62,873 nt of DNA from a virus. The notes below the pieces were generated by a model. It did no database searches. It had not been told where the DNA came from and saw only the letters and a program-made list of their open reading frames with translations. This document shows positions 1-62,873 of the stretch, piece by piece. The stretch is taken from IMG/VR virus record IMGVR_UViG_3300008886_000002, positions 1 through 62,873 of that record; one strand, written 5' to 3'. The position numbers were made by a program, and so were the translations under genes. How positions within the stretch are numbered: position 1 is the stretch's first letter; the number at the start of each line of letters is the position of its first letter.

Positions 1-55
1 ACCTGAAGGAAGGAGGTAACAATTCATGGCGTCCATCGCCGACGTGTTTTGTGAC
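1..55. repeat. 55-bp terminal direct repeat identical to 62819..62873 (circular-assembly overlap)
   Basis: nt 1-55 recur exactly as the last 55 nt. Genes run across the junction (chaperone stop at nt 4-6). The unique unit is 62,818 bp. Confidence 0.95.
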
Positions 56-3000
56 CGTACTTCCCGAAACTAGTGCGATAGCACCGAAGATCAAGGAAGC
101 GTTTAGGTCTGTTGACAAGGATGCTGCGGAGGCTGGGCGTCGGTGGCGCGGTGAGATTGAGCGGGAACTCAAGGACACCAAGGCCACCATCAAGGTCGAC
201 GCGGACACTGCCAAGGCTCGCGCCGAGATTGACGAGGCGGCGCGGGACCGGCACTCGAAGATCCATGTCGATGTCGACAAGTCGGGTCTCGACAGTCTCA
301 CCACCTCGTTGGGTGGCATTGGCGGGGCGGGTGGCGGCGGAATCTCAGCGATGGGCGTCGGCATCGCCGGCCTCATTCCGGTGGCTTCTGCGCTGTCGGG
401 TGCTCTGGGGTTGATCCCCGCCGCACTGGGTGGTGCTGGTGCAGCAGCGGGCACTCTGGTGACCGGTTTGTCGGGGGTGAAGGACGCCTACACGGCGGTA
501 GGAGACGCCGCGAAGACGGCGGATAAGGATCAGAAGGAGAAGACGGAGGCAGTAGCGGGAGCGACCCGTGAACTCCAGTCAGCGATCCGCTCCGAAGCGC
601 AAGCCCAAGAGGACGTTGCGAACGCCCGCAAGACAGCCCGCCAACAGCTTGACGACCTCAACTTGTCGTTGCAGGGCGGCAAGATCGATGAAGCGCAGGC
701 ATACAACAACTTGTTGAAGGCTCGCCGGGACTTGGCGACGGGCACGTTCAAAGACCAACTGGACTACAACGATGCCGTGCTGAGGGTGGACCAAGCACAG
801 CAGACGTACAACGAATCGATCCAGCGGAACACGGAGCTGCAGGACAAGGCCAACACCGCTCAGGCTAAGGGCGTCGATGGTGCCGATAACGTCGTCGCCG
901 CCAACAACCGGTTGCTCTCCACGCAGGATCAGGTCGTTGCTGCGCTGACGAAACTTGGTGACGCGCAGGAGAAGACGTCCTCGCAGCAGCAGAAGGTCAT
1001 CGACACGATGGCTGAACTGTCGCCGGTAGCGCAGACTTTCGTCAACACCCTGCAGGGGTTGAAACCCGTTTGGGACAAGCTGAAGTTCTCCGTGCAGGAC
1101 ACCTTGTTCGCGGGTGTTGGTGACCAGATCAAGTCGTTGGCGCAAACGTATATGCCGTTGTTGACGTCGGTGATGACGTCCATGGCGTCGACGATGAACC
1201 AAACGTTCGGTCAGATCGCCGCAGTGCTACAGTCACCTGCCGCTCTGGCTGGCGTGCAGTCCTTGTTCGACAATCTAACCAAAGCCTTCCAGGCGTTCAT
1301 GCCATCAATTCCCGTCTTGGTGCAGGGATTTGGACAGTTGGCTCAGGTCGGATCGGCCTTTCTGCCGCAGTTGGGTGCAGCGTTCACTGAGGCGGCGCAA
1401 GGGTTTACGAAATTCATATCCCAGGCCGCAGCGTCCGGTCAGTTGCAGCAGTGGATATCCACGGGTATCCAGGCGATGAGCCTGTTGGGGAACATCACCA
1501 AGACGGTGTTCAAAGCATTCCTCGACTTGGGCCCGTTGGGCACCGCGATCATTTCGGCGCTGGATCAAGCGTTGACGGCGTTGGCGCCAGCGATTCCACC
1601 GTTGGCTTCCACGTTCACAGCGTTGGTCGACGCATTGACCCCAATACTGCCGGTAGTTGGCACGTTGATCGCGCAGTTCGTTGGGGCTTTGGCTCCTGCA
1701 TTGACGACTTTATTCAACGCGCTTGCTCCGGTGATTACCCAATTGGCGTCGTCGCTGACCCCAGTGATAATGCAATTGGCGCCCGTGTTGGGGCAGGCGG
1801 CAATGGCCATCGCTGGACCACTCTCTCAGTCCATTGAGCAGCTAGCGCCCTTGCTGGGGCCGTTGGTTCAGGCCTTGGGTCAGTTCTTCATCACAATCGC
1901 TCCTCTGATCACTCAGATACTGAAGTTGGGCACGGAGGCACTCCCCGTCTTTACAGCGGCGCTGAAGGTGAGCCTGTCGGTCTTCACTGATGTGGTCAAG
2001 CTGATTGATTTCGGCGCCAAGACGATTCTGCCGGTGTTCATGAACACCCTCGATGCATTTGGGCAGATGTGGACGAAGATCTTCAACGGCATCAAGTCCG
2101 TCGTAAGCGAAGTATGGAACTTCATCAAGCCAATCTTTGAGAACATCAAAGGCTTTCTCGATGAGCTTCCTGGACCGCTGAAGGACTTGATCGGCATCCA
2201 CGACACGGGGGCATTGCCCCAAGGCGCCGGTTTCGTTCCAAAGGCACCAGGTACTCAATCGCCTGTAACTGTCGGCGCCGGTACTGGGGGCAGCGGTTTC
2301 GCTTGGGACAAAGTCGCTCAGGCTGAATCAAACGGCAATTGGGGCAATGACAACACTGGCGGTCACATGACGTCCTCTGGTGCTCCCCGCGGTGGGTTGC
2401 AGATCACTGATGGGACGTGGCGGTCGTTTGGTGGTACGGAGTTCGCGCCGACCGCGAACTTGGCGACTCCTGAGCAACAGAAGATTGTTGCGGACCGGAT
2501 TGCCTTCACGGGATACGCCGGGCAGGCCCCGCAGGGACTGGGTGCGTGGGAGACCATCACCAAGGGAATGGTCCCGGGAGTTACGACCAGCAGTACTCCA
2601 CCGCCGCAGATGTCGCCGACGGCCACCGCGCCTGCGGTAGCCCCCGCGATGCCTTATTCGTCAGTCCCGGCGGTTCCCACTGTGGCGTCTCCGTCGTTGT
2701 CGGGACTGCCGGATGTCAGGGGAGCCCATGACCAGATTGCAGTCGTTGCACAGTTGGCCCAACAGTTTGGGTTGAGTGTCACCGCCGGTCGCGACGATCA
2801 CTCAAAGGACAGGGGCTATCACCCCCTAGGCGAGGCCGGCGATTTCGGCAACGGTGACATGACCGCCCAGGAAGGTCAGTTCGCCAACTTCATGGCGCAG
2901 AATTTCGGCCCGTACTTGGCAGAATTGATCAATTCAAGCCCCGGTGCGCAGGTGAATATCAAGGACGGGAAGAACACTCCGGTCATTGACCAGCCAGGGT

Positions 3001-3734
3001 CGATATACAACTCCGGCCAGGCTGGATATCACGGCGATCATGACCACATCGCCATCACCGACGCGATGGCTCCGCAATTCATTGCGGCCGCCCAACAATT
3101 TCTCGGCAACGGCGCCCAGACGTCGGCCGTAAGCGTCAGTAGCGCCCCACTCGGCACGCCGCAGGCGCCGATTTACACGGCACCTGCTCCAGGCCAGATC
3201 AACGGGACGGGCCAGGACACTACTAAGCAGTTGGGGCAGGACGTCGGCGGCGACTTGTGGGAGATGTTCGGCCTCCCTGGAATGCAGAACCCGAAGGACA
3301 TGGGCATTACCAAGTTCTTCACCGGACTGCTTTCCGGCGTGCTGGGTGTCAACCTAGGCGGCAAGACCGGTGGAATGCCCGCTTCCTATTACGCCAACGG
3401 CGGTGTCAATGGAGTCGGTCAGGGTGGTGGCGGGGACATCTTTGGAAGCATTTTGCAGAACGTCTTGGGAATCAAACTTCCCGGGCAACAGGCCGGCATG
3501 CCGGATATGCCGGTAAACCCCAACAGTCCTAACGTCCTTGATGCCGCACAGTTCAAGCCGCCCGGCGGTCCTGGTTCACCTGGCCCGGGGAACGCCCCGG
3601 GTGGCCCGACGATTGACATGCGTGGGGCGAACCTTGGTGTGGACCCGGCAGGGTTCCAACAAACCATTGGCGCGGTGACGGCGTCGATGCCCCGTTGGCC
3701 CGCTCTTCAGCAGCACCTTCCGGGGCAGGGATGA
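51..3734 (+). CDS. Tape measure protein with Rpf-like transglycosylase motif and LAS-type metallopeptidase motif
   Basis: 1227-aa ORF directly after the frameshifted chaperone pair, with a long Ala/Gly/Leu-rich helical middle. Contains WDKVAQAESNGNWGN...GGLQITDGTW and HPLGEAGD...HDHIAI. The start is uncertain (GTG51 lacks an SD; ATG26 has an SD but is in another frame). Confidence 0.9.
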   Translation: MTVLPETSAIAPKIKEAFRSVDKDAAEAGRRWRGEIERELKDTKATIKVDADTAKARAEIDEAARDRHSKIHVDVDKSGLDSLTTSLGGIGGAGGGGISAMGVGIAGLIPVASALSGALGLIPAALGGAGAAAGTLVTGLSGVKDAYTAVGDAAKTADKDQKEKTEAVAGATRELQSAIRSEAQAQEDVANARKTARQQLDDLNLSLQGGKIDEAQAYNNLLKARRDLATGTFKDQLDYNDAVLRVDQAQQTYNESIQRNTELQDKANTAQAKGVDGADNVVAANNRLLSTQDQVVAALTKLGDAQEKTSSQQQKVIDTMAELSPVAQTFVNTLQGLKPVWDKLKFSVQDTLFAGVGDQIKSLAQTYMPLLTSVMTSMASTMNQTFGQIAAVLQSPAALAGVQSLFDNLTKAFQAFMPSIPVLVQGFGQLAQVGSAFLPQLGAAFTEAAQGFTKFISQAAASGQLQQWISTGIQAMSLLGNITKTVFKAFLDLGPLGTAIISALDQALTALAPAIPPLASTFTALVDALTPILPVVGTLIAQFVGALAPALTTLFNALAPVITQLASSLTPVIMQLAPVLGQAAMAIAGPLSQSIEQLAPLLGPLVQALGQFFITIAPLITQILKLGTEALPVFTAALKVSLSVFTDVVKLIDFGAKTILPVFMNTLDAFGQMWTKIFNGIKSVVSEVWNFIKPIFENIKGFLDELPGPLKDLIGIHDTGALPQGAGFVPKAPGTQSPVTVGAGTGGSGFAWDKVAQAESNGNWGNDNTGGHMTSSGAPRGGLQITDGTWRSFGGTEFAPTANLATPEQQKIVADRIAFTGYAGQAPQGLGAWETITKGMVPGVTTSSTPPPQMSPTATAPAVAPAMPYSSVPAVPTVASPSLSGLPDVRGAHDQIAVVAQLAQQFGLSVTAGRDDHSKDRGYHPLGEAGDFGNGDMTAQEGQFANFMAQNFGPYLAELINSSPGAQVNIKDGKNTPVIDQPGSIYNSGQAGYHGDHDHIAITDAMAPQFIAAAQQFLGNGAQTSAVSVSSAPLGTPQAPIYTAPAPGQINGTGQDTTKQLGQDVGGDLWEMFGLPGMQNPKDMGITKFFTGLLSGVLGVNLGGKTGGMPASYYANGGVNGVGQGGGGDIFGSILQNVLGIKLPGQQAGMPDMPVNPNSPNVLDAAQFKPPGGPGSPGPGNAPGGPTIDMRGANLGVDPAGFQQTIGAVTASMPRWPALQQHLPGQG

Positions 3735-4759
3735 GCGGCGCTTCCCGCCTCATCCGGGGCAGTGAGTACACCGGACTCGAGTGGCGATCACTGCCTCCAC
3801 GGTTGAAGGCCGAAGCGACCCGGTGGGTGTACATCGGCCCTGATGGGTCGTGGTGGGACCTGGAGGGGCGTGACGCCGGCAAGCAAGGCGTCCGCCTATC
3901 GCAAGGGTTGCAGGGCGCCTACCACCTGCCGTTCGAACAACTGTTGACTGAGGCTGCTTATCAGGTGGGTTCCACCTATGAGCGCACCAACATCAACAAA
4001 CGGGTCATCAACCTCGGTGTCGTCATCGGTGCCCGCAATCCCACCTTGAAGATGACGTCGGACGCGTACCGGCACATTGAGGCGAACTGGTGGAACGCGT
4101 GGCCGTACGACACCCCAGGTTGGTTGGGGTGCCACACCCGGTTCGGTGGGTGGCGTTGGGCGGCGGTGCAGTTGGCGAAACCCGTCGACACGACGGTGAA
4201 GATGGATCCGGCTGCGATGCAGAACAACGTGCAGCAGTGGGACATGCAAATCATGGCCGTCAACCCGTGGTATGCGAAGCGGACATTGGTGGAAACGTGG
4301 AAGGCGCACCCGGAAACGGTGGCGCAAAACGGTTTCGATGAGGAAACCATCACCATCGCCAACCGTGGCCACCTCGCGGCGTATCCACTGTTCATTTACA
4401 CCGGTCCTGGTCGGGCGTGGGTGCAGGACGGTATGACCAACAAACTTGTGGCGTTGCCGGTGTTGTCGGCGGCCGACAAGTACGGCTTGGTGGACACCGA
4501 CCCCGCCCATCGCACCCTGACTGGGGCGGTGGATCCGGTGGACAACATCTTCTACCAGTTCATCCGCTCGTCGAAGGTGTTGGATTTCTTCCTCCACGAC
4601 TTGGAGGCGTTGGGGTTGCCGTTGTGGCGGCGCGCCAACGGTATCCGGTTCACCTCTCCGATCCCTCCGAAGACCGTCGCGAACCTGCGGGTTCGCCATG
4701 ACACCGCGGGAGGCAGTGTGACCGTCCTTCTGCCGCAACGATTCATCAGGCCGGCGTGA
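3731..4759 (+). CDS. Minor tail protein (distal-tail-protein position)
   Basis: ATGA overlap with the TMP stop. It is the first gene after the TMP. 342 aa. Confidence 0.75.
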   Translation: MSGASRLIRGSEYTGLEWRSLPPRLKAEATRWVYIGPDGSWWDLEGRDAGKQGVRLSQGLQGAYHLPFEQLLTEAAYQVGSTYERTNINKRVINLGVVIGARNPTLKMTSDAYRHIEANWWNAWPYDTPGWLGCHTRFGGWRWAAVQLAKPVDTTVKMDPAAMQNNVQQWDMQIMAVNPWYAKRTLVETWKAHPETVAQNGFDEETITIANRGHLAAYPLFIYTGPGRAWVQDGMTNKLVALPVLSAADKYGLVDTDPAHRTLTGAVDPVDNIFYQFIRSSKVLDFFLHDLEALGLPLWRRANGIRFTSPIPPKTVANLRVRHDTAGGSVTVLLPQRFIRPA

Positions 4760-7041
4760 CTGAGCCACTGCGTTTCGCCCACAACGTTGGTGGGGTTTTC
4801 CAGTCGAAGGTCATCGGTGCGTTGGAGGCCCCTTTGCCGGCCAGTGACCCGATGTCGGCGTACCGGTATCTGAATTCGCGTCGGCAAACGTTGATCGATT
4901 CGACCCGCCAACGACCTTTGATCCGGATGCAGGACAAGAACCTCAATCAGTTGGCGACGATCGGGCAGGAAATGTCCTGCGTCACCGAAGAGATCGCCGC
5001 CGACTCGGGGTCAGCGACAGTTGTGATCCGCGGCGGCGACTACTTGGGGGACTTCGTCCGCAACGCCGTCAGGATCGAAGAGGATCTGCATTTGAGTGTG
5101 GATCCGATCGGGACGCAGCCGACGTGGAAGACCCGGTGGGGCGGGAAGATCACCAACATCGGGGTGAAGCGCGACTCTTCGGGCATTCATACGGTGGAGT
5201 TGACGGCGATCTCCAACCGCGAGCATTTGAAGAACATTCTGATTGCGAGCACTCCGTTGTTTCCGCCGGAAGTTCAGCCCATCAAATTGTGGATGCTGCC
5301 CGCGAACACTAGGACGGCGTGCGCGGTGACGTTGTGGATTCAGCTGTTGAGGGCGTTCTCCCCGTTCGCGTCGGTGCCGACGAACATCTTCAACCCTGCT
5401 GGGTGGATCAACCCGCTCGGTCCTGACGCGTTGTTGAATGTGCTGCCCACGAACTGGCCGATTCAGGTGCAGTTCGTCAACCCCTTGTTCGATCAGTCTC
5501 GGACGACGTTGTTGACGTCGGCGTGGCAGGACTTCCACACCTCCACGGTGGACATCTTGAAAGACGCCGGTGTGATGGCCCGCGCGTACACGTATTTCAC
5601 TGAGGACGAGGACAACCCGCACCCGGAGTTGGAGGCGATCGTCCCCGACGAGTTCGCGGACTTGGCCCGCCCTGGCCGCAACGCGGTCGTCGTGGCGTTC
5701 GAGGACCACTCGGGGTATTCGGGGCCGACGGGAACCGCGATCGACGGTGTCATCAACTTGTTCTCCTCCACATTGGACGACTTGATCACCGAGACGGTGT
5801 TCCCCATCGACTCCGACGACGACGGGGAAGTGGACCCCGTGTTCCGCAAGATCTTCGGGGTGGCGCCGGACCCGCCGTGGGCGGTGTACCGCGACGGTCA
5901 GGAGTCCGGGATCATCGAGTCCGGCTACTTCCAGCACAAGGGTCCCGTCAAGACCACCATGACCGGCGGTAAATCACCCAAGCTGGTGAATGATTTGCAG
6001 TGCGTGGCGGGTGACACGATCATCGAAGGCCCCGACGGGGATGAGCGGATCGACGTCCTCGCCGAGAGTGGGCGGTCGTTTCGAGTGTGGTCGATCACCC
6101 CCCAGGGGGTGCGGGTGCCGGCGACGGCGGTGACGGCGTTCAAGAAGGGTCAGGCGGAACTGTTCGCCTACACCTTGGACGACGGACGCAGCATCAAGGC
6201 CACCGAGGAGCACCGCTTCCTCACCGACTGCGGCTTCCTCCATGGCCGCGCACTGAAGGTGGGCGACAAGGTCGGCACCGTCGACCACGCGAACGTCACG
6301 GGTGTTGATGTGGCGGCGGCGTGGGATGTCCCGGACCGCTTCTACCAAAACATGATTCCCACGAAGGCGCTGACGTACCGGACGTTGGTCAGCGTCGAAT
6401 CGTTGGGTGTCGACGACTTCTACGACATGACGGTTCCTGGGTGGCAGAACTACTCCGGTAACGGGTTTTGGAACCACAACACGTTCGGGATCCGGTTCGC
6501 CCTGTCGCAACTGCAGTTGGTGGTGACCTCCGGTGTGTTCGGTCAGGCCGGCGGCCCACCATTGGGGGCAGGTCTCTCGGACCTCTACCAGGGTCAGCTC
6601 GACAACACACTGTTCAGTTGGGAGCGGTACACCAATCCCATCCGCGCACTGCTCACCGGCGATTTCGGTTACTTGGAGCGGGTGGAACGCGGAAACGGTG
6701 TCGCCTACACCATTTCCAGTTTCCTGACGTTGCGGACTGGGGATCAGAAGACGAAACCGTTCCGCGGTTTCAAGACCCAAATCCGCAACGGCGCCCCATA
6801 CATCATCAACCGCGACATCCTGCTCGATGACAGGGTGGGGTTCGAGGTGGACGGCATCTTGTACGTCGACCAGGTGGCGGCCATCCGGTACGAGTACGAC
6901 CGCGGAAAGCCCATCACGTACACGGTGTCCATAGGTGACGACACCCGTCACGACGACCCGATCGCGCAAGGATTCCGGGCCATCCAAGCGGGCGCATCCC
7001 TAGTCGGCGGATTGATAGGTCAAGACACCCTCTTCTCGTGA
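4756..7041 (+). CDS. Minor tail protein (tail-tip position) carrying an in-frame mini-intein
   Basis: GTGA overlap with the upstream stop. 761-aa ORF, second gene after the TMP. Hint-domain blocks are present internally. Confidence 0.85.
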   Translation: MTEPLRFAHNVGGVFQSKVIGALEAPLPASDPMSAYRYLNSRRQTLIDSTRQRPLIRMQDKNLNQLATIGQEMSCVTEEIAADSGSATVVIRGGDYLGDFVRNAVRIEEDLHLSVDPIGTQPTWKTRWGGKITNIGVKRDSSGIHTVELTAISNREHLKNILIASTPLFPPEVQPIKLWMLPANTRTACAVTLWIQLLRAFSPFASVPTNIFNPAGWINPLGPDALLNVLPTNWPIQVQFVNPLFDQSRTTLLTSAWQDFHTSTVDILKDAGVMARAYTYFTEDEDNPHPELEAIVPDEFADLARPGRNAVVVAFEDHSGYSGPTGTAIDGVINLFSSTLDDLITETVFPIDSDDDGEVDPVFRKIFGVAPDPPWAVYRDGQESGIIESGYFQHKGPVKTTMTGGKSPKLVNDLQCVAGDTIIEGPDGDERIDVLAESGRSFRVWSITPQGVRVPATAVTAFKKGQAELFAYTLDDGRSIKATEEHRFLTDCGFLHGRALKVGDKVGTVDHANVTGVDVAAAWDVPDRFYQNMIPTKALTYRTLVSVESLGVDDFYDMTVPGWQNYSGNGFWNHNTFGIRFALSQLQLVVTSGVFGQAGGPPLGAGLSDLYQGQLDNTLFSWERYTNPIRALLTGDFGYLERVERGNGVAYTISSFLTLRTGDQKTKPFRGFKTQIRNGAPYIINRDILLDDRVGFEVDGILYVDQVAAIRYEYDRGKPITYTVSIGDDTRHDDPIAQGFRAIQAGASLVGGLIGQDTLFS
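6001..6480 (+). other. Mini-intein (160 aa, no endonuclease domain) within the minor tail protein
   Basis: Cys1 in CVAGDTIIEG, block B TxxH in KATEEHRFLT, C-terminal FYDMTVPGWQNYSGNGFWNHN followed by +1 Thr. In frame with the host ORF. Confidence 0.85.
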
Positions 7042-7421
7042 ATCGTGTGGTCAAGGATGGCGTTGCTCGTCGACCAGATGGGACTGTGCGCCAGCGGGTG
7101 TGCAAGACGTGTCAGGCGGATGCTCAGCGTCGTCGTCGTGAGAAGCGCTTGACGACGTGTTCGAAGGGTCACCCGTTTGACGGTGTCGCCGTGCACGCCA
7201 ACGGCCTTAAGCGGCGTTATTGCAAACGGTGCAGGTCCGAGCAGGTCAGCGCGCAAATGACGAAGCGCCATGCGGAACGTACGCATTGCAAGCGGGGGCA
7301 TCTCATCGACGGCGTGAACAAGAATCAGCGGTTTTGCCGGACGTGTAAGCGGGACAACGCTGCCAAGCGTGCGGAGAAACCAAATGTGTGTGTGCTTGTG
7401 CGCGAAGTTAAACCGACTTAA
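7038..7421 (+). CDS. Cys-rich zinc-ribbon protein (HNH-accessory-like repeats, no nuclease core)
   Basis: GTGA overlap. Repeated C-x2-GH...R-x-C-x2-C units resemble the C-terminal tails of the NUMOD4-HNH proteins at 15172, 37474 and 47390. Confidence 0.6.
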   Translation: MNRVVKDGVARRPDGTVRQRVCKTCQADAQRRRREKRLTTCSKGHPFDGVAVHANGLKRRYCKRCRSEQVSAQMTKRHAERTHCKRGHLIDGVNKNQRFCRTCKRDNAAKRAEKPNVCVLVREVKPT

Positions 7422-7439
7422 CTGAAACAATAATTCTCG

Positions 7440-7468
7440 AAGGCCCTCACCAATGGTGGGGGCCTTTT
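7440..7468 (+). terminator. Rho-independent terminator (copy A of a repeated terminator-SD module)
   Basis: 12-bp stem aaggccctcacc/ggtgggggcctt with a 3-nt loop and a T-tract. Followed by gcatggaaggacg and GTG 7484. Confidence 0.7.
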
Positions 7469-7483
7469 GCATGGAAGGACGTC

Positions 7484-7873
7484 GTGACCGACAAACCCGT
7501 CCACCCCCTCGTCGCGAAGAGAATCGCCGCCCTCAAGGACGTCGAAGACGCCGTGTTCCAACTCGAGCACGACATGAAATACCCCGTCGACGCGCACGGG
7601 TCGGCGTTCGACCTCAACCCCATCCACGCCCGCTACCCCGACGTCCTCCCCGCCTTGGTTCACCACTTGGTGAAGGCGGGTTGGCGCCGCATCGAGGACA
7701 AACGGTTCATCAAGGCCCGCCCCGTGAAAGCGGCCGGGTTCTACGAGGACTTGGTGACGTGGGTGCCGATGGACGAACCCGACGAACCCATCGAAATCGC
7801 AGAACCTGCCCCTGTTTCCGATCAGTGGTCGGTCGTCCCGACGGTCACTGAAGTGTATGAGGAGCGTGAATGA
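7484..7873 (+). CDS. Hypothetical protein
   Basis: 129-aa ORF preceded by the ggaagga SD. ATGA overlap with the next gene. Confidence 0.7.
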   Translation: MTDKPVHPLVAKRIAALKDVEDAVFQLEHDMKYPVDAHGSAFDLNPIHARYPDVLPALVHHLVKAGWRRIEDKRFIKARPVKAAGFYEDLVTWVPMDEPDEPIEIAEPAPVSDQWSVVPTVTEVYEERE

Positions 7874-8985
7874 CCAGTCCTGTCAGCCCAAGCGTGGGGG
7901 ACAACGTCTACCTCGCTGACATCCCGTTCATCGCCCACGTCTACGGAGTCATCTCCGACCTAGACACCCCCGATCAGGTATCGGCGTCGTTGGAGATCTT
8001 CGGGTCCAACGGTGCGTTGTCGCTGGCGGCGTTGATGGGCCCTGAGGGGCCGGCGGGATCCAACGCCCCGGTGGGGAAATTGCAGTTCGTCATCTACGAC
8101 GACGAAGACGACCTGCCCACCAACCTCACCGAAGACGACGTCGACATCGGGAAGTACTGGATCGTCCGCAAGTTCGACGACAACGGAAACGAAATCGGAT
8201 CGAACTGGTACATCTGGTATGGCGATCATTACGAACGTTTTCAGATGGGCACCGCCGGCCCCGTCGGGCCGGTCGCGAAGACCACCTATACGTTCGAGCT
8301 GGTCACCCCGGACGTCACGTCGACGGTAAAGACCAACAAGACCGGTGATGATTACAACCCGTCGATTCTGGTGCAGATCAACAAGGAGTTGATCCGCGGC
8401 CCGCAGGGCGTCATGGGCAACATGGAGGCGTTGGCGAACTGGAACGGCTCGGTCGTCGCCGACGACTTGGATGTGGCGACCTACAACGCGTCGACGAACA
8501 AGTGGGAGCCCCGCAACCTCACCACGGTGGTGAACAAGTTCTACACGATGCCAGAGGCGGCGTTCGTGAACGTGCCGTTGGCGATCGGCACCACGGTCCC
8601 GTTGGGGACGTTCCTCATTCCGCCGCAGGAGTTCGACTGCGTCCCGTATGTGCAGGGGCACATGCGGATCACGGGTATCGAGTTGGATGCCGACCCGTTG
8701 ATCGTGGGCGCTGAGGTGCGGTTGGGCGCGGTGAACGGGGTGCTGGTAGCCCGCGGGTACGGAAACATCTCCACCTACGCGTTCCTGCAGCCCCACGCGT
8801 CGGGGACGGCGACCGGCACGATCAACGACGCCATCACCCCCGGTAATGGTCGGGCGGTGATCCCAGCCGGGTCCACAGGGGCGGCGGCCACCTTGTACGT
8901 GAACGCCTACAACGACGGCGCGGCCGGTCTGTATCACTTCGACCGTCGCGGCGCGCAACTGTCGATTCTGTTGGTGCCGGTGTAA
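7870..8985 (+). CDS. Minor tail protein
   Basis: 371-aa ORF in the tail block, translationally coupled at both ends. Short collagen-like GPEGPAGS segment. Confidence 0.7.
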   Translation: MTSPVSPSVGDNVYLADIPFIAHVYGVISDLDTPDQVSASLEIFGSNGALSLAALMGPEGPAGSNAPVGKLQFVIYDDEDDLPTNLTEDDVDIGKYWIVRKFDDNGNEIGSNWYIWYGDHYERFQMGTAGPVGPVAKTTYTFELVTPDVTSTVKTNKTGDDYNPSILVQINKELIRGPQGVMGNMEALANWNGSVVADDLDVATYNASTNKWEPRNLTTVVNKFYTMPEAAFVNVPLAIGTTVPLGTFLIPPQEFDCVPYVQGHMRITGIELDADPLIVGAEVRLGAVNGVLVARGYGNISTYAFLQPHASGTATGTINDAITPGNGRAVIPAGSTGAAATLYVNAYNDGAAGLYHFDRRGAQLSILLVPV

Positions 8986-10214
8986 TGCCAAGAGCTGGAG
9001 ACGCATTCCTCAACGGTGCGCTGCCGATCAGCCATTCCCCACTGGATCGGCTGGACTACAACGCGCAAAGCCCCATCGCGGACCTCGAAGCGTTCCTCGA
9101 CGCGTTGAGCGAGTTCCTGGACGTCACGATCTTCCCCATCATCAAGAACTTGACCGGTATCGACTTGTCGTCGCCGGAGGCGTTCTTCGGGAGCCTGGTC
9201 GGGGTGGTGACCAACCCGGTGGGCGCGGTCCTGAACTTCGTGCAGGCGTTGATTCAACCGCTCATCGACCTGATCTTCAACGGGTTGACTGGCGGATCGA
9301 GTTTGGGTAATCCGTTGGAGTTGTTGCAGCCGTTGTTCAATGGGTTGCAGCGCGCCATCCAGACGGCCATCCATTCGGCGAACCAGGCGACCAACGTGGC
9401 GCGGCAGATGGCGCAGTACGTGGTGCAGATCGTGCAGTCGATCGAGGAAACCCCGGTGTTTGGGGACATCTTCAAGATGATTGATTCGTTCGCGTTTTGG
9501 GTGTTGGGGTGGTTTGGGATCACCAAGCAGTCGGTGACGCCGCAGAACCCGGCGGTGGCGGGGGTGATTGGTCGTATCTCGGCGTTGGAGTCTCAGGGGA
9601 CGGTGGGGTTGGAGGGGTTCTCGGACCACTTCGACCGCGCGTCGATTGGGACGGACTGGACGAACATCAGCCCGTATTCGGAGTTGACGTTGAAGGACGG
9701 CACCCATGTGAAGGGGTACGCCGTCAACGCTGGACGGTACACCGCGAAGACGTTGTTGACGGACAATTGGCATGTTCAGGTGGCGTTGCGGGACATGGAT
9801 TACGGCAACAGCCTGATGTATGCGTCGTGCCCCCCGGCGACCACGGACAGTGGATTCACCAACGGCATGTACATGAAGACCACCTACAACTATGGCGGTG
9901 TGTACTTCGAGGTGGGCTATCTGAATAGTGGTTTGAATGGTGGTGGCACACCGATGAAGTCGAACCATTACGACCTTGGGGTGGTGAAGGAAGGTGATGT
10001 GATCGCCGCGGAGTATTACACGGCGGACAACACGTTCTACTACTACCTCAATGGTGCGGAGATGACGGACCTGCGGTGGACGGACACGGGTAACAAGGTG
10101 TCGCATGGGTCGGGGCATCGTGAGGTGGTGTTGCTGAACTGCGGCACCAATTCCAGTCCGCAGTCGGGTCCGGGGTTCGATGATTTGTCGGCGTATGACA
10201 TCAAGGTGTCTTGA
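8985..10214 (+). CDS. Minor tail protein
   Basis: 409-aa ORF with TAATG coupling to the upstream gene. Located in the tail block. Confidence 0.7.
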   Translation: MPRAGDAFLNGALPISHSPLDRLDYNAQSPIADLEAFLDALSEFLDVTIFPIIKNLTGIDLSSPEAFFGSLVGVVTNPVGAVLNFVQALIQPLIDLIFNGLTGGSSLGNPLELLQPLFNGLQRAIQTAIHSANQATNVARQMAQYVVQIVQSIEETPVFGDIFKMIDSFAFWVLGWFGITKQSVTPQNPAVAGVIGRISALESQGTVGLEGFSDHFDRASIGTDWTNISPYSELTLKDGTHVKGYAVNAGRYTAKTLLTDNWHVQVALRDMDYGNSLMYASCPPATTDSGFTNGMYMKTTYNYGGVYFEVGYLNSGLNGGGTPMKSNHYDLGVVKEGDVIAAEYYTADNTFYYYLNGAEMTDLRWTDTGNKVSHGSGHREVVLLNCGTNSSPQSGPGFDDLSAYDIKVS

Positions 10215-12733
10215 CGTTGCCTAAGTGGGGTTTCGCGCAGGTCGATCAGCAGTGGTACAACACGCCCGATTTGTTGGCCGATGCGGAGCGCATGTACTCC
10301 GAGGTGAAGCCGTTGGCGCCGAAGTATTGGCGTATCGGTGCGGCGTGGGCGTTGATCGCGAAGCAACCCGACCCCGGCACCCTCATCGCCGGCACACCAC
10401 CCAGTTCGACGGGTCGTGACTGGACGACCTTGGATACGGCGTTGAATGAGGCCCTGTTGTTGGGGTCTGAGGTGGTGTTGATCCTTGGTGTCGCCAAACC
10501 GTATTGGGGTGGGGTGCGGATCGGGCCGTTCTCCTGGGGTGGGGTGTCCCCGTCGGCGGCGGATTTTGGGGTGTGGTGCGCGGAAGTCGTCCGACGGTAC
10601 AAGCCGGGTGGTCCCGGTATTCGCACCGACGGACGGTACGCGACGAACGGTCAGCTGAACCGTGGTGTTCGGATCTTCGAGATTTGGAATGAGGAGAACG
10701 ACCAGAACCACGACGGTGGGCAGATCAACGCGAAGGACTACACCGACCGCCTGGTCGCCGCGTATAACAGCATCAAAGCTGTCCCGGATCTGACGGGTAC
10801 CCCCACACCGGGGGTGAGCCCAGGTGTGGGGCAGTCGATGGTCATCTTCGGCGGCACCTACCATGTGCAGCGCATCGGGTCGTGGCTCGGATACGGCATC
10901 GCGTCCCTCCCCGAAATCGACTACTTGACGCAGTGCTATTCGTATGGGGCGCAGGGCAAGTTCGACGCGATGGCGGTCCACGTCTACCCGCATTTGGATA
11001 CTACTGGGTACAACGGTTCGGATGTGGGTCCGGTTCCGACGATGAACCTGGACAACATGCGCCAGTTGGTGGAGATCCGCCAGCTGATGGTGGATCAGGG
11101 TGATGGTGCGAAGAAGATTTGGGTCACTGAGGCGGGGTTCCCATGCTCGAATGTGACTGAGGCGCAGCAAAGCTCGTATTGGCAGCAGTTGTGGGGTTTG
11201 TTCGCGGCGTTGTCGTATGTCGAGGTGGTGTTGTTCTACTGCGCTCGCGATGGTGGCACGGACATGAAGAACGTGGAGTCGACGTGGGGGGCGATGCGTT
11301 ACGACTTCACTCACAAACCGGTGTGGGATTGGTTGGCGACGCTGTCGCCGGGGTTGAATGCTGGGTTCACATCGGAGGGCACGCTGTCGGCGTCGGTGAC
11401 CATTGGTGGCGCGAAGCCGGCGTTCACTGGTTCGGGGACGTTGGTGGCGAAGGCGTTGCAGGCCGTCACCCTGTCCCTGACGGGTTCTGGTGTGTTGTCG
11501 GTGACGGCGGAGAAGTTCGGGGAGAAGGCACCCGTCTTCACGGGGTCTGGAACGGTGTCGGCGACGGTTTCAGTGAAGATTCCGGTTGCTGCGCAACTGT
11601 CGGGTGAGGGTGTTGTGTCGGTGACGGTGTCGCAGACCGCGACCGCCGCCTTCACCGGTGACGGAACCCTGTCCGCGCAGGCCGGCGAGTCCGCGCCCCA
11701 ATTCACTGGTGAGGGCACGTTTACCGCAGCGGTGCAGCAGCCGGTCGTATATGACTCGCAGGGCACCTACACCAGCCAGTCCGGTGGCTCGAACAACAAG
11801 ACGATTAGCTGGGACCACACGATCACGTACAGCGATGCCAACACTTGGGTGTTCGTAGAAGTGGTGTACGGCCGCCCGAACGGTGTCAGTACCGGTGCGT
11901 CCACGGTCACCTATGGCGGTGTCACGATGACCTCGAAAGCTGCCGTTGACCAGGCTTTACCCGGTGGAAGCAGCGGGTCTCGCGGTGTTCGTGTCTTTGC
12001 ATTGCGGAACCCACCGACCGGGCCGCAAACCGTCTCGTACTACCAGCCTGGTGTGTCGAGCTTGAGCGGTAACTCGGTAGCCTTTCAAAACGCTGGCAGC
12101 GTTTCGTCAGGGATTACCGGCGCCAATAACAGCGGCACTACGGCAACGAGAATCCTCACGGGCGCTACGTCGGCGGGAAGCCGAATATCTGGTGTCTCGG
12201 CTGGCGCCCAAGCTGTGGCCAGTATCAGCGGTGTATCACGCGGGACTGTCGCCATTCAAGATGCCCCAGGTGAAGCGGATGGGTCAACTGACCTGGCGTG
12301 GTATCAGGGCAACGTTGGACAGTGGGTCACCGCGGGTGTAGTGCTCACTGCTGTAGCTCCACTGCCCTCTGTTGGTGCGAGTTTGGCCGGTTCGGGAACT
12401 CTGACCGCCACGGTGATCGCCAACCCTGTGGTTGCCCCCACCTTCACGGGTGCGGGCACCCTCACTGCCGCCACAGTGCCATCCCTGCCGGTATCCGCCG
12501 CTTTCACCGGCGATGGTGTGTTGACGGCCCTCCTTCAAGGCGGAGCGCTGTTCTCCTCCGTCGGCACCCTGTCAGCAGTTGTTTCGGCCATCCTCCGCGC
12601 CAATGCCACCCACAGCGGCACAGGCACTCTCACGGTCGTAGCAGCGCAAGCAGTCACCGCCAACTTCACCGGCACCGGCGCGGTCACCGCCGCCACCGGC
12701 TTCCCCTACACCTTCCCGATTACCCTGGCCTAA
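10211..12733 (+). CDS. Minor tail protein with N-terminal clan GH-A glycoside hydrolase domain and FTGxGTLSA repeat tracts
   Basis: TTGA overlap at the start. Contains FEIWNEEN (acid/base NE motif) and KIWVTEAGF (nucleophile TE motif). Two tracts of degenerate about 15-aa repeats. Confidence 0.8.
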   Translation: MTLPKWGFAQVDQQWYNTPDLLADAERMYSEVKPLAPKYWRIGAAWALIAKQPDPGTLIAGTPPSSTGRDWTTLDTALNEALLLGSEVVLILGVAKPYWGGVRIGPFSWGGVSPSAADFGVWCAEVVRRYKPGGPGIRTDGRYATNGQLNRGVRIFEIWNEENDQNHDGGQINAKDYTDRLVAAYNSIKAVPDLTGTPTPGVSPGVGQSMVIFGGTYHVQRIGSWLGYGIASLPEIDYLTQCYSYGAQGKFDAMAVHVYPHLDTTGYNGSDVGPVPTMNLDNMRQLVEIRQLMVDQGDGAKKIWVTEAGFPCSNVTEAQQSSYWQQLWGLFAALSYVEVVLFYCARDGGTDMKNVESTWGAMRYDFTHKPVWDWLATLSPGLNAGFTSEGTLSASVTIGGAKPAFTGSGTLVAKALQAVTLSLTGSGVLSVTAEKFGEKAPVFTGSGTVSATVSVKIPVAAQLSGEGVVSVTVSQTATAAFTGDGTLSAQAGESAPQFTGEGTFTAAVQQPVVYDSQGTYTSQSGGSNNKTISWDHTITYSDANTWVFVEVVYGRPNGVSTGASTVTYGGVTMTSKAAVDQALPGGSSGSRGVRVFALRNPPTGPQTVSYYQPGVSSLSGNSVAFQNAGSVSSGITGANNSGTTATRILTGATSAGSRISGVSAGAQAVASISGVSRGTVAIQDAPGEADGSTDLAWYQGNVGQWVTAGVVLTAVAPLPSVGASLAGSGTLTATVIANPVVAPTFTGAGTLTAATVPSLPVSAAFTGDGVLTALLQGGALFSSVGTLSAVVSAILRANATHSGTGTLTVVAAQAVTANFTGTGAVTAATGFPYTFPITLA
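11350..11740 (+). repeat. Degenerate tandem coding repeats (xFTGxGTLSAxV), first tract; second tract at 12376..12700
   Basis: AGFTSEGTLSA / AFTGSGTLVA / SLTGSGVLSV / VFTGSGTVSA / QLSGEGVVSV / AFTGDGTLSA / QFTGEGTFTA read in the translation. Confidence 0.8.
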
Positions 12734-12743
12734 AGGACACTCC

Positions 12744-13538
12744 ATGCCAGCACTACCCACAAACTTCACCACCGGTGGAACCCTGTCCGCCACGCAGTAC
12801 AACGCCACCAACGCTGCAGTGAACGGACTCAACCAAGCGGGAACTTTCGCGTCGCTCCCCGCAGCGGGGTTCCCGGGAGCCCTGTACCAGGCCACCGACA
12901 ACGGCAACCTGTACCGCGACAACGGCACCGCCTGGAACATCATCAGCATTGCCGGAACCGGACTCTCCGGCGTCGCTCCAGCCTCCACTGGCTGGTCCAC
13001 CACAACCTTGGGTTCATCCACATTCACCGCAGACAAAGATGGCTACATCCTCAACGCGGTCGCTGTCGGCAGCAACTCCGAGACGTTGCGCATGCAATAC
13101 CGCACCCTCACGGCGACGTCCAACTACACCGCCACGTTCTACATGGACTGGCAACTCGCAGGAGCGGTGAACAATGCCATGGTCATCGCAGTCGGGGACG
13201 GAACCAAGTGGGTAGACTTTGGCCTGCAGCGAGACGGTGGTACGTCTCTCCCCGACATCCGCGTCTTTCAACACACCAATGCCACCACCTACTCATCAAC
13301 GCCGTTCGCATTTGGGACAGCCAAATCGGCGTTGTACACCACCGCCCGTTGGTGGCGAATCCGCGACGACGGCACCAACCACTACTTCGGTGTATCCCTT
13401 AATGGGATTGATTGGGTCGAGGTGTACTCGCAGTCCCGCACTGCGTGGTTGACCCCGTCAGTCATTGGCTGGGGCGCCAACGTCTACGGGTCGAACTACA
13501 CGGCGTTGGCCAGAATGCGTTCGCTGACGGGCGCGTAA
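12744..13538 (+). CDS. Minor tail protein (receptor-binding-type)
   Basis: 264-aa ORF with an aaagga SD. N-terminus PTNFTTGGTLSATQYNA...LYQATDNGNLYRDNGTAWN is typical of actinophage tail-fibre-like proteins. Confidence 0.7.
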   Translation: MPALPTNFTTGGTLSATQYNATNAAVNGLNQAGTFASLPAAGFPGALYQATDNGNLYRDNGTAWNIISIAGTGLSGVAPASTGWSTTTLGSSTFTADKDGYILNAVAVGSNSETLRMQYRTLTATSNYTATFYMDWQLAGAVNNAMVIAVGDGTKWVDFGLQRDGGTSLPDIRVFQHTNATTYSSTPFAFGTAKSALYTTARWWRIRDDGTNHYFGVSLNGIDWVEVYSQSRTAWLTPSVIGWGANVYGSNYTALARMRSLTGA

Positions 13539-14669
13539 CCCAGTGGCGATCATCCACCCAAACGTCGTCACTGTGAGTAAGGGATATATCAGTGCGGCCC
13601 ACGCTAACCCTCCGGGACGGCTGATCTGGTTGGCCACCGGCTGCAACTGATCCAACGCATTTGGCACCGCCACCACCATCACGATGAGCCACACCCAGAA
13701 CAACACCCGCGCGCCCTTCGCCTGGCACCAGGTGCCGTTCCGCAGCCACATCACCAACGGCACCAACCAAACCCAATGGTTGGTCCACGACACCGGCGGG
13801 ACCAGCAACCCAAATATCATGATCACCAACAACGCTCCCACCGCATCCTGTCGGAGCATCCACCACGCGCCAACCGCAACCAGAAACGTGGCTGCGATGG
13901 CAACTACGACGAGAGCACTCATCCCCGGGTCGTAACCCACCACGCGGGCGATCCCAGCTCGCCATGACTGGTTGACGGTGTAACCCATTGAGAACAACGA
14001 GTCCCCGCCGATCCAATCGGTGAAGTAGGCGACAACTCGATTGCCCACCAGTGGATACGCCGCTAGCAGGGTGGCAAGGAACGCGACAACCGAGAACGTC
14101 ATAGCTGCCCAGCGCCGTCCCCCGCCGAAATAGAAGGCTGCGATGGCAGGAGTCAGCTTTACTCCCGATGCGACCCCTACGAGTAGGCCGGATGCCCACC
14201 ATCGTGTGCTGTAGGCCGCATAGAGAACGACGAGCATCAAGAAGACGCCGACGTTTCCCGACTTGATGTTCCCGACTATGGGTTCAAGCCATATACCGCC
14301 TGCCGTCCACAGCATCGCGGCCCGTGGATCGTTCCTCTTCATGAGCCGCAGAGCGATCCGCATCGACACATAGAGGGCGGCGACCACCGACACCCTCCAC
14401 AGAAACGTGACCAGCCAAAACGGCAACCAATGCAGCGGATAGAAAAGCATCGCCGCAAACGGTGGATAAACGAAAGGCAACGCGGTCATCTGGTCGATCC
14501 AGCCTGGCGTGTACATAACGGACGGTGCTTTCAATGCTTCGCCGCCAAAAACGTATACGTGCAGGTCACCTGCGTAGGTAAACGAGCTTGTCGCCAGCGA
14601 CCCCGTCGCGCTGACCGCTAGTAGCCACGGCGCCCCCCGCCGCCAATGGTCGACATTCACACGCTTCAA
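13458..14669 (-). CDS. Polytopic membrane glycosyltransferase, GT87/DUF2029-like (GT-C fold)
   Basis: 403 aa with many hydrophobic spans. Loop YAGDLHVYVFGGEAL...FVYPPFAAMLFYP resembles the PimE/Rv2181-type catalytic loop. It is the only minus-strand gene in the tail block and has an SD (gaggggga) before TTG. Confidence 0.7.
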   Translation of the reverse strand: MKRVNVDHWRRGAPWLLAVSATGSLATSSFTYAGDLHVYVFGGEALKAPSVMYTPGWIDQMTALPFVYPPFAAMLFYPLHWLPFWLVTFLWRVSVVAALYVSMRIALRLMKRNDPRAAMLWTAGGIWLEPIVGNIKSGNVGVFLMLVVLYAAYSTRWWASGLLVGVASGVKLTPAIAAFYFGGGRRWAAMTFSVVAFLATLLAAYPLVGNRVVAYFTDWIGGDSLFSMGYTVNQSWRAGIARVVGYDPGMSALVVVAIAATFLVAVGAWWMLRQDAVGALLVIMIFGLLVPPVSWTNHWVWLVPLVMWLRNGTWCQAKGARVLFWVWLIVMVVAVPNALDQLQPVANQISRPGGLAWAALIYPLLTVTTFGWMIATGLRARQRTHSGQRRVVRPVDVGAPAND

Positions 14670-14782
14670 CGAACTTCCCCCTCAATCCCGACGCTAACTC
14701 CTCACAGCGTGTGTGGGAAGCCCCCCAAACGCACCCTGACCCACCCGGTGTCAGGGGCCATCACCCAAGTAAAGGAAACATC

Positions 14783-15133
14783 GTGGCTATTGCCGTGACC
14801 GCAACCCGCAACACCCTCGCCACCTCCTACGGAACCGCCCTCTCCTGGATCGGCATCGCGACCGGCGACCCCGGCACCTCCGCCACCCCCGCCAACGAAG
14901 CCACCGGTGGTTCCCCCGCCTACGCCCGGAAGCAGACCACCTGGGGTACCGCAGCGTCGGGCGCCATCACCGGCAGCTCCGTCACCGTAGATCTTGCAGC
15001 AGGCACGTACTCGTTTGCCATCTTGGCTTCTGCGGCGACCGGAAATACGATGGGGGATAAGGTCAGCATCACGTCAACAACCCTTGGAACGCAAGGGCAG
15101 CTGGTCGTTACCCCAAGTTATACTCAGTCCTAG
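14783..15133 (+). CDS. Small tail-associated protein (hypothetical)
   Basis: GTG start 7 nt after the aaaggaaa SD, internal to track ORF 14711..15133. Ala/Thr/Gly-rich, 116 aa. Confidence 0.65.
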   Translation: MAIAVTATRNTLATSYGTALSWIGIATGDPGTSATPANEATGGSPAYARKQTTWGTAASGAITGSSVTVDLAAGTYSFAILASAATGNTMGDKVSITSTTLGTQGQLVVTPSYTQS

Positions 15134-15155
15134 AGCTGGTAAAACGTTGTGTAGG

Positions 15156-15164
15156 TGATAGAAT
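15156..15164 (+). promoter_or_regulatory. Extended -10 promoter (TGaTAGAAT) giving a leaderless HNH transcript
   Basis: The TGnTAGAAT element ends 7 nt before ATG 15172, and there is no SD in between. Confidence 0.5.
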
Positions 15165-15171
15165 CATTCAC

Positions 15172-15819
15172 ATGCATGACGAACCTCAGAAAGAGACTTG
15201 GAAGCCAATTCCGGGCTTTGAAGGCAAGTACGAAGTCAGTGATCTTGGTCGCGTTAAGTCGTTGCCAAGGACCATCCAACGGGGCGGTCACAACTACAGA
15301 ATTCGCGGACAGATTCTGAAGCAAACTCCAGATAAGGCGGGACGCCTGCTTGTGGGCCTCTACCCGGGGTCAGTTAGGCGGGGAAAGCTGCATTTCGTGC
15401 ACCGATTGGTGCTGGAAGCTTTTGTTGGTCCTCGTCCTGAAGGCATGGTCTGCTGCCATCACAACGATGTCTCTACAGACAACCGCCTGTGCAACCTTCG
15501 TTGGGACACCATGTCTGCCAACAACTATGACAAGGTTCGCAACGGTGGCGACCACAACGCGAGCCGTACCCATTGCGATTCGGGCCATGAGTACACCCCC
15601 GACAACACTCAAGTGTTGCTCAAGGGCGGTCGCCAGTGCATTGAATGCCATCGGCGTTACGTCCGTGAATACATGCGTCGTAAACGAAGCGAGCCGAAGA
15701 ACGCCGGTATTTGCGGCCAGTGCGGCAAGCCGCGAGATTCCGCACAGTTCAAGTGCTGCAGTAGATGCCGCGAGTACGCACGTGCATACCGGGCTCGTCG
15801 TAACGGGCAGACCGCGTGA
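15172..15819 (+). CDS. HNH homing endonuclease (NUMOD4 + HNH_3 type)
   Basis: WKPIPGFEGKYEVSDLGRVKS (NUMOD4) and VHRLVLEAFVG...CCHHNDVSTDNRLCNLRWDT (HNH), with a Cys-rich tail. Confidence 0.9.
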   Translation: MHDEPQKETWKPIPGFEGKYEVSDLGRVKSLPRTIQRGGHNYRIRGQILKQTPDKAGRLLVGLYPGSVRRGKLHFVHRLVLEAFVGPRPEGMVCCHHNDVSTDNRLCNLRWDTMSANNYDKVRNGGDHNASRTHCDSGHEYTPDNTQVLLKGGRQCIECHRRYVREYMRRKRSEPKNAGICGQCGKPRDSAQFKCCSRCREYARAYRARRNGQTA

Positions 15820-16001
15820 GTCTCTACGAACGGGTGAGCATCAGCCCCGACGATCTCATTGCCGCGCTGCAGCAAGTGAATCAACGATGGCGGGATGCTC
15901 GGTTGCACAAGAACGACGTGACCAAGAACCTCACCATCCACGTCGGCGGCGAAATGGTTGGTGTCGTTGACTTACTGCGCGCCACTGTCGATGACTTCTA
16001 A
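15816..16001 (+). CDS. Hypothetical protein
   Basis: 61-aa ORF with GTGA overlap to the HNH stop. Confidence 0.6.
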   Translation: MSLYERVSISPDDLIAALQQVNQRWRDARLHKNDVTKNLTIHVGGEMVGVVDLLRATVDDF

Positions 16002-16023
16002 CTGACCCAACGAACCGCACTCG

Positions 16024-16050
16024 AAGGCCCTCACCACTGGTGGGGGCCTT
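16024..16050 (+). terminator. Stem-loop (copy B of the repeated terminator-SD module)
   Basis: 16021..16065 matches 7437..7481 at 43 of 45 nt. Same 12-bp stem, but a weaker T-tract (ccttctg). Confidence 0.6.
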
Positions 16051-16068
16051 CTGCATGGAAGGACGACG

Positions 16069-16230
16069 ATGGTCGACAGTCTTGCCGAGGAATTGGCGGC
16101 GATAGCTGACTTCGCGGAACGAGCAGATGTGGTGTCGGAAGTCCTGTTCAACTACTTACCCGACCTGGATTACGTGCTGAACTGCCAGATAGCGCGGGAC
16201 GTCGTGCTCAATCTAGAAGGCCGGTCGTGA
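16069..16230 (+). CDS. Hypothetical protein (53 aa, below the ORF-track cutoff)
   Basis: Read directly: ATG after the ggaaggacg SD, no in-frame stops, and its TGA overlaps the GTG of the next gene (GTGA). Confidence 0.6.
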   Translation: MVDSLAEELAAIADFAERADVVSEVLFNYLPDLDYVLNCQIARDVVLNLEGRS

Positions 16231-16538
16231 GTGGGGCGGGGCTTCTCGCCCTGACGGTGTGGCCTGCCTACATCGGTTTCGGCACACACCCCGACGAAGA
16301 CCTGCCCACCGAGAAGCGGTTCCAAATCCGTTGGGGCACCGAAGATGGTTTCACCGTCGGGCATGCGCACCCCGTCATCGACACCGGCGACTACCCCTGC
16401 CTGCTGTACTTCCATGCACCCACCGGGCCGCCGTCGTTCTCCGCCCAATTCCAGCACCCCGTGCACCTCACCGCAGGCCGTCAACACATCGGGCCCATCG
16501 TGTGCGTCGGCGACGAGATCACCGCGCAAGTGAACTGA
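16227..16538 (+). CDS. Hypothetical protein
   Basis: 103-aa ORF with GTGA coupling. Confidence 0.65.
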   Translation: MSGAGLLALTVWPAYIGFGTHPDEDLPTEKRFQIRWGTEDGFTVGHAHPVIDTGDYPCLLYFHAPTGPPSFSAQFQHPVHLTAGRQHIGPIVCVGDEITAQVN

Positions 16539-16551
16539 AAGGCGTTGACCT

Positions 16552-17238
16552 GTGGCCAACCTGGTGTATTTCACGGTGACTGGAACGTTCCTCGCCGCGG
16601 TACGGGACTCGGTGTACGACGTCGACAACGACCCCGAACTCACCCCCATGACCGGTTCCGTAGTCCTTACCCCCCTCATCGATTCCGGGGACTCCCTGCC
16701 CGCGCCGACCCTCACGCCGCCCGCCAACCTGTGGCTCGTCCCCATCAAAGCGCAAATCCGAGCCGGGAAGATCACCGCCAACGGCGCCACCGGAGTGAAG
16801 CTGGTCGCCAACACCGCGGTCCTCGGCCTCGCCGGGAACCTGTACTACCGCGTCGACTACCCCGAAGGGCTCACCGCAGGCGGGAAGACCTACCAACCCG
16901 ACTCGTTCACCTTCCAAGCGCCCCTCACCGCCACCACCGTCGACCTCGTCGAAGTAACCCCCCTTCCCGGACATCCCGCCTTCGCCGAAGTCCTCCCCGT
17001 CGTCACCGTCGCCGGGCAAAAAGGCAACGTGCTCCTCACCGTCGACGACCTCGGAGACGCTCAACCCACCGGCAAGGACCTCACCCGTTCTGAAACACCC
17101 GTCGACGCCCGCACCGCCATCCACGCCCTCGCCGGAACCATCGTCGACCCCACCGGAACCGTCATCACCAACAAGGCAGCCCGCATCGTCCTGGACTCCA
17201 ACGGCGAAATCGACGACATCATCATGGAAGGCATCTGA
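16552..17238 (+). CDS. Minor tail protein; intact paralogue of the IS-disrupted gene at 49571
   Basis: N-terminus LVYFTVTGTF and C-terminal FTFQAPLTATTVDLVEVTPLPG align with 49571..49876 plus 51227..51355. Confidence 0.7.
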   Translation: MANLVYFTVTGTFLAAVRDSVYDVDNDPELTPMTGSVVLTPLIDSGDSLPAPTLTPPANLWLVPIKAQIRAGKITANGATGVKLVANTAVLGLAGNLYYRVDYPEGLTAGGKTYQPDSFTFQAPLTATTVDLVEVTPLPGHPAFAEVLPVVTVAGQKGNVLLTVDDLGDAQPTGKDLTRSETPVDARTAIHALAGTIVDPTGTVITNKAARIVLDSNGEIDDIIMEGI

Positions 17239-18065
17239 TGGCACTGGCGAAGGACGCCACCCGATACGGGGGACGCGCACGCGCATTCGACAAAGGTCAA
17301 CCCACCGGGGAAATCCTCTACGCCTCCAACTTCGGTGACAACTACTTCGACGGTTGGCGCGCCTCCCACTTCACCGGCATGGCCGCCACCCCACCGCTGG
17401 GGTTGACGTCCTACCCCACGCATTCCGGGCGCCTCGCCCTCCAGTTGTCCACCGAGATGCGCACCTACGACGTCAACAACCAAGGCAAGTCTTGCTACAC
17501 CTTCCGCGGGCTGTCGCTGTATACCAGCCGCCGCTACCTGTCGTATTCGGCGTTCCTCGCGCTCGGCGTGGGTGGGTTTAACCAGACGTGGCAAGAGTTC
17601 GGCATGTACTTCGACATCCAGAAGCAAGACAACAGTTCCCGGTCCTTCCCCGCATTGACGGTCAAGAGCATGGGGTCGCCCACCTATTCGAAGGTGCAGA
17701 TCCGCAACGACGCGAAAACACCCATCGACATCCCCGGCACCACCCATCTGTGGACCGGTGACAACGAAAACAAGCAAGGCTTCGGCTATTTGCGGTTGAC
17801 GTGGGATCTGCAAGCCAACAGCGGGTTGGGTGGCTACAAGGAAGCTCAAGTGCAGAATCAGGTGTTCGACCTCACCGGACTGTCCGGGCAGTCCGCCGCC
17901 GAACCACCCCAAACTGACGCCCTCACCGGGCAGGGGAACATCGCGGAGTTCAACGGCGGCTTGAACATTGGTCTCTACATCAACCGGTCCTCTGATACCG
18001 GGCTGGCCGACCAGTACCCGGCAACGCTGGTCGCCGATTCGATCATCGTGTCCAACCACGACTAA
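17238..18065 (+). CDS. Minor tail protein (hypothetical)
   Basis: 275-aa ORF with TGATG coupling. Located in the tail block. Confidence 0.65.
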   Translation: MALAKDATRYGGRARAFDKGQPTGEILYASNFGDNYFDGWRASHFTGMAATPPLGLTSYPTHSGRLALQLSTEMRTYDVNNQGKSCYTFRGLSLYTSRRYLSYSAFLALGVGGFNQTWQEFGMYFDIQKQDNSSRSFPALTVKSMGSPTYSKVQIRNDAKTPIDIPGTTHLWTGDNENKQGFGYLRLTWDLQANSGLGGYKEAQVQNQVFDLTGLSGQSAAEPPQTDALTGQGNIAEFNGGLNIGLYINRSSDTGLADQYPATLVADSIIVSNHD

Positions 18066-18074
18066 TAGGGGCTT

Positions 18075-18599
18075 GTGATGACGTACTCGATTGCGATACC
18101 CCTGCTGACCGCGCAAACCTCAGACGGCACCGCCGGCATCAAATTCGACGATGGTGGCGGTTTCGGACTGAACTATCCCACCAACAAACCGGACTGGGCG
18201 TGGGCCGATGAAATCACCTTCGCCATCACCATCCTCGCCGTCTCGGGAGCTCCGACGACGTGGTCGGTGGGGGCAAAGCTTCAGTTCATGCAACCCCACA
18301 CCTACAATTTTCAGTTTCAGAAGCCCCGCCACTTCGACCTGCAACCGGAACAAGTAGACACCTGCGTGGTGGAGAAGTGCGGTTTCTACACCGGCCTCCA
18401 CACCGCCCCGTTGGATGGAGACTTCGGAATCATCGCCGACAACACCGACACCCCGCCGACGGTGACCACGCCGATTCAGGTGCAGCGCACGGTCCGCAAC
18501 TTCGGCCAGGCAGCCCGAGTGAAGCTGAATCTCACGCATACCGGCGGCACGGACCCCCGTGTCGGTATGTCCATCACCGCGATCCTGAAGGCGCACTAA
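18075..18599 (+). CDS. Hypothetical protein (tail block)
   Basis: 174-aa ORF 9 nt after the upstream stop. Confidence 0.65.
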   Translation: MMTYSIAIPLLTAQTSDGTAGIKFDDGGGFGLNYPTNKPDWAWADEITFAITILAVSGAPTTWSVGAKLQFMQPHTYNFQFQKPRHFDLQPEQVDTCVVEKCGFYTGLHTAPLDGDFGIIADNTDTPPTVTTPIQVQRTVRNFGQAARVKLNLTHTGGTDPRVGMSITAILKAH

Positions 18600-18600
18600 C

Positions 18601-19482
18601 ATGGCTAATTCGATGCGGGACAAGATGCTCGCCTTCCTCGGTCTGCAACCCACACTCGCGACGTTCCTTGCCCGCCCCCCGCTGGATGACTACTTCGTGA
18701 CCGGTGGCACCAACCGTTCCGCCCTGAACGACAATGTCCTCGCCGCCACGGGGTCTGGTGCGATCGACACACTAGCGTTGGGTAACGGGTCGGGGTCGGT
18801 GCATTCGTTCTACGTTCAGGTCAACGGATCCTCCGGTATCTCCGCCGGGCAGATCGTGTTCGAGGGGTCCAACGACAACACGACGTTCACCACACTCCCG
18901 TACGTGGATGGTGCGTCAGCGTCTGCGGCGTTCTTCACTGGCGCCGCCGTCACCATCGCCGCATCCACTAGCAGGTTCTTCCAAGGACCGTTGACGTACC
19001 GGTATTTCCGGGTTCGTATTTCGACCGCTTTCGCGGGGGGAACGGTGTCGGCGACGGCCCGCCTGTCCACGGCGCCGTACCCGAATGGGACGACGACCGT
19101 CGTTCAGGCCACGGCCCTCAACTTGCGGACCGCGGCCACCCCCACCCCGGCGGGGTCGGGTGGTAACTCGTTCTACACCTCAGCTCTCACCAACACTGCA
19201 TCTGCGGTCAAGGCTTCCGCTGGGCAGGTGTACGGGTGGGACTTCCACAACCCCAACTCGGCTGTCGCGTATGTGCAGTTCTTCAACACCGCTCAGGGTT
19301 CGGTGACGGTGGGGACGACGACACCGGTGATGTCGATTGGGTTGCCCGCGAACAGTAAGGGGCAGGCGCAGTGGCCGCACGGCTTGCAGTTCTCCACAGC
19401 TATCACGGTGGCCGCCGCAACTACACGCACGGGTGGGACGGCACCAACATCTTCGGTGGACGTGAACGTGGTGTACACGTGA
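18601..19482 (+). CDS. Minor tail protein (hypothetical, two similar halves)
   Basis: 293-aa ORF starting 1 nt after the upstream stop. Ser/Thr/Ala-rich. Confidence 0.65.
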   Translation: MANSMRDKMLAFLGLQPTLATFLARPPLDDYFVTGGTNRSALNDNVLAATGSGAIDTLALGNGSGSVHSFYVQVNGSSGISAGQIVFEGSNDNTTFTTLPYVDGASASAAFFTGAAVTIAASTSRFFQGPLTYRYFRVRISTAFAGGTVSATARLSTAPYPNGTTTVVQATALNLRTAATPTPAGSGGNSFYTSALTNTASAVKASAGQVYGWDFHNPNSAVAYVQFFNTAQGSVTVGTTTPVMSIGLPANSKGQAQWPHGLQFSTAITVAAATTRTGGTAPTSSVDVNVVYT

Positions 19483-19595
19483 TGCGCTACGTGTGCTGCG
19501 CTGTGTTTGGTGCGGTGGCTGGTGTTGCGGTGCTAGCCGTGGCGGCACCCCTACTAGTCACCTTCACTGACTGCTCCCGATTCGTGGAGTTCTGA
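19482..19595 (+). CDS. Small membrane protein (37 aa)
   Basis: TGATG coupling. One hydrophobic span, CCAVFGAVAGVAVLAVAAPLLV. Confidence 0.5.
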   Translation: MRYVCCAVFGAVAGVAVLAVAAPLLVTFTDCSRFVEF

Positions 19596-19687
19596 TGCGC
19601 CTCGGGAGGGTCGTCGGCCTGGCGTTGTTTGCGGGTGCGTTCACAGCGATGTGCTGGTTCGGCTCTGACACGTTCATCGACTTCTAG
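19595..19687 (+). CDS. Small membrane protein (30 aa)
   Basis: TGATG coupling. Sequence RVVGLALFAGAFTAMCWF, read directly from the nucleotides. Confidence 0.45.
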   Translation: MRLGRVVGLALFAGAFTAMCWFGSDTFIDF

Positions 19688-19735
19688 ACCTCTCTGCCCA
19701 CTTTTCACCCCCCGAATAGACCCGGAGGTTTCTTC

Positions 19736-20908
19736 GTGCTGTCCAACCACATCCGCCACCCCCACGCCGCGACGCAATCGTTGACGTTCCGTGAGGTGGC
19801 GACCGCGTACAACTACCCGCTGACGAAGGCCACTGGGAAGGGTTGCCGTGTCGCGATCGCTGAGCTGGGTGGCGGGTTCACCATCGCGCAGATCGACGCC
19901 GCCCTGGCCAAGCAGGGGATCAAGCGGGGCGGCTTCCTCACTTCGGTCAACGTCGGCAGCGGCAGGAACCATGAGGACGGCCTGAACGGTGCTGACGGGG
20001 AAGTGCAGTCCGACATCCTCGGTGTCCTTGAAGTAGCACCCGACGCTGACGTGGTCGTGGTGTTCGGCGGCAACACCGACGCCGACTTCTACCAAGTCCT
20101 CGACTACTGCTTCACCCACGCCGACGTCGTCACCCTGTCGTGGGGTGGTGCGGAACCCGAATGGGACACGGCGACGATGGACCGCTTCGCCACTCGCATC
20201 CAAACCGCGGCGACTGCTGGTGTGCCGCTGTTCGTCGCCTCCGGGGACTCCGGTTCCGGCGACGGGGAGCGGTCGGCGTCGGTCGACTTCCCCGCCAGCG
20301 CACCCGCCTCCATTGCATGCGGTGGAACCCGGCTCACCATTGGTCCCGGCGGCGCCCGGATCAACGAGGTCACCTGGGACGACGAGCCCACCAGCTCGGC
20401 GACCGGTGGGGGGGTGTCGAAGCACTTCCCGGGCCGCGACGTCCCCGACGTTGCCGGTAACGCCGACCCCCAGACCGGGTACCAGGTCACCATCGACGGC
20501 CAGGACGCCGTCATCGGCGGCACCTCATTGGTCGCACCCCTGTATGCGGGCCTGTATGCGCTGCTGTGGGAACTGCTCGGCGGCAAGGCATTCGACTTTC
20601 GTGCCGCGGTGATCGCCAATCCGTCGGTGTGCTTCGACGTCACCTCCGGCAACAACGGTGCATTCCGCGCAGGACCAGGCCGCGACGAAACCACCGGCTT
20701 CGGCGTTGTCGACGGCGCAAAGCTCCTGACCGTGTTGCAGGCGTCCACACCCACAACCCCCACCCCGCCGGCCGCAACACCATTCCCCACCGCAGCCATC
20801 CGCACCTGGCTCACCGGCAAGCACAACCACACCAAAGCCGAATCAGCAGCCGCCACAGCCATCACCGCCTACGCAACCAGCCTCGGTATCAACGTCGGCG
20901 CCACATGA
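19736..20908 (+). CDS. Sedolisin-type (S53) serine-carboxyl peptidase, catalytic domain only
   Basis: ggagg SD plus GTG start. Motifs: GEVQSDI (Glu/Asp spaced 4 residues apart), TLSWGG, ASGDSGS, GGTSLVAP. Confidence 0.8.
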   Translation: MLSNHIRHPHAATQSLTFREVATAYNYPLTKATGKGCRVAIAELGGGFTIAQIDAALAKQGIKRGGFLTSVNVGSGRNHEDGLNGADGEVQSDILGVLEVAPDADVVVVFGGNTDADFYQVLDYCFTHADVVTLSWGGAEPEWDTATMDRFATRIQTAATAGVPLFVASGDSGSGDGERSASVDFPASAPASIACGGTRLTIGPGGARINEVTWDDEPTSSATGGGVSKHFPGRDVPDVAGNADPQTGYQVTIDGQDAVIGGTSLVAPLYAGLYALLWELLGGKAFDFRAAVIANPSVCFDVTSGNNGAFRAGPGRDETTGFGVVDGAKLLTVLQASTPTTPTPPAATPFPTAAIRTWLTGKHNHTKAESAAATAITAYATSLGINVGAT

Positions 20909-21042
20909 TCCACGTCCTCGTATACGACGGCATCCCGATAGCGGCGTCCGAACGGATGGAACGCCTCTCCATGCAAATGAGTGCTTACACCCCGAATCAG
21001 CAAGCGTTGATGGCCATCTATGCAGTGGAGGTACTCGACTGA
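20905..21042 (+). CDS. Hypothetical protein (45 aa)
   Basis: ATGA overlap upstream and TGATG downstream. Confidence 0.5.
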   Translation: MIHVLVYDGIPIAASERMERLSMQMSAYTPNQQALMAIYAVEVLD

Positions 21043-21374
21043 TGCCAGGACTCAAAGACTTCGCCGCTGACGTCTTCATCAAAGTGATTTCAGACCCGAC
21101 CGTCCAAGAGACGGTGAAGAAGCTGCTCGGCAGCATCATCGCCGAACAAATCTTGCCGTTGGTTCCGGTTGCCGTTGGCGCCGCCACCAAGGCCGCCGTG
21201 GATGAGGTCGTCAAGAAGTTCCCCGGTGCGCAGGACGTCATCGACGGCGTGGTGGACATCGCCCACACGACCGACGCTGCCCGGGATGAGTTGAACAAAC
21301 TCATCCCGGACATCGACTTTGGCATCCCCGCCCTAGACAACTTGCTGGATTTTTGGCGGCCCAAGAATGGGTGA
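21042..21374 (+). CDS. Hypothetical protein (lysis cassette)
   Basis: 110-aa ORF coupled at both ends. Confidence 0.65.
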   Translation: MPGLKDFAADVFIKVISDPTVQETVKKLLGSIIAEQILPLVPVAVGAATKAAVDEVVKKFPGAQDVIDGVVDIAHTTDAARDELNKLIPDIDFGIPALDNLLDFWRPKNG

Positions 21375-22887
21375 CCGCAATGTCTATGGGAACGACTTCA
21401 GCGAGAACGGCTGGAGAATGGTCGACCAGGGTTCCTGTGTGTGGGTCAAGGTGCCGGGCACGTCAGTGTCCTTGCAGATCCGCGAAGGCCAACCAGCAGA
21501 AATCCTCGGCGCGTGGGCCGCGGACTTCAACGCATATGTAGAACCGTTGCGCGACCCCGATTCGGCGTGCTGGACAGCCACCAACTCCGTCGGCACGTCG
21601 AACCACCTCAGCGGAACCGCCTGCGACTTGAATTGGAACAGCCACCCCTTCCAGGTCCTCAATGCCGGGTTCAGCGCAACGCAGATTGCGACCATCCGGG
21701 AGATGCTGGCGTTCTACGAGAAGACCGTCTGGTGGGGCAACGACTGGGACAGCCCCAAAGATGCGATGCATTTCCAGATGGGCTACGACACATACGGTTC
21801 GCAGAACGTCGACCGCGTGCAAGATTTCATCAACCGCAAGATCCGCGCTGACGGGTTCTCAACGTTCCGCCGCGGTGGGGCTGTGACACCGCCCGCACAA
21901 CCGGCGCAGCCGGTCGCCTTGTCCCGTGCTGACGGGTATGCGGTTCGGATCATCGCTGAGGGTCGGCGCCGGAACATCACGCCGCGTGGCATTCAGATCG
22001 CCCTCGCCACCGCCCTCGTCGAATCCAACCTGAAGGTGTACGCCAACCAGCGCGTACCCGCATCAATGGCATTGCCCCACGACGACGTTGGCAGCGACGC
22101 TTACTCAGTCGGCATCTTCCAGCAACAAGTACGCGACACCGGCAACGGGTGGTGGTGGGGTGACGCCGCGACGTGCATGGGCGTCGAATCCTCAGCCGGA
22201 CTGTTCTACGACCGGCTGTCACGCCTGGACTACAACGGCCGCAACTCGCCCGGCTCCTACGCGCAAGACGTGCAGGACTCGGACTACCCCGATCGGTACG
22301 ACGGCCGATTCAACGACGCCGTTGCCATCTACAACCGCCTAGCCAATGCACCCACGCAAGGAGAAGACATGGCCGCTGTGCCCCAGGACCAATGGGACCG
22401 CGTCTACCAGGAGTTGACCAAGCAGTTCCCCAGCCGCAGCCCGCTGCGGCACCTGGGGGAGGGCTTGGTAGACACGATGGCGGGATTCGTGCTGAACACC
22501 GACGGCAGTCAGCACGTCGAAATCTGCCGCCTCCTCGCTGGTTACGGCCACCCCCCAACGTTGGCGTTGCTGCGCGAAGTCGCCAACGCCGACCCCGTCA
22601 AGTACCCGGACCGGCAAGACGACGCCAAACTGGCGCAGGCCATCCTCGCTGAATCCACCTCCACCCCAGCGGCTGTCGCTCCCGCCGAGGCTGTCGAACC
22701 TGCCCCGGTCTACAACATCACCAACGTGTCGACCCCAGCAGCTGGAAGCACCGGTCAAATCATCGGCCAGGCATATGACGCTCTCGAGGCGCTGCAACTC
22801 AGCGGCGCGCTCACCGACTCCGAGAAAGCCCCCCTGGCAGCCCTGATCGGGGTTCTGCAGACCAAGACTCAAGGAGCAGCATCGTGA
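21367..22887 (+). CDS. lysA: Endolysin (lysin A): M15 peptidase domain, lysozyme/transglycosylase-like domain and C-terminal region
   Basis: SNHLSGTACDLNW...DAMHFQMG (VanY/M15 type) and ALVESNLKVYAN...DAYSVGIFQQQ. Confidence 0.85.
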   Translation: MGDRNVYGNDFSENGWRMVDQGSCVWVKVPGTSVSLQIREGQPAEILGAWAADFNAYVEPLRDPDSACWTATNSVGTSNHLSGTACDLNWNSHPFQVLNAGFSATQIATIREMLAFYEKTVWWGNDWDSPKDAMHFQMGYDTYGSQNVDRVQDFINRKIRADGFSTFRRGGAVTPPAQPAQPVALSRADGYAVRIIAEGRRRNITPRGIQIALATALVESNLKVYANQRVPASMALPHDDVGSDAYSVGIFQQQVRDTGNGWWWGDAATCMGVESSAGLFYDRLSRLDYNGRNSPGSYAQDVQDSDYPDRYDGRFNDAVAIYNRLANAPTQGEDMAAVPQDQWDRVYQELTKQFPSRSPLRHLGEGLVDTMAGFVLNTDGSQHVEICRLLAGYGHPPTLALLREVANADPVKYPDRQDDAKLAQAILAESTSTPAAVAPAEAVEPAPVYNITNVSTPAAGSTGQIIGQAYDALEALQLSGALTDSEKAPLAALIGVLQTKTQGAAS

Positions 22888-23222
22888 CTACACCTCAGTT
22901 CGACCTCGCCGACGTCGTGCCGTTGAAGTACAAGCCCCTCGTCGGGCTCGTTGGTTCGGCGTTGACGTTCATCATTCCGACGGTGCTGGATTACTCGACG
23001 TCGCTGCCGAACCCGTGGCCGTGGGTCATCGCCGCCGTGGTCGCCCTGCTAACTGCTCTGGGTATCTATCGGGCGCCGTACAAGCCTGAGGGAACGGTAC
23101 TGGTCCCTGAGGCGACTGTGGCACCACCACCTGTCGCTACGAACAACATCAACGTGGGTACGCACTCGCCGGGCTCAATCGGCGGCCTTCAGCGCTCCGC
23201 CTACCAGAATCCGTGGCAGTGA
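22884..23222 (+). CDS. Holin-like membrane protein (2 TM)
   Basis: GTGA overlap with lysA. Hydrophobic spans LVGLVGSALTFIIPTVL and WVIAAVVALLTALGIY. Confidence 0.65.
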   Translation: MTTPQFDLADVVPLKYKPLVGLVGSALTFIIPTVLDYSTSLPNPWPWVIAAVVALLTALGIYRAPYKPEGTVLVPEATVAPPPVATNNINVGTHSPGSIGGLQRSAYQNPWQ

Positions 23223-23323
23223 TGAAGCTCAAGCATCACCACCAACTTCGCGGTCATCGCTACCGGATTAAGAGGCGGATGATGCGCCGCGGGATTGTCG
23301 ACCTTCGGGGTAACGCACTGTGA
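23222..23323 (+). CDS. Small highly basic protein (33 aa)
   Basis: TGATG coupling upstream and GTGA coupling to lysB. Read directly; Lys/Arg/His-rich. Confidence 0.4.
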   Translation: MKLKHHHQLRGHRYRIKRRMMRRGIVDLRGNAL

Positions 23324-24303
23324 CCCTTCAGCTCGGCTCGCATGGGCCGTTGGTCTCAAGGTGGACCGATGTCATGTTGCGTCGGTTCCGGTCGTATGCG
23401 CTCGGGGTTGACGGGCAACCGCTCCGCAACGACGGCTACTACGGCTACGACGAACAGAAGGTACAACGCGAGTACGAGCGCCGCACCAACCAGCCCCAGG
23501 ACGGCGTCGTGTCCGACAACGACCTCGGGGCACTCGGTCTCGCGCAACCAGTCATCTTCTCCGTCGAGGGCCACATGTCGAACATGTGGTTCGGGCCGGC
23601 TGCCGATACCGCGCATCAGGTGCAGCGTGAGGGGTTGGCGTACTGGCAGCCCTACGGGTACGTCAACGACGCTATTCCGTTCGCCAACAAGCAGGCCACC
23701 GCTGGGCTGGTGCAACTCGTCGGGTCCACGACACTTCCCGACGGCACACCGTTCCCGGCTGGCACACCGTGGGGGATTGAGTCATTCAGTCAAGGCGCGA
23801 TGATCGCCACGATGCTGATGCGCGACCACGTTCTCCCCGAAAACGGTGATCTGCACTGGCGGCTCAAGGACTTCAAACGCGGACTGGCGCACGGCAACCC
23901 GAACCGCGGCAAGGACGCTTGCTGCTCATGGGCCACCGACCCACCCGCAGCTGGGACTGGCGGCATCATGCTCGACGAACGGTTCGACACCCGCGGCACT
24001 GCCATTGAGGGGCTGTGGCAGGAGCACCCGCGCAAGGGTGACATGTTCGCCGACGAGGGTGACGATGACGTGGCGAAGGACAAGGCGGCGGTCGCGAAGA
24101 TCGTCACTGAGAACTCATGGGCTGGTGGTGACGTGGCGTTGCTGGCGCGGGTAACGAACCTGCTGACCAACCCGGTGATGACGATCCCTGCGCTACTGGC
24201 CACGATCGGCGCGATCAAGTTCGCCGTCGCCAACCCGAACCCGCACTACTCCACCGTCAGCGAGCCGGGTGACGTTGCTTGGATGAGGGGTGTCGCAGCG
24301 TGA
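23320..24303 (+). CDS. lysB: Lysin B (mycolylarabinogalactan esterase) with N-terminal peptidoglycan-binding-like domain
   Basis: LQLGSHGPLVSRW...GVVSDNDLGALGL (PG-binding-like) and FSQGA (GxSxG-type serine esterase motif). Located in the lysis cassette. Confidence 0.8.
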   Translation: MTLQLGSHGPLVSRWTDVMLRRFRSYALGVDGQPLRNDGYYGYDEQKVQREYERRTNQPQDGVVSDNDLGALGLAQPVIFSVEGHMSNMWFGPAADTAHQVQREGLAYWQPYGYVNDAIPFANKQATAGLVQLVGSTTLPDGTPFPAGTPWGIESFSQGAMIATMLMRDHVLPENGDLHWRLKDFKRGLAHGNPNRGKDACCSWATDPPAAGTGGIMLDERFDTRGTAIEGLWQEHPRKGDMFADEGDDDVAKDKAAVAKIVTENSWAGGDVALLARVTNLLTNPVMTIPALLATIGAIKFAVANPNPHYSTVSEPGDVAWMRGVAA

Positions 24304-24698
24304 CGATCCGCGAGTCGGGTATCGCCACGATCATCGGGTGGGTGTTCGCGGTGTGGGCGTTGGGGTTCGGGACGAATACCGTTCTGATCGCCGACCGTGT
24401 TACGTCCCCGCAGTGGCGATCCCTAATGACGGTTCCGGGTGGTAAGTGGTTTTGGTTTGGCCTGTTCGCCGCGGCCGGCATCACACTCATCTGCGGTATC
24501 CTCACCACCCGATACCGTTTGCGTGCCGCAGGTTTCACACTGACCGCCGCAGGGTGCTTCGCCATCGCCGCGTTCTACGTCGTCGCCCCCATTTTCCACC
24601 TCGGCCCCATCACCCTCGGTTACTGGCCGTGGTTCCTCGGCATCGGAATCGGGACGCTCGGCGCCATCGTCAACCTCAAGGCCATCGCGTGGTTCTAA
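24300..24698 (+). CDS. Membrane protein (about 4 TM)
   Basis: GTGA overlap with the lysB stop. Hydrophobic throughout. Confidence 0.65.
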   Translation: MTIRESGIATIIGWVFAVWALGFGTNTVLIADRVTSPQWRSLMTVPGGKWFWFGLFAAAGITLICGILTTRYRLRAAGFTLTAAGCFAIAAFYVVAPIFHLGPITLGYWPWFLGIGIGTLGAIVNLKAIAWF

Positions 24699-24709
24699 CG
24701 GTCCGACGG

Positions 24710-25159
24710 TTGCGACGGCGGATACGAGCCCTCGGCGCCGCGCTCGGCGCCATCCTCGACGCGCAGGGTGTCGGCATCTTCCAAGTCATCGTCTACCTGC
24801 ACATCGGACCCCTAGCCGGCCTGTACGGGCTGCTGGTGGCTGGCGGCACCCCACAGGCCGTTGAGGATGCGATGGGCTCGGTTTGGAACGGCGTATGGCT
24901 GTGGTTGTGTCTCGGAATCTGCATGTGCTTGGCGGGGAAGCTGGTCAAGTGGGACGCCGGCATGTGGTTACAACTGTCCGGCGACATCGCCGCCGCCTTC
25001 GCGCTCCTGGTGTACATCGTGGCGTCGATCGATTCCGCATGGTGGGGGAAGGCACTTTACGCGGTGTTCGCGTGCGCCGCCCTCTTCGAATGCGTGTTGC
25101 TGCTCATCGTGCGGGACATTCGCCGAATCGTCATTGACCAGAAGCGGAGACACCGATGA
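24710..25159 (+). CDS. Membrane protein (about 4 TM)
   Basis: TTG start 12 nt after the upstream stop. The upstream part of track ORF 24446 is Arg-rich out-of-frame read-through of the previous gene. Confidence 0.55.
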   Translation: MRRRIRALGAALGAILDAQGVGIFQVIVYLHIGPLAGLYGLLVAGGTPQAVEDAMGSVWNGVWLWLCLGICMCLAGKLVKWDAGMWLQLSGDIAAAFALLVYIVASIDSAWWGKALYAVFACAALFECVLLLIVRDIRRIVIDQKRRHR

Positions 25160-25548
25160 CGCTGGCTGCGTGGATCACCGTGGCGGGCATGGTGTTGTTC
25201 GGCGGTACGGGTGGCGGCGGGGTCGTCTACTGGCTGCTGAACCGCAAGAGTGAGGCTGTCAAGTCCAAGGCCGTTGAGGTTGCGAGCGAAGCGGTCAAGG
25301 CTGAACGTGAGTCCACCCTCGCTGATGCTGCGAAGAAGTGGCAAGAGGTGTTGGACGTTTCGCAGACCAAGGCGTACGCGACGGTGAAAGCTCAGTGCGA
25401 TGAGTGCACCGAACGGTTGGGTGGGATGCATGATGTGGCGGGCAATTTGATTGACGCGTTGGAGGCGTTGTTGGCGGAGGACACTCCGCAGAACCGTGCC
25501 GACGCCCGCGCGTCTGTGAGATTGGCGCGCAGGGCGATGACGTTGTAG
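25156..25548 (+). CDS. N-terminally anchored coiled-coil protein (last gene of the rightward lysis operon)
   Basis: ATGA overlap. One N-terminal TM (AAWITVAGMVLFGG) followed by helical sequence. Confidence 0.65.
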   Translation: MTLAAWITVAGMVLFGGTGGGGVVYWLLNRKSEAVKSKAVEVASEAVKAERESTLADAAKKWQEVLDVSQTKAYATVKAQCDECTERLGGMHDVAGNLIDALEALLAEDTPQNRADARASVRLARRAMTL

Positions 25549-25578
25549 CCCTAGGCTGGACTGTGCCGTTCGCGGACT

Positions 25579-25620
25579 GCCGCCCCTCGCTCACCTCTCC
25601 GGGCGAGGGGCGGCCTTCTT
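25579..25620 (+). terminator. Rho-independent terminator ending the late/lysis operon
   Basis: Perfect 12-bp stem gccgcccctcgc/gcgaggggcggc with a 12-nt loop, then cttcttcgtgtt. Confidence 0.75.
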
Positions 25621-25624
25621 CGTG

Positions 25625-25783
25625 TTAGGGCTTAGATGCCAACGTCCTCACCGCCTCCGACAACTGCACCAACCCCTCAGCCAACTTCCGTGTCACCTCA
25701 TTCTCCGTAGACCTACCCACCTCACGGAAAGTGTTAGCAGCACCAGTAGCCCACACAGCAGCATCGTTACGGGATGTAGTCAT
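25625..25783 (-). CDS. Hypothetical protein (52 aa)
   Basis: Read directly on the minus strand (MTTSRNDAAVW...RTLASKP). No clear SD. Confidence 0.4.
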   Translation of the reverse strand: MTTSRNDAAVWATGAANTFREVGRSTENEVTRKLAEGLVQLSEAVRTLASKP

Positions 25784-25821
25784 AGGTGGGGACGGTAGTA
25801 GCAGGTGCCGACAAAACTGAA

Positions 25822-26268
25822 CTAGTCAGGCCACGCGGCTTCCCAAGTTCGGCTGCGCGGACGGTAGTTGCCAACCCGATAAAGCAAATGCTGGTTGCGG
25901 GCATTGACATGAAACATCGTTCCCGTGAAACACACGGCCATCGGATCGGGTGTCGCGTCCGCAACAGACATGCATCCAGGACAGCCGGGGTCGGCGTGCA
26001 CCTCGTATTCGGGGTCAGTCAGGTCAACCCATGCGCAAACGTTGTAGTTCCTTGAGTCGTAGTGCAGGGCGCGAAGAAGTTCGTCACCGATAAGCAGGTA
26101 CGGGCTTGGTTCGCCACTAACTGCGATGTACTCATCGCATAGCCCTTCGCGGTGTCGGGTCACCCATACATCGCCAAGGATGTACTTATCCGGCGGATTG
26201 TCAGGGCCGTAGCCAAGGTCGCTGGGCAGCCGCCAACGAGGCCGAAGATCAAGCGGCATGGCGGTCAT
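25822..26268 (-). CDS. Hypothetical protein (148 aa)
   Basis: Internal ATG with ATGA overlap to the upstream stop and a ggag SD. Leftward operon. Confidence 0.65.
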   Translation of the reverse strand: MTAMPLDLRPRWRLPSDLGYGPDNPPDKYILGDVWVTRHREGLCDEYIAVSGEPSPYLLIGDELLRALHYDSRNYNVCAWVDLTDPEYEVHADPGCPGCMSVADATPDPMAVCFTGTMFHVNARNQHLLYRVGNYRPRSRTWEAAWPD

Positions 26269-26552
26269 GCGTTCACTCCATCCATCTTTGCCGGCGGGTA
26301 CATCCCATACACACCCCGGTCGTCCCCGGCCATGACCCACCGGTGCTCTCGGTCAGCCCTAGCGGCCAACGCTTCGAGTTCCTGGGCGCGTGCTGCTCGG
26401 AGTTGACCTGCCCACTCCAACCGCCAGCACACATACCAAACCACCGCGGCCAGCGCGCCAAGTCCGACTAGCCACGGCCAGTACGCCACCACCACACCCA
26501 CAACGAGAAGAAACACAAGCAGTTGCTTCACCGCCGCCTCACCCCTCACCAA
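26265..26552 (-). CDS. Membrane protein (2 TM)
   Basis: LLVFLLVVGVVVAYWPWLVGLGALAAVVWYV followed by a helical tail. Alternative GTG start at 26531 with a ggtgagg SD. Confidence 0.65.
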   Translation of the reverse strand: MVRGEAAVKQLLVFLLVVGVVVAYWPWLVGLGALAAVVWYVCWRLEWAGQLRAARAQELEALAARADREHRWVMAGDDRGVYGMYPPAKMDGVNA

Positions 26553-26763
26553 GGGAGTGAGGCGGCGTTTTTGCGTTCCGGGCCGCCTCCCCTCGGAGCA
26601 CTAGCCCAGCTGTGCCGCAGCGGAGACAATGCGGGGTGAGGTCGTCTCGTTCGGGTGCTGCCACTTCATGAATGCCGAAACGGCACAACGCAAACTCCAG
26701 GCACCAATCCCAGAGGCTTCCCCAGAAGCCAAGGCCTACGCGGCGAAAGTCGGTGCGGCTCAC
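26539..26763 (-). CDS. Hypothetical Cys-containing protein
   Basis: GTGA overlap with the upstream gene's stop. 74 aa. Confidence 0.45.
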   Translation of the reverse strand: MSRTDFRRVGLGFWGSLWDWCLEFALCRFGIHEVAAPERDDLTPHCLRCGTAGLVLRGEAARNAKTPPHSLGEG

Positions 26764-26954
26764 TGTGGTGGCTCCCCTCGACCTTCCGTGATCTGGTCAG
26801 CGTTGGCGTAGCCCTTGGCCTGCGGCTGCACCAACTGCTCAACGAAAGCGTTCGCAATGGGGAAGCTCGAGCTGCATCGCGGGCAGTACGCCGATACCGC
26901 AAGCCAGTCTCGGGTGTGGCAGTGCTGGTATCCGCAATCGGGGCAGTCAGTCAT
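26760..26954 (-). CDS. Zinc-ribbon protein (64 aa)
   Basis: ATGA overlap with the upstream stop. Contains CPDCGYQHC...CPRC. Confidence 0.6.
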   Translation of the reverse strand: MTDCPDCGYQHCHTRDWLAVSAYCPRCSSSFPIANAFVEQLVQPQAKGYANADQITEGRGEPPQ

Positions 26955-27346
26955 AGCTTCCCCAACCCAGCAGCAGCGCGCAGCATCGACACCCGAAACT
27001 CTGCATGCTCCAAGACGTCCTCTTGGGTGCCGAGCCGGACGCCCGTCTGGCGGGAGGTGTTGTCGAAGCAGCGGGGCATCGTCTCGTACTCGTAAGAGCA
27101 TTCAATAGAGGTGTCGCGGATACCGTCGTCGCGGTCCTCCCAAAAGCGATACAACCTAGACACCGTCCCCAACTTCCGCCCGGAGTCGACGTCGTAGATG
27201 TCGTTGCCCACCTTTAGTCGCGACGTCTCATGCATCTTCGCGTCCAACCATTGCCTGCGGGCAGCGATAGCTGACGTCACGGCCGCGTTCAGGTTGGCCA
27301 GCTCGCTTTTCTCGTCGTCTGTCAAACGCCGCTGCGTGGATGCCAT
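26951..27346 (-). CDS. Hypothetical protein (131 aa)
   Basis: aggagg SD 8 nt before the ATG. Balanced amino-acid composition. Confidence 0.7.
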   Translation of the reverse strand: MASTQRRLTDDEKSELANLNAAVTSAIAARRQWLDAKMHETSRLKVGNDIYDVDSGRKLGTVSRLYRFWEDRDDGIRDTSIECSYEYETMPRCFDNTSRQTGVRLGTQEDVLEHAEFRVSMLRAAAGLGKL

Positions 27347-27350
27347 GGCT

Positions 27351-27536
27351 CTAACCTCCTACCGGCTCTTCGGTCGCAGCCTCAAACTCCAACACCTTGA
27401 CGACCGTCTCAATAACAACCCTCACATCTGACGGCCACCAGTCATGGCCCATGAAGCCGACCCTGTTCAGCTCGTTGGCCACCCTGCCCTCCTGCTCGGA
27501 AGTCATGGCCACCAACGTGCGATGCTCAGCCTTCAT
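27351..27536 (-). CDS. Hypothetical protein (61 aa)
   Basis: Internal ATG preceded by ggaggg. Ends PVGG-stop inside the repeated junction ccggtaggaggttagagcc. Confidence 0.55.
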   Translation of the reverse strand: MKAEHRTLVAMTSEQEGRVANELNRVGFMGHDWWPSDVRVVIETVVKVLEFEAATEEPVGG

Positions 27537-27541
27537 CGGCT

Positions 27542-27784
27542 CTACCCTCCTACCGGAGCAGCGACGATTGACGGCGCCTTGGCCGCGACAGCCAGCCACG
27601 CATCCTTCTCGGCGCGGTCCAAATACAGCCACTTCTGAGCCGCCAAGTATGTGATGTTCGCGCCTTGAAGCCACGCGCTCACCTCAAAGTCGCCGCGCGC
27701 ATGCAAGTACGTGAACCAGAGTTGGATTGCAATGGTTTCTTCGGAGGTGACTTCGCCACCTTCAAGCATCGACTGTCCGCTCAT
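27542..27784 (-). CDS. Hypothetical protein (80 aa)
   Basis: Internal ATG preceded by gaggagaag. First gene of the leftward operon. Confidence 0.55.
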   Translation of the reverse strand: MSGQSMLEGGEVTSEETIAIQLWFTYLHARGDFEVSAWLQGANITYLAAQKWLYLDRAEKDAWLAVAAKAPSIVAAPVGG

Positions 27785-27949
27785 TGGTTCATCTTCTCCT
27801 CGGCTACCGACGCCGACTCCATGGTTGGCCCGTCGTCGTGGCTGTTTGACACTGTCAATGCTGCCTGACGTTTTCCCAGGTCGCATCGTGTCATTTCATG
27901 TCGTCAAAACCCTCCGAATGCGGTGTAATTGCAGGTCGCATTCATTTTC

Positions 27950-27979
27950 GGCCGGGTTCGATTCCCGGCAGCTCCACCA
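27950..27979 (+). other. attP core: 3' end of a tmRNA (or tRNA-Ala)-like gene
   Basis: ggccGGGTTCGATTCCCGGCAGCTCCACCA reads as T-arm plus 3' acceptor strand with U70, A73 and CCA. No matching 5' acceptor strand lies upstream, so it is a gene fragment and not a tRNA. Confidence 0.75.
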
Positions 27980-27992
27980 ATAGTAGCAGGTC

Positions 27993-28022
27993 AAGCCCCC
28001 AAACATGGGGGCTTTTCCTTTT
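27993..28022 (+). terminator. Rho-independent terminator following the tmRNA-like fragment
   Basis: aagccccc aaacat gggggctt followed by ttcctttt. It would terminate the reconstituted host gene after integration. Confidence 0.75.
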
Positions 28023-28065
28023 GTCAAACGCTTGTCAAAGCGGGTTTTGGGGTAGGGTCATTTTT

Positions 28066-28758
28066 GTGGCCCACCCGATCACCTTCTCTGACGTGCTGAA
28101 AGAGCCAGTTCAGGCCCGTTTCCGCAGTAACGTCCACCTCAGTGAATGGGGCTGCCTCGAGTGGCGTGGCGCTGCACCCGGCAGATACGGAAGCTGTCCG
28201 GTCAACGGCCGAAACGTCCCCGCCCACCGAGTGGCCTGGGTAATGCGACACGGTTGCGACATCCCCGACGATCTGGTCATCGATCACCTCTGCTGCAACA
28301 AGCGGTGCGTGAACGCCGACCACCTCGAGGCCGTCAGCGACGCTGAAAATGTCCGGCGGGTTCATCGTCCGCCGCGGGGGTGGAAGCCAGTGCCGGCGCC
28401 CATTCTGACGGCGATGGAGTATCGAGGTCGACGGTGGTGCGACGTGCAGTGGATCACCGCGCAGAACGGCAAAGTTGAGAAGCACATCAAAATGTTCGAC
28501 GATCCCGAACACGCAGCGGCTTTTGCGGCGCACCTGAGCAAGACCAAGCCGGGGTCTACCGTCGTCGAGGAATGTCCCCGCGATATCCGCGACCGGCTCC
28601 TTCGTGCCTACAACGACATCGGAGTCAGCGGCTGGTTACGAGAACCCCACCGCGATCTCGGCGGGGAGCGGCCGATTGACCTCATCCGCACGGGGCGTGT
28701 CGCCGAAGTACGTGCTGTTACCGAATGGCTGCTGTCGGTCAACCTCGGGGGTTCGTAG
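28066..28758 (+). CDS. HNH endonuclease fused to an AP2-like DNA-binding segment and an MbcA/ParS-type (DUF2384-like) C-terminal domain
   Basis: CLEWRG...AHRVAWV...VIDHLCCNKRCVNADHLE (HNH), YRGRRWCDVQWITAQNGKVEKHIKMFDDPEHAAAFAAH (AP2-like), and WLREPHRDLGGERPIDLIRTG. GTG 28066 chosen because the upstream part of the track ORF reads through attP and the terminator. Confidence 0.75.
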   Translation: MAHPITFSDVLKEPVQARFRSNVHLSEWGCLEWRGAAPGRYGSCPVNGRNVPAHRVAWVMRHGCDIPDDLVIDHLCCNKRCVNADHLEAVSDAENVRRVHRPPRGWKPVPAPILTAMEYRGRRWCDVQWITAQNGKVEKHIKMFDDPEHAAAFAAHLSKTKPGSTVVEECPRDIRDRLLRAYNDIGVSGWLREPHRDLGGERPIDLIRTGRVAEVRAVTEWLLSVNLGGS

Positions 28759-29876
28759 TGGCGTCGATACGAGCGAGGCAACGAGCGGACGGAACCACTG
28801 CCTACGCGGTGCTCTACAAGCTCGGAACAACCCAGACGGCGGCCACCTTCGACACGGAGGAGGCCGCCGTCGAGTTTCGTGACGCCGTCAACTCCATCGG
28901 CGCCGAACGCGCCATGCGCGGCTGGGGCATCGGCACCACCGCCCGCGCGCAACGCCCTAAAGGCCCGACGGTGGAGGAGTGGATACGTACCTACATCGAC
29001 TCCCGCACGGGCGTCACAAAGGCCACGCTGTTCGACTACAACGCCTACCTGAAGCACGACATCGCCCCTGAGCTGGGGAAGATTCCGTTGGTCGCCTTGA
29101 CCGCGGCGGACTGCCAGCAGTGGGTTCAGGTGATGGCGGCGAAGAAGCTCTCCGGGAAGGAGAGCACGTTGTCGGGGAAGACCCTCGCCAACCGGCATGG
29201 GTTTCTGTCTGCGGCGCTCAACGCCGCGGTGCGTGCGGAGATGATCCCGTCCAACCCGACCATCGGCACCCGTCTACCGCGCACCGAGAAGCAGGAGATG
29301 TGCTTCCTCACCCCCGACGAGTTCGACCTCCTGAAGCAGGGGTTCCAGGAACGGTGGTGGCCGTTCCTGTCGTTCATGGTCGTGGCCGGCACCCGGTTCG
29401 GTGAGACCACCGCCCTGAAGCCGTCGGACGTGAACAGGGCGGCGAACACCGTGTACGTCGGGCGGGCGTGGAAGCGCACCTACGACGCGAAGCGCTACGA
29501 GATTGGTGTCCCGAAGACCCGTCGCAGCATTCGGACGATCAGCGTTCCCCGCAAGGTGCTCGACCAATTGGACTATTCCCATGAGTGGTTGTTCGTGAAC
29601 ACCGCGAACAACCCGATTCGTGCGTCGGAGTGGCGGAACAACGTGTGGTACCCGTCGGTGGCGAAGGCGAAGGCTGCGGGTTTGACGAAGTCACCCCGGA
29701 TTCACGACCTGAGGCACACGGCGGCTTCGTGGATGGTTCAGCAGGGGAGGCCGCTGCCGGTGGTGCAGGCTCACCTCGGCCACGAATCGATCAACACCAC
29801 AATTTCGCTTTATACCCATTTGGACAGGGCGAACGCCGACGAAGCCGCCGAAGGGCTGGGGGAGTGGCTGCGCTAG
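28758..29876 (+). CDS. int: Tyrosine integrase
   Basis: TAGTG coupling at the start. HDLRHTAASWMV...AHLGHESINTTISLYTHL (R-H-R-Y catalytic region). Confidence 0.9.
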   Translation: MASIRARQRADGTTAYAVLYKLGTTQTAATFDTEEAAVEFRDAVNSIGAERAMRGWGIGTTARAQRPKGPTVEEWIRTYIDSRTGVTKATLFDYNAYLKHDIAPELGKIPLVALTAADCQQWVQVMAAKKLSGKESTLSGKTLANRHGFLSAALNAAVRAEMIPSNPTIGTRLPRTEKQEMCFLTPDEFDLLKQGFQERWWPFLSFMVVAGTRFGETTALKPSDVNRAANTVYVGRAWKRTYDAKRYEIGVPKTRRSIRTISVPRKVLDQLDYSHEWLFVNTANNPIRASEWRNNVWYPSVAKAKAAGLTKSPRIHDLRHTAASWMVQQGRPLPVVQAHLGHESINTTISLYTHLDRANADEAAEGLGEWLR

Positions 29877-29924
29877 CGGAACAGCGGTAGTAGCGCCCCT
29901 TCGTCGGTGCTCCACTGCAACCGC

Positions 29925-30119
29925 TCATTCCCTGAGCCACCGTTGGATGGTGTTGGTTGAGCGGCCGGTGAGTTCTGCGATGTCCGCGATTCCTCCGCCG
30001 GCGTTTTTCGCTGCGCGTACCGCTTCGATGAGCTTTCGTCGACTGCGGTCGTATTGCTTTGCCGCGGTTTGGAGTTGGCGCCGTTCGGGCTGTGGGGTCA
30101 ACTTGTGGGGTCGCGGCAT
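29925..30119 (-). CDS. Small HTH DNA-binding protein (64 aa)
   Basis: IADIAELTGRSTNTIQRWL helix-turn-helix. ATG lies 6 nt downstream of a TATGAT -10 (leaderless). Confidence 0.6.
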   Translation of the reverse strand: MPRPHKLTPQPERRQLQTAAKQYDRSRRKLIEAVRAAKNAGGGIADIAELTGRSTNTIQRWLRE

Positions 30120-30125
30120 TTCGTC

Positions 30126-30189
30126 ATCATAATCACCACGTAATACTGCCCGGTTGTTGCCCCTAAATCGCCACGAAACGGTGTATGAT
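30126..30189. promoter_or_regulatory. Divergent promoter pair, each TATGAT-N6-ATG (leaderless)
   Basis: Plus-strand TATGAT at 30184-30189, then 6 nt, then ATG 30196. Minus-strand TATGAT is the complement of 30126-30131, then 6 nt, then ATG at 30119. Confidence 0.55.
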
Positions 30190-30195
30190 TTAGGC

Positions 30196-30414
30196 ATGGG
30201 TGCAGCTAATCCGCAGACGCGGTTGAACGTGAACATCAACGTGAGAACGAAAGCGGCGTTGGAGTGTTACGCCGTCGACAATGGCATCAGCGTCACCGAA
30301 GCCGTGCGCCGGTTGGTGGGGATGGGTGCGTTCATCGCCGGGGCTCTCGCAGATGGAAAGTCTGTCGAGCTGAAGAGGGGACGCGACCGTGAAACCGTCA
30401 CTTTCGCGTTCTGA
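30196..30414 (+). CDS. Ribbon-helix-helix (CopG/Arc-like) DNA-binding protein
   Basis: RLNVNINVRTKAALECYAVDNGISVTEAVRRLV fits a beta-strand plus two helices. Confidence 0.65.
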   Translation: MGAANPQTRLNVNINVRTKAALECYAVDNGISVTEAVRRLVGMGAFIAGALADGKSVELKRGRDRETVTFAF

Positions 30415-30466
30415 CTGTGGTGGTCGTCCTCGGTGGGTTGTTTGGCGCTGGGACGACGAAGGCTTG

Positions 30467-30601
30467 ATGGCATGCGACGCGCATTTGTCTGCGGTGTGCA
30501 CAGTGCTGCAACGCGCCCCCCATATTTCTACTGAGTTGTCGGTGCGGCCGATTGGGTTGCACGCGCTGGGATGCGCGGGCCAGCGCAGGGGTGAGCAGTG
30601 A
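30467..30601 (+). CDS. Hypothetical protein (start uncertain)
   Basis: Its stop overlaps GTG 30598 (GTGA). Start could be ATG 30467 or ATG 30389. Confidence 0.3.
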   Translation: MACDAHLSAVCTVLQRAPHISTELSVRPIGLHALGCAGQRRGEQ

Positions 30602-30744
30602 GCGAAGACGGCGAGGACGACACGTTCACCTGGCAGGAGATGCGCATTGCGTTGACCGCGTTCGCGCTGTGGCTTCTCAAGGGTGAGCCAGGCGAGGGCC
30701 GGGAGGTTGAGTTGGTCGACCGGTTCATCGAGGAGACGACGTGA
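30598..30744 (+). CDS. Hypothetical protein (48 aa)
   Basis: Read directly. GTGA coupling at both ends. Confidence 0.5.
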   Translation: MSEDGEDDTFTWQEMRIALTAFALWLLKGEPGEGREVELVDRFIEETT

Positions 30745-30950
30745 CAGAGACTTGGTCTGAGACATTCACACATGGTCATGACAGGGTTGTTGTGACGTAT
30801 TCCGTTTCAACGCAGTCTGTGCTTGCTGAGCGGTACCGGGGTGACGAACTGGTTGAGGTTACCGCCGATTCAGACCGCGTAAAGAGCTGGGCACGCGGGG
30901 TGTGCGGCGAAGCGTGGTCCAGCGACGAAGCCCACGACGGCGGGGGTTAA
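30741..30950 (+). CDS. Hypothetical protein (69 aa)
   Basis: Track ORF with GTGA coupling. Confidence 0.6.
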   Translation: MTETWSETFTHGHDRVVVTYSVSTQSVLAERYRGDELVEVTADSDRVKSWARGVCGEAWSSDEAHDGGG

Positions 30951-30955
30951 ACAGC

Positions 30956-31159
30956 GTGAGGAATGAAGATGGCCGTTGGGTGGGCTACAGGGTTGGCCGC
31001 TGCCTAGCATTAACGGCGAGCACCCTCCCGCAGGCGCCGTTTCTCTACCGCACCGAACCTCGCGGGCACAAGGGAAACCACGTCGCCGTGAACCTTCACG
31101 ACGGAACCGTGGAGAAGACGTGGCCGCAAGCGCCATGGGACTCTGGAGCAACTGGATGA
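30956..31159 (+). CDS. Hypothetical protein (67 aa)
   Basis: GTG 6 nt after the upstream stop. ATGA overlap with the next gene. Confidence 0.5.
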   Translation: MRNEDGRWVGYRVGRCLALTASTLPQAPFLYRTEPRGHKGNHVAVNLHDGTVEKTWPQAPWDSGATG

Positions 31160-31494
31160 CTACCAAAGTGGCGGCGTGCCAACACTGTCCACATGCCTCA
31201 CATGTCGGCATGTGCGGTAAGCGCGTTGAGGTCAATACGTTCTGCGGATGTTTCGGTCGCCCCCGGGGTGAGAGCGATTTGCGTCGCCCCACCGTTGAGG
31301 TTCAGCGCGCCGTGTCCCGCATCCACGAATGCCTTGCCGAGGTGTACCTGCCGGACGGTGTTCGGATGTGGCTCACAAGCCCGAACCGCAACCTTGGTGA
31401 GCGTATACCGGCGCTGATGATTAGGTCCGGTCGCCTGTCCGAGGTGTCTGCCGTGCTGGCTGAGGCCGAACGACTGTCGGGCGGTGCTTGGTGA
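31156..31494 (+). CDS. Cys/His-cluster protein with MbcA/ParS-type (DUF2384-like) C-terminal domain
   Basis: CQHCPHASHVGMCGK...FCGC, then MWLTSPNRNLGERIPALMIRSGRLSEVSAVLAEAERLSGG. Confidence 0.65.
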   Translation: MTTKVAACQHCPHASHVGMCGKRVEVNTFCGCFGRPRGESDLRRPTVEVQRAVSRIHECLAEVYLPDGVRMWLTSPNRNLGERIPALMIRSGRLSEVSAVLAEAERLSGGAW

Positions 31495-31610
31495 ATGCTC
31501 TAGAAACAGCTAGACCCCCTTATCCACGGGTGTGGGGGGGTCTGCGGTGATGCCAGTACCACGGATCAGGCGGGCGGTAACCCAATGACCACCCCGGGGA
31601 GCAGGACGCG

Positions 31611-31787
31611 ATGACCGATCACATCGACTGGGAATTACGGCGCGACATGGCGGAAGCCCAATTCTGGGCCATCCGGGAGGAATGCAAGGGCCGTCCGGTC
31701 AAGTCGTTGCGGATGACGCCGCGCGCTGCGATTGCGCTCCGGGACATGGTCGTGGCGGGTTTCCATGCAGCAGGGAGAAAGCCGTGA
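31611..31787 (+). CDS. Hypothetical protein (58 aa)
   Basis: Read directly. Preceded by two coupled mini-ORFs (31550..31588 and 31585..31614). GTGA overlap downstream. Confidence 0.55.
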   Translation: MTDHIDWELRRDMAEAQFWAIREECKGRPVKSLRMTPRAAIALRDMVVAGFHAAGRKP

Positions 31788-32101
31788 ACACCTCGCGGCA
31801 GGTCGCACGTCAGATTGAACTGTTCCTCGAGGACGGTGCCCGCGAACGGCTCACCGTTGCACTCGCCCTTCTTGACGAAATGGGCGCCGAGGCTGACGGT
31901 AACCCCATGACCACCACGCCGCAGTACTGCACGTGCCCCTGCCCTCTTTGCATTGGGAACGAGCACTCGCGGTGCTACTGCGAGGGCACCGACGACGACA
32001 TGCCGCAGTGCCCACATTGCGAGCAGCGTTACGACCTCACCGGCGGCTGCGACGGCGACAAGCCTGAATGCCACGCCATTGCCGCCTTGGTAACCCAATG
32101 A
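31784..32101 (+). CDS. Cys-rich protein (105 aa)
   Basis: CTCPCPLCIGNEHSRCYCEG...CPHCEQ...GGCDGDKPECH. Ends VTQ-stop within the junction motif. Confidence 0.65.
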   Translation: MNTSRQVARQIELFLEDGARERLTVALALLDEMGAEADGNPMTTTPQYCTCPCPLCIGNEHSRCYCEGTDDDMPQCPHCEQRYDLTGGCDGDKPECHAIAALVTQ

Positions 32102-32370
32102 CCAACGAGGGGGAACTAGAGATGGAACAGCGTTACGGCAGGCCGACTGACGGCATTCTGCCCGAGGCCGACCCCTCCGGGTATCTGCCGGGGTCTACAC
32201 CGTTATACCCGCCGATAGCTGCCGTTCACCGGCTGGACGACCACCGGGCATTCGACGCCGGTACGCCCACCCGCTGCTATCAGTGCGGCACTGACACAGG
32301 CGTGGTGAAGCACGTCGGTGAGGGTGGCTTCGTGTGGGGATGCTTGGCATGCGGGCACCCGGAGGACTGA
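32098..32370 (+). CDS. Hypothetical zinc-ribbon protein (90 aa)
   Basis: Starts at the junction-motif ATG. Contains CYQCG...CLACG. Confidence 0.65.
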   Translation: MTNEGELEMEQRYGRPTDGILPEADPSGYLPGSTPLYPPIAAVHRLDDHRAFDAGTPTRCYQCGTDTGVVKHVGEGGFVWGCLACGHPED

Positions 32371-32501
32371 TGGAGATCGACCACGACGCGTCTGAGGATT
32401 GCGTTTGTGGGCCGCGCTGCGAGCCCGTCGAACGCGCGGACGGTTCCATCGGGTGGGTGTACGTCCACCACAGCTTGGACGGGAGGGAAGCGAATGAGTG
32501 A
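32370..32501 (+). CDS. Hypothetical protein (43 aa)
   Basis: TGATG coupling. Read directly. Confidence 0.45.
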   Translation: MEIDHDASEDCVCGPRCEPVERADGSIGWVYVHHSLDGREANE

Positions 32502-32679
32502 GCTACCGATGACGAAAGACCAGTTAATCGACCTCCTCTACGAACATCAGGAGGATGCTCTGACCAATTACGACAACGATGGGCGGGAGGAGTGTCGCTG
32601 CGGGCGTCAGGGCGAACAGGGGTGGCGGCAGCATTTCGCTGACGTACTCCACGCCGCCGCCGGTGGGGTAAGCCGATGA
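32494..32679 (+). CDS. Hypothetical protein (61 aa)
   Basis: 8-nt overlap with the upstream gene. Ends in a variant junction motif. Confidence 0.5.
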   Translation: MSELPMTKDQLIDLLYEHQEDALTNYDNDGREECRCGRQGEQGWRQHFADVLHAAAGGVSR

Positions 32680-32828
32680 CCACCGATCTGAACACCTTGG
32701 GGTTTGAGAGCTGCGAGCACGTCCAGGCGGCGTGGCTTGCTCACTGCGACCGCAACGACGGGCCGGCACCCTATGAACTGGTGAAGGCAACCAGCATCTG
32801 TGTGGACCAGATGGGGGCAACCCAATGA
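32676..32828 (+). CDS. Hypothetical protein (50 aa)
   Basis: Starts at the variant junction ATG and ends ATQ-stop in the next junction. Confidence 0.5.
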   Translation: MTTDLNTLGFESCEHVQAAWLAHCDRNDGPAPYELVKATSICVDQMGATQ

Positions 32829-33028
32829 CCACCCGCAGGGAGTACGTCGTGGCCTACATTGCCCCGAGTGGTGCCATCTGCCCGATCATCACGAAGAACA
32901 CGCCAACTGTGCTACGTGAGTACGCCTTTAAGGACGCCGAAGCGGTTCGTTCTGATGACGACCTCACGGAGGTCTTCGTTGCCTATCGGGACATCCCCCA
33001 GTGGCAACGAGATTTTGGGGCGGGGTAA
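32825..33028 (+). CDS. Hypothetical protein (67 aa)
   Basis: Track ORF. Starts at a junction ATG and stops at the TAA of the next junction. Confidence 0.6.
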   Translation: MTTRREYVVAYIAPSGAICPIITKNTPTVLREYAFKDAEAVRSDDDLTEVFVAYRDIPQWQRDFGAG

Positions 33029-33032
33029 CCCA

Positions 33033-33239
33033 ATGACCAACCCGACTGAAACTGCCGCGGCGGCCATCCGCGACCACTACCCGGTGTTCGATGAGCGTGG
33101 GCACATCAATGGCACTGTCCCTGGCCGCGGGTCTTGGCATTGCTGGTGCGACCGCGTAGTTGACACCACCGAGGATGAGGTTGTCTCACATGTCGCTGCG
33201 GTAGTGGTCGCAGCGCTGGCGGGTGGGGTAACCCCATGA
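33033..33239 (+). CDS. Hypothetical protein (68 aa)
   Basis: Starts at the junction ATG, internal to track ORF 32859. Confidence 0.55.
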   Translation: MTNPTETAAAAIRDHYPVFDERGHINGTVPGRGSWHCWCDRVVDTTEDEVVSHVAAVVVAALAGGVTP

Positions 33240-33487
33240 CCACGGAGCCGTTCGACTGCCAGTTCTGTTTCGATGACGGTGATTGCGGCATGGCGGCGAT
33301 GCGCATGGGCTGGTGCGGCGGACTGACGCGCCTCGTTGCGGCGGTGCATTCGACGGGTGACGAAGAGTTCTTCTGCTGGTGTGGAGAACGTTTGGCTTTT
33401 CTGCCGCGCATGAACGCGTGGACATGCTCAACGCACGGGTTGGCCGACTACGTCAACGACGCCGACGGTAAGCGGGTAACCCAATGA
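33236..33487 (+). CDS. Cys-rich protein (83 aa)
   Basis: Contains CQFCFDDGDCG...CWCG...C. Junction motifs at both ends. Confidence 0.6.
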   Translation: MTTEPFDCQFCFDDGDCGMAAMRMGWCGGLTRLVAAVHSTGDEEFFCWCGERLAFLPRMNAWTCSTHGLADYVNDADGKRVTQ

Positions 33488-33615
33488 CCCCGGAGGAGCG
33501 GACGAACCAGCGTTACCGTGACGCCATCACCTACGCCCAATCCACCTGCACCACCCATGACCACGAACCACCCGTGTCCAATTACCGCTGCTGCACCGAC
33601 GAACAGCGCGACTGA
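33484..33615 (+). CDS. Hypothetical protein (43 aa)
   Basis: Starts at the last junction ATG. Read directly. Confidence 0.45.
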   Translation: MTPEERTNQRYRDAITYAQSTCTTHDHEPPVSNYRCCTDEQRD

Positions 33616-34011
33616 CCCGTCAGCGGAATAGGGGTAGTAGTGCCCCACGGCGCGTGTTTTAGTCGCCTGCTGGCACCCACATTTGCGGATTCCGTGGCAA
33701 CCACACCATCCCTCGGCCGAACCCGACAGCAACTCTTCAGGCTGCCCAAACCGCCACTTCCAATTGACTTTCCGGTAAACCGTAACGTTTCGCCCACCGG
33801 CAACGATGCGATTGCACGCTAACAAACTTCCGCAAGTGTTGATTTGTCAGAGACGGTCCGTAAGGTCGAACGCAAGCCCGAAACAGCCAACGGACAGTGA
33901 ACATTCAGGGGGTCGACACCAGTGCTCAGCGACGCGCAGCCACCAGACCACGAACAACTTCAACATCATCTGGCGGACCTGCTTGGCCTCCACCCGATGC
34001 AGGACTGGTCG

Positions 34012-34506
34012 TCAGCGTTGTTGATGGGGGTTATCGGTGTCGTCGAGGCCTCCATCGTCGCCCATGGACTTGATGGTTTCGTCCGTCAGGTCGCGAAGCC
34101 GGTCTCCCCCGCTCAGCTGCGGATTGTTTAGGTTCTTCTGGGCTTGACCCGCTTGGCCCGATGTTCCCTGTTGCGACGCTGCTGCCAAGGCATCTCGTAA
34201 TCCCTTCATCCGTTGTTGTATCTCGCCGATTAGTTCGTTGTCGCCGAAGGCGGTCACAGGCCGCCTGACTTCAGTCATTTGTGTGTCTTTGAGCTGAAGG
34301 AATCCTGCCGCGAGGAACGCCTCGATGACGGGGGCGCCGAGGGTCGCGACGAAGCGTCTGACGTCGTCGGCCTTGGCTTCTTGGCCGCCGCGCCACTTCG
34401 ACATGATGGCCCGGTCCAGGCCGGCGTCGAGCGCTACCTTCGTCGGTTTCTTGTCGCGCGCAGCAAGCTCGTTGTCGAGCCAATCTACGAGTCGTCCATT
34501 TGGCAT
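34012..34506 (-). CDS. Immunity repressor (HTH)
   Basis: Divergent from the Cro-like gene. KPTKVALDAGLDRAIMSKWRGGQ helix-turn-helix. ATG 34506 chosen so that the palindromic operators stay intergenic. Confidence 0.65.
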   Translation of the reverse strand: MPNGRLVDWLDNELAARDKKPTKVALDAGLDRAIMSKWRGGQEAKADDVRRFVATLGAPVIEAFLAAGFLQLKDTQMTEVRRPVTAFGDNELIGEIQQRMKGLRDALAAASQQGTSGQAGQAQKNLNNPQLSGGDRLRDLTDETIKSMGDDGGLDDTDNPHQQR

Positions 34507-34543
34507 AGGCGCAGCGTAACTAGATGGTTGACGCAACTCCACC

Positions 34544-34561
34544 GGTTGCGCCGTTGCAACC
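34544..34561. promoter_or_regulatory. Operator palindrome GGTTGC-N6-GCAACC (copy 1)
   Basis: ggttgc gccgtt gcaacc, a perfect inverted repeat. Confidence 0.6.
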
Positions 34562-34662
34562 ACGGTTGCTCAGAATTACGTCAGTGTCGTTCTGCACCTC
34601 GCGCGCCTAATCGGTAGGCGAAAGCCGCTAGCGCCTCTACCTAAAGTTGCTGAAAGATAACC

Positions 34663-34680
34663 GGTTGCCATGACGCAACC
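34663..34680. promoter_or_regulatory. Operator palindrome GGTTGC-N6-GCAACC (copy 2)
   Basis: ggttgc catgac gcaacc, a perfect inverted repeat. Confidence 0.6.
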
Positions 34681-34699
34681 AGGGGTGTACGGTCAGACG

Positions 34700-34717
34700 T
34701 GTTGCGAATCAGCAACC
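34700..34717. promoter_or_regulatory. Operator palindrome tGTTGC-N6-GCAACC (copy 3)
   Basis: tgttgc gaatca gcaacc, 11 of 12 symmetric, 29 nt upstream of the Cro-like ATG. Confidence 0.55.
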
Positions 34718-34745
34718 AGATGACAATCAGCAACGGAGGCCGACC

Positions 34746-34988
34746 ATGACCCGCGGATTCGCGATCAAGATGGGCCGCGTCAAGCGCGAGATGAAGAAGC
34801 GCAACATCCCCGACTACGCCGCGCTCTCCCGCGACATCGGCGTCAACAAAAGCACCACCTGGCGAGTGATGAACGGCCACGCCCGTCCCGGGCCGGACTT
34901 TGTCAACGCCCTGCTGCGCGCGTGGGACATGGAGTTCCACGACCTGTTCGACGACCCGCGCAAGACGCGACCCGCCAAAGCGGCCTAA
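34746..34988 (+). CDS. Cro-like HTH regulator
   Basis: ggagg SD. YAALSRDIGVNKSTTWRVMNG helix-turn-helix. Divergent from the repressor. Confidence 0.7.
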   Translation: MTRGFAIKMGRVKREMKKRNIPDYAALSRDIGVNKSTTWRVMNGHARPGPDFVNALLRAWDMEFHDLFDDPRKTRPAKAA

Positions 34989-35048
34989 CCAAAACGGCCC
35001 CCAACCCGGACAGGGGTTGGAGGCCACCCGACAGAGAGGAATAGCTCC

Positions 35049-35882
35049 GTGTCAGACCAACAGTTTAACAACCTCGACAGAGGGACCGACCTCACCGTTC
35101 TGTCCGCAAGAGCTGAGCGCGATCAGCTCGCCGCGCGCACCGACGTGCTGGACCGAGTCGGCATCCTTCGCACGCTTCCCGACGACCTCCACGTGCAGAC
35201 CGCCGAAGTCGCCACTTTCTACAGGGTCGACCCCGGCACCATCCGCCAGGTCGTCAACCGCAACCGCGAAGAACTCGACGACGACGGCTACACCGTCACC
35301 ACCCGAGCAGACTTCGAGGCGAGTTACGGGATGTCACTCCCCTCCTCGGCCAGCACCGTGGCTCTGTTCCCGCGCCGCGCCGTCCTCCGCATCGGAATGC
35401 TGCTCCGTGATTCACCCGTCGCCCGCGCTGTCCGAGACATGCTGCTCGACGTTGAGGCCGACACGGCACCGGAGATGTTCGTCGTTCCGAGGACGCTCCC
35501 CGAAGCTCTGCGGGCTTACGCCGCCGAAGTCGAGTCCCACGAACTGACGAAGGCTCGCAACGCCGAATTGGAGCCCAAGGCCGAATTGGCCGACGACTAC
35601 CTCATCGCCCAGGGCGGCGCCCGCCTCGTCCGGGAAGTCGCGAAGACCTTCGGCATGAAGGAACGCGACCTCCGCCAGTTTCTCATCGACGAGAAGCTGA
35701 TCTTCGTCCGCCATTCCCCATGCGGGGAAATCCAGTACGACCACTACGCCGGCTACGCCCACTACTTCCTGCCGCGGGAGAAGGTCGTGCAGCACCAGTT
35801 CGGCTCGTGCTCTCACTACACGTTGATGATCCTGCCCCGAGGTGTGGAACTCCTGTCGAGGCGACTTCGGAGGTCCGCATGA
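35049..35882 (+). CDS. Putative antirepressor (ANT/KilAC-like C-terminal region)
   Basis: 277 aa directly after cro. C-terminal LVREVAKTFGMKERDLRQFLIDEKLIF pattern. Confidence 0.5.
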   Translation: MSDQQFNNLDRGTDLTVLSARAERDQLAARTDVLDRVGILRTLPDDLHVQTAEVATFYRVDPGTIRQVVNRNREELDDDGYTVTTRADFEASYGMSLPSSASTVALFPRRAVLRIGMLLRDSPVARAVRDMLLDVEADTAPEMFVVPRTLPEALRAYAAEVESHELTKARNAELEPKAELADDYLIAQGGARLVREVAKTFGMKERDLRQFLIDEKLIFVRHSPCGEIQYDHYAGYAHYFLPREKVVQHQFGSCSHYTLMILPRGVELLSRRLRRSA

Positions 35883-36124
35883 AGCGCGGGCATCGGCTGG
35901 AGGAGTTGGTGGATGCCGGCCTGGCGCCATCGGTCCGGTTCCTGCAGATGCGTTTGCGGTCCGGTGCAATCCCCGGCCGCAAGGTGGGGAGGGTCTGGGT
36001 GATGACCGACGCCGACGTCGAGGCGTACTTGGAATCGGTGAAAAACGACGCACCGCAGAGGTCGAACGTGGTGTCGCCGTCGTTCGGATTGTCGGCGGCG
36101 TCTGCGCGGAGGAGGTCGGCATGA
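35879..36124 (+). CDS. Excisionase-like MerR/Xis-type HTH protein
   Basis: ATGA overlap. FLQMRLRSGAIPGRKVGRVWVMTDADVEAYL is typical of actinophage Xis/HTH proteins. Confidence 0.55.
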   Translation: MKRGHRLEELVDAGLAPSVRFLQMRLRSGAIPGRKVGRVWVMTDADVEAYLESVKNDAPQRSNVVSPSFGLSAASARRRSA

Positions 36125-36285
36125 GTGATGTGCATGCTTTGTGGTTGTTGTTTGGTGCGTTGCTACTGGTGCAGTTCGGGTTGGCGTTGGTGAAGTCGAA
36201 GCAGCGCATTGACGGGGATGTTGAGTATTTGCGGTCGTTGCCGTCGCCGCCGCCGTTGTTCGACGACGAAGGACTCCTCCGATGA
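36121..36285 (+). CDS. Small membrane protein (54 aa)
   Basis: ATGA overlap. Hydrophobic span LWLLFGALLLVQFGLALV. Confidence 0.55.
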   Translation: MSDVHALWLLFGALLLVQFGLALVKSKQRIDGDVEYLRSLPSPPPLFDDEGLLR

Positions 36286-36680
36286 ACGGCGCACGTACCC
36301 TTCGCATTGTCTGTCCCCGGGAGTGCGGCAAGGTGCTCGCCATCCAGGAGCCAGGCGGGTCGCCATTCGGTGGTAAGCCGCCGCATCAGGACCCGCTGTC
36401 GCGCTGGGTTCGCCGTCGAGTCGTCCGCGTCCGAGGCTGGATTCACGACTACAAGTACGGGGCGCACATCAAGGAGGCGTTGCTTTACCACTACTTGTTT
36501 CAGTGCTCGCAGGGTCTAGCTGCCAATGAAGACTGCGGGGCGGACTGCCCGTACTGCACCGAGTCGGAATATCGCTGCGACCGCGAAATGGGTCACGAAG
36601 GCGATCACGAAGAGCACGACGAGCAGGACCGGTTGTTGCACAACTGGCGAAACGAGACTGTCGTGGAGGCATCTCGATGA
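36282..36680 (+). CDS. Hypothetical protein
   Basis: 132-aa track ORF, ATGA-coupled at both ends. Confidence 0.65.
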   Translation: MNGARTLRIVCPRECGKVLAIQEPGGSPFGGKPPHQDPLSRWVRRRVVRVRGWIHDYKYGAHIKEALLYHYLFQCSQGLAANEDCGADCPYCTESEYRCDREMGHEGDHEEHDEQDRLLHNWRNETVVEASR

Positions 36681-37411
36681 CCCCGTCGCGTTTCCTGTCC
36701 GCTGCTGAGTTTGCTTGTAAGACGGTGCGTTCAATCGTGCGGGGTTCTGGTGCCCCAGTGCTACCCCCCCCGAATCATCCCGGCGCGGAGGCTCTTACGG
36801 ATAAAGAGGCTGAGGATGAGGTTTTGGCTCCTTGGTGGGTTCAGGCTGCGGTGGATGCGAAGGCTCGGGCGGAAACGCCGTTGTCCGCCACCTTCGACGA
36901 CGAACCGCCGGCCAAGTGCACCCATTCGTACGGCGACCTCGTCATGGACCCCGACACCGAGACAGGCACATGCAAGTGTGGGGTCAAGTTCCTGCTCAAA
37001 GTGTTTGGTCATGTAGCGGACGCGCCCTCGCCTTTCGCCGCTGCAGTTTCTGATGAAGTGCCGCGATGCACTAACTGCGATAAACGTCTCGGCGAGATAG
37101 CCGCATCCAGCGAGATCTTCCCCGGTAGTTTCTGCTCTGCCCGCTGCGTGTCGGTCGCCGAAGTGCGACAAGCGTTGAAGGATTCGCGCACCCAGTCTCC
37201 TGCACATTGCGCTCCTGCTACCGGCGCCCGTGCGGTTGAGGAAACGCCGGGAGGGTTGCCCCCCAACCCTCCCGGCGTGCAACCCCGATGCAAGTTCTGC
37301 CAGCAACAGATTTCACAGCTCGAGGACGGGCTGTGGTTCCACCTGGGGCGCAACCTGCTCCGTTGCGTCGACATCCCCGACTTCCCACCGACGTACGCGC
37401 AACCGGAGTGA
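36677..37411 (+). CDS. Hypothetical Cys-containing protein
   Basis: 244-aa track ORF, ATGA-coupled. Confidence 0.65.
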   Translation: MTPSRFLSAAEFACKTVRSIVRGSGAPVLPPPNHPGAEALTDKEAEDEVLAPWWVQAAVDAKARAETPLSATFDDEPPAKCTHSYGDLVMDPDTETGTCKCGVKFLLKVFGHVADAPSPFAAAVSDEVPRCTNCDKRLGEIAASSEIFPGSFCSARCVSVAEVRQALKDSRTQSPAHCAPATGARAVEETPGGLPPNPPGVQPRCKFCQQQISQLEDGLWFHLGRNLLRCVDIPDFPPTYAQPE

Positions 37412-37473
37412 AAAAGCGGCGCGGCCGGGGCAAGCCGACCGCGCCAGTAACACCAACAGAAAGGAAAGTTCCG

Positions 37474-37983
37474 TTGAGTACTGAGACAACTGTAGAGCAT
37501 GAAACATGGCGTCCTGTTGTAGGCCACGAATCCTCGTATGAGGTATCCGACCTCGGCCGCGTGCGATCTGTTGACCGGACCATCACCGATAGTCGGGGCA
37601 GATCTAGAAGGTTTTTGGGCCGAATTCTGAAGCCAGCAACAGACAGGGGTGGGTACCTATACGTCATTCTAAGTCCGGGAAAAAATCATGCCCCCGTTCA
37701 CAGACTAGTCCTAGGGGCTTTCGTGGGTGCTCGACCACCTGGGCTAGTTTGCCGGCACGGGAATGGAGATTGCCGGGACAACCGCATAATTAACTTGAGC
37801 TACAGCACTCATTCGGTGAACATCCGCGACAAGCGCGCGCATGGAACCGACCACAACATCAACAAAACGCACTGCCCGCAGGGCCATCCATACTTCGGCG
37901 AAAACCTTTACATCAGCCCCGCGCGACGTCGTTCGTGTAGGACGTGCACTCGGGCCAATAAGGCTCAGCAGGTGGCGTCATGA
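37474..37983 (+). CDS. HNH homing endonuclease (NUMOD4 + HNH_3 type)
   Basis: TTG start after the aaaggaaa SD. Contains WRPVVGHESSYEVSDLGRVRS, VHRLVLGAFVG...CRHGNGDCRDNRIINL and HCPQGH...CRTC. Confidence 0.85.
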   Translation: MSTETTVEHETWRPVVGHESSYEVSDLGRVRSVDRTITDSRGRSRRFLGRILKPATDRGGYLYVILSPGKNHAPVHRLVLGAFVGARPPGLVCRHGNGDCRDNRIINLSYSTHSVNIRDKRAHGTDHNINKTHCPQGHPYFGENLYISPARRRSCRTCTRANKAQQVAS

Positions 37984-38324
37984 CACGCCGTGACATCCTC
38001 CCCATCGCGAGTCTCATCGCATTCTTCACCGCTGTGGTGTTCGCCGCGATGGTATTGTCCGCGCCCGCCAAAGCTGACCCCACCGACCGGTACACCGCCG
38101 TTGAGGCACCAGTCATCTGCCAAGCCCTGACGGACAACCCGTCGCTGACGACCGTCACTACCCTGTTCCGGGCCATCATCACCGACACCGGGTTCAGCGT
38201 CGAGGACACCGCGAAAGTCGTTGTGACGTCGGTGATGGTGTGGTGCCCGGGAAACAAGGTTGTGTTGGACAGGTTCGTGGACGTGTACGGCGGGCCCGAG
38301 GTGGGGGAGCTGCACCGAGCATGA
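37980..38324 (+). CDS. Secreted or membrane-anchored protein, DUF732-like
   Basis: Signal-like N-terminus IASLIAFFTAVVFAAMVLSAPAKA, followed by a Cys pair (VICQAL...VWCPG). Confidence 0.6.
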   Translation: MTRRDILPIASLIAFFTAVVFAAMVLSAPAKADPTDRYTAVEAPVICQALTDNPSLTTVTTLFRAIITDTGFSVEDTAKVVVTSVMVWCPGNKVVLDRFVDVYGGPEVGELHRA

Positions 38325-38587
38325 AGCGCGCAGTGGATTACAGCTATGACACTGACTTGGACAGGGTGGCTTCCATCGCCATCGACCTTGCCGTGAGGGT
38401 ACGGGAGGAAGACCCGCGACGGTTGTTCGACGAGTTCGCCAACCTGTGTGAGCGGCACCCCGTGAAGGCGGCGCAACTGTTGTCGTGCTTCGCGGCGTTC
38501 ATGGACCCCGACACCACTACTGGTGTGTTGACGCGACGTGTGCAGGCCATCACTGATGCCCGCCTCGGGTTGAGGAGGTCGGCGTGA
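38321..38587 (+). CDS. Hypothetical protein (88 aa)
   Basis: ATGA overlap. In-frame tail of track ORF 38240. Confidence 0.6.
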   Translation: MKRAVDYSYDTDLDRVASIAIDLAVRVREEDPRRLFDEFANLCERHPVKAAQLLSCFAAFMDPDTTTGVLTRRVQAITDARLGLRRSA

Positions 38588-38844
38588 GTGACTCCAGGAT
38601 CACACAGTTGGTCGCGGAAGTCGCCGCTGCGGTGGAACTTGCGACCAACGCCCGCAACACCATCCACGAACTGCTGGGTGAGGACCCCGCGTTTGCGTTG
38701 ACGGTGCAAGCCGCGTTGACATCAACGCGGAAAGAACTGTACCGCGGTGAACTCGCCCTGACGAGCGCGTTGAGGAAGGCCCGCGACGCCGACGAATTCG
38801 AAAACTGGGGCAGCCAACACAACTCCAAGCACCTGACGCAATGA
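38584..38844 (+). CDS. Hypothetical protein (86 aa)
   Basis: GTGA overlap. Helical composition. Confidence 0.65.
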   Translation: MSDSRITQLVAEVAAAVELATNARNTIHELLGEDPAFALTVQAALTSTRKELYRGELALTSALRKARDADEFENWGSQHNSKHLTQ

Positions 38845-38869
38845 GTAATTATCGGCGAGAGGAATCGCG

Positions 38870-39181
38870 ATGAAGTACCCGACCGACATCGTGAACGACG
38901 AGGGCTGGGGCCGCCTGCACCAGGGCCACAATCTGACACTCGACGTGCTTGAGCGTGACATGGTCGACTGCCACGGCTACGCGGCCGAGGGGCAGGTCAT
39001 GCACATCGAAGAGGTGCACTTTCGCTACGTCCCACGCGTGAAGTGGTGCGAACGCCTCGATTGGCCGTGTGATGACAACGGCGTTGATTGGCACTCGCAT
39101 TGGGTTGCGGTCCAGCCGGGCGACGCCACCACGGCTTTCACGATGGTGCACCGGCGACAAGAGCGAGAGGCGCGGTTGTGA
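38870..39181 (+). CDS. Hypothetical protein (103 aa)
   Basis: Track ORF with a gagagga SD. Confidence 0.65.
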   Translation: MKYPTDIVNDEGWGRLHQGHNLTLDVLERDMVDCHGYAAEGQVMHIEEVHFRYVPRVKWCERLDWPCDDNGVDWHSHWVAVQPGDATTAFTMVHRRQEREARL

Positions 39182-39315
39182 GGTGCTACGACTGCGGCCA
39201 TGACATCCATGGGTCCGAGCAATGCGAGCTTTGCGACTGCCCCGACTGGCAGGCCACACAACGCCTCGATGCGAAGCTGCGCGAGCGCCCACGCAAACCG
39301 TTGGAACTGATGTAA
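39178..39315 (+). CDS. Small zinc-binding protein (45 aa)
   Basis: GTGA overlap. Contains CYDCGH...CELCDC. Confidence 0.5.
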   Translation: MRCYDCGHDIHGSEQCELCDCPDWQATQRLDAKLRERPRKPLELM

Positions 39316-39542
39316 GGGGGCACGAACTTCGGATGTCACTGCCCAGATTGCAGTTTGGCCTACAGCCAGTATCTATCGAGAAGGAAGTCGGCATGACACT
39401 TCACGCTTATCTGTAACGAACCGGACGGACGCGTCCATCGCCAACGGTCCCAACCAATTACACATGGGTAGGGCGTGTCCGGCTTCAGCTGATCAGCTTC
39501 CCATGTGCACGACGAAGGAACTCAAAGTGAGGAGAAGTGAAA

Positions 39543-39821
39543 ATGGCGGATCAGTGCACAACGTGCGGTGAAGATATCCCAGAGGGCGAGGCGGAGTTTG
39601 ACCTCGATGGCGGTCGGATTGGCCTCCCGCATCACGCGGTCTGCTTATCTATGCCCGAATCCCTGAAGGCCAAGCTGTCGCGTTGCCCTGTGTGCGGGCA
39701 CATGGAGGGTTCGCACATGAACGTGACCGCGTTCGATGAGTCCACTGGAAAGATCCGAGCAGTACACGCCGAGTGCAGTTGCGGATGCCGGTACTACCTG
39801 ATGCCACGCGGCGTCGGCTGA
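39543..39821 (+). CDS. Zinc-ribbon protein (92 aa)
   Basis: gaggag SD before the ATG. Contains CTTCG...CPVCGH...CSCGC. Confidence 0.6.
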   Translation: MADQCTTCGEDIPEGEAEFDLDGGRIGLPHHAVCLSMPESLKAKLSRCPVCGHMEGSHMNVTAFDESTGKIRAVHAECSCGCRYYLMPRGVG

Positions 39822-39843
39822 TGCGAACTCACGTCGGTTACAC

Positions 39844-39935
39844 CGTTACAGATAACAGTGTCTCCAAGGGACATTCAGTGGTGTCGATACCACGTCGTAC
39901 ACAGTCGTACACACCTCCGGAGTCGTTACAGATAA
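39844..39935. repeat. Iteron-like direct repeats in a lower-GC spacer
   Basis: CGTTACAGATAA at 39844 and 39924. Tandem GTCGTACACA at 39894 and 39904. The copies fall in different reading frames. Confidence 0.7.
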
Positions 39936-39993
39936 TCGACAAGGGTGTGAAACCACCACCCTCCCCGCAAACCTCCAAAGACCGTTCTAAACC

Positions 39994-40197
39994 ATGGGTG
40001 CTCATAAGGTGACAACGCGAATGTACTTCTGCGACCACTGCCGCGAGAAGGCGACATACAGGAGCGATTCGGCTGCTGAAATGGACGGTTGGACCGTGGT
40101 GAAATTCATTGGCGGCGGTGAATATGCGCTGTGCCGTGTCGATGCCGGTCGGGTTCGCGCATTCCTTCGTGGCGACGCTGTGAAGGCTGACCTCTGA
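39994..40197 (+). CDS. Hypothetical protein (67 aa)
   Basis: Track ORF. Contains CDHC...C. Confidence 0.6.
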   Translation: MGAHKVTTRMYFCDHCREKATYRSDSAAEMDGWTVVKFIGGGEYALCRVDAGRVRAFLRGDAVKADL

Positions 40198-40367
40198 TGA
40201 CGATGCGTGTGGTGGAGTGCGCCCGGTGCGGGGAGGCGCAGCGGTTCGATGCGTGGCCGTATGACGGTGAGGACTCCGATGAGTATCTGGATCAGGCGAT
40301 TCGGGCGGAGGAGTGGACTGACCGTGACGGTGACTTCTACTGCCCCGACTGCTCGGAGAAGTCATGA
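40197..40367 (+). CDS. Zinc-ribbon protein (56 aa)
   Basis: TGATG coupling. Contains CARCG...CPDC. Read directly. Confidence 0.5.
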   Translation: MTMRVVECARCGEAQRFDAWPYDGEDSDEYLDQAIRAEEWTDRDGDFYCPDCSEKS

Positions 40368-40510
40368 CGGGGTCCCTGCCGGTTCGGGTGTTGGCCGCTG
40401 CCGCTGTTCTCGAGGAGTTGCAGGCCGACCCCGTCACATTCCGGGACTCGTATTCACCGCAAGACCTTCGGAACATCATCCACATGTGGGAGGGCAGCAA
40501 TGAACGATGA
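40364..40510 (+). CDS. Hypothetical protein (48 aa)
   Basis: ATGA overlap. Read directly. Confidence 0.45.
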   Translation: MTGSLPVRVLAAAAVLEELQADPVTFRDSYSPQDLRNIIHMWEGSNER

Positions 40511-40676
40511 CCAGTGCCTCGACCATGCCCTGTTGGGTGGGCGTTGCGAACTCACCGTTGGTCATGGCGGCGCGCATCAAAAAACGTATGAGGGGGGTTA
40601 TGTGGCCCGGTGGGATGACGCGTCGAAGGCCCGGATGGTGGCCTACGTCAACAAGTTCGAAGCTGGCGGCAACTAA
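40500..40676 (+). CDS. Hypothetical protein (58 aa)
   Basis: 11-nt overlap upstream and TAATG coupling to the ATPase gene. Preferred over Arg-rich track ORF 40507. Confidence 0.45.
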   Translation: MNDDQCLDHALLGGRCELTVGHGGAHQKTYEGGYVARWDDASKARMVAYVNKFEAGGN

Positions 40677-41686
40677 TGGCGCTGAAGACCAGGACACCGA
40701 CCGGCGTCCCGAACTGGCCGATGATCCTCATTGAAGGCCCCGACTCGGTGGGCAAGTCCTACCAAGCAGCCCAATTCACCGGCTCAGGCCGCACAGGGCA
40801 GGCGTACTGGATGGACCTGGGGGAAGGTGCCGCAGACGAGTACATCAACGTCCCCGGGGCCGATTACCTGATTCTTGACCATGATGGTTCGTGGCAGGAC
40901 ATCTGCGACCAGGTTCGGGAAGCAACGCAAGCCGCTGCAGGGTCGGATAAGCCGGCGGTGCTGGTCGTGGATTCCATGTCGAACTTGTGGGACATGCTCA
41001 AAGCGTGGTTGAACACCCGAGCGAGGTCGTCGCGTAACGGGAAGAAGCTGTTGGCTGCGGATCCGGACGCGGAAATCAAGCCCGCACCCAACTTGTGGAA
41101 CGACGCCAACGATCGTCACCATCAATTCCTGAACCTGTTGTCCCGCTTCCCTGGAATCGTGATTCTCACGGCGAAGGGTAAGGAAACGATGGCCGTGGAC
41201 GATGCCGGCAGACCCATCCCCAACGCCAAGGACTACTCGGTGGAGGCGAACAAGAACCTCCCGTTCCGGGTCAACGCCCACGTCCGACTGTCTAGGGACT
41301 CAGCCCCCATGGTGGTGTCGTTCCGGTCCGCGACGAACGGGATGAGACCCGGTGTCGACCCACCACAGAAGTACCCGGACTTCACGTTGGAGCATTTGGT
41401 GTTCGACGTGATGGGGTTGAAGACAGCACAAACCCGCGACGTCACACCGTTGGTCAGCGACGAGAAAGCCCAAGCCGACCAAGCCAGGGCACTTCTGGGC
41501 GCTTTCATCCGTGAGCACGGCATCAACTACAAGCAGTTGTCGGAGCGGTTCTTCCGGGAGACGGATTCCTCGTTGGAGGACACGACGGATGCTCAGGCTG
41601 TGCGGAACCTACTCGATGATTTGCGAACGGATTACGCGCAGCCGTCGGAGCCTGTAGAGGCAGTGCAAGGGGCACTGAATGTCTGA
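40676..41686 (+). CDS. RecA-fold ATPase (AAA_24/Sak4-like recombination or replication protein)
   Basis: Walker A ILIEGPDSVGKS and Walker B-like AVLVVDSMSNLW. 336 aa. Confidence 0.7.
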   Translation: MALKTRTPTGVPNWPMILIEGPDSVGKSYQAAQFTGSGRTGQAYWMDLGEGAADEYINVPGADYLILDHDGSWQDICDQVREATQAAAGSDKPAVLVVDSMSNLWDMLKAWLNTRARSSRNGKKLLAADPDAEIKPAPNLWNDANDRHHQFLNLLSRFPGIVILTAKGKETMAVDDAGRPIPNAKDYSVEANKNLPFRVNAHVRLSRDSAPMVVSFRSATNGMRPGVDPPQKYPDFTLEHLVFDVMGLKTAQTRDVTPLVSDEKAQADQARALLGAFIREHGINYKQLSERFFRETDSSLEDTTDAQAVRNLLDDLRTDYAQPSEPVEAVQGALNV

Positions 41687-41840
41687 CGCCGCGCGGTACC
41701 GAATCAGTGCGTTGCACTGCGCTGTATGTGATCACCACTTCACGGACCACAAGAACGGCGGGGAGTGCACCACACGACCTAACGGAAGTTGGTGCCGCTG
41801 TTCTTCATACTGCTCACCGCGACCGGTGGAGGATGCATGA
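41679..41840 (+). CDS. Cys-rich protein (53 aa)
   Basis: 8-nt overlap upstream and ATGA downstream. Read directly. Confidence 0.45.
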   Translation: MSDAARYRISALHCAVCDHHFTDHKNGGECTTRPNGSWCRCSSYCSPRPVEDA

Positions 41841-42043
41841 CCCGTACAGCACCCACCGATCCAACCAACCCTGATGATCCTGAAGTGAAGGTGGCGTTGA
41901 CGTACAGGTGCCGCATGAGCATGTGCGGGGCGCTGCCCGGGGAGTACTGCAAGGGCTTCGACGGGGGTCCGTTACCTACCGGTCGAATCACACACCACTT
42001 CCGGCTGGATAAAGCCGTCAAGGATGGGGAGGCGGGTAGGTGA
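41837..42043 (+). CDS. Hypothetical protein (68 aa)
   Basis: ATGA overlap upstream and GTGA downstream. Confidence 0.55.
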   Translation: MTRTAPTDPTNPDDPEVKVALTYRCRMSMCGALPGEYCKGFDGGPLPTGRITHHFRLDKAVKDGEAGR

Positions 42044-42399
42044 GCCGTATCCCAGACAAAGTGCGCAAAGCGTTGCACAAGCGAGCCGAAATCAACGACT
42101 TCCCGTGCTGCGAAATCTGTGGTTCCCCGTACGCCAACAACGCTCACCACCGTAGGGGGCAGGGGCAGGGCGGACCCAACGCCCTGTCCAATCTGATGCT
42201 TCTGTGCGGGTCGGGGACTACCGGATGCCACGGCTATGTGACCACCCACCCGGGGGCCGCTGTAAGGAACGGCTGGACCATCCAGGGCACCGAGGAGGAA
42301 CCGTGGCAGGTGGCGGTCTGGTACCGGCGTGAGCAGAAGGTGAATCTCTACGACGACGGGTCTTTGGTACCCGCTGATTGGGGAGGTGAAGCAGCGTGA
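42040..42399 (+). CDS. HNH endonuclease
   Basis: CCEICGSPYANNAHHRRG...NLMLLCGSGTTGCHG. Confidence 0.8.
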   Translation: MSRIPDKVRKALHKRAEINDFPCCEICGSPYANNAHHRRGQGQGGPNALSNLMLLCGSGTTGCHGYVTTHPGAAVRNGWTIQGTEEEPWQVAVWYRREQKVNLYDDGSLVPADWGGEAA

Positions 42400-42523
42400 A
42401 AAACGTTGGCGCACATGCTTACACGCCTGTATTTCTGCAGGTAGTTGGCGTAGAATGGAGAAGCCCGGCGACTGCCTCTGACAACAGCCCCGGGAGTGAC
42501 CGTCCCTATGCGAGAGGAACGAT

Positions 42524-42805
42524 GTGACCGATAGTAACCCCCGCCTAACCCTGCCGCCACGGGTGGTACCACATGGCCACGACGAGCGTCGCCAGTTCTT
42601 CCGCGAGCTAGCCCATGTTGTCCACCTTGGGCGCTGCACACGGTGGCCCTACGGGGGATGCACCCGCCATGAAGAGGACGAGTACTTCACCCCCAAGGAC
42701 AACGACATCGCCTCATCGGTCCTCTACTGGTTGGTCCTCATCGAGGAGGACGTCGACATCTTGGGTGACTCTCGGTTCGGTGCTACCCCAGTAGGTGAGC
42801 AATGA
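42524..42805 (+). CDS. Hypothetical protein (93 aa)
   Basis: Track ORF. Preceded by a 124-nt spacer with a TAGAAT -10-like hexamer at 42451. Confidence 0.6.
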   Translation: MTDSNPRLTLPPRVVPHGHDERRQFFRELAHVVHLGRCTRWPYGGCTRHEEDEYFTPKDNDIASSVLYWLVLIEEDVDILGDSRFGATPVGEQ

Positions 42806-42966
42806 GCGCGTACAAGGTCTGTCGAGATTGCGACAGGGTTGGCAGACGGGGCTTCATGCGACACCTGTTGAGGTCTACCGATTCCGACCCCGTGTGGGTG
42901 TGCGCAAGCAAGCGGGCGTGCGATGACCGTCGGTACCGACGGTGGATGTCAGTAGGTGAGCAATGA
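42802..42966 (+). CDS. Cys-containing protein (54 aa)
   Basis: ATGA overlaps at both ends lie within a 20-nt repeated junction, cagtaggtgagcaatgagcg. Confidence 0.5.
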   Translation: MSAYKVCRDCDRVGRRGFMRHLLRSTDSDPVWVCASKRACDDRRYRRWMSVGEQ

Positions 42967-43124
42967 GCGACGAACTGGACGCAATCTCGGCGATGGAGAT
43001 TGACATCGAAATCGCAGACGTCGGAGAGATCTTGCAACGACATGGGGTATCACCCACCGCTGAAATGGCTTTCGAGTTGTGGCACTGGATGGAGATGCTC
43101 AGACGCCGCAGAGGTGATGCCTGA
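42963..43124 (+). CDS. Hypothetical protein (53 aa)
   Basis: ATGA overlap upstream and TGATG downstream. Read directly. Confidence 0.5.
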   Translation: MSDELDAISAMEIDIEIADVGEILQRHGVSPTAEMAFELWHWMEMLRRRRGDA

Positions 43125-43861
43125 TGGCACGTACGCCCAACTTCCCTCTGAGTCGCTGGCGTGATCGGAATTTCACGAAGCTGAGCCGTCAAGAGCAGTG
43201 GATGTGCTTCTTGCTCATGTACGGCACTCACCACACCAACAATCTTGGCGTGATACCCGTGACTCCTACGCGGTGGTCGAACATGGTCGCCAATGTGCCA
43301 CCAGTGGAGTGTTTCGAACTGGTTCGCCGGCTTGGTTTGACCGATTGGGTGGTGCTGGACGAATCTATGGACGAGCTGTTCCTGCCCAGCTATATGCGGG
43401 ACTGTCATATTGGCAAGCAGCCAAACCTGTTGCGGAGTGCAATCGCTGACGTCGACAACGTTTGGTCACCCTCAATACGCCTGGCCATTGCCGACGAGTT
43501 CTCTCACATAGACCGCAAGGATGCTCAATCAGCGGCCCATGCCATCCGCGCTGGCACCAAGTTGGCGGTGGGCAGTAGGCGAACCTCACGTCCATCCGTG
43601 GCCTCTGCACTGCGAACGTCTGTCTACCAACGCGATAACTGGAAGTGCTCCTACTGCGACCTAGCGTTTGAACCGGCACCCATTGGCCGTGCGCCAGAGG
43701 ACGAAATCCTCGGCATCTGGCTTGAACTGGACCACATTAGACCCTATTCGCTGGGCGGCGAAGACACCTTCGACAACTTTCGGTCTGCGTGCTCGACATG
43801 CAACCGCCGACGCGGAGTGGACGATGCCGACCTCTGGGCGCAGAGGATTGAGGCGCACTGA
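43124..43861 (+). CDS. Protein with C-terminal HNH nuclease domain
   Basis: VYQRDNWKCSYCDL...LELDHIRPYSLGGEDTFDNFRSACSTCNRRRG. Confidence 0.8.
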   Translation: MARTPNFPLSRWRDRNFTKLSRQEQWMCFLLMYGTHHTNNLGVIPVTPTRWSNMVANVPPVECFELVRRLGLTDWVVLDESMDELFLPSYMRDCHIGKQPNLLRSAIADVDNVWSPSIRLAIADEFSHIDRKDAQSAAHAIRAGTKLAVGSRRTSRPSVASALRTSVYQRDNWKCSYCDLAFEPAPIGRAPEDEILGIWLELDHIRPYSLGGEDTFDNFRSACSTCNRRRGVDDADLWAQRIEAH

Positions 43862-44586
43862 TGCCCTGGTTTCAGGTAGACGACCAGCTTCCTCTCCATC
43901 GCAAGGTCACCAGCGCAGGCAACGCGGCTATGGGGCTGTGGGTGAGGGCTGGTTCGTGGTGTCAGCAGAACCTCACTGGGGGTTTCGTACCGACGGGCAT
44001 CGTCCGCTCTCTTGGCACGATCGCGCAAGCCAAATCGCTTGTAGAAGCGGGCTTGTGGCACGCCGTCAAAGGTGGCTATGAGTTTCACGATTGGGATGAG
44101 CATCAGATGTCCGTCGAAGAGCTGAGAGAGCGGAAGCGGAAGCGACAAGAAGCAGGTCGTAAGGGTGGGCAAGCCTCTGGTGAGAGCAGGCGCGGCGAAG
44201 CATCTGCTCAAGCAAATGCTGAAGCAAGTGCTTCACCAAATGCCGACCAAAAGCTCAACGAAAATCGAACCCCTGGCCCTGGCCTTGTCCCTTTTGGGGT
44301 TACTTATGGAGGTGGGGTTGCGGAAGGTGATGATCCCGAACCCCCCCGTTATTGCGACGACCACCCAAACGACACGACCGAGGTGTGCCGTCCCTGCATT
44401 GCCCTCCGTAAGGGCCACGACCGCTGGAAGGAACGCCAGGTTCAGCGTCAGGCTGATGAGGTCGACCAGCAGCGGCAGAAGCGAGAAGCGTTGGCGCAGC
44501 GGCTTAAGGCGTGTGGTCAGTGCGATGAGGACGGCTGGCGCAAAGAGGACCCCTCAATCAAGTGCAAGCACCAGGAGGCGATGTGA
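43861..44586 (+). CDS. Putative DNA-binding or replication-associated protein
   Basis: TGATG coupling. The N-terminal domain MPWFQVDDQLPLHRKV...GNAAMGLWVRAGSW...GFVP is common in actinophage early regions. Basic linker and a Cys cluster follow. Confidence 0.6.
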   Translation: MPWFQVDDQLPLHRKVTSAGNAAMGLWVRAGSWCQQNLTGGFVPTGIVRSLGTIAQAKSLVEAGLWHAVKGGYEFHDWDEHQMSVEELRERKRKRQEAGRKGGQASGESRRGEASAQANAEASASPNADQKLNENRTPGPGLVPFGVTYGGGVAEGDDPEPPRYCDDHPNDTTEVCRPCIALRKGHDRWKERQVQRQADEVDQQRQKREALAQRLKACGQCDEDGWRKEDPSIKCKHQEAM

Positions 44587-44993
44587 GAACTCTCAATGAG
44601 GTCATGGACAACTCACCCAAACGGCCGGCGTTCTCTAACGGCACTGAAGGCTACGACTGGATGTACCGCTGGTGCGACCGCTGCCACCACCCCGTCGAGA
44701 AGGCGTGGCAGGCGTACAGCACTGGGAAGCGTAAGACCCAGTTGAAGGGCTACGAGGGTGGCTGCCCACTGCTCATGGCGGCGATGTCCGGTGATGTCAC
44801 TCCTACGGAATGGCTTGTCCAGGAGGGCGGTGTGGACCGGTATCACTGCGTGGAGTTCCGCGGCCCCGATGACGGTGGTGGTGAGCCGCACCCGAAGCCC
44901 GAACCTCCGAACATGGATGGGTTGTTCGAACGTCCCGAGCGGCATGTACGGATGCTGCAACAGGGCTCGGTGGAGGAGGTCGTCAATGCCTGA
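44583..44993 (+). CDS. Hypothetical protein (136 aa)
   Basis: GTGA overlap. Internal to track ORF 44562. Confidence 0.6.
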   Translation: MRTLNEVMDNSPKRPAFSNGTEGYDWMYRWCDRCHHPVEKAWQAYSTGKRKTQLKGYEGGCPLLMAAMSGDVTPTEWLVQEGGVDRYHCVEFRGPDDGGGEPHPKPEPPNMDGLFERPERHVRMLQQGSVEEVVNA

Positions 44994-45396
44994 CAACCCA
45001 TGCCCCACATGCGGACACGAACAGCCGCCCGTCGTTCACGACAACTGCGTCTCCTGCGGGGTGGAGCTCGTTGACGTTTTCAACAACCCGTCGTGTCGGC
45101 AGTACTCCGAGGCACTTGAGGTGAAGTTGCTGGGTGGGTACGGGATGTTCTTCGACACCATCGTCGGCGATTCAGTTCACCGCCGCGGAGGACCCATCGT
45201 GAGCTTTGTAGGTAACCAACAGACCACCGAGGAGCGCCCCATGAGCACCGAGGTTGAACAGCTTCGGGCCGTCGTCGCCTCGGTTCGGAACACCCACACC
45301 GGCACCAACAACCACGGCAAGCCGTGGTGTTGGGAATGCAACCGCCCCGCACCCTGCCCCACCCTCCAAACCGTCATCCAAGGGAGCACCTTATGA
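44986..45396 (+). CDS. Zinc-ribbon protein (136 aa)
   Basis: 8-nt overlap. Contains CPTCGH...CVSCG and CWECNRPAPCPT. Confidence 0.6.
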   Translation: MPDNPCPTCGHEQPPVVHDNCVSCGVELVDVFNNPSCRQYSEALEVKLLGGYGMFFDTIVGDSVHRRGGPIVSFVGNQQTTEERPMSTEVEQLRAVVASVRNTHTGTNNHGKPWCWECNRPAPCPTLQTVIQGSTL

Positions 45397-45731
45397 GCGA
45401 GGTCGACCGGTTACTAAGCGCGTTGGCGGCCTGTATCGACGATCTCAAGGAATGGGGCGGCCTTCCCAGAGCAGAGACACCAATGCCTAACCCGTACCCC
45501 TACGACTCGCTGCTCCACGTGATGTACGCGTCCACCACTGCGCCGTCCTGGGCCGTTCTCGACTGGGGCATGGGCGAGAAGCCCGAGGCGCGCATCGTGG
45601 CGATGTTTTACACCCAACCGGAAGCTTCGGAGTACAGCGCGTGGCGAAGGAAGGGCCGAATTGCCGCTTCATTGGCCGCTGAGGCGACGAATGAGGGTTC
45701 CCCGGTGTCATCGGATAGGAGCACGCCGTGA
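45393..45731 (+). CDS. Hypothetical protein (112 aa)
   Basis: ATGA overlap. Confidence 0.6.
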   Translation: MSEVDRLLSALAACIDDLKEWGGLPRAETPMPNPYPYDSLLHVMYASTTAPSWAVLDWGMGEKPEARIVAMFYTQPEASEYSAWRRKGRIAASLAAEATNEGSPVSSDRSTP

Positions 45732-45931
45732 GTGAGTTGTTGATCCGCTGCTCTGATTGCCCCCGCTCCGAACACATCACGTGGCTGCCGCTGCTGTGGC
45801 ACGCCACCTGCCCTGAGTGCGCGGAGACCACCGCAGCCAACCACCGCCGCGACCACCCCGGCCACCGTGTCGAAGTCATCCACACCCCAGACATCACGGT
45901 GACACCCCTACGACGAAGGAGCAGCTGGTGA
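45728..45931 (+). CDS. Zinc-ribbon protein (67 aa)
   Basis: GTGA overlap. Contains CSDC...CPEC. Confidence 0.6.
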   Translation: MSELLIRCSDCPRSEHITWLPLLWHATCPECAETTAANHRRDHPGHRVEVIHTPDITVTPLRRRSSW

Positions 45932-46173
45932 CCAGACCGTCCTACAACACACCCCTCCTCAAAGACCTCGTAGCGCTCCGATACAGGCGGGGCCTCACCC
46001 AACGCGAAGTCGCCGAACGCATGAACGTCACCACCAACGCGGTGTCCATGATCGAGAACGGGCGCCGCGGCGGGAACATCGCCACCATCACCGCTTACGC
46101 GGCAGCTGTGGGGGCCGAGTTGACGATGCGGGAGTTGACATTCGACCCCATCCCAGACAGGTGGTCAGCGTGA
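45928..46173 (+). CDS. XRE-family HTH DNA-binding protein
   Basis: GTGA overlap. Contains GLTQREVAERMNVTTNAVSMIENGRR. Confidence 0.7.
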   Translation: MTRPSYNTPLLKDLVALRYRRGLTQREVAERMNVTTNAVSMIENGRRGGNIATITAYAAAVGAELTMRELTFDPIPDRWSA

Positions 46174-46325
46174 CTGCTGCGTTCGCGGATTGCATGCACG
46201 TCCCGTGTGGTGAGTGCGGCGCGGAGGTCAACGCGTACTGCACCTTCGAAGTCAACGGCCGCGTGTTCCGCCGCCACTGCCCCTGCAAGGAACGCATGCT
46301 CACAGCACTCAAGGAAACATCATGA
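46170..46325 (+). CDS. Cys-rich protein (51 aa)
   Basis: GTGA overlap upstream and ATGA downstream. Read directly. Confidence 0.5.
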   Translation: MTAAFADCMHVPCGECGAEVNAYCTFEVNGRVFRRHCPCKERMLTALKETS

Positions 46326-46681
46326 GACTCCCACGTTTGTTCCCTCCTAAGCCTTTTCGTCCTGTGTTGGTAGCAGGACACGCCTGGTGCCAATTTTGCG
46401 ACATGTGGAAGCCGTTCGACGTGATCCCCGCTAACACGCAGTTACGACATTCCAGCGTTCGTGGTGTGTATCCGCTGCGGCACCACACTCATCTACGAAC
46501 TGGAAGAGCAAGCGTCGTGAAGATCAGGTGCCGAATCGGTTGGCACGCATGGAATCCGTGGCGTAAGGGAGCGAAATACGTGGACATCTCGTATGGCGAC
46601 AGGGTGCCGTCGCGCAAATACGACAGAGAATGCCGCGACTGCGGCAAGCCGCAAAACACGTTCAGTTACGGGGGGAGCTGA
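46322..46681 (+). CDS. Hypothetical protein; possibly two genes joined by a frame anomaly
   Basis: Uninterrupted 119-codon frame, but the middle is Arg/His-rich. An alternative frame gives a CIRCG zinc-ribbon end with a GTGA junction at 46517. Confidence 0.45.
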   Translation: MRLPRLFPPKPFRPVLVAGHAWCQFCDMWKPFDVIPANTQLRHSSVRGVYPLRHHTHLRTGRASVVKIRCRIGWHAWNPWRKGAKYVDISYGDRVPSRKYDRECRDCGKPQNTFSYGGS

Positions 46682-46932
46682 TGAACGCCTGCAAGTGCGG
46701 GTCGACGAGCTGCGCAGCACTCACCCCCGGCGTGACCACCATGCCCACACCATTCGGCACATGGCACCGCCCTGCCGAGCACGCCTGCTGGTGCTGTCTC
46801 TGCAATCCCGGGGCGTGGTGGATGGTCACCTGCGGGTTGTGCGGGAGCAAGCGATGCCCGAAAGCCGTGTGGCACAAACAACCCTGCGACTGCCACGAAT
46901 CCAATCCACCTACTGAAGGGGACGCAGCATGA
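46681..46932 (+). CDS. Cys-rich protein (83 aa)
   Basis: TGATG coupling. 15 Cys residues. Confidence 0.6.
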   Translation: MNACKCGSTSCAALTPGVTTMPTPFGTWHRPAEHACWCCLCNPGAWWMVTCGLCGSKRCPKAVWHKQPCDCHESNPPTEGDAA

Positions 46933-47393
46933 CCGACCATCAGGGGCGCACCTTGCCGCCATTCCCCACAGACGACTTCACGCTCACCCAGCTCGACCAC
47001 GCCCTAGACGCGAGCATCGACTTTGACGACGACGGTAAACGCATTGTCGTGGGAGCAGACTTCACGTTCTCCCAATTCCTCGACTTCATGTCCGGGTACG
47101 ACCCCGAGCGCGCCACCCTGATCGGGCACACCGACGTCATCCCCGGCACTGACGTACCCCACGACCATTCGATACCCATCTACGAGTCGTGGGACGAGCA
47201 CTACACCGAGCATTCCGTCATACGGGCGTTGCTGTCTGAGGTTGTGTCTTTGCGGTCGACCTTGGCACGGGTACGGGAACTGCACCGCGAGCATGAGCAT
47301 CTCGCGATGTGTGTCGACTGTGAGGGCTCTTGGCCGTGCCCAACCATCGCTGTTTTGGGTTCTGTTGCACCTACTGAGGATGGAGCAGCATGA
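46929..47393 (+). CDS. Hypothetical protein (154 aa)
   Basis: ATGA overlap. C-terminal CVDCEGSWPCPT motif is shared with 44986..45396. Confidence 0.65.
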   Translation: MTDHQGRTLPPFPTDDFTLTQLDHALDASIDFDDDGKRIVVGADFTFSQFLDFMSGYDPERATLIGHTDVIPGTDVPHDHSIPIYESWDEHYTEHSVIRALLSEVVSLRSTLARVRELHREHEHLAMCVDCEGSWPCPTIAVLGSVAPTEDGAA

Positions 47394-47914
47394 GCGAGGT
47401 GCCGATTGAGCAAGAAGTTTGGCTGCCTGTCCCGGGTTGGGAATTGGCCTACGAGGTGAGTTCCTACGGTCGGATCAGATCACTAGACAGAGCAGAATCT
47501 ATAGGAATGGCGGTTAGGTCAAGACGGGGGTGCATCCTGAAAACGCGTTGCGGCAACAGCGGATACCAACAGGTTCACCTTCACAAGATGGGCAAACGGA
47601 AAGCAGCATCTATCCACCGTTTGGTATGCGAAGCGTTCCACGGACCTTGCCCTGCAGGTATGGAAGCTCGCCACCTCAACGATGTGAAGCATGACAACAG
47701 GGCTGAAAACTTAGCGTGGGGTACAAAGTCGCAGAACTCGCACGATGCTCGAAGTAATAACCATCACCCACAGGCGCGTAAGACCCACTGCAAGTGGGGT
47801 CATGAGTTCACCGAGCAGAACACGAAAATTGGTCGCAACGGGTGGCGGTGGTGCCGACAATGCCACCGAGACGATGGCGCCCGACGGTACAAACTGTCAG
47901 GAAGTGCTGCATGA
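47390..47914 (+). CDS. HNH homing endonuclease (NUMOD4 + HNH_3 type)
   Basis: WLPVPGWELAYEVSSYGRIRS, IHRLVCEAFHG...ARHLNDVKHDNRAENL and HCKWGH...CRQC. Confidence 0.85.
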   Translation: MSEVPIEQEVWLPVPGWELAYEVSSYGRIRSLDRAESIGMAVRSRRGCILKTRCGNSGYQQVHLHKMGKRKAASIHRLVCEAFHGPCPAGMEARHLNDVKHDNRAENLAWGTKSQNSHDARSNNHHPQARKTHCKWGHEFTEQNTKIGRNGWRWCRQCHRDDGARRYKLSGSAA

Positions 47915-48540
47915 CCGAGGTACAGGTCGACGACGGGAACCTCCCGGCAGCGTTGAGAGCGTTGGACGACGCCCTGCATGTGCTGATGAACCCTCAGCAG
48001 CAGGTCATCAACGACGAACTGATGATCGGCCCGTCGCTTTACATGCAGTTGTGGGACGCGGTTTCGGGGGAGTCCACTAACGGTGGTGGCGCCGGCTCAG
48101 GTTCAAAGTCCCGACCCCCAGTGTGGATCGACGCCCTGGATTTGTGTCATGAGATCGACCAGGCGGTGGAGTGCTGGCAGCCCATGCACACCGGAACCCC
48201 ACCCACTGTGGGTCGGTTGAGGCATCTACGGGCGCGGGCGTGGAGGCCGCAAGATGTCCGGCAGCTCGAGCAGATCACCACAGCGGTAGCAGCGTGGGCG
48301 GCGTCCATCGAAGAGTTGATGAACCCCCCCGCGAAGTGGACGCTCCCGTACCCGTGTCCCCGCTGCCAAACCACCCACGTCTACCGACGCGACTCCACCG
48401 GCGAACTGGTTCGCTCCTACGCCCTTCAAATCTCAGCGGACGGCTGCACCTGCGCCCGATGCAGAGAACACTGGCCCCCAGGGAAACTGCTGTTCCTCGG
48501 ACGCCTGTTGGACACCGTCCCCGACAACGTAGGGGAGTGA
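47911..48540 (+). CDS. Hypothetical protein (209 aa)
   Basis: ATGA overlap. C-terminal CPRC...CARC. Confidence 0.65.
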   Translation: MTEVQVDDGNLPAALRALDDALHVLMNPQQQVINDELMIGPSLYMQLWDAVSGESTNGGGAGSGSKSRPPVWIDALDLCHEIDQAVECWQPMHTGTPPTVGRLRHLRARAWRPQDVRQLEQITTAVAAWAASIEELMNPPAKWTLPYPCPRCQTTHVYRRDSTGELVRSYALQISADGCTCARCREHWPPGKLLFLGRLLDTVPDNVGE

Positions 48541-48788
48541 TTGTGGACCCGATAACGACGGCCATCATTCTGTCCTGGGTTGAAGTCAAGTCCGTGTGCG
48601 AGAGCCTCGTCAAGCACCCAGACAACGACGACGAGAAGGCGGTAGCAGAGCACATCCTCATGGTCATGGCGCGGCATATGCAAGAGGCTCAACCCGGCTC
48701 GCGAACACCAGCACGCGCCGTCCGCCAGGAGACCTGCTTGAAATGCGATGGACCGTTCCAGCCAGACTCTTGCTTCTGCGGTCGCTAG
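48537..48788 (+). CDS. Hypothetical protein (83 aa)
   Basis: GTGA overlap. Last gene of the early operon. Confidence 0.6.
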   Translation: MIVDPITTAIILSWVEVKSVCESLVKHPDNDDEKAVAEHILMVMARHMQEAQPGSRTPARAVRQETCLKCDGPFQPDSCFCGR

Positions 48789-48881
48789 CACAGGGTTCCG
48801 ACACGCCTGCCAACATCTCTTGCCATAACGGCAAATTGCTGTACCGTTATTAACGCGAGGCATACGTGTCTCCAAAACCTG

Positions 48882-48914
48882 CCCGCCGTCCGCATGTGAA
48901 TGGCGGGTTTTCTC
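48882..48914 (+). terminator. Rho-independent terminator at the end of the early operon
   Basis: cccgcc N14 ggcggg followed by ttttctc, in a lower-GC 156-nt spacer. Confidence 0.6.
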
Positions 48915-48944
48915 ATTCCTGCCCCATGTTGGAAGGGGTTTCCG

Positions 48945-49136
48945 GTGACCACCATTGCTCCCGCTGACCCCGTCACCCAAATACGCGACGCTGTGGGTTT
49001 CGCACGGGCTGCCCGCCATCACCAGGATTGCCGCTGCGGCCTGTACCGCAAGGACGGTGCTGGGTTCTGCACCGACCGCGAAGCTTTGTGGCAACGAGCA
49101 ATCGACGTGCTGCTGACCACCATTACGCACCGCTGA
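48945..49136 (+). CDS. Hypothetical protein (63 aa)
   Basis: GTG start after the ggaagggg SD, internal to track ORF 48900. Confidence 0.5.
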   Translation: MTTIAPADPVTQIRDAVGFARAARHHQDCRCGLYRKDGAGFCTDREALWQRAIDVLLTTITHR

Positions 49137-49270
49137 TGGACTGTGTCGCCATTCAAGCCCGCATCAAGGGGCCGTGGTACCAACGTCCCGAGACAACACA
49201 ATTAGCTGACAGCCGCACCAATAGCGGTGGATGCACGCTTTGACCAACACTTGCGTTAGCTGGAGGAACC

Positions 49271-49570
49271 ATGAGCGACGAACGCCTCACCACGAACGTC
49301 TGGGTACCCGCCGGTCCCGTCGCCAAGGGAGACATCCTCGCCCAAGCTCTCCTCGACCTCCGGGACAAGATTCCCGCAGCCACCCTCCCCAGCGCGGACA
49401 TCGTGGACTCCAAGGAATCCACGAAAGACAAGATCAAAGGCCGCTCGTACACCGTTGCAGTCACCTACCGGCCGTTGACGAAAGATGAAGGCACCGTTTC
49501 GGTGGAGGACATCGTCGCCGACCTGCAACCCGAACCATTCGACCCGGCAGAGCACGACGACGAAAAGTAA
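49271..49570 (+). CDS. Hypothetical protein (99 aa)
   Basis: ggagga SD. Track ORF. Confidence 0.65.
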   Translation: MSDERLTTNVWVPAGPVAKGDILAQALLDLRDKIPAATLPSADIVDSKESTKDKIKGRSYTVAVTYRPLTKDEGTVSVEDIVADLQPEPFDPAEHDDEK

Positions 49571-49879
49571 ATGACCCTCCAGTTCTTCACCGTCACCGGG
49601 AACCTCCGGGCCATCGTCGTCGATTACGTCGACGCGGGCGTAACCCCCGACATCTCCAACGTCACCTGCACCATCGACTTCATCCCCCGCGTCCCCCGCG
49701 GCCAAGTCGTCTGGGCATCCGGACTCACACCACCCCAAGGCATCCTCATCGCACCCATCAGGGCACGATTCGACGGTGACGGCGCACTCCACACCATCGT
49801 CGGCGACCTTGGCGTTCAACTCCTCGCCAACACCCCTGACATCGACATGGACCAACTGTTGTATGACGTGGTCTTCTGA
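49571..49879 (+). pseudogene. 5' part of a tail-protein paralogue truncated by IS insertion
   Basis: The ORF ends at a TGA that is the first 3 nt of the IS left inverted repeat. It continues in frame at 51227 once the IS and one TTC copy are removed. Confidence 0.85.
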
Positions 49880-49930
49880 AACGCCCTGGAAATCCCGGAG
49901 GCTCCTGACCTTGGAAACGAGGATGCAGGT

Positions 49931-50275
49931 ATGCCGAAGGAACAGTCGCCGGGGAAACCCACGGCGCGTCGATACAGCCCCGAGGAGAAGGCCGCTGCGG
50001 TACGGATGGTCCGCGCCCTGCGTGCCGAGCTGGGCACCGAGCAGGGCACGGTGTCGCGGGTAGCCCGTCAGCTCGGCTACGGGGTCGAGTCGGTGCGCTC
50101 CTGGGTGCGCCAGGCCGACATCGACGACGGGTATGCGCCAGGGGTATCCACCGCGGAGTCTCAGCGGGTCAAAGAACTCGAGCAAGAGATACGAGAACTC
50201 AAGCGCGCCAATGAGATTCTGAAGCGAGCAGCCAGTTTCTTCGGGGCGGAGCTCGACCGCCAACACAAGAGATAG
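49931..50275 (+). CDS. IS3-family transposase OrfA (HTH plus leucine zipper)
   Basis: RRYSPEEKAAAVRMV...VARQLGYGVESVRSWVRQ...ELEQEIRELKRANEILKRA. Confidence 0.9.
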   Translation: MPKEQSPGKPTARRYSPEEKAAAVRMVRALRAELGTEQGTVSRVARQLGYGVESVRSWVRQADIDDGYAPGVSTAESQRVKELEQEIRELKRANEILKRAASFFGAELDRQHKR

Positions 50276-50346
50276 TCACCTTCATCGACGACAACCGCGA
50301 GGAGTTCGGGGTCGAGCCCATCATCACCGTCCTGCACACCGCAGGG

Positions 50347-51192
50347 GTGACGGTGGCCCCGAGCACCTACTACGCGGCCAAGTCGCGCGCTCCGTCGCAG
50401 CGGGCCTGCCGTGACGCTGTCCTGGGTCCGGCCCTGGTGGCGCTCTGGGAGGACAACTACCGGGTCTACGGGGTTCGCAAGCTGTGGAAGACGGCACGTC
50501 GGGCCGGCCACGACGTCGGCCGCGACCAGGTGGCCCGGCTGATGCGGGCGGCCGGGATCGAAGGCGCACGGCGCGGCAAACGGGTGCGAACCACCAAACC
50601 CGACCACAGCGCCGAACGGCACCCGGATTTGGTCAATCGGAAGTTCACCGCGAGCGCCCCGAACCAATTGTGGGTTACGGATCTGACGTTCGTGCCGACC
50701 TGGGCCGGGGTGGCGTATGTCTGCTTCATCGTCGACGCCTACTCCCGGATGATCGTTGGCTGGCGCGTCGCATCCCACATGCGGACCACCATGGTCCTTG
50801 ATGCGTTGGAGATGGCGCGCTGGTCACGCGGAAACACGTTGCCGGGCTTGACATGTCACTCGGATGCCGGATCGCAATTCACATCTATCCGCTACGGCGA
50901 ACGACTCGCCGAGATCGGCGCAGCCCCGTCGATCGGTTCGATCGGGGACAGCTATGATAACGCCCTCGCGGAGACGGTGAACGGCTACTACAAGGCCGAG
51001 CTGATCTACGGGCCGGCCCGCACCGGCCCGTGGAAGACCGTCGAAGACGTCGAGTTGGCGACCCTGGGATGGGTGTACTGGCACAACACCGCCCGCCTTC
51101 ACGGCTACCTCAGCGACGTCCCTCCGACCGAGTTCGAAGCCGCATTCTACGATGCACAGCGGACCGACCAAACCCTGGTCGAAATCCAATAG
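50347..51192 (+). CDS. IS3-family transposase OrfB (DDE catalytic core; made as an OrfAB -1 frameshift fusion)
   Basis: WVTDLTF, HSDAGSQFTS and DNALAETVNGYYKAE (D, D, E plus K). The -1 frame is open from 50215 and overlaps the orfA end at 50275. Confidence 0.9.
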   Translation: MTVAPSTYYAAKSRAPSQRACRDAVLGPALVALWEDNYRVYGVRKLWKTARRAGHDVGRDQVARLMRAAGIEGARRGKRVRTTKPDHSAERHPDLVNRKFTASAPNQLWVTDLTFVPTWAGVAYVCFIVDAYSRMIVGWRVASHMRTTMVLDALEMARWSRGNTLPGLTCHSDAGSQFTSIRYGERLAEIGAAPSIGSIGDSYDNALAETVNGYYKAELIYGPARTGPWKTVEDVELATLGWVYWHNTARLHGYLSDVPPTEFEAAFYDAQRTDQTLVEIQ

Positions 51193-51223
51193 CTCGAGCC
51201 TCCGACAGAACCAGGGCGTTTCA

Positions 51224-51355
51224 TTCAGCAACCTGAACTTCGCCAAGGCACCAGACGACGCACTCATCTCACCCTTCGCCTTCGAAGCCCCCAAGGCCAC
51301 CACGACCGTCGACCTGTCACAACTCGAACGCATACCTGCCCTACCCGGACTCTGA
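51224..51355 (+). pseudogene. 3' part of the IS-disrupted tail-protein paralogue (TTC duplication plus 42 codons)
   Basis: SNLNFAKAPDDALISPFAFEAPKATTTVDLSQLERIPALPGL aligns with FTFQAPLTATTVDLVEVTPLPG of 16552..17238. Confidence 0.8.
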
Positions 51356-51356
51356 G

Positions 51357-51596
51357 CTACAGGTACCGCACACGCTTCTTGTTGGACAGGGCAATGAACA
51401 GCCACACCCACGCCCAACCGCCGCACAACCAGAACGTCAACAACGTCAATATCAAATGCAGCACATGGTTCGGGCCCTCGACCACCGTCACAGGATCAGG
51501 CCCCATGGGCGCAGTGTGGTCCGTCCACTGCGTGCCGTCGAACCACCGCTGCACCGGCACACCCGACGGATCTGGATACCACCCCGGTTGACTCAT
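51357..51596 (-). CDS. DUF2510-type membrane protein
   Basis: GWYPDPSG...QRWFDGTQWTDH followed by the TM region LHLILTLLTFWLCGGWAWVWLFIAL. A minus-strand gene in plus-strand surroundings. Confidence 0.7.
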   Translation of the reverse strand: MSQPGWYPDPSGVPVQRWFDGTQWTDHTAPMGPDPVTVVEGPNHVLHLILTLLTFWLCGGWAWVWLFIALSNKKRVRYL

Positions 51597-51708
51597 AACC
51601 CCGCAGCCTAGCTAACGCGTCGGACCTAGACGGTAAGATTTCAGACATAAGGCCCCGGCGAGGACGGCAATCCTCCCGGGGAATGGCCAACCTGGATGAG
51701 AGGCTGAC

Positions 51709-52407
51709 ATGGCTCAGCGTACAGTCATTTGCGAATGGTGTGGACGTGAGTTCACCGCAGTCAGAGCGCGATTCTGCTCCCGCAACTGCCACAACCACCA
51801 CCAGCGCGGCCCCATACCAGAGCGCTCATGCCTCTGGTGCAACGGGCCCATGGATGGCAAGCGGCGCGGCGCGCTGTACTGCACACAGCAACACAAAAAG
51901 AACGCATCTGGGGCAAGGTTCCGCGACCGGAACCCCGGCTACTACAAGCCCTACGGTCAAAGTGAGCGCATGCGCAAATTGCTTGACGCCAACCGCGAAA
52001 ACCGCCGCGCATACGCCAGGCAATACCGTCTCGATCACCTTGAACAGACAACAGCCCGATCAAAGCAATGGCGCGAGGCGAACCGCACGTACTTCCAAGT
52101 ACACCAGAGAAACCGAGTGGCATGGAAACACAACAACCCCGGCAGTGTCGGCGTCAGCGAGCGGGACTGGACGCGACTGTGCCGGCGCTACGACCACCGA
52201 TGCGCTTACTGCGGACAGAAACCTGAAGCTGTCTTGCAGATGGACCACGTGGTTCCCTTGAGCAAGGGCGGACGGCATGCCATCGGCAACGTCCTTCCCG
52301 CATGCAGGGCATGCAACCTAACTAAGAATGCAGCTCTCCTCATCCGCTGGAAGTACCGCAAGATGTGCGGCCTGTACGACGACATGCCCGGAGGTATCAG
52401 TGCCTGA
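51709..52407 (+). CDS. HNH endonuclease (paralogue of 59005..59625)
   Basis: CAYCGQKPEAVLQMDHVVPLSKGGRHAIGNVLPACRACNLTKN. The basic Arg-rich N-terminal half resembles 59005. Confidence 0.85.
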   Translation: MAQRTVICEWCGREFTAVRARFCSRNCHNHHQRGPIPERSCLWCNGPMDGKRRGALYCTQQHKKNASGARFRDRNPGYYKPYGQSERMRKLLDANRENRRAYARQYRLDHLEQTTARSKQWREANRTYFQVHQRNRVAWKHNNPGSVGVSERDWTRLCRRYDHRCAYCGQKPEAVLQMDHVVPLSKGGRHAIGNVLPACRACNLTKNAALLIRWKYRKMCGLYDDMPGGISA

Positions 52408-52423
52408 CACTCACCCTGGCGGG

Positions 52424-52657
52424 ATGCCAATCCAGTTTAAGAAGTATTGGCTCGAAGGGGCTGGGGCTCAAGCTATTCGCTGGTCAACCCCAGGTGACTT
52501 TGCCAGATGCTGCACTGCGATCAACGCCAAGATCGAAGAGCATGGCGGCAAGCCGCTACCGGATCGCGAGATACGTGGTTTGTGCGCAACACTTCACAAG
52601 GAAGCCACCGGCGCCACACCCGGTCACGCACCAGGCGAACAAGCAGCCAAGCACTGA
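52424..52657 (+). CDS. Hypothetical protein (77 aa; alternative GTG start at 52400)
   Basis: In-frame part of track ORF 52328. Lies between two HNH genes. Confidence 0.55.
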   Translation: MPIQFKKYWLEGAGAQAIRWSTPGDFARCCTAINAKIEEHGGKPLPDREIRGLCATLHKEATGATPGHAPGEQAAKH

Positions 52658-52660
52658 CCT

Positions 52661-52945
52661 GTGAACAACGCCGGTCGCAACACCACCCTACGAAACCGCT
52701 ACCGCCGCACCATCGCCAAAGACAAACCCGAATGCCACATCTGCAAAGGCGAACGCGGCCCCATCGACTACACCGCCGGCCACCTACACCCACTCTCCTT
52801 CACCATCGACCACATCCAACCCCTCAACAAAGGTGGGCAGGACGTGCTCGACAACCTTGCTGCAGCGCATCGCATGTGCAACCGTGACAAGTCCGACCAG
52901 TTCGACACCGGCGGACCGCTGTACGTCACCACCCGGGTCTGGTAG
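52661..52945 (+). CDS. HNH endonuclease (terminase-associated type)
   Basis: CHICKGERGPID...TIDHIQPLNKGGQDVLDNLAAAHRMCNRDK, just upstream of the terminase genes. Confidence 0.85.
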   Translation: MNNAGRNTTLRNRYRRTIAKDKPECHICKGERGPIDYTAGHLHPLSFTIDHIQPLNKGGQDVLDNLAAAHRMCNRDKSDQFDTGGPLYVTTRVW

Positions 52946-53099
52946 CCGCGCCCATTACGCCACTGAACTGCGCTAATGGTGACGGAAGCGCGGGCGGGTG
53001 GGGGACTCCCCCTTTGATCTTGATCCGGCGCACCTCGTCGGCATAGGCAGTGCGCGCGTTCCCGTTTTTTCCGTTTCTACCAGCCGGAGGTGACATCCG

Positions 53100-53393
53100 A
53101 TGAGTTCACGATCCCACGTGCGGGTGGTGGCCCCCGATGAGGTTGCGGCGCCGAAGAAGGTGCTCACGCTCGGTGAGGCCATCGCTGGTGGGGACTATCT
53201 GCAGATTTTGCTGGCGCAGCGGCGTGACATCGCTGATGCGTTGCCGGATGAGAAGGGGCCCGCCAAGGCGGCGTTGCATCGGCAGTTGTCGTTGATCTCG
53301 AAGGAGATCGAGACGCTGGAGATGGCTGGCCTGGGTGAGGGCTCGGTGGTGGCGAATACGGATGACGACGGCTGGGACCAGTCGGCTATCTGA
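53100..53393 (+). CDS. Terminase small subunit (putative)
   Basis: ggagg SD. 97 aa, overlapping the terL start. Position after the HNH gene. Confidence 0.6.
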   Translation: MSSRSHVRVVAPDEVAAPKKVLTLGEAIAGGDYLQILLAQRRDIADALPDEKGPAKAALHRQLSLISKEIETLEMAGLGEGSVVANTDDDGWDQSAI

Positions 53394-54789
53394 CGTTGCG
53401 CGGCATGTAGTTCAGCCCAGCGGGATTGTCGGCACGGGGTGGCCGGCGGTGCGGGATACGTGTGCTCGGCTTGGATGGCATTTCGATCCGTGGCAGGACG
53501 GCGCTGGAAGACTCATCCTTGCCAAACGCGCTGACGGCTTGTATGCGGCGGATCAGATTTTGATGTCGATCAGCCGGCAGGTCGGTAAGACGTACTTGTT
53601 CGGTGCCATTGCCTTCGCGCTGTGTCTGTTGAACCCGAACACGACGGTGATTTGGACGGCGCACCGCGGTAAGACGGCGTCGGAGACGTTCAACTCCATG
53701 AACGGCTTGGCTTCTCAAGCAAAAGTCGCTGCGCACATCCGGCAAGTGCTGCGTGGGCAGCGGGACCAAGAAATCAACTTCAACAACGGGTCTCGCATCT
53801 TGTTTGGGGCTCGAGAGCACGGGTTTGGTCGTGGTTTCGCCGGTGTGGACGTGTTGATGTTCGACGAGGCGCAGATCCTCGGCGAGGCGGCGATGGAAGA
53901 CATGGTCGCCTCTCAGAACGTGGCTCCGAATCCGTTGACGATTCTCACCGGAACCCCACCGCGGCCCAAGGATGACGGTGAAGTGTTCACGCTTGCTCGT
54001 CAGGAAGCGTTGGACGGGGAAACCGAAGGCACGCTGTACATCGAGCTGTCGGCGGATCGGGATTGCGACCCGATGGACCGCTATCAGTGGCGGAAGGCCA
54101 ACCCGAGTTTCCCGAACCGCACACCGGAACGGGCGATGCTCCGCATGAAGAAGAACCTTTCTGAGGACTCGTTCCTGCGAGAAGCATTGGGCGTTTGGGA
54201 TGAAGCTTCCCGACACCAACCGGTGATCAAGAAGTCCTTGTGGGATACCTTGGCCGACGTTGGCCCCGCTGATGGTGTGAAACCGAATGCGTTGGGTGTG
54301 GACATGTCCCACGACAGGCTGATTTCGGTGGGCGCCTGTTGGGTTGAAGGAGAGTCGGCGCACCTTGAAGAAGTGTGGTCCGACTCTGACGCCAACACGA
54401 CGCTGAACTGGATCGTGGAACGCACGGGACGTCGGATGCCGGTGTTCATCGACGGGATGGGGCCGGCGTCGTCTCTGATTGCGGATTTGCGTGCTCGAGG
54501 TGTGCGGGTCACGCAAACGACTGCGGGGGATATGTCGAAGGCGTGCGGCATGTTCGAGGACCGCGCCAAAGCGAAAACGCTGACGCACGACGACAACGAA
54601 CGCCTCAACAGCGCCCTTGAAGGGGCGCGGAAGCGTCTGATCCGCGATGCGGGTGGGTGGGGTTGGGATCGCCGTGATCCCACCGCAGCCATTTACCCGC
54701 TGGTCGCAGTGACGTTGGCGCTTCTTGGTGCGGTGTCCAACGGGCCGAAGAGAACCAAGCCGAATGGTCGAGTCGCGACTGTCATGTAG
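53362..54789 (+). CDS. Terminase large subunit
   Basis: Walker A-like SRQVGKTYLFG and Walker B VDVLMFDEAQ. ATG 53362 is the last start before the terS stop. Confidence 0.85.
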   Translation: MTTAGTSRLSDVARHVVQPSGIVGTGWPAVRDTCARLGWHFDPWQDGAGRLILAKRADGLYAADQILMSISRQVGKTYLFGAIAFALCLLNPNTTVIWTAHRGKTASETFNSMNGLASQAKVAAHIRQVLRGQRDQEINFNNGSRILFGAREHGFGRGFAGVDVLMFDEAQILGEAAMEDMVASQNVAPNPLTILTGTPPRPKDDGEVFTLARQEALDGETEGTLYIELSADRDCDPMDRYQWRKANPSFPNRTPERAMLRMKKNLSEDSFLREALGVWDEASRHQPVIKKSLWDTLADVGPADGVKPNALGVDMSHDRLISVGACWVEGESAHLEEVWSDSDANTTLNWIVERTGRRMPVFIDGMGPASSLIADLRARGVRVTQTTAGDMSKACGMFEDRAKAKTLTHDDNERLNSALEGARKRLIRDAGGWGWDRRDPTAAIYPLVAVTLALLGAVSNGPKRTKPNGRVATVM

Positions 54790-54803
54790 CCGGAAGGGGA
54801 ACG

Positions 54804-56246
54804 TTGACAATCCAAGTCACCCTCCCGGAGATCAAGGATGACGAACAGCGCCTACTGAACGGGCTGTTGCAGCAGTTGGAGTTCCGGCAGACGCGCAACC
54901 ATCTGCGGGACTGCTTCTACGACGGACGTCTGGCAGTCAATCAGGTCGGCACGATCATCCCGCCGCAGTACTACCACCTGCCGATCGTGTTGGGGTGGTC
55001 GGCGAAAGCCGTTGATACGTTGGCGAACCGCTGCAATCTGGACAGCTTCACCTGGGCCGACGGAGACCTTTCATCGCTGGGTTTTCATGAGGTGTTCGAC
55101 GACAATTACCTTGACGTGGAGATTGATTCGGCAACGACGCAATCGTTGCTGCATGGGCCGGCGTTCCTGATCAACACCGTTGGGGATACGACGGTGGGTG
55201 AGCCTGCGGGATCGGTTCACGTGAAGTCAGCGACCAACGCCACCGGGACGTGGGATGCGCGCGGGCGGCGCATGTCAAACCTGTTGTCGATCACGGGCCG
55301 CGATCTGTCGGGTTCTGTGTCCAGTCTCGCCTTGTATCTCGATGGTGTGACCATCATTGGGGAGAAGGACTCCAGCGGCTGGTCTACGGAACGTACGGAG
55401 CATCCGTGGGGTGTTCCGGTGGAACCGATGGTGTACCGGTACCGCACGGATCGGCCGTTCGGTCAGTCTCGGATTTCACGGGCGGTGATGTCTGCGCATG
55501 AGGCCGCTTTGCGGACGGTGATCCGTATGGAAGGCCACGCGGACACGTATTCCTTCCCTGAGATGTGGATGCTCGGCGCGGACGAGTCGATCTTCAAGAA
55601 TCCTGACGGGACGCAGAAGGCTTCGTGGCAGGTGATGTTGGGCCGCGTCAAGGGCATCCCCGACGACGAGGAAGCCACCAACCCGAGGGTTGACGTGAAG
55701 CAGTTCCAAGCGTCGTCGCCGCAACCGCACATCGACATGTTGAAGCAGCAAGCTCAACTCTTCGCTGGGGTTACGGACATTCCCATTTCCGACCTTGGTG
55801 TGTCAGACATGTCCAATCCAACGTCGTCGGATTCGTACATCGCTTCGCGAGAAAACATCATCGCCGAAGCCGAAAACACCATCAAGGGCTACAAGCGGGC
55901 GTTGAAGCGTTCGATGACTCGGGCGTTGGCGATGCAAAACAACATCAAAGACATTCCTGCGGAGTGGTCGACGATTTCGCCGAAGTGGCGCCCCCCGATC
56001 TACTTGTCGCAGGCACAGCAGGCCGATGCGGGTTTGAAGATGTTGACGGCGTGCCCGTGGCTGGCGGAAACCGATGTGGGCCTTGAAATCTTGGGTTTGG
56101 ATGAGCAGCAGATTGCTCGAGCTTTGTCTCAGAAGGTGAAGGCGCAGGGCCAGTTGACGTTGCAGGCGTTGGCGCAGCAGGGCCAGAACCTCCAGGCAAC
56201 GCAACGGGTTGAGCAGGCCACCAGTGACAGCACCAGCACCAACTGA
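54804..56246 (+). CDS. Portal protein
   Basis: 480-aa ORF after terL, with ggaagggga SD plus TTG start. Confidence 0.8.
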   Translation: MTIQVTLPEIKDDEQRLLNGLLQQLEFRQTRNHLRDCFYDGRLAVNQVGTIIPPQYYHLPIVLGWSAKAVDTLANRCNLDSFTWADGDLSSLGFHEVFDDNYLDVEIDSATTQSLLHGPAFLINTVGDTTVGEPAGSVHVKSATNATGTWDARGRRMSNLLSITGRDLSGSVSSLALYLDGVTIIGEKDSSGWSTERTEHPWGVPVEPMVYRYRTDRPFGQSRISRAVMSAHEAALRTVIRMEGHADTYSFPEMWMLGADESIFKNPDGTQKASWQVMLGRVKGIPDDEEATNPRVDVKQFQASSPQPHIDMLKQQAQLFAGVTDIPISDLGVSDMSNPTSSDSYIASRENIIAEAENTIKGYKRALKRSMTRALAMQNNIKDIPAEWSTISPKWRPPIYLSQAQQADAGLKMLTACPWLAETDVGLEILGLDEQQIARALSQKVKAQGQLTLQALAQQGQNLQATQRVEQATSDSTSTN

Positions 56247-56988
56247 GCCGGCACCACTGCACTCCAGCCTGATGGTGGTGTCGGCGGGTGCGATCGCTGA
56301 ATTGCAACCGGTCTGGACGCTTCCACCCCCAGACCTGATCAACACGCTGTATCAAGTGCTTCCACCGTTGGTGGACAAGTGGACTACAGCGTCATCTTCG
56401 GCTGCGGCGACGTGGTACGACCAACTTCGGGACGCCAACGACGTCAAAGGCAACTTCCAAGCGATCATCAAGCCACTTGTTGATCCGGGTTCGGATGCGT
56501 TGGCCGGCTGGGGATCGCAACCGTTGGCCGAATCAAGGATCCGAGAAGCGCGGGCCGCTGAGACGGATACGCCAGTCAATTTGGACGCACCGCAAGCATT
56601 GGCTGAGCCCAAGGTTCCCACGGAAGCGGATCTCGTGGACACCGCACGCTATCGGGTTGAAGGCGGCTTGCAGAAACGCCTCGTCAACGCCGCCAACCTG
56701 ACTGTCACGGACTCGGCGGATCAAGACCCACAAGCGCGGGGTTGGATGCGCCGTACGCGGCCCAACGCGTGCCGATTCTGTGTGATGGTCGCCTCCAGGG
56801 GTGGCGTCTTCACAAAAGCGACAGCCACTTTCGCTTGCCATGAAAACTGCTATTGCGAGGCAGTTCCGGCCTGGGGCGGTAAAGCACTCCCAGTGGGTCC
56901 GTACAAGCCGTCTGACAAGCCGATGAATGCCCGTGATCGTGCACGTGTGCGGCGATGGATCAAGGACAACCTCACTAACGCGCAGTAG
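56209..56988 (+). CDS. MuF-like minor capsid / head morphogenesis protein
   Basis: Follows the portal gene. C-terminal CRFCVMVASRGGVF...FACHENCYCEAVP. Start uncertain (TTG 56209, GTG 56224 or ATG 56272). Confidence 0.7.
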   Translation: MSRPPVTAPAPTEPAPLHSSLMVVSAGAIAELQPVWTLPPPDLINTLYQVLPPLVDKWTTASSSAAATWYDQLRDANDVKGNFQAIIKPLVDPGSDALAGWGSQPLAESRIREARAAETDTPVNLDAPQALAEPKVPTEADLVDTARYRVEGGLQKRLVNAANLTVTDSADQDPQARGWMRRTRPNACRFCVMVASRGGVFTKATATFACHENCYCEAVPAWGGKALPVGPYKPSDKPMNARDRARVRRWIKDNLTNAQ

Positions 56989-57080
56989 CGCACACATCAG
57001 ATTTTCCCCGCCGAAATGGTCGGGGCATGCCCAAATCATGTTGGGCACCAGCCAAACCGAAACGGGGAGGCTTTTCCGAA

Positions 57081-57632
57081 ATGGAGAAACCAGCAATGTC
57101 AGACGACCTAACAGCTCCAGCGGCTTCCGAACCGGAGGCAGAAGGATCAGCTCCCAAGGCCAACGAAACGAAGGCTGAGGAAACCAAGAAACCAGAAGAG
57201 AAGCGGGACGACAAAGAGTTACCTGCGGACCACCCTCTGGTGAAGGCGTACAACGCTCAGAAAGCAACGCTCAAAGAACTAAAGGTCAAAGCCGATCGCT
57301 TCGATGAGATCGAAGAAGCAGCTAAGACCGAGCTGCAAAGAGCACAGGAACGAGCTGATTCGGCCGAAGGCGCCCTTAGCGCAATCAAAGCCGCGCAAGT
57401 CATTCAAGACATCAAATCTCAAATTTCAAAGCGCTATAAAGACGAAGGGTATGACATACCCGCGTCAGCGTTGCGAGGCTCCGATGAGGAAGAGCTTGAA
57501 GAGCACGCGCTCGAACTGAAGGCATTGCTTCCCCCACCGCCAAAGCCGGGTTCTGTCCCTGCCGAAGGACGGAACGTCACGACCGGGAACGGCGACCCGA
57601 GAACCGTATTCGCCAGGCTCCTACGCGATTGA
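57081..57632 (+). CDS. Scaffolding protein
   Basis: ggggagg SD. Acidic, coiled-coil-like sequence directly upstream of the capsid gene. Confidence 0.7.
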   Translation: MEKPAMSDDLTAPAASEPEAEGSAPKANETKAEETKKPEEKRDDKELPADHPLVKAYNAQKATLKELKVKADRFDEIEEAAKTELQRAQERADSAEGALSAIKAAQVIQDIKSQISKRYKDEGYDIPASALRGSDEEELEEHALELKALLPPPPKPGSVPAEGRNVTTGNGDPRTVFARLLRD

Positions 57633-57686
57633 GCGTCGGGGTTAGAACGAAAACCCTGACCCTCTCTTAGAAAGAAGAACATTGAA

Positions 57687-58916
57687 ATGGCTATCAACCC
57701 AACAGCATTGGCGAACGTTGCGCCTCAGCTTCTTCCGCCCATCATCACCGATCCCATCTTCGCGAAGGCGACTGAAACCTCGGCCGTCATGTCCCTCGCG
57801 CGGCGCGTGCCTTTGGCCGTGAATGCGGTGACCGAAATCCCCGTCCCGATGGACGTCCCCGTCGCGGACTGGGTGTCTGAAGGTGGCATCAAGCCCGCCG
57901 CTCAAGTCGGCGTCGGCGTGAAGACCATGGTGGGCAAGAAGGTCGCTCTGCTCGTTCCTGTGTCGGAGGAAGTTGCAAACACCAACCCGGCAGGCATCTA
58001 CGACCAGCTGGAGCAGGATCTTCCTACCGCACTCGCTCGCGCGTTCGACTACGCCGCGATCACCGGCAAGTCGCTCAAGACCGGCAACGCAGGCCCCTTC
58101 GCCGATTACTTGGCTCTGACGCCTAATTCGGTGGAACTCGGCACCGCAACCCAGAATAACGGTGGGATCTACAGTGACCTCGTCAGCACGATGGGCAAGG
58201 TCGTGGACAACAACTACGACGTGTCAGGCTGGGCGTGTGATCCGCGGCTGAAGGTCGACGCGATGCTGCAGACCGACACTCAGGGCCGTCCACTGCTGGA
58301 CCCGGTCAGCAATACGCTCCTCGGTCAGCCCGCGTACTTCAACAAGGGAATCTCCGGTCGGTACTGGCGCGCGGGTAACTCGGTTCAGACTGTCACGCAG
58401 TCGGGTGGTGCAACCGGTGGCAGCTACGTCCTCCAGTCAGGCGGCAACGTTCTGACTGTCGCCTACAACGCTGCTGCGGCAACGGTGCAGACCGGTATTC
58501 AGGCGTGGGGCGGCATCTACTCCACCGTTACCGTGTCCGGTTCGGCTGGCGGCCCCTACACCATCACGTTCCCGGCCATCACCTCTGGCGTGGGAGCTGA
58601 AGCGGCACCGTTCACCATTCCCGGCACGGCACTGACGGGCGGCACCAATCCGAAGGTTGTCGTTGCTGCTACCGCTCAGGGGGCGGTGGATTCCACCATC
58701 CGCGCGATCGCTGGTGACTGGTCGCAGTGCGCCTACGGCGTGGGCATGGATATCACCTTCAAGCGGTCCAACGAAGCCATGTATTTCGATGGTACGACCT
58801 ATCACTCGGCTTTTCAGGAGAATCTCGTTCTCCTGTTGGTGGAGGCGTACTTCGGTTTTGTGATGGGTTCACCTTTGGCGTTTGCGGTCGCGACGAAGGG
58901 CTCAGCAGCGTTCTAG
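57687..58916 (+). CDS. Major capsid protein (HK97-like) with an extra inserted domain of about 110 aa
   Basis: 409-aa ORF after the scaffold gene. N-terminus MAINPTALANVAPQLLPPIITDPIF and C-terminal block AGDWSQCAYGVGMDITFKRSNEAMYFDG. Confidence 0.85.
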   Translation: MAINPTALANVAPQLLPPIITDPIFAKATETSAVMSLARRVPLAVNAVTEIPVPMDVPVADWVSEGGIKPAAQVGVGVKTMVGKKVALLVPVSEEVANTNPAGIYDQLEQDLPTALARAFDYAAITGKSLKTGNAGPFADYLALTPNSVELGTATQNNGGIYSDLVSTMGKVVDNNYDVSGWACDPRLKVDAMLQTDTQGRPLLDPVSNTLLGQPAYFNKGISGRYWRAGNSVQTVTQSGGATGGSYVLQSGGNVLTVAYNAAAATVQTGIQAWGGIYSTVTVSGSAGGPYTITFPAITSGVGAEAAPFTIPGTALTGGTNPKVVVAATAQGAVDSTIRAIAGDWSQCAYGVGMDITFKRSNEAMYFDGTTYHSAFQENLVLLLVEAYFGFVMGSPLAFAVATKGSAAF

Positions 58917-58936
58917 CAATTGTTTGCTAGAATGGA

Positions 58937-58968
58937 GGATGCGGGCCTGCTCTAACAAGCCCGCATCC
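58937..58968 (+). terminator. Stem-loop after the capsid gene (no T-tract)
   Basis: 10-bp stem ggatgcgggc/gcccgcatcc with a 12-nt loop. A TAGAAT hexamer lies at 58928 just upstream. Confidence 0.5.
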
Positions 58969-59004
58969 CTGCCAGCCCACCTTGTAATCACCAAGGGAGC
59001 CAAC

Positions 59005-59625
59005 ATGTCAGAGCCTAAACCATGTCGCAAGTGCGGAGCAGAACGAAGCTGGTCAGAGACCAGCAAACGTTGGCGCTGTATGGCCTGCAACTATCAGCAC
59101 CAGTTGAAACGCAAAGCGCGGCTGTCGCCCGAAAAGATTGAAGCCGAACGCATTCGCGCTAACGAACTGCGCAATGCGCGGAGGGCGCTCTGGTCTCCGG
59201 AGCAGCGCGGGGCCGCTAATGCGCAGTCTGCGGCGTGGCGTGAGGCCAATCGCGAGCGCCACCGACGGGTCATCCATGAGTGGTATCAGCGGACTGCTGA
59301 TGTCCGTAGGGCCAAGAAGTGCGAAGAGTACCGCGCGAATCCGGAGCGTTGGTATGCGGCGAATCTGTTGCGGAAGGCAAGACTTGCCAACGCGGTCTGT
59401 CAGCATGGACCAAAATGCGTGACGGACGAGTTCTTGGCGGACCTGTATCAGCAGGACTGTTTGTACTGCGGCGCACGGTGCCAGCACGCGGATCACTTCT
59501 ACCCGATCGCTCGCGGCGGCATCCACTGCGTGGAGAACATCGTTCCTGCGTGTCAGCCATGCAACAACAGCAAGTGCGCGCGTGATCCGTATGAGTTTTG
59601 GGCTAGTCGTGAGAGGACGGGGTGA
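59005..59625 (+). CDS. HNH endonuclease (paralogue of 51709..52407)
   Basis: gggag SD plus ATG. Contains CLYCGARCQHADHFYPIARGGIHCVENIVPACQPCNNSK. Confidence 0.85.
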   Translation: MSEPKPCRKCGAERSWSETSKRWRCMACNYQHQLKRKARLSPEKIEAERIRANELRNARRALWSPEQRGAANAQSAAWREANRERHRRVIHEWYQRTADVRRAKKCEEYRANPERWYAANLLRKARLANAVCQHGPKCVTDEFLADLYQQDCLYCGARCQHADHFYPIARGGIHCVENIVPACQPCNNSKCARDPYEFWASRERTG

Positions 59626-60098
59626 TGGATCTGCTTACGGTCGATGACCTGACTCCCTTCGCGACCATCGACGAATCCAAGGCGTCCGCGATGATCGCGG
59701 ATGCTTTGGCGATGGCGGTCATGGCGGCACCGTGTTTGGCAGTGCCGGATGATCTGTCTCCGCAGCAGCGCGCCGCCGCGAAAGCACTCTTGAGGGGTGC
59801 GGTGTTGCGGTGGAACGATGTTGGTTCCGGCGCGGTGACGACGGAGACGGCGGGCCCGTTCGGGCAGTCCGTGGACACTAGGCATCCACGGAGGTCGATG
59901 TTCTGGCCGTCGGAGATCACCGACCTGCAGGACATTTGTAAGGGCATCACGGAGCAGTCGGGGGCGTTCAGTGTGGATACTGCTGCGGTTCCGATGACGG
60001 TGCGGCCCACGTTTGGTGGGTGGCATGGGTATTCGGGTTCGCAGGGTGGTTGGGCGTGGAATGACAACGGCACTTTCATCCCGAACAACTACATGTGA
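59622..60098 (+). CDS. Head-to-tail adaptor (by position)
   Basis: 158-aa ORF with GTGA overlap, between the capsid and tail genes. Confidence 0.6.
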   Translation: MMDLLTVDDLTPFATIDESKASAMIADALAMAVMAAPCLAVPDDLSPQQRAAAKALLRGAVLRWNDVGSGAVTTETAGPFGQSVDTRHPRRSMFWPSEITDLQDICKGITEQSGAFSVDTAAVPMTVRPTFGGWHGYSGSQGGWAWNDNGTFIPNNYM

Positions 60099-60439
60099 TG
60101 CAAGCAAACTTCGTTGTGTCGCATTATCAGTACACGGGATCCACTGATTCTGATGGGTATCCGACTGGGGATGCTTACGGAGACCCGGTGTTGCGGAGAG
60201 TGTTTGGTTGGTATCCGCTGTCGTCGCAGTTGAACATGACCGGCGATTATGACCGTCGGGTGGTGACGTCGAAAGTCGTCATGGTGCCGGATGTTTCACC
60301 GTACTCGCCGCGGGACAAGGTTGTTCTCCCAGACTCTGATACTGAGTATTGGGTGTCGGAGGACGTTCGGGACTACACGACGGGGCCGTTCGGATACAAG
60401 CCCGGTGGTGAAGTGATCCTCGAGGTCGTGACCGGCTGA
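60095..60439 (+). CDS. Head-to-tail connector / head closure protein (by position)
   Basis: 114-aa ORF, coupled. Confidence 0.55.
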   Translation: MMQANFVVSHYQYTGSTDSDGYPTGDAYGDPVLRRVFGWYPLSSQLNMTGDYDRRVVTSKVVMVPDVSPYSPRDKVVLPDSDTEYWVSEDVRDYTTGPFGYKPGGEVILEVVTG

Positions 60440-60969
60440 TGGGTCGCACGCAGATCACGAAGAACATCGCTGTCGACTTCCCGGACGATTCACCGGAGTG
60501 GGAACGGATCCGCAAGTGTGAAGGCATGGTGGCTTTCCTGGAGCGGATCGGCACGGAGACCGTCGAACGGTGCAATGCCGACCTGCACGCGGCGCAGGCG
60601 GCGCGTAAGCAGCCCGTCGCCGATGGGTATGACCACGACATTCACATGGGTGGCTCTCGGGCCAGGTTGACGATCGAGCCCACGACCGCGCGGGGGATCG
60701 CGCATGAGGCTGTGAATCACTCGATTTTGAAGAACCTTCCGATTGGCGAACCGCCTGAAGTTCCTGCGGATCATGAGGTTCCGCGGGAGTTGCAGGCGGG
60801 TGGGGTCAAGGAACTCTTCAAGCAACGAAAAGATGCCGCCCGCGAAAAGGCTACGAAGAAGGAAGCCGCGCTCGAGAGGCGCCGAGAGAAGGCCCGCCGC
60901 CGGGCAGCAGATCGTGCACAAGGCAACGACGCTCAAGGCAACCAGATTCACGACCTGGACACGCCGTGA
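60439..60969 (+). CDS. Head-tail joining protein (by position)
   Basis: 176-aa ORF with TGATG coupling. Basic C-terminal tail. Confidence 0.55.
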   Translation: MGRTQITKNIAVDFPDDSPEWERIRKCEGMVAFLERIGTETVERCNADLHAAQAARKQPVADGYDHDIHMGGSRARLTIEPTTARGIAHEAVNHSILKNLPIGEPPEVPADHEVPRELQAGGVKELFKQRKDAAREKATKKEAALERRREKARRRAADRAQGNDAQGNQIHDLDTP

Positions 60970-61373
60970 CCATTCCGATTCTCGGTACGCCGTCGGCGTA
61001 TCAGTTGACCCGCAACTACCTTCTGGCTCAGTGTCCGGGGCGGGGTTGGCCGACGAACATCACCCAGCAAGTGCCTGACCCGTTGCCTACTGGTAGGCGG
61101 TTCTGGACGTTGGAACTGCTGAACACTGCTGAGCCTTTCCGGTTTACGTCGTCGCAGTTGTTGCAGTTGCGGTACTACGACCCAGATGGGAAGCGCGCTG
61201 AGCGTGTGGCTTTCGATGCGTGGGATCTGTGGGCGGTGATGCCCGTTCAGGGGTTGGTGCAGGACGTGGAGAAGGCCGGCGGGCCGACGCGTCAGAAGGA
61301 CCCTGACTACCCAGATTTGGAGCGGTACGTCATCACCGCCTGGGTTTCGGTGATGAAGACGAACTACACGTAG
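60966..61373 (+). CDS. Tail terminator (by position)
   Basis: 135-aa ORF with GTGA overlap, immediately before the major tail gene. Confidence 0.55.
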   Translation: MTIPILGTPSAYQLTRNYLLAQCPGRGWPTNITQQVPDPLPTGRRFWTLELLNTAEPFRFTSSQLLQLRYYDPDGKRAERVAFDAWDLWAVMPVQGLVQDVEKAGGPTRQKDPDYPDLERYVITAWVSVMKTNYT

Positions 61374-61432
61374 GAAACAAGCGGACAACTGAATAACCCG
61401 GCCTTCCAACAGACGGCCAAACCCCTATAACG

Positions 61433-61458
61433 GGCCTCCACAACGGTGGGGGCCTTTT
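61433..61458 (+). terminator. Stem-loop plus T-tract (copy C of the repeated terminator-SD module)
   Basis: ggcctccac aacg gtgggggcc followed by tttt, then ccattggaaggaaaagtc and ATG 61477. Confidence 0.6.
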
Positions 61459-61476
61459 CCATTGGAAGGAAAAGTC

Positions 61477-62082
61477 ATGGCGTTCACCGGGAACACCACC
61501 AACGTCGTTCTCCCCTCACCGAAGAATCTCCCCACCATCGGCGGCCTGTACAAGGTCCCGATCGGTATGGCCATCCCCACGGACATCGTTCCGGCGGTGA
61601 CGACCGCGTATGCGACGGCGAAGCTGTTGGGGTTCATCGCTGAGGATGGCATCAAGTTTGACGAGAACCGTCCCACCACGAAGATTTATGCGTGGGGTTC
61701 GGACATCGTCGCCAACCCGCAGCAGTCGTTCGACGAGACCATGTCGTTCACTCTGTACGAGTTCCTGAATGCTGATGCTGCGAAGGCGGCGTACGGATCG
61801 GCGAATGTGACGGCGACGGTGGCGGATTCGACGCACGGTAATCGACTGTCGATTTCGGTGACGTCGGACGCTTTGGACACGTCGGCGTGGATCATTGACA
61901 CGTTCTCTCCGGGTGGGAAGCGGATTCAGTTCTTCGTTCCGTTGGCGCAGGTGGTGAACAAGGGCACGATGACGATGAACAACAAGTCCGTGTTGGCGCA
62001 TGATTTGACGGTGGAGATGTTCCCCGACGCCAACGGCAAGTACAAGTACATTCGCACCGATGATGGGCAGCTGTCGGCGTGA
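61477..62082 (+). CDS. Major tail protein
   Basis: ggaagga SD. 201 aa, directly upstream of the chaperone pair. Confidence 0.8.
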   Translation: MAFTGNTTNVVLPSPKNLPTIGGLYKVPIGMAIPTDIVPAVTTAYATAKLLGFIAEDGIKFDENRPTTKIYAWGSDIVANPQQSFDETMSFTLYEFLNADAAKAAYGSANVTATVADSTHGNRLSISVTSDALDTSAWIIDTFSPGGKRIQFFVPLAQVVNKGTMTMNNKSVLAHDLTVEMFPDANGKYKYIRTDDGQLSA

Positions 62083-62444
62083 CCATGACAGCACCGAAGA
62101 AGAAGTTGAAGGCCGAGTCGGATGTGGAAACCGTTGACGCGCCTCCGGTCAAACCGGGGGAGCCGGGTTATGACTGGTCGCAGGACTACCCCGACGAGAA
62201 ATTCATGGTGTACACCGCGAAAAGTGGTGTCACCGTGGGATTGGCGGCCAGCAAGGGCCGTATCAAGCCGGGTGATTTCCGTCGGATGTCGCACATGCAG
62301 GACTGGCAGGCCACGTTCTACATGATCGAGAAGATCGCTTCCCCCGCCGCTTTGGCGGTGTCCGACGACTTCGACGACGACGAGTATTCGGACATGATGA
62401 CCGCTTGGACTGAGTGGGCGAACACGACTGTGGGGGAATCTTAG
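62079..62444 (+). CDS. Tail assembly chaperone (G-like, unshifted product)
   Basis: GTGA overlap with the major tail stop. 121 aa. Its 3' end overlaps a -1 frame ORF. Confidence 0.8.
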   Translation: MTMTAPKKKLKAESDVETVDAPPVKPGEPGYDWSQDYPDEKFMVYTAKSGVTVGLAASKGRIKPGDFRRMSHMQDWQATFYMIEKIASPAALAVSDDFDDDEYSDMMTAWTEWANTTVGES

Positions 62445-62824
62445 GCGCCCTGAGGGTCCTCGAGGATCATTGGGGACCTGTCGGGCGCGACCTCGCCGCG
62501 TGCCGGTACACGTGGGATGACGTGTGCACGGACGTTCTCCCACTTGATCAGTTCGTCCAGTTCGTGGTGTACGCCCCCCCAGGGACGGCTGTGTTCCATG
62601 TCGTGAATGAGGGGTGGACAGCGGACACGCATCAGCTCACCAGCCTCATCGAGGTTGCGCAGGTGTTGTTGTGGAGCAAGACGAAGGATGCGTTGGAGAA
62701 GCATCCACGGAACTTCCCGGAGCCCTTGTATCGACCGGGGTCGAAAGCGCAGCAGGTTTCGAACGAGCCTGCATTCACCGTTGAGGACTACCTACGCCTG
62801 ACCGGCAGCACTGATGGCACCTGA
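62079..62824 (+). CDS. Tail assembly chaperone, -1 frameshift fusion (G-T-like)
   Basis: The frame of ORF 62414..62824 is -1 relative to 62079. A G5 run at 62432-62436 lets Gly-tRNA re-pair from GGG to GGG 9 nt before the stop. It ends at the window junction just before the TMP. Confidence 0.7.
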
Positions 62825-62873
62825 AGGAAGGAGGTAACAATTCATGGCGTCCATCGCCGACGTGTTTTGTGAC
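62819..62873. repeat. 55-bp terminal direct repeat identical to 1..55
   Basis: Exact duplicate of the window start. Confidence 0.95.

Follow-up and report, generated by a model that had tools for sequence, protein, structure and literature searches.

Two orphan MbcA-type antitoxin domains in a temperate actinophage: a candidate counter-defence protein and a fusion to an HNH endonuclease

In the MbcTA system of Mycobacterium tuberculosis, residues 104-113 of MbcA, the last ten, which include the tail matched by one of the phage proteins described here, are required for neutralisation, and deletion of residues 112-113 leaves weak binding (PMC6436930). Gp52 of phage Ibhubesi was recognised as an MbcA homologue and speculated to be an anti-defence protein (Freire et al., 2019; PMC6436930), an idea for which we found no experimental test in the literature. 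Orphan antitoxin-like counter-defence has been proven for DarTG (PMC11825919, PMC11481870), and no report of a RES-Xre system defending against phage was found in the literature. The original prediction for the present locus was that two phage proteins ending in such antitoxin domains are decoys for host toxins. As the gp52 proposal had already been published, the decoy idea is not new, and for the smaller of the two proteins it is plausible from the sequence.

The window, the whole stretch of 62,873 nucleotides analysed here, looks like the circularly permuted whole genome of a temperate actinophage, and this one temperate actinobacterial phage has the MbcA antitoxin domain twice, in neither case with a toxin. 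Mobile elements elsewhere in this phage comprise at least five other HNH genes, one intein and one IS element. A putative immunity repressor at 34012..34563 (-; phrog_3949 'transcriptional repressor', E=2e-23; phrog_6267, E=1e-49) is divergent from a cro-like gene (34746-34988) and an antirepressor (35049-35882; ANT, E=1.2e-9). Between the integrase and the repressor lie about 16 small genes (30196..33615, +; gene calls on an identical Logan contig), which include the small MbcA-like gene, end 3' at a terminator-like hairpin (33640-33653) and gave no informative match in family searches. Divergent from this operon is the gene for a small HTH protein (29925..30239, -; Pfam HTH_23, E=7.4e-7; phrog_5497 'HTH DNA binding protein', E=2.8e-21).

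The integration module begins with the attP common-core region at 27919..27979 (+), a copy of the tmRNA (ssrA) 3' end (Rfam tmRNA, E=2.8e-7) that covers the T-arm, acceptor strand and CCA; CCGGGTTCGATTCCCGGCAGCTCCACCA is a near-perfect match to the 3' end of the Rfam tmRNA model, and ARAGORN found no complete tRNA or tmRNA. Related K1 integrases have a tmRNA attB and a core 5' of int (PMC3203893). Directly 3' of the tmRNA fragment is a terminator-like hairpin (27993..28014, +) with a 9-bp stem (six GC pairs) and a T-rich tail. The HNH gene follows, and its TAG stop has one base in common with the GTG start (TAGTG) of the tyrosine integrase (28758..29876, +; Pfam Phage_integrase, E=2.2e-22). 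This one-base overlap is kept in the window, Bobi, Akhila and locus L009, the window, Bobi and L009 also have the tmRNA 3' fragment upstream, and the integrase is 44-61% identical to those of Bobi (44%), L009 and Wee (61%). The two antitoxin-like genes had been described as flanking the integrase, which fits the HNH gene, overlapping the int start by 1 nt, but only loosely the small gene, which is found 1.3 kb downstream, six genes away.

Both ORFs are present as described, and the C-terminus of each is a true Xre/MbcA/ParS toxin-binding domain, the DUF2384-type domain of the original prediction, on which Pfam, the PDB profile and Foldseek agree. Against a cut-off of 24.5 bits, Xre_MbcA_ParS_C (PF09722) scored 31.2 bits on residues 188-220 of the 230-aa HNH fusion and 24.2 bits, 0.3 under the cut-off, on the small protein. 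The small protein alone as query matched MbcA (PDB 6fkg_C) with E=1.4e-4, and an 11-sequence profile of both types reached M. tuberculosis MbcA with E=8.5e-12 and ParS with E=0.02. The two C-terminal domains share 33% identity and have an AlphaFold pLDDT of 95-98. In Foldseek searches against the PDB, the small protein matched MbcA best, at a probability of 1.00 with 32% identity and an rmsd of 2.8, followed by ParS, VPA0769 and P. putida Xre, and the HNH fusion matched I-PpoI and MbcA (MbcA probability 0.99).

The HNH fusion (28066..28758, +; 230 aa; mean AlphaFold pLDDT 87.9) consists of an HNH (His-Me finger) endonuclease, a beta3-alpha segment and the MbcA-like C-terminal domain. The HNH_3 catalytic core occupies residues 52-97 (28219..28356, +; Pfam HNH_3, E=2.2e-14), its residues D73, H74, N78, H86 and N95 are invariant across five homologues, and the PADLOC 'homing endonuclease' model matches the product (E=6.5e-7). 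Residues 113-159 (28402..28542, +; net charge +5) are predicted by AlphaFold to form a three-stranded sheet and a helix (E113-119, E122-133, E136-144, H147-159) of AP2/arm-binding-like topology; the earlier label 'AP2-like' holds for this predicted topology and not at the profile level, as a Pfam AP2 search of the fusion gave no match. The MbcA-like helical domain, supported by profile, AlphaFold and Foldseek, spans residues 166-228 (28561..28749, +), and its last modelled helix reaches the C-terminus, leaving no free tail.

Full-length homologues of the fusion include Bobi gp45 and others and P0002-P0005. Conservation between homologues is 60% in the MbcA-like core (residues 166-212), 64% in the catalytic domain and 37% in the last 10 residues, and tails differ in both sequence and length, with Bobi gp45 ending about six residues earlier. 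Since the core is conserved like the catalytic domain, there is real selection for some function; because the core is constrained but the toxin-plugging tail is not, the domain is probably an accessory module of the endonuclease, binding a protein or DNA partner, rather than a canonical toxin neutraliser. It may also bind a toxin without plugging it. The full three-part architecture is rare, occurring in about five clusters among 1.84 billion representatives, and the suggestion that it is undescribed agrees with our finding no published description of an HNH/MbcA-like fusion in the literature.

The distribution of this gene is sporadic. Related integrases occur in 500 phage records, of which only 12 have a full-length HNH homologue; in three further records (Hades, VRedHorse) nothing but a C-terminal remnant of 69 aa is retained, left in Hades by a 427-bp deletion inside the HNH gene, and Wee, the closest integrase relative, lacks such a gene. 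The gene thus behaves as a sporadic, selfish passenger of homing-endonuclease type, optional in the integration module, for which we infer nuclease activity, a target site and homing; its product would be a free-standing homing endonuclease carried with attP and int.

The small protein (31156..31494, +; 112 aa), whose ATG is preceded at 7 nt by a GGAG ribosome-binding site, is an orphan antitoxin homologue with a Cys/His-rich N-terminus and a complete MbcA-type toxin-binding domain. The Cys/His cluster noted earlier is present in residues 1-44 (31156..31287, +) as C8, C11, C20, C30, C32, H10, H13 and H16 (C-x2-C ... C-x-C), read from the sequence as a possible zinc knuckle, but this part was modelled with pLDDT <50 and no homologue of it was found; the relatives P0077, P0078, P0083, P0084 and P0086 carry other, differing short Cys-rich N-termini. 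Residues 45-112 (31288..31491, +) are modelled by AlphaFold with a pLDDT of about 98 as four helices (47-63, 66-74, 85-91, 94-107) and a free five-residue tail, SGGAW. Over this domain, relatives P0064-P0066 share 69-74% identity with the small protein, L63, G65, G66 and W68 in the numbering of the domain are invariant in eight relatives, and a GGAW/GGGW/GGVW tail is invariant in the subgroup of the small protein. Orphan MbcA homologues that lack an HTH, most of them 59-106 aa long, form the wider family of the small protein, which includes Ibhubesi gp52 and is scattered in early regions of actinophages and prophages. A G-x-[FWY] C-terminus is found in most stand-alone phage proteins and in all canonical HTH antitoxins.

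That no RES or ParT toxin gene lies nearby was borne out for the RES family (PF08808), which matched none of the 96 ORFs of the whole window, although for one block of 36 ORFs this covers the best 25 of 30 families and a RES match weaker than E=0.0037 is possible there. Homologues are not always beside a toxin: no RES gene is present in five surveyed neighbourhoods of short relatives (two additional contigs being repeats of one of these) or in that of Ibhubesi, and as a positive control the canonical HTH-containing relative P0090 adjoins one (PF08808). When genes up to 2.5 kb away were compared all against all across seven neighbourhoods, no recurrent partner emerged; the neighbours are wholly different between loci and include, for instance, a Dam methylase and ORFs of 95 and 60 aa. 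From the profile matches and RES-free neighbourhoods, the decoy idea remains tenable for the small protein, which has kept the tail, but it is weakly supported for the fusion, whose tail is not conserved and whose gene is sporadic and decaying.

Considering these results, we lean slightly towards one domain family put to two uses, with the small protein serving anti-RES counter-defence and the HNH fusion being a selfish passenger with an accessory domain. Most likely, the small protein would be made during infection and bind a RES-family NAD+-degrading toxin of the host or of a rival prophage, its tail would enter the arginine-lined active-site cleft of the toxin in the manner of MbcA, and this plugging would block abortive infection. 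M. smegmatis, which hosts both Ibhubesi and Bobi, is not known to carry MbcTA.

Both proteins could instead be decoys, the fused domain also neutralising host RES-type toxins, so that the phage would have two anti-RES genes, perhaps one for lysogeny (next to attL) and the other for lytic growth. Both domains are true MbcA homologues without a toxin partner, the core of the fusion is under purifying selection, and the Hades deletion spared the C-terminal 69 codons as an open reading frame beside int, although overlap with the integrase start can explain that remnant. We consider this decidedly unlikely: MbcA truncated by 10 residues at its C-terminus no longer neutralises, and the fusion subfamily has no conserved Gly-x-aromatic tail, with a helix modelled to the very end, variable tail length and sequence, and an early stop in Bobi gp45. 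Somewhat less doubtful, but still unlikely, is a co-option of the fold in phages for a toxin-unrelated role, as recombination directionality factor, integrase accessory factor or DNA-binding regulator. Translation of the integrase is coupled to that of one copy, the DUF2384 HMM is among the 'excisionase' models of a published ICE-annotation pipeline (PMC8138268), the Hades and VRedHorse remnants are annotated as DNA-binding by SEA-PHAGES, and net charge runs from -3 to +4 in fused domains but from -7 to +1 (mostly -3 or -4) in stand-alone ones, most of which are more acidic. However, separate HTH_17 or annotated excisionase genes are found together with MbcA-like genes in loci L006 and L016, Bobi and Akhila, stand-alone genes are usually distant from int, and Hades and VRedHorse were isolated as viable phages without the HNH and beta3-alpha part. 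Among solved structures, moreover, only RES-partner antitoxins exceeded a Foldseek probability of 0.6, and no DNA-binding fold did.

Some prophages express genes located between the integrase and repressor, and the small gene lies in a tight operon of small genes in that interval, several of them without family assignment. The phage itself might encode an unrecognised non-RES toxin, belonging to no known family, with the small protein as its antitoxin (a toxin–antitoxin, addiction or exclusion pair); the neighbouring Cys-rich small proteins are among the candidates for that toxin. The absence of a recurrent partner within 2.5 kb in the seven neighbourhoods, the complete change of neighbours from locus to locus and the RES-type toxin in every solved complex of the MbcA-like fold make this very unlikely.

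Both proteins were compared with known systems. MbcA (Rv1990c; M. tuberculosis MbcTA, RES-Xre; PDB 6FKG) shares the toxin-binding fold (32-37% identity over ~50-66 residues) and, with the small protein, the size (113 and 112 aa) and a last helix that is acidic and leads into a Gly-x-hydrophobic/aromatic tail. In contrast to MbcA, the phage copies have no adjacent RES toxin gene and have unrelated N-terminal halves (a Cys/His cluster in one, HNH and beta3-alpha in the other), and the fused copy has no conserved tail. Ibhubesi gp52 (and Nitzel gp49) belongs to the same family as the small protein (35-37% identity, profile E=1.3e-19); gp52 likewise stands alone without HTH or toxin, in the early right arm with a cro-like gene a few genes upstream, and the same anti-defence hypothesis applies to both. 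However, gp52 is a bare 61-aa domain ending EGNFA, whereas the small protein has a 44-residue Cys/His extension and ends GGAW, and Ibhubesi has another integrase and no HNH fusion. The DarTG counter-defence cases also involve a phage antitoxin homologue without toxin, directed against host toxin–antitoxin defence (PMC11825919, PMC11481870), but differ in fold and toxin class, DarG-like proteins being enzymes that reverse ADP-ribosylation and MbcA a stoichiometric active-site plug; they were shown experimentally, whereas the role of the small protein is proposed from sequence and models.

The HNH fusion is closest to Bobi gp45, which has the same three-part architecture (40% identity over residues 4-220) and is likewise flanked by a tmRNA-type attP and, with the one-base stop/start overlap, by a homologous integrase (44% identity); gp45 differs in a longer N-terminus (257 aa) and in having no residues to speak of beyond the last conserved helix. 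Like its homologues in Akhila, Batiatus, SuperGrey, KristaRAM, Cornucopia, Guppsters and MilanaBonita, gp45 is annotated 'HNH endonuclease', and none of these annotations mentions the MbcA-like domain. With the phage HNH_3 free-standing homing endonucleases (AP2/NUMOD; I-HmuI-like; His-Me finger like I-PpoI) the fusion shares the HNH_3 core, the catalytic residues, a DNA-binding-like module after the core, sporadic distribution and decay by deletion. The nearest HNH relatives have a Cys-rich C-terminus in place of the MbcA-like domain, and what sets the fusion of the window apart from these endonucleases is that it ends in a helical domain of antitoxin type where they have an HTH, NUMOD or zinc ribbon.

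The proposal that both proteins end in the toxin-binding domain of Xre-type antitoxins (DUF2384) was borne out by Pfam, by a profile match to MbcA and by Foldseek. The HNH protein (230 aa; ORF 28066–28758, + strand) scored 31.2 bits against Xre_MbcA_ParS_C (PF09722), above the gathering cut-off of 24.5, and the small protein (112 aa; ORF 31156–31494, + strand) scored 24.2 bits, so the search with this HMM suggested in the original prediction recovered the former and left the latter 0.3 bits short. Two relatives of the small protein passed the cut-off (P0067, 26.6 bits; P0066, 25.2 bits), and by itself the small protein matched Mycobacterium tuberculosis MbcA (6fkg_C) with E = 1.4e-4. The C-terminal domains of the two proteins share 33% identity, and a joint profile built from 11 phage domains, both kinds included, matched MbcA over its positions 61–113 (E = 8.5e-12) and ParS with E = 0.02. 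AlphaFold modeled both domains with pLDDT values of 95–98. In Foldseek, the model of the small protein retrieved MbcA (probability 1.00, 32% identity, rmsd 2.8), ParS (0.97), VPA0769 (0.89) and Pseudomonas putida Xre (0.69); these top matches are all antitoxins whose structures were solved with a RES-type toxin bound. The model of the fusion retrieved I-PpoI for its N-terminal part and MbcA (probability 0.99) for its C-terminal part. The predicted structures of both domains can thus be superposed on antitoxins solved with RES toxins. Neither domain matched a PHROGs family, and neither protein matched a Pfam HTH family of the kind that an N-terminal Xre-type HTH would give.

The C-terminus of MbcA contacts an arginine-lined cleft of the toxin MbcT; deletion of MbcA residues 104–113 abolished neutralization, and deletion of residues 112–113 weakened binding (Freire et al., 2019; PMC6436930). 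The consensus of this tail is G-x-[FYW]-x. Canonical relatives with an HTH end in G-x-[FY]-x; among the short phage proteins, EGNFA, GG[AGV]W, [ED]GVFV and similar termini predominate, with L-x-G-G-x-W invariant within the subgroup of the small protein. The small protein itself ends in SGGAW, which the AlphaFold model leaves free beyond the last helix. Because a tail of the G-x-aromatic type is conserved and the MbcA C-terminus is required (PMC6436930), the small protein probably keeps the tail needed by the canonical neutralizing mechanism.

The absence of a RES-like toxin ORF nearby, also part of the original prediction, was confirmed: PF08808 had no match among the 96 window ORFs, searched in three batches (for one block of 36 ORFs, among the best 25 of 30 families). 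The start of the small protein at 31156 is preceded 7 nt upstream by GGAG and shares bases with the stop of the ORF before it. Its closest relatives are stand-alone proteins of 67–73 aa with 69–74% identity over the domain. A profile search returned 39 proteins, of which about 30 were short (most 59–106 aa), including Ibhubesi gp52 and a 61-aa protein of a Mycobacterium dioxanotrophicus prophage, and the rest were canonical antitoxins of 110–128 aa with an N-terminal HTH. Neighborhoods of the short type were surveyed at five loci (L005, L006–L008, L013, L015 and L016) and in Ibhubesi; all were runs of phage early genes (WhiB, AAA_24, methylases, HNH genes and small unknowns), and no RES gene stood beside the short relative in any of them. 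The positive control in the proposed survey of homologues, the canonical HTH antitoxin P0090, adjoins a PF08808 RES gene. A conserved partner toxin of a new type was also considered, and all-against-all BLASTP of seven loci gave no recurring neighbor. Since RES genes and recurrent neighbors were missing at these loci and the control did have its RES gene, we regard the short phage proteins as real orphans. A tblastn search of the phage collection with one RES toxin (from the contig L011) gave no match. Among 50,697 deposited phage records, orphan MbcA homologues occurred in two phages, Ibhubesi and Nitzel, and the window phage is the third. The window further shows that these orphans make up a family of about 30 clusters in the early regions of actinophages, with the neutralizing tail kept in most members.

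The Cys/His cluster of the small protein was found in no relative and was poorly modeled by AlphaFold; other short Cys-rich N-termini are present in several relatives. An origin of this N-terminus from upstream genes was rejected, as the genes upstream of the relative P0064 are unrelated to it. PADLOC gave no match for the small protein.

The original prediction had further offered the hypothesis that both proteins are decoy antitoxins that would neutralize host RES- or ParT-type toxins. For the small protein this is a reasonable reading, given the profile match and the homologues that do not always stand beside a toxin. It is not a new one: Ibhubesi gp52 was described as an MbcA homologue, and it was speculated that MbcTA is an abortive-infection system and gp52 an anti-defense protein, with a call for experiments (Freire et al., 2019; PMC6436930). 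Our literature search found no experimental test of this idea and no report of a RES-Xre system protecting against phage. On the strength of its homology, its conserved tail and its standing as an orphan, we infer that the small protein would act by neutralizing a RES toxin. A role as excisionase or directionality factor was weighed as well; a published pipeline uses DUF2384 as an ‘excisionase’ HMM, and Ibhubesi gp52 lies roughly at the position of excise in Bobi and Akhila. This reading was rejected, as HTH_17 genes or genes annotated as excise are present alongside the MbcA-like genes.

The nuclease part of the HNH protein was clearly recognized, with E = 2.2e-14 against Pfam HNH_3 and E = 6.5e-7 against the PADLOC HEase model, and the catalytic residues D73-H74, N78, H86 and N95 are invariant across five homologues. 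The HNH core claimed for this protein therefore stands, but the ‘AP2-like’ segment behind it is a predicted topology of three strands plus a helix (AlphaFold), to which no AP2 profile matched; one homologue gave a non-significant match to Arm-DNA-bind_4 (E = 0.079). A few Cluster F mycobacteriophages (Bobi, Akhila, Batiatus, SuperGrey, KristaRAM, Cornucopia, Guppsters and MilanaBonita among them) carry full-length homologues with 40% identity, annotated as ‘HNH endonuclease’. Closer ones (52–69% identity) were found on metagenomic contigs, and an IMG/VR prophage (L018) carries another at its end, in the same gene order. The full HNH/beta3-alpha/MbcA-like architecture amounted to about five clusters in 1.84 billion representative proteins. 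A scan of 185,579 species-representative genomes with the HNH alignment found no full-length homologue and gave only HNH-only relatives, in Bradyrhizobium and one Patescibacteria MAG. No published description of this architecture was found in our literature search.

The window appears to carry a tmRNA-targeting tyrosine-integrase module of the Cluster K1 type. The integrase (28.8 kb) matched Pfam Phage_integrase with E = 2.2e-22 and is about 50% identical to Cluster K1 integrases, and a copy of the tmRNA 3′-end (Rfam E = 2.8e-7) lies upstream of the HNH gene at 27919–27979, followed by a terminator-like hairpin. K1 phages have tmRNA-targeting integrases with the attP core 5′ of int (PMC3203893). 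Similar tmRNA 3′-end sequences lie upstream in Bobi and in the related metagenomic contig L009, and wherever the context was visible, the HNH gene immediately preceded that of a homologous tyrosine integrase (44–49% identity), the HNH stop and the integrase start overlapping by one base in the window, Bobi, Akhila and L009. In L009, two tandem tmRNA-3′-end-like segments of differing sequence (2084–2112 and 2295–2323) precede the HNH-integrase pair; they could reflect an earlier swap of attP cores or form a composite site.

Among 500 phage records with related integrases, 12 had a full-length HNH homologue and three only a C-terminal remnant (Hades, VRedHorse). Wee, which has the closest integrase (61% identity), has a 272-bp attP spacer in place of the HNH gene. 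In Hades, 427 bp were lost from the middle of the gene, so that the HNH and beta3-alpha parts are gone and the frame is shifted. Because the gene is optional among related integrases, absent in Wee and decayed in Hades and VRedHorse, it behaves like a free-standing homing endonuclease gene, with putative site-specific DNA cleavage and homing. We regard the fusion as a rare form of homing endonuclease. Its location hints at a possible target, namely the attP-core/int junction, which is highly conserved, in phages without the HNH gene; targeting it would spread the whole integration cassette. Hades gene 42 (2673–3210 of L010, the Hades locus), deposited as a ‘DNA binding domain protein’, represents what remains of the C-terminal end of an HNH gene of the Bobi gp45 type, and VRedHorse gene 41, deposited as a ‘helix-turn-helix DNA binding domain protein’, is a 69-aa ORF identical to it; both annotations are misleading. 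The 69-aa Hades gene was also considered as an ancestral stand-alone gene next to int, and was rejected as the remnant of that frame-shifting deletion. The window phage has at least five other HNH genes, plus one intein and one IS element. The genome is crowded with genes of the homing-endonuclease type, which lie at 15172–15819 (+), about 37408–37983 (+), 43124–43861 (+) and elsewhere within 35–53 kb; two are NUMOD4+HNH_3 genes and several are HNH or HNH_5, and four ORFs of the 35–53 kb block match PF01844.

The question is then what the MbcA-like domain does on this nuclease. Among fusion homologues, its core (residues 166–212) is 60% conserved, about as well as the catalytic domain (64%), which argues that it is used for something, but the last ten residues reach only 37%. 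The fusion ends in SVNLGGS, and this tail and those of its homologues are unrelated to one another (VNLGGS, NRVRA, AKSIG, ERERA and SWVTV), none with a Gly-x-aromatic ending. Bobi gp45 is shorter and stops straight after the last conserved helix, the last helix of the modeled fusion extends to the C-terminus, and the fused domains are less acidic than stand-alone copies. With such tails, this helix and the lower acidity, neutralization of a toxin by the fused domain in the canonical way is unlikely, and the decoy reading is probably wrong for the HNH fusion. An accessory binding module of the endonuclease appears the more likely role. The domain may still bind a RES-type protein without plugging it. 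That it recognizes a RES-type toxin, physically coupling the endonuclease of the integration module to a host abortive-infection toxin, is in our judgment improbable. In one version of such binding, the attL-proximal fusion may shield the lysogen and the small early protein lytic growth, as a two-stage anti-RES counter-defense; in another, toxin binding may control the nuclease. If the fusion does recognize a RES toxin, RES-Xre modules would be shown to be phage-defense systems that phages actively counter.

The window (G+C about 61%) reads as a complete, circularly permuted genome of a temperate siphovirus, with tape measure and tail genes (51–12733), a lysis cassette (around 19.7–24.3 kb), the integrase, a repressor, cro-like gene and antirepressor (34.0–35.9 kb), and terminase, portal and capsid genes (from 53.3 kb). 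Megablast against the phage collection gave no match for the locus and no close relative of the window; the left arm (1–25,000) matched only two short fragments of mycobacteriophage lysin A and lysin B. A 53-kb contig from run ERR3150492 encodes an identical HNH protein in the same surrounding gene order. The host is presumably a mycolic-acid actinobacterium, because of the lysin B fragment, a GT87 glycosyltransferase and an integrase akin to mycobacteriophage integrases. The GT87 match (Pfam E = 2.8e-36) is a 403-aa ORF on the opposite strand (13458–14669, −), flanked by the tail genes and the lysis cassette; we take GT87 to comprise mycobacterial envelope mannosyltransferases, and the gene could be a lysogenic-conversion or envelope-modifying gene. 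One ORF of the structural batch (1–12733, 14920–16001 or 53335–62824) has an Intein_splicing match (E = 2.7e-10), which suggests that an intein interrupts a gene for structure or packaging. Domains of an IS3-type transposase (rve, E = 8.5e-24; HTH_21; HTH_Tnp_1) in the early region (35–53 kb), probably at 49931–51192 (+), look like an insertion sequence within the phage genome, and an ORF of the early/replication region, 47842–48540 (+), pairs DUF7341 (E = 1.5e-36) with DUF7340 (E = 2.1e-24). Directly after the integrase, a small HTH_23 protein (−) diverges from a 72-aa ORF (+) at 29925–30414, and 4 kb beyond this pair the repressor (−) diverges from the cro-like gene (+) at 34012–34988. Between these two divergent regulator pairs lie about 16 small + strand genes, often Cys-rich, which end at a terminator-like hairpin (33640–33653).

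The question of a phage-defense role for RES-Xre modules, M. tuberculosis MbcTA among them, dates from 2019, and an orphan family with its tail mostly kept offers a simple, cheap and well-defined test. The fusion indicates that the toxin-binding fold of an antitoxin can become part of a homing endonuclease moving together with a tmRNA integration cassette, a small, undescribed case in which toxin-antitoxin systems and selfish nucleases have exchanged domains. Should both proteins fail to bind a toxin, what is left is a plain homing endonuclease gene plus an uncharacterized small early protein. Counter-defense by orphan antitoxin-like proteins has been proven for DarTG (PMC11825919, PMC11481870). 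In a type II RES-Xre module, an antitoxin with an N-terminal Xre-type HTH, which serves operator binding and autoregulation, is encoded next to its RES gene and co-transcribed with it, whereas both window proteins occur without an HTH and without a RES neighbor. To the already discussed class of orphan phage MbcA homologues, the small protein adds a member whose Cys/His N-terminus is unusual.

Follow-up and report, generated by a model that had tools for sequence, protein, structure and literature searches.

The window, by which we mean the whole 62,873-nucleotide stretch of DNA analysed here, is a 62.8-kb circular phage contig whose source is a temperate actinobacterial phage. Its + strand carries an array of tiny genes. 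Between the upstream gene, which stops at 31494, and the array, the centroid fold predicts a G+C-rich hairpin, AGACCCCC...GGGGGGUCU (31509..31545, +); it was missed by a scan for terminators with T tails and may be a terminator or attenuator lacking a U-tract. At the other end a terminator-like hairpin with a T-rich tail (33640..33663, +) closes the array, convergent with a gene of the transcriptional repressor family (34012..34563, - strand; 183 aa; PHROG 3949, E = 2e-23). A tyrosine integrase (28725..29876, +; Pfam Phage_integrase) lies 1.7 kb upstream with six genes between, and an AAA_24 protein (40676..41686, +; Pfam PF13479, 5.7e-11) with weak Sak4-like similarity (PHROG 124, 1.4e-6) is a candidate phage single-strand annealing recombinase. 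A Cro-like protein (34746-34988) and, on the - strand, a small HTH protein (29925-30119) are also encoded.

On an identical public contig, genes called independently number ten (58, 105, 90, 43, 61, 50, 67, 68, 83 and 43 aa), in keeping with the array of about ten genes in a preliminary description of this DNA. That the called frames are coding is supported by GC3 (0.67-0.80) and GC2 (0.40-0.54), which keep to these ranges throughout. Six of the ten begin at the ATG of a repeated 15-nucleotide motif, GGTAACCCAATGACC. The array, whose features are all on the + strand, opens with two mini-ORFs, which are present as first described. The first (31550..31588; 12 codons, MPVPRIRRAVTQ and a stop; too short for its GC3 to be informative) ends at the TGA of motif copy 1 (31576..31590, exact), whose ATG at 31585 opens the second (31585..31614; 9 codons, MTTPGSRTR and a stop), and the TGA of the latter overlaps the ATG of g1. 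Mini-ORF 2 is weakly like the 5' end of cassette g10, in an alignment that needs indels and is merely suggestive, and may be a cassette remnant. The first called gene, g1 (31611..31787; 58 aa), has an ordinary GGGGAG RBS and no motif. The second, g2 (31784..32101; 105 aa), is a fusion of g2a (residues 1-41) and the Cys-rich g2b (from the ATG at 31907), with motif copy 2 (31898..31912; GGTAACCCCATGACC) inside it, read in the open frame (G N P M T); a PHROG 24657 match covers only residues 3-43.

Motif copy 3 (32089..32103, exact) forms the g2-g3 junction, where VTQ and the stop meet MTN, and is followed by g3 (32098..32370; 90 aa, with two CxxC pairs), g4 (32370..32501; 43 aa, PHROG 2864), which has an ordinary GGAGG RBS, and, across a junction that has no motif, g5 (32494..32679; 61 aa). 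Copy 4 (32667..32681; GGTAAGCCGATGACC) joins g5 to g6 (32676..32828; 50 aa), and copy 5 (32816..32830; GGCAACCCAATGACC) joins g6 to g7 (32825..33028; 67 aa). The stop codon of g7 is the TAA of copy 6 (33024..33038, exact), which introduces g8 (33033..33239; 68 aa), a gene whose core has homologs in Taptic gp70 and Toto gp43. Copy 7 (33227..33241; GGTAACCCCATGACC) lies between g8 and g9 (33236..33487; 83 aa, Cys-rich), and copy 8 (33475..33489, exact) between g9 and the last cassette, g10 (33484..33615; 43 aa). The cassette products gave no significant match in Pfam, none in PADLOC and only families of unknown function in PHROGs, and Rfam gave no match. Their sizes (43-105 aa) had been described correctly, but the CxxC pairs ascribed to many of them are confined to three (g2b, g3 and g9), the others having CxC or CC. 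A faint C-terminal resemblance was seen between g5 and g8.

Eight copies of the motif are present, four of them exact (starting at 31576, 32089, 33024 and 33475) and four with one mismatch (31898, 32816 and 33227) or two (32667). All lie on the + strand within 1.9 kb (31576-33489), and none occurs elsewhere in the contig. The preliminary description had recorded seven, rightly divided into four exact copies and three variants, each exactly at a gene boundary; it missed the eighth, at 31898, which is in frame inside the 105-aa ORF (..GNPMTT..). A comparison with shuffled sequence, proposed at that time, bears out the enrichment: at up to three mismatches the window holds 10 matches against 1.6 expected, a number reached by 0/100 shuffles, and the extra matches at 12317 and 45211, with three mismatches each, look like chance. 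The motif constitutes the largest direct-repeat family of the window. The fuller junction spans about 19 nt, (G)GGGTAACCCAATGACC(AC), with an asymmetric conserved part of 17-19 nt; beyond about 2 nt upstream, no position carries more than 0.7 bit, and what flanks the motif is coding DNA of unrelated genes. Within the motif, GGGTAACCC forms an interrupted 4+1+4 palindrome; no antisense or complementary partner of the motif was found elsewhere in the window. Iterons, parS and packaging sites were rejected, being at odds with the spacing between copies (150-580 nt) and with their location in coding sequence.

Every copy includes the ATG of the next gene, and an ORF starts there in each case, as had been claimed. 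Two frames of the motif are closed by stops and the third is open; the upstream ORFs, which occupy all three frames relative to the motif, end six times at its TGA and once at its TAA, and once, in the 105-aa g2, read through in frame. The earlier statement that most of these ORFs end in VTQ was too strong, since exactly this ending is found in 3/7, the others having ATQ, VSR, VTP and one termination via TAA. At the nucleotide level the end of an upstream gene reads GTA ACC CAA TGA, in which GTA, the rarest Val codon of the genome, represents 5.8% of Val codons genome-wide and CAA 26% of Gln codons. Because GTA is so rare and the flanking cassettes are unrelated, the aligned sequences indicate that the motif is conserved as nucleotides and not as protein. 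Stop and start overlap by four nucleotides (ATGA) at 6/8 junctions, and at one a TAA precedes the ATG by a 4-nt gap. Also without the motif, this genome has many starts of the form ATGACC and many ATGA overlaps, and ATGA or GTGA junctions elsewhere in it have unrelated upstream sequences.

The signals for translation within the motif are modest. Its SD-like element consists of GG(G)GU only, without an AGGAG core, and predicted duplex energies against an assumed actinobacterial 16S 3' tail range from -2.9 to -9.4 kcal/mol; rRNA pairing this weak and uneven does not account for the conservation of the spacer TAACCCA. When the whole motif was aligned by hand with the 16S tail, at best 8/10 positions paired, and this too was judged insufficient in view of such energies. 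The non-motif junctions of the region carry ordinary RBSs of the GGAGG type. A conserved RNA hairpin was rejected, as structure in junction RNAs does not exceed that of shuffles (z 0 to +1.9), and so was programmed frameshifting, a slippery sequence being absent and the downstream frame being -1/+2.

Arrays of this motif are known in only two further genomes, both metagenomic and from one metagenome: L055 and L314, the latter from JGI sample 3300047472. An exact search of IMG/VR with the 15-mer returned one true relative among 53 chance matches, and two degenerate scans brought no addition among the matches listed. In cultured phages a near-identity search at the DNA level found nothing matching, and a distant search recovered just the 99-nt core of g8; from 50,697 phage records a 30-nt motif query retrieved single weak matches only, and from GTDB genomes an 18-mer query retrieved 22 single matches that look like chance. 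A JGI metagenome scan returned 27 mostly single matches, in a collection that evidently lacks the window and the L055/L314 samples, so that absence there means little. At the protein level g5, g8 and the product of the neighbouring HTH gene retrieved few clusters, and no relatives were found for g5 in GTDB genomes or for c85 or g2b in IMG/VR. The g8 homologs of cultured mycobacteriophages, Taptic gp70 and Toto gp43, differ from g8 at their termini and are without the motif, which argues that the motif belongs to the array and not to the genes. Homogenised junctions were found in none of the other phages with g4 homologs, and thus are not general to the neighbourhood of that gene.

Together the three genomes hold 20 copies (8 in the window, 5 in L055, 7 in L314), all on the coding strand, with the ATG register fixed in 20/20, preceding some 15 unrelated cassettes. 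The window and L055 are lineages whose shared genes are about 80% identical in DNA, yet the 15-mer is identical. The flanking sequences are as unrelated as had been supposed: g4~h3 and g5~h4 are the only homologous cassette pairs of the window and L055, homology between g7 and L055 h5 having been considered and rejected, and DNA homology stops 5 nt past motif copy 4. The g4-g5 adjacency is the only one common to all three genomes and the only motif-less junction with comparators. In L314 the g2b homolog stands alone behind a motif copy. In-frame fusions at motif copies are represented by g2 in the window and by two in L316, where a g10 homolog is fused in frame via a degenerate copy.

The closest comparison is that of L055 with L314, whose shared segments are 96-98% identical while cassette order and content differ. 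The h1 cassette is first in L055 and sixth in L314, four cassettes are private to L314 and one to L055, and each of the four points of switching, placed on L055 coordinates, is no more than 7 nt away from a motif copy. At the L314 h5-h1 junction (L314:819) the flanks are identical, over 34/34 and 40/40 positions, to two different L055 junctions, and the switch of identity falls inside GGTAAC. The junctions h1-c85 and c48-h6 likewise belong to the rearranged array. The crossovers are clean, with neither filler nor deletion, and the alignments place the switch points of recombination inside motif copies or a few bases from them. The rearranged contig, L314, is only 3.2 kb long, and an assembly chimera, though conceivable, is unlikely: the k-mers commonly used in assembly exceed the repeat in length, and L314 has SNPs and unique cassettes of its own. 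The idea of a cassette array with boundaries conserved in DNA, serving as a linker for shuffling, is supported by this reordering and by the motif-free g8 homologs; swapped, gained and lost cassettes were to be sought in relatives, and these differ in just such a way.

The anatomy of the junction, its fixed ATG register, its nucleotide-level conservation across unrelated cassettes and three genomes, and the recombination switch points inside it are established by these alignments. In the explanation that we hold somewhat likelier to be right than wrong, the motif is a portable junction of stop, weak RBS and start, probably acting through coupled translation, and its repeats provide a short-homology recombination substrate by which genes are shuffled. 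On the mRNA it would close the upstream tiny gene, as a rule by the TGA overlapping the ATG and in one case by the TAA, and the next gene would be restarted by means of a weak SD-like GGGGU 7 nt upstream, followed by ATG and the favoured second codon ACC; GGTAACCCA of the motif would support expression of the downstream gene, and the operon would be read as a coupled chain. Copies would recombine with one another, because nearly every junction has the same sequence, both within and between related phage genomes, and whole cassettes would be moved, deleted, inserted or occasionally fused, always leaving an expressible junction. We infer that termination-reinitiation coupling would operate at these junctions, that the recombination would depend on homology, through host RecA or the phage AAA_24/Sak4-like protein, and that selection for expression would keep the motif uniform. 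Counting against this reading, a homology of 15-22 nt is little for recombination of the RecA type, and random recombination followed by selection for junctions that work could also put breakpoints at gene borders. Known cases of termination-reinitiation coupling resemble the array in the ATGA overlaps (6/8) and in a purine-rich stretch inside the upstream gene, but ordinary coupled pairs have no common sequence of 15-19 nt (PMC6728339, PMC10666635). A parallel exists in Mycobacterium phage Purky (cluster P), in which at least seven small genes are likewise joined by one repeated RBS/start/stop junction; that junction, GAGG(A/T)GxxGTCCG GTG AGTGA with 8-nt overlaps, is unrelated in sequence and has a strong GAGG RBS. 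We found no published description of the homogenised junctions of Purky.

The closest known kinds of sequence are short conserved boundary sequences and the start-associated sequences (SAS) of cluster K mycobacteriophages (GGGATAGGAGCCC) and cluster EF Microbacterium phages (GGGAAAGGACCCC) (PMC3203893, PMC7302621, PMC12699233). Like our motif, SAS are short, asymmetric, highly conserved elements in one orientation right before start codons, mostly ATG, among small non-structural genes, and are kept before different gene families across related genomes; in both, conservation exceeds the needs of an RBS, a G-run precedes a C-run, and functions are putative. Membership in SAS, as set by Pope et al. 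2011, requires the 13-bp consensus GGGATAGGAGCCC with at most two mismatches; even at up to three, the window has 14 matches against 16.4 expected, none in the array. SAS also contain an AGGAG Shine-Dalgarno core at the RBS position, which the motif lacks while neighbouring genes use GGAGG, and about half of SAS sites have an upstream ESAS, with 17-bp imperfect inverted repeats, of which no likeness is present here. Unlike SAS, the motif holds the ATG itself and stops in two frames, which makes it a junction between genes and not an RBS in intergenic DNA; all its copies in the window lie in one 2-kb operon, and it comes with direct evidence of recombination between copies.

For SAS a switch by a trans-acting factor has been proposed, and by analogy a phage or host protein, or an RNA, might recognize the motif on mRNA and switch the tiny genes jointly, recombination being an incidental by-product. 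We consider this unlikely, though it has several observations in its favour: the register is fixed in all copies of the three genomes, the spacer TAACCCA is conserved beyond what rRNA pairing needs, the G-run and C-run before the ATG (GGG-UAA-CCC) recall GGGAUAGGAGCCC and GGGAAAGGACCCC (PMC3203893, PMC7302621), and the motif is kept, as SAS are, before different gene families in related genomes. No candidate factor was found, however, nor a complementary sequence elsewhere in the window; the motif is limited to one operon instead of being spread over the non-structural arm, and such a factor alone leaves the two-frame stops unaccounted for. A recognition site for ribosome or protein, the alternative that accompanied the original proposal of a linker, is probably also true in part. 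The register is fixed also where the motif precedes the opening gene of the L055 operon. There the first copy follows a -10-like hexamer, TATGAT, reads GGAGGTAACCCAATG and occupies the position of that gene's RBS, which points to a start function that needs no upstream gene.

Boundary or linker sequences, which in accounts of modular phage evolution go back to Susskind and Botstein and, for lambdoid phages, to Clark et al. 2001 as cited in PMC3029335, are alike in being short, placed at borders and flanked by unrelated DNA, with homology starting or stopping at them so that whole genes are reassorted. Homology breakpoints at a shared sequence, by which they are recognized, are found here both between L314 and L055 and between the window and L055. 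Boundary sequences are reported to be rare, usually single, and absent at most actinophage mosaic joints (PMC3029335). In contrast, the motif is reiterated 5-8 times in succession, doubles as a signal for starting and stopping translation, and bounds single tiny genes instead of functional modules. One might go further and regard the array as a dedicated gene-cassette platform of the phage, with the motif as a recombination site that evolved perhaps along with a phage recombinase. This is rather improbable, but if true, tiny host-takeover or anti-defence genes would be captured, reordered and discarded in plug-and-play fashion, by an integron-like logic built on a universal stop/start junction and not on attC sites.

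A site for a DNA-level regulator, with a bound protein blocking transcription of the array, has a model in stoperators. In cluster A mycobacteriophages (L5, Bxb1) these are 13-bp asymmetric sites, oriented with respect to transcription and often at or overlapping stop and start codons in short intergenic gaps; they follow the immunity-operator consensus and number tens of copies over both genome arms. The motif resembles these sites, which are mentioned in PMC3203893, in being asymmetric, multiple and of one orientation to transcription, with a repressor gene near, and the interrupted palindrome GGGTAACCC and the copy inside an ORF, in the sole open frame, would also suit such a site, its placement at junctions following only from the two stops that exclude 2/3 of frames. 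Yet no related sequence occurs at repressor-cro or in other nearby intergenic regions (best matches, 6-8 mismatches of 16), whereas in cluster A operator and stoperators have one consensus. Copies are restricted to a single 2-kb operon, and a regulator would not need the exact start-codon register seen in every copy, so that we give this reading little credence.

Integron cassettes end in attC, a hairpin-forming imperfect palindrome tens of bp in length. Site-specific exchange of this kind, in which a recombinase such as the neighbouring tyrosine integrase acts at a core site in the motif, could account for identical direct repeats bounding cassettes, for the gain, loss or transposition of whole cassettes among genomes that are nearly identical, with the switch inside the repeat, and for the integrase 1.7 kb upstream. 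But the cassette ends have neither an attC-like imperfect palindrome nor any other inverted repeat, the junctions fold no better than shuffles, and the conserved 17-19 nt are short and asymmetric. The integrase has ordinary phage-integrase domains in a normal position beside the immunity region, the tie to the start codon is unnecessary for a recombination site, and homology-driven crossover explains all observed events equally; site-specific exchange is very doubtful. Scarcely credible, too, is a functionless relic of tandem duplication of an ancestral tiny gene, with diverged or replaced interiors and ends that persist by chance or by ordinary RBS/start selection: small phage genes do evolve fast, g5 and g8 share their faint C-terminal resemblance, and ATGACC starts and ATGA overlaps are common even without the motif, but the 15-mer is identical at about 80% DNA identity, where neutral retention is about 3.5% per copy (0.8^15), it uses rare codons, and it is missing from the genome's other junctions and, save for single weak matches, from the 50,697 phage records.

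Returning to the proposed portable junction that also recombines, its simple design of two closed frames, one open frame and a built-in start could be adopted when synthetic operons are built or shuffled, and the array makes translational coupling and short-homology recombination in actinobacteria directly accessible to experiment. In the accepted view the mosaic joints of actinobacteriophages arise mostly by illegitimate recombination, and conserved boundary sequences are almost never seen (PMC3029335). The array is a clear counter-example, in which one sequence occurs at nearly every junction and relatives exchange whole genes there. It ties together two puzzles, the unexplained start-associated repeats and the fast turnover of tiny accessory genes, in that a start-associated repeat can double as a recombination handle.

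A reiterated 15-mer, GGTAACCCAATGACC, which carries the ATG of the gene that follows it, punctuates the array of tiny genes at 31550-33615 on the plus strand. Four copies are exact (31576, 32089, 33024 and 33475) and four more, at 31898, 32667, 32816 and 33227, differ by one or two changes; all eight lie on the plus strand. The preliminary description had counted seven, all of which are present, but overlooked the copy at 31898; with small corrections of this kind, its observation as a whole is confirmed. When up to three mismatches are allowed, the window holds 10 matches versus 1.6 expected, a number reached in none of 100 shuffles. A search with the 13-nt core agrees, and no direct-repeat family in the window is larger than that of the motif. 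In an alignment of the eight copies with five from one metagenomic relative (L055, IMG/VR contig 3300047472_000152), information extends past the 15-mer by about 2 nt on the upstream side and 2-3 nt on the downstream side, and the 13 sequences show no conservation beyond that, which defines the unit as (G)GGGTAACCCAATGACC(AC).

Independent gene calls, made on an identical contig, yield ten array genes or cassettes (g1 to g10) of 58, 105, 90, 43, 61, 50, 67, 68, 83 and 43 aa. All have a GC3 of 0.67-0.80 versus a GC2 of 0.40-0.54, and four of the ten match PHROG families of unknown function; these are therefore real genes. The motif ATG is the start codon of six called genes; a seventh starts a mini-ORF of 9 codons that ends in a TGA overlapping the g1 start. 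Six upstream ORFs terminate at the motif TGA, in an ATGA overlap, and one at the motif TAA. The g2 ORF runs across its motif copy in the sole frame that the motif leaves open (..D G N P M T T..). PHROG 24657 aligns only with residues 3-43 of this product, and its Cys-rich second half is a separate gene behind a motif copy in a second relative, L314; g2 is thus a fusion. Ordinary GGAG/GGAGG ribosome-binding sites occur at the three junctions lacking the motif (g1|g2, g3|g4 and g4|g5), at the g1 start and in neighboring genes.

The first and last 55 nt of the window (1-55 and 62819-62873) are identical: the assembly closes into a circle of about 62,818 bp and represents an entire phage genome, not a prophage flanked by host DNA. 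This phage is an actinobacteriophage of temperate, siphovirus-like type. Its terminase shares about 60% identity with the enzymes of Mycobacterium phage Milly, Gordonia phage Lucky10 and M. abscessus prophages, no near DNA match was found among 50,697 phage records, and four other public assemblies contain the region, three of them at 100% identity and the fourth, a 916-nt contig, with one mismatch. A tyrosine integrase (28725-29876), a small leftward HTH gene (29925-30119), five rightward genes and a G+C hairpin (31509-31545) precede the array, which is followed by a terminator-like hairpin, a convergent repressor-family gene (34012-34563), a Cro-like gene and an antirepressor. A TATGAT hexamer lies 6 nt before the ATG at 30196 (30178-30198) of a gene that looks leaderless, and also in L055 (5393-5421), 11 nt before the first motif copy; both are probably promoters pointing away from the small HTH gene. 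Elsewhere in the genome, a unit of about 49 nt, comprising a G+C hairpin (GAAGGCCC..GGGGGCCTT), T-rich sequence and GGAAGGA, occurs at 7436-7484, 16020-16068 (94% identical to the first) and 61426-61474; these look like conserved terminator-plus-RBS units of the structural region. An IS element appears to reside at 50347-51192, where an ORF encodes the transposase-type domains rve (integrase core) and HTH_21. There are at least five HNH-type endonuclease genes (27898-28758, ~37408-37983, 43124-43861, 47390-47914 and 51709-52407), two pairing HNH_3 with NUMOD4 and one bearing an Xre/MbcA/ParS C-terminal domain, and an 840-aa tail-region gene (10211-12733) contains three repeats of 60-nt period within 11477-11627.

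It is the nucleotides rather than the proteins that are conserved at the junctions. Upstream genes end in the codons GTA ACC CAA, of which GTA is the rarest Val codon of the genome (30/517) and CAA the minor Gln codon, and the cassettes have no relationship to one another. Homologs of g8 in the cultured mycobacteriophages Taptic (gp70) and Toto (gp43) share its core but differ at both termini; they have a normal GGGAGG RBS without the motif, which therefore belongs to the array and not to the genes. The first copy in L055, reading GGAGGTAACCCAATG, is at no gene-gene junction; it comes after the TATGAT hexamer, between two divergent genes, and occupies the RBS position of the first gene, tying the motif to starts, not stops. 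On mRNA, the motif would end the upstream gene with a stop codon and then, 7 nt past its G-run, provide the ATG and ACC with which the next one begins. Junction RNAs are unstructured, and pairing with an assumed actinobacterial 16S 3' tail is weak and uneven (-2.9 to -9.4 kcal/mol), so that the conserved spacer TAACCCA is unexplained by rRNA pairing. A specific factor acting on the motif, as speculated for the start-associated sequences (SAS) of other phages, is a less likely but plausible alternative. Translation coupled by termination-reinitiation, well documented in bacteria at ATGA overlaps (PMC6728339), is the simplest reading of the motif junctions.

Scans of IMG/VR for the exact 15-mer, and of GTDB genomes and a set of JGI metagenomes for its extension to an 18-mer, GGTAACCCAATGACCAMC, recovered one relative, the other matches being at chance level and almost all single; among cultured phages, a 30-nt query with the motif gave no match. 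L055, whose cassettes include h1 to h6, carries five copies in a row and shares with the window only the g4-g5 pair (h3-h4), at about 80% DNA identity. The homology stops 5 nt past motif copy 4, and the L055 genes to the right are unrelated to those of the window. The preliminary description read the motif as a cassette linker, and the comparison of relatives that it proposed as a test supports this: in L314, a 3.2-kb contig from the same metagenome as L055, cassette order and content both differ despite 96-98% identity in shared segments. Cassette h1 is first in L055 and sixth in L314, h2 is confined to L055, and four cassettes peculiar to L314 (85, 77, 61 and 48 aa) lie between h5 and h6, the 85-aa one having no match across IMG/VR, the L055 contig included. 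At L314:819, a left flank of 34 nt identical to the end of L055 h5 meets a right flank of 40 nt identical to the start of L055 h1, the switch falling within GGTAAC. In L055 coordinates, none of the four switch points is more than 7 nt from a motif copy; zones of this width make up about 13% of the L055 array, and by simple arithmetic chance placement has a probability of about 3e-4. The motif-less g4|g5 (h3|h4) adjacency is the sole one kept in all three genomes, and other phages with g4 homologs have ordinary, heterogeneous junctions. In a more distant Logan contig (L316, SRR20614923), degenerate copies AGTACCCAATGACG and GGTAACCAAATGACC lie in frame within longer minus-strand ORFs (2420-3082, 220 aa; 1625-1978, 117 aa), the first, with one base lost, joining a g10 homolog to an upstream protein. 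Another Logan contig (L315, SRR28413682; 3635-4672, minus strand) has a small-gene array that adjoins a gene homologous to the small HTH gene and lacks the window motif; two of its junctions read GGGG(C)AGCG ATGAG(T/C)GA, and two leaderless-like starts read TAGAATCAG(C/G)GG(C)ATGGC.

On DNA, the repeated 15-22 nt may serve as short homologies for recombination, and the clean L055/L314 crossovers match what recombination between copies would predict. A crossover within the motif preserves each cassette's stop/start relation, so recombinants would remain expressible; fusions such as g2 and those of L316 would arise by indels shifting the upstream frame. Phage annealases recombine short and diverged sequences (PMC5928155, PMC3945230), and a phage-encoded AAA_24 protein has weak Sak4-like similarity; the enzyme behind exchange at the motif is one that we infer. 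A stoperator-like DNA site is unlikely, as the copies are limited to one operon and no related sequence occurs in the repressor-cro region; the repeated AATCAGCAAC and GGTTGC/GCAACC elements in that intergenic region (34564-34745) are likely operators with no relation to the junction motif. An integron-like site-specific system, unlikely also, would move cassettes, but attC-like palindromes are absent. A functionless relic of tandem duplication does not fit an identical 15-mer kept in lineages that are about 80% identical in the genes they share, its use of rare codons, or its being missing elsewhere.

The exact motif sequence was not found in the searchable literature. The closest described elements are the SAS of clusters K (PMC3203893) and EF (PMC7302621), whose role still awaits tests (PMC12699233). 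The motif shares their defining behavior, but it lacks the AGGAG core and the extended upstream element (ESAS), and so is not a member of that family; the window contains no SAS consensus. It does qualify by definition as one of the "short conserved boundary sequences", which have been proposed for lambdoid phages and are regarded as rare in mycobacteriophages (PMC3029335). In Purky (NC_051739), a cultured Mycobacterium phage of cluster P, at least seven small genes in a row (41280-44890) share a homogenised stop/start junction unrelated to the motif; it has 8-nt overlaps and reads GAGG(A/T)GxxGTCCG GTG AGTGA or a close variant, so reiterated junctions may be commoner than described. Judged on three metagenomic genomes, the motif array is of real interest to the study of phage genome evolution and of actinobacterial translation.

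Follow-up and report, generated by a model that had tools for sequence, protein, structure and literature searches.

Phages tolerate insertion sequences poorly (PMC3429520). Among actinobacteriophages, IS3 elements are nevertheless not unprecedented, and IS3-like elements have been described in Rhodococcus phage Sleepyhead, Mycobacterium phage UncleRicky (F1), and Gordonia phages Blueberry, Whitney, and Cucurbita (PMC13313380). IS3-family elements also occur in temperate phages of proteobacterial hosts, namely IS629/IS1203 in the Stx-converting prophages of E. coli O157 and ISBt3 in Burkholderia phage phiE125; these belong to different IS3 subgroups, and many of the Stx cases are prophage records and not virion DNA. 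An IS3-type OrfB was found in 218 of the 50,697 records of a phage collection, mostly in Stx phages. This is consistent with the statement of a first-pass annotation of the present locus that such elements are rare in phages; documented cases, uncommon as they are, include UncleRicky, Sleepyhead, Stx phages, and phiE125. On the host side, comparable elements are the IS3-like C/D part of "IS1601" of M. avium (AF143772) and those of Mycobacterium sp. 050272, M. parascrofulaceum, and the M. paragordonae plasmid NZ_CP025547. Their length of 1,347 bp, TGAA(A/T)CGCCC...GGGCG(A/T)TTCA ends, orfA followed by a -1 orfB, 3-4-bp duplications, and conserved frameshift region AGTTTCTTCGGGGCGGAGCTCGACCGCC are shared with the element described here, but their nucleotide identity to it is only 82-89%.

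The DNA analysed here, referred to as the window, is a stretch of 62,873 nucleotides and represents the complete genome of a temperate, cos-type mycobacteriophage. Our reading, to which we assign a probability of roughly 0.93, is that an IS3-family element hopped recently into a conserved late-region gene of this phage. An active element, now spreading in mycobacteria, would have transposed into the gene at codon 102/103, duplicating TTC. The target is a free-standing copy of the N-terminal domain of the tail-region protein encoded at 16552..17238. It precedes the HNH genes, cos, and the terminase at the right-hand end of the genome as packaged in the virion, and its protein is cut to 102 residues, with the first codon of the IS, TGA, as the stop.

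The actinobacteriophage cases resemble this one in the two-ORF IS3-type element, the T_TTC -1 shift site, the 3-bp duplication, and the temperate, plaque-forming phage. In UncleRicky the element lies near the right genome end, as here, but it belongs to another IS3 lineage (69% match over 33% of the element), and the inverted repeats of the Sleepyhead element are unrelated to those of the present IS. In contrast to those cases, an intragenic insertion, an empty-site twin, and identical copies elsewhere are documented here. No new mechanism is revealed, and insertions of this kind are as familiar as the element and its frameshift signal. New are the empty-site allele, the 100% identical IS copies elsewhere, and the adapter-defined cos ends of the IS-bearing genome.

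The insertion sequence and its copies

The following features were assigned to the element and its target site.

49877..51223, plus strand: complete IS3-family insertion sequence, 1,347 bp, TG...CA ends (sequence, boundaries of relatives, identical copies)
49877..49904, plus strand: left terminal inverted repeat, 28 bp, complementary to the right repeat at 23/28 positions
51196..51223, minus strand: right terminal inverted repeat (sequence)
49874..49876, no strand: target-site duplication TTC, left copy (single TTC in the empty-site allele)
51224..51226, no strand: target-site duplication TTC, right copy (single TTC in the empty-site allele)
49931..50275, plus strand: orfA, 114 aa, helix-turn-helix N-terminal part of the transposase (Pfam HTH_Tnp_1)
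50215..51192, plus strand: orfB reading frame, -1 relative to orfA (HTH_21, rve, and rve_3; DD(35)E)
50230..50361, plus strand: predicted programmed -1 frameshift signal, T_TTC at 50236..50239 followed by an ALIL pseudoknot (Rfam RF01497)

The first-pass annotation had described a 1,347-bp element with inverted repeats, TG/CA termini, and a flanking TTC duplication, and all of its coordinates held on recheck. In inverted orientation the terminal 28 bp agree at 23 of 28 positions, the first 13 perfectly. The length lies within the ~1.2-1.55 kb of IS3 elements, and the TG/CA ends, the imperfect inverted repeats, and a target-site duplication of 3-4 bp (TTC on either side) that mark the family were all found. 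The ends are conserved across 18 aligned relatives. Moreover, elements with 74-89% identity, inserted independently ~30 times in the genomes of mycobacteria and other actinobacteria, end at the same two bases, and about half of these insertions have a clean 3-4-bp duplication. Because these ~30 insertions share the exact ends and an empty-site allele exists, the boundaries are not a product of chance.

The two transposase frames, orfA in frame 2 and orfB in frame 1, overlap at 50215..50275, the region containing the T_TTC tetramer and the ALIL pseudoknot. The orfB frame is open from 50215, with gene-caller starts at 50347 or 50353 and its end at 51192. The ALIL (apical loop-internal loop) model reached 77 bits against a gathering score of 50 (E 5e-19). 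Minimum-free-energy folding of the frameshift region was not significant (z = -0.76), a result that departs from the Rfam match because the nested-pair method is blind to pseudoknots, which the covariance model detects. The region is conserved in relatives of the IS, and the PGAP fusion proteins of these relatives change frame there. A conceptual OrfAB of 420 aa was built by joining 49931..50239 to 50239..51192. Its catalytic core consists of D251, D312, and E348, with 35 residues between D312 and E348, and K355 follows seven residues after the glutamate. The NCBIfam model NF033516 (transpos_IS3) matched OrfAB with 361.3 bits at a cut-off of 160 over profile positions 1-369 of 369, and the 420-aa fusions annotated by NCBI in relatives were 92% identical to it. 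OrfB was 54.5% identical to that of ISBt3 and 49% identical to that of IS629. By these profile matches the element is assigned to the IS3 family, as had been proposed together with the -1 arrangement of orfA and orfB and a DDE core. With intact ends, the -1 orfB arrangement, the T_TTC tetramer, the ALIL pseudoknot, and DD(35)E, it looks competent for transposition.

Logan, ENA, and JGI assemblies of other samples contain copies identical to the IS at 1,347 of 1,347 positions, at no fewer than 8 different sites. Three of them have 3-bp duplications of their own (atg, atc, and acc). At five, a matching duplication is absent, perhaps because the assembly ran across repeats or because copies recombined. 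The exact variant was found only in metagenomic and Logan contigs and, for its first 446 bp, at two contig ends of GCA_001954125.1, a Mycolicibacterium conceptionense assembly. There, the protein flanking the IS end is identical to Mycolicibacterium conceptionense proteins. The comparison with host genomes that had been suggested for finding the donor thus gave a 446-bp identical match but no named full-length donor, the best nucleotide identity being 89% among 185,579 species-representative genomes and 86% among plasmids. The host of the phage is probably a Mycolicibacterium of the fortuitum/conceptionense type. A tblastx comparison of the flanks of the other copies with the window gave noise only, and a literature search on the run and assembly accessions returned no match.

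The interrupted gene and its empty-site allele

The target is made up of two fragments and has a paralogue in the window.

49571..49876, plus strand: 5' fragment of the interrupted gene, codons 1-102 (phrog_11690 tail-protein family)
51227..51355, plus strand: 3' fragment of the interrupted gene, codons 103-144 and stop (reconstruction, empty-site allele)
16552..17238, plus strand: paralogue, 228-aa tail-region protein, its N-terminal 142 residues homologous to the interrupted gene

The truncated ORF, 49571..49879, encodes 102 aa and stops in frame on TGA, bases 1-3 of the IS. That the IS end supplies the stop codon had been pointed out before and is true but trivial, because every member of this IS begins with TGA and one in three insertion phases in this orientation stops immediately. 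When the IS and one TTC were removed, 435 nt forming a 144-codon ORF were obtained. Residues 4-142 of the restored protein aligned with the 228-aa product of 16552..17238 at 33% identity (pairwise E 1e-14), in agreement with the claim that the IS splits a paralogue of this tail gene. The PHROG family phrog_11690 ("tail protein") matched both the restored ORF (residues 2-142, E 2e-29) and the paralogue (residues 1-142, E 3.5e-27); a third copy was not found in the window with an HMM of the family. At 33% identity, the paralogy is judged to be old and not the result of a recent duplication.

Members of phrog_11690 (MalagasyRose gp83, Nergal gp80, Gaia gp168, Bipper gp135, and M. abscessus prophage genes) have ~140-150 aa and 35-46% identity. 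They are likewise located at the right genome end before HNH genes, cos, and the terminase, gp83 of MalagasyRose being followed by an HNH gene and the M. abscessus prophage copies preceding the terminase, but those copies are intact. Intact 144-aa homologues with 80% identity were found in syntenic metagenomic phage contigs and showed no gap at the junction. In many phages the 144-aa form has retained both its length and its place in the genome, and the domain is common to the N termini of much longer tail-protein PHROG families (716-aa and 1,057-aa profiles). The dN/dS of the split gene against an 80% identical orthologue was 0.23 (0.20 for the 5' part and 0.29 for the 3' part), and neither fragment has further frameshifts or stops. 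By these measures, the split gene is conserved, under purifying selection, and not a throwaway duplicate.

An AlphaFold2 model of the 144-aa protein, based on a 20-sequence alignment, had a pLDDT of 57, and Foldseek against the PDB gave nothing better than E 2.3; a profile search of PDB sequences gave no match. The term "virion protein" is a database label of the homologue in 32HC, and "tail protein" is likewise a label only. A 67-aa ORF at 51152..51355 starts within the IS and runs into the 3' gene fragment.

The empty-site allele was found on Logan contig L117 of run SRR25993483 via exact matches to the HNH and 99-aa proteins encoded nearby. It has a single TTC and an intact ORF with 0 of 435 nt different from the predicted reconstruction. 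The contig is 100% identical to window positions 48712..49876 and 51224..54906 (4,845 bp of flanks), and the same run also holds 8,768 bp identical to 574..9341. Exact-pattern scans for the empty-site junction in viral contigs and for the left flank in viral and metagenome contigs gave no match. A homologue search with the restored protein returned only relatives up to 81% identical, a negative that is misleading because the identical intact allele existed but was not returned.

Judged by the lack of divergence of the IS from its sister copies (0 mismatches), the undamaged gene fragments, and the IS-free twin phage with identical flanks, the insertion is very recent. The recent hop suspected in the first-pass annotation was thereby borne out.

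Phage genome and cos ends

Two features place the insertion in the life cycle of the phage.

28725..29876, plus strand: tyrosine integrase (context)
53034..53044, no strand: putative cos overhang CTCGTCGGCA(T), missing between the adapter-abutted DNA ends in ERR3150492

The window has a 55-bp terminal overlap and closes to a circle of 62,818 bp. It encodes a portal, a capsid, and a tape measure protein with a transglycosylase motif, and the phage is considered temperate because a tyrosine integrase is present. No close relative was found among the 50,697 phage records in megablast searches with 48000..53000 and with the IS; the only match was the M. avium IS1601 record, a bacterial locus. Downstream of the IS, the putative cos follows after 1.8 kb and the large terminase after 2.1 kb, in agreement with the noted position just upstream of the packaging module.

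In ERR3150492, the IS-bearing genome is present as two contigs that together sum to the full circle. On one, the adapter AGATCGGAAGAGC follows directly after window position 53033, and on the other, the adapter ...CTCTTCCGATCT directly precedes 53044/45. The 10-11 nt between the two ends are absent from both contigs, and a third assembly (L122) likewise begins at 53045. The adapter sequences, which are those of Illumina TruSeq, and the missing 10-11 nt indicate cos-cut linear DNA, the genome form of a cos-type (cohesive-end) siphovirus; such ends show cos cutting, not infectivity. The break points of the window and of the two ERR3150492 contigs coincide at 26..55, so that all may go back to one data set and are perhaps not independent. 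Since the IS-bearing genome is still cos-cut, this cleavage proceeds despite the insertion and does not require the gene. The description of the target as a dispensable duplicate needs tempering, as the copy is anciently diverged, has kept its position, and is under constraint. Dispensability is indicated for cos cutting and packaging of DNA only.

The virions are presumably infectious. Whether the IS-bearing phage is both fully infectious and a vehicle that carries the IS between hosts in its virions is a more tentative proposition, to which we lean rather against than toward. If it were true, an IS that is spreading clonally, with 100% identical copies in many samples and at least one Mycolicibacterium species, could hop from the prophage into a new host chromosome on lysogeny. 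The locus would then be a concrete example of how phages disseminate an IS among mycobacteria, and its natural isogenic IS+/IS- pair would double as a knock-out of the conserved right-end "tail-like" gene. Few phage IS insertions have been caught this fresh, and here a cos-cut IS-bearing genome, an otherwise identical IS-free genome, and identical IS copies elsewhere are recorded together. The pair is useful for testing the conserved 144-aa right-end gene of many mycobacteriophages and could be used to examine if active IS elements travel from one mycobacterial host to another with temperate phages.

Alternative explanations

An assembly artefact would arise if the assembler had joined an IS abundant in co-assembled host DNA into the phage contig. 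In many samples the IS is present as a repeat with several copies, short-read assemblers mis-join at such repeats, and the five identical copies without matching duplications are what chimeric joins would give. However, a chimera would not make a 3-bp direct duplication, and the flanks re-join in frame to a sequence that matches the separately assembled IS-free allele without a difference. In addition, a second assembler (Logan, k=31) crosses both IS junctions in a 53-kb contig, so the IS is single-copy in that sample. An artefact is given practically no weight. An insertion that is old and fixed, with the split gene as a decaying pseudogene of a redundant duplicate, is conceivable given the paralogue at 16552..17238, but it is highly improbable in view of the complete identity of the flanks to the IS-free allele over 4.8 kb and of the IS to its copies. 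Precise excision is rare for IS3 elements. The undamaged fragments and their low dN/dS also speak against decay, and redundancy is at odds with paralogues that are only 33% identical and with a 144-aa length and position kept in many phages.

Within the preferred reading of a recent hop, the event may be placed in a lysogen or in lytic growth. The non-integrated form is the only one seen (circular assembly, cos-cut ends), and no attL/attR junction or IS-carrying lysogen contig was found, which would suit a hop while the phage grew lytically or replicated in a cell carrying the IS; this would be the same event with another timing. On the other hand, the phage encodes a tyrosine integrase, and as a general argument, the IS elements of the host have much more time to act on a prophage than on a phage in its lytic cycle, which takes minutes to hours. 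The prophage phase suggested in the first-pass annotation is plausible given the integrase, and the hop probably took place in a lysogen, with lytic timing a less likely but serious option. The knock-out could also have been selected, with loss of the domain or outward transcription from the IS benefiting the phage through a change in host range, in the composition of the tail, or in the expression of late genes. It is the IS-bearing genome that was seen in cos-cut form, the 67-aa ORF reads from the IS into the 3' fragment, and the presence of the domain at the N termini of the 716-aa and 1,057-aa tail-protein profiles means that a short copy could compete for a docking site. Against this, the family is under purifying selection, and there was no evidence of a sweep, recurrence, or phenotype. 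Selection is therefore regarded as improbable, and a neutral or mildly harmful recent insertion explains everything seen. No outward-facing promoter-like site was found either: the single promoter-like match in 48800..53400, a number equal to the expectation from shuffled sequence, lies inside the IS on the minus strand.

Structure of the insertion and its IS-free counterpart

The first-pass annotation had placed an IS3-family element between two copies of a TTC duplication. Reading of 49400..51500 together with the ORF listing confirmed this arrangement, with TTC at 49874-76 and 51224-26. The terminal 28 bp of the element are complementary at 23 of 28 positions, the initial 13 perfectly.

Features of the insertion sequence
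49877..51223: IS element, 1,347 bp; start TGAAACGCCCTGG, end CCAGGGCGTTTCA
49931..50275: orfA, HTH_Tnp_1
Open from 50215: orfB, -1 frame, HTH_21 and rve integrase core
50230..50361: ALIL pseudoknot (Rfam, score 77 bits, gathering cut-off 50, E 5e-19)
50236..50239: T_TTC tetramer, upstream of the ALIL pseudoknot

The truncated ORF 49571..49879 (102 aa) stops on a TGA formed by IS bases 1-3. The proposal that the IS end supplies the stop codon is thus true, but trivial because the element begins with TGA. Deletion of the IS and one TTC restored an ORF of 435 nt and 144 codons. A 67-aa ORF, 51152..51355 (+), starts at an ATG within the IS and extends in frame across the right inverted repeat and the 3' fragment; it was also predicted by Logan's gene caller and is probably incidental.

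The ALIL pseudoknot is described as a stimulator of -1 frameshifting in IS3-family elements (Mazauric et al. 2008, as cited in PMC5009743), and its distribution across mycobacteria has been reported (PMC9569102). T_TTC is a shift motif type of IS3 elements (PMC4066793, PMC13313380). A shift at this tetramer is predicted to yield a 420-aa OrfAB fusion, 92% identical to the fusion transposases annotated by NCBI in Mycobacterium sp. 050272 and M. parascrofulaceum. OrfAB gave an end-to-end match to the IS3 family transposase model NCBIfam NF033516 (361 bits, cut-off 160). The fusion contains a DD(35)E triad (D251, D312, E348) with K355 seven residues after the glutamate, and both orf frames are free of internal stops. 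The IS looks fully competent.

An IS-free allele was located in the Logan contig SRR25993483_4362 by exact look-up of the 99-aa upstream protein and the 232-aa downstream HNH protein. The contig is 100% identical to window 48712..49876 joined to 51224..54906, with one TTC, and its intact 144-codon ORF equals the reconstruction at 435/435 nt. Window 574..9341 is matched identically by another contig of this run, and the contigs represent the IS-free twin of the same phage. This twin rules out both a chimeric assembly and an insertion of long standing. The single TTC, the identical flanks and the intact ORF instead uphold the recent hop originally suggested. Insertion during a prophage phase is plausible.

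The interrupted gene

The interrupted gene had been regarded as a paralogue of tail gene 16552..17238. Aligned over residues 4-142 of the 228-aa protein encoded there, the restored protein was 33% identical (E 1e-14), and both matched the PHROG family phrog_11690, "tail protein" (E 2e-29 for the restored protein and 3.5e-27 for the paralogue), so the relationship holds. A family HMM search of the window returned no further copy. Metagenomic phage contigs contain intact 144-aa homologues (66-81% identity) in the same setting, with a 98-aa gene on the upstream side and HNH genes, terminase and portal after them. Their alignment is ungapped at VVF|SNLNF. In isolated phages the homologue is found at the very right-hand end of the genome (MalagasyRose gp83, ahead of an HNH gene, Nergal gp80, Gaia gp168 and Bipper gp135), and the terminase immediately follows it in M. 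abscessus prophages. Against the 80% orthologue, dN/dS was 0.23 (5' part 0.20, 3' part 0.29).

The view of the target as a dispensable duplicate needs qualification. Because of the intact syntenic homologues, the low dN/dS and the kept position, the gene is a conserved family member and not a recent redundant duplicate. A search for PDB relatives of the 144-aa protein found none, and the structure model was poor. The domain of about 140 residues also matches the N-terminal region of longer tail-protein PHROG families (profiles of 716 and 1,057 positions), which suggests an attachment module.

Relatives and spread of the element

When one genome of each bacterial species was scanned, 80 loci encoded an OrfB 74-91% identical to that of the window, the closest being nearly all from Mycobacteriaceae. 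For about 30 loci with flanks, nucleotide homology spans exactly base 1 to 1,347, and about half of them carry a clean 3-4-bp duplication. The best species representative reached 89% nucleotide identity and mycobacterial plasmids up to 86%. For the C/D part of M. avium "IS1601" the figure was 82%. The GenBank feature of that name (AF143772.2 1409..5670) covers 4.26 kb, with ORFs B-D overlapping the stretch examined; because only the C/D portion corresponds to the 1,347-bp IS3 element, "IS1601" as annotated looks composite or nested.

Exact-protein look-ups in Logan, ENA and JGI assemblies recovered copies identical at 1,347/1,347 positions at at least 8 different sites, three of them with their own 3-bp duplications (atg, atc, acc). 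In GCA_001954125.1, two contig ends are identical to the first 446 bp of the IS, and a protein encoded in the flank has identical counterparts in Mycolicibacterium conceptionense. It follows that the IS is a young clone now spreading in mycobacteria. Genes for D5_N/DUF5906 primase-helicases or Prim-Pol proteins adjoin several of the 100% identical copies (retrieved sequences L099/L103; L100/L101/L104/L108). Such neighbours belong to other mobile elements, and the IS therefore seems to circulate among these besides chromosomes.

IS elements are poorly tolerated by phages (PMC3429520). Their rarity was borne out by an IS3-type OrfB in 218 of 50,697 phage-collection records (0.43%); Stx phages carrying IS629 make up most of these, and phiE125 (with ISBt3) and five Gordonia phages are also among them. 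IS3-like elements are known from the actinobacteriophages Sleepyhead, UncleRicky, Blueberry, Whitney and Cucurbita (PMC13313380). The kind of event is thus already known; the value of the present case lies in the completeness of the evidence and in the natural IS+/IS- pair. The UncleRicky element (MH001448.1 55322..56583) is of a different lineage, with a 69% match over a third of the length, and likewise lies near the right genome end, <2 kb from it and between glycosyltransferase genes. The right end may be permissive for insertions.

Packaging and the phage genome

The window has a 55-bp terminal overlap and is therefore a circular assembly of 62,818 bp. The whole circle was recovered as two Logan contigs of run ERR3150492 overlapping by 30 nt at window 26..55; the window is possibly from the same data and was not counted as an independent sighting. 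The 53-kb contig spans the IS and ends at 53033, followed directly by AGATCGGAAGAGC, and the 9.85-kb contig begins with CCTACACGACGCTCTTCCGATCT, followed directly by window 53044/45. Both are Illumina TruSeq adapter sequences. Adapter sequence becomes joined to a genome in assembly only if a large number of fragments share one physical terminus. Neither contig contains the intervening 10-11 nt, CTCGTCGGCA(T), as expected for a 3' cohesive overhang lost in end repair, and a scaffold from an ENA metagenome has its start at 53045 as well. The IS-bearing DNA in this run is therefore cos-cut linear DNA, which is evidence that the IS-bearing genome is packaged, not yet that it is infectious. The inferred cos site lies within 53000..53045, and a GC hairpin with a T-run (GGGGGACTCCCCC TTTGATCTTG) at 53000..53022 precedes the overhang, which is presumably similar to the 11-nt 3' extension found in Cluster K mycobacteriophages.

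Products of the genome include portal and capsid proteins, a lysin, a tyrosine integrase and a tape measure protein bearing a transglycosylase motif. No close relative was found in the GenBank phage collection; the large terminase is 60-64% identical to Milly-type phage and M. abscessus prophage versions. In their right arm, the 80%-related metagenomic phages (L003 5502..8305; also L004-L006) have genes for Ro60 (TROVE and vWA_Ro60) and for the RNA ligase RtcB, with no counterpart at the corresponding window position. The 761-aa minor tail protein 4756..7041 (+) has the precomputed Pfam order Sipho_Gp37, Intein_splicing, Sipho_Gp37, which indicates an inserted intein. A GT87-family glycosyltransferase gene, 13458..14669 (-), lies on the opposite strand amid the tail-gene region.

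At least 8 free-standing HNH or NUMOD4-HNH endonuclease genes, an unusually high number, are dispersed in the genome (15172..15819, 27898..28758, 42040..42399, 43124..43861, 47390..47914, 51709..52407, ~52661..52945 and ~59005..59625), two of them immediately preceding cos. Proteins with the antitoxin-type domain Xre_MbcA_ParS_C are encoded on either side of the integrase (27898..28758 and 30976..31494), one of them fused to HNH_3; together they may form a module of the immunity region that serves as a toxin-antitoxin or defence system.
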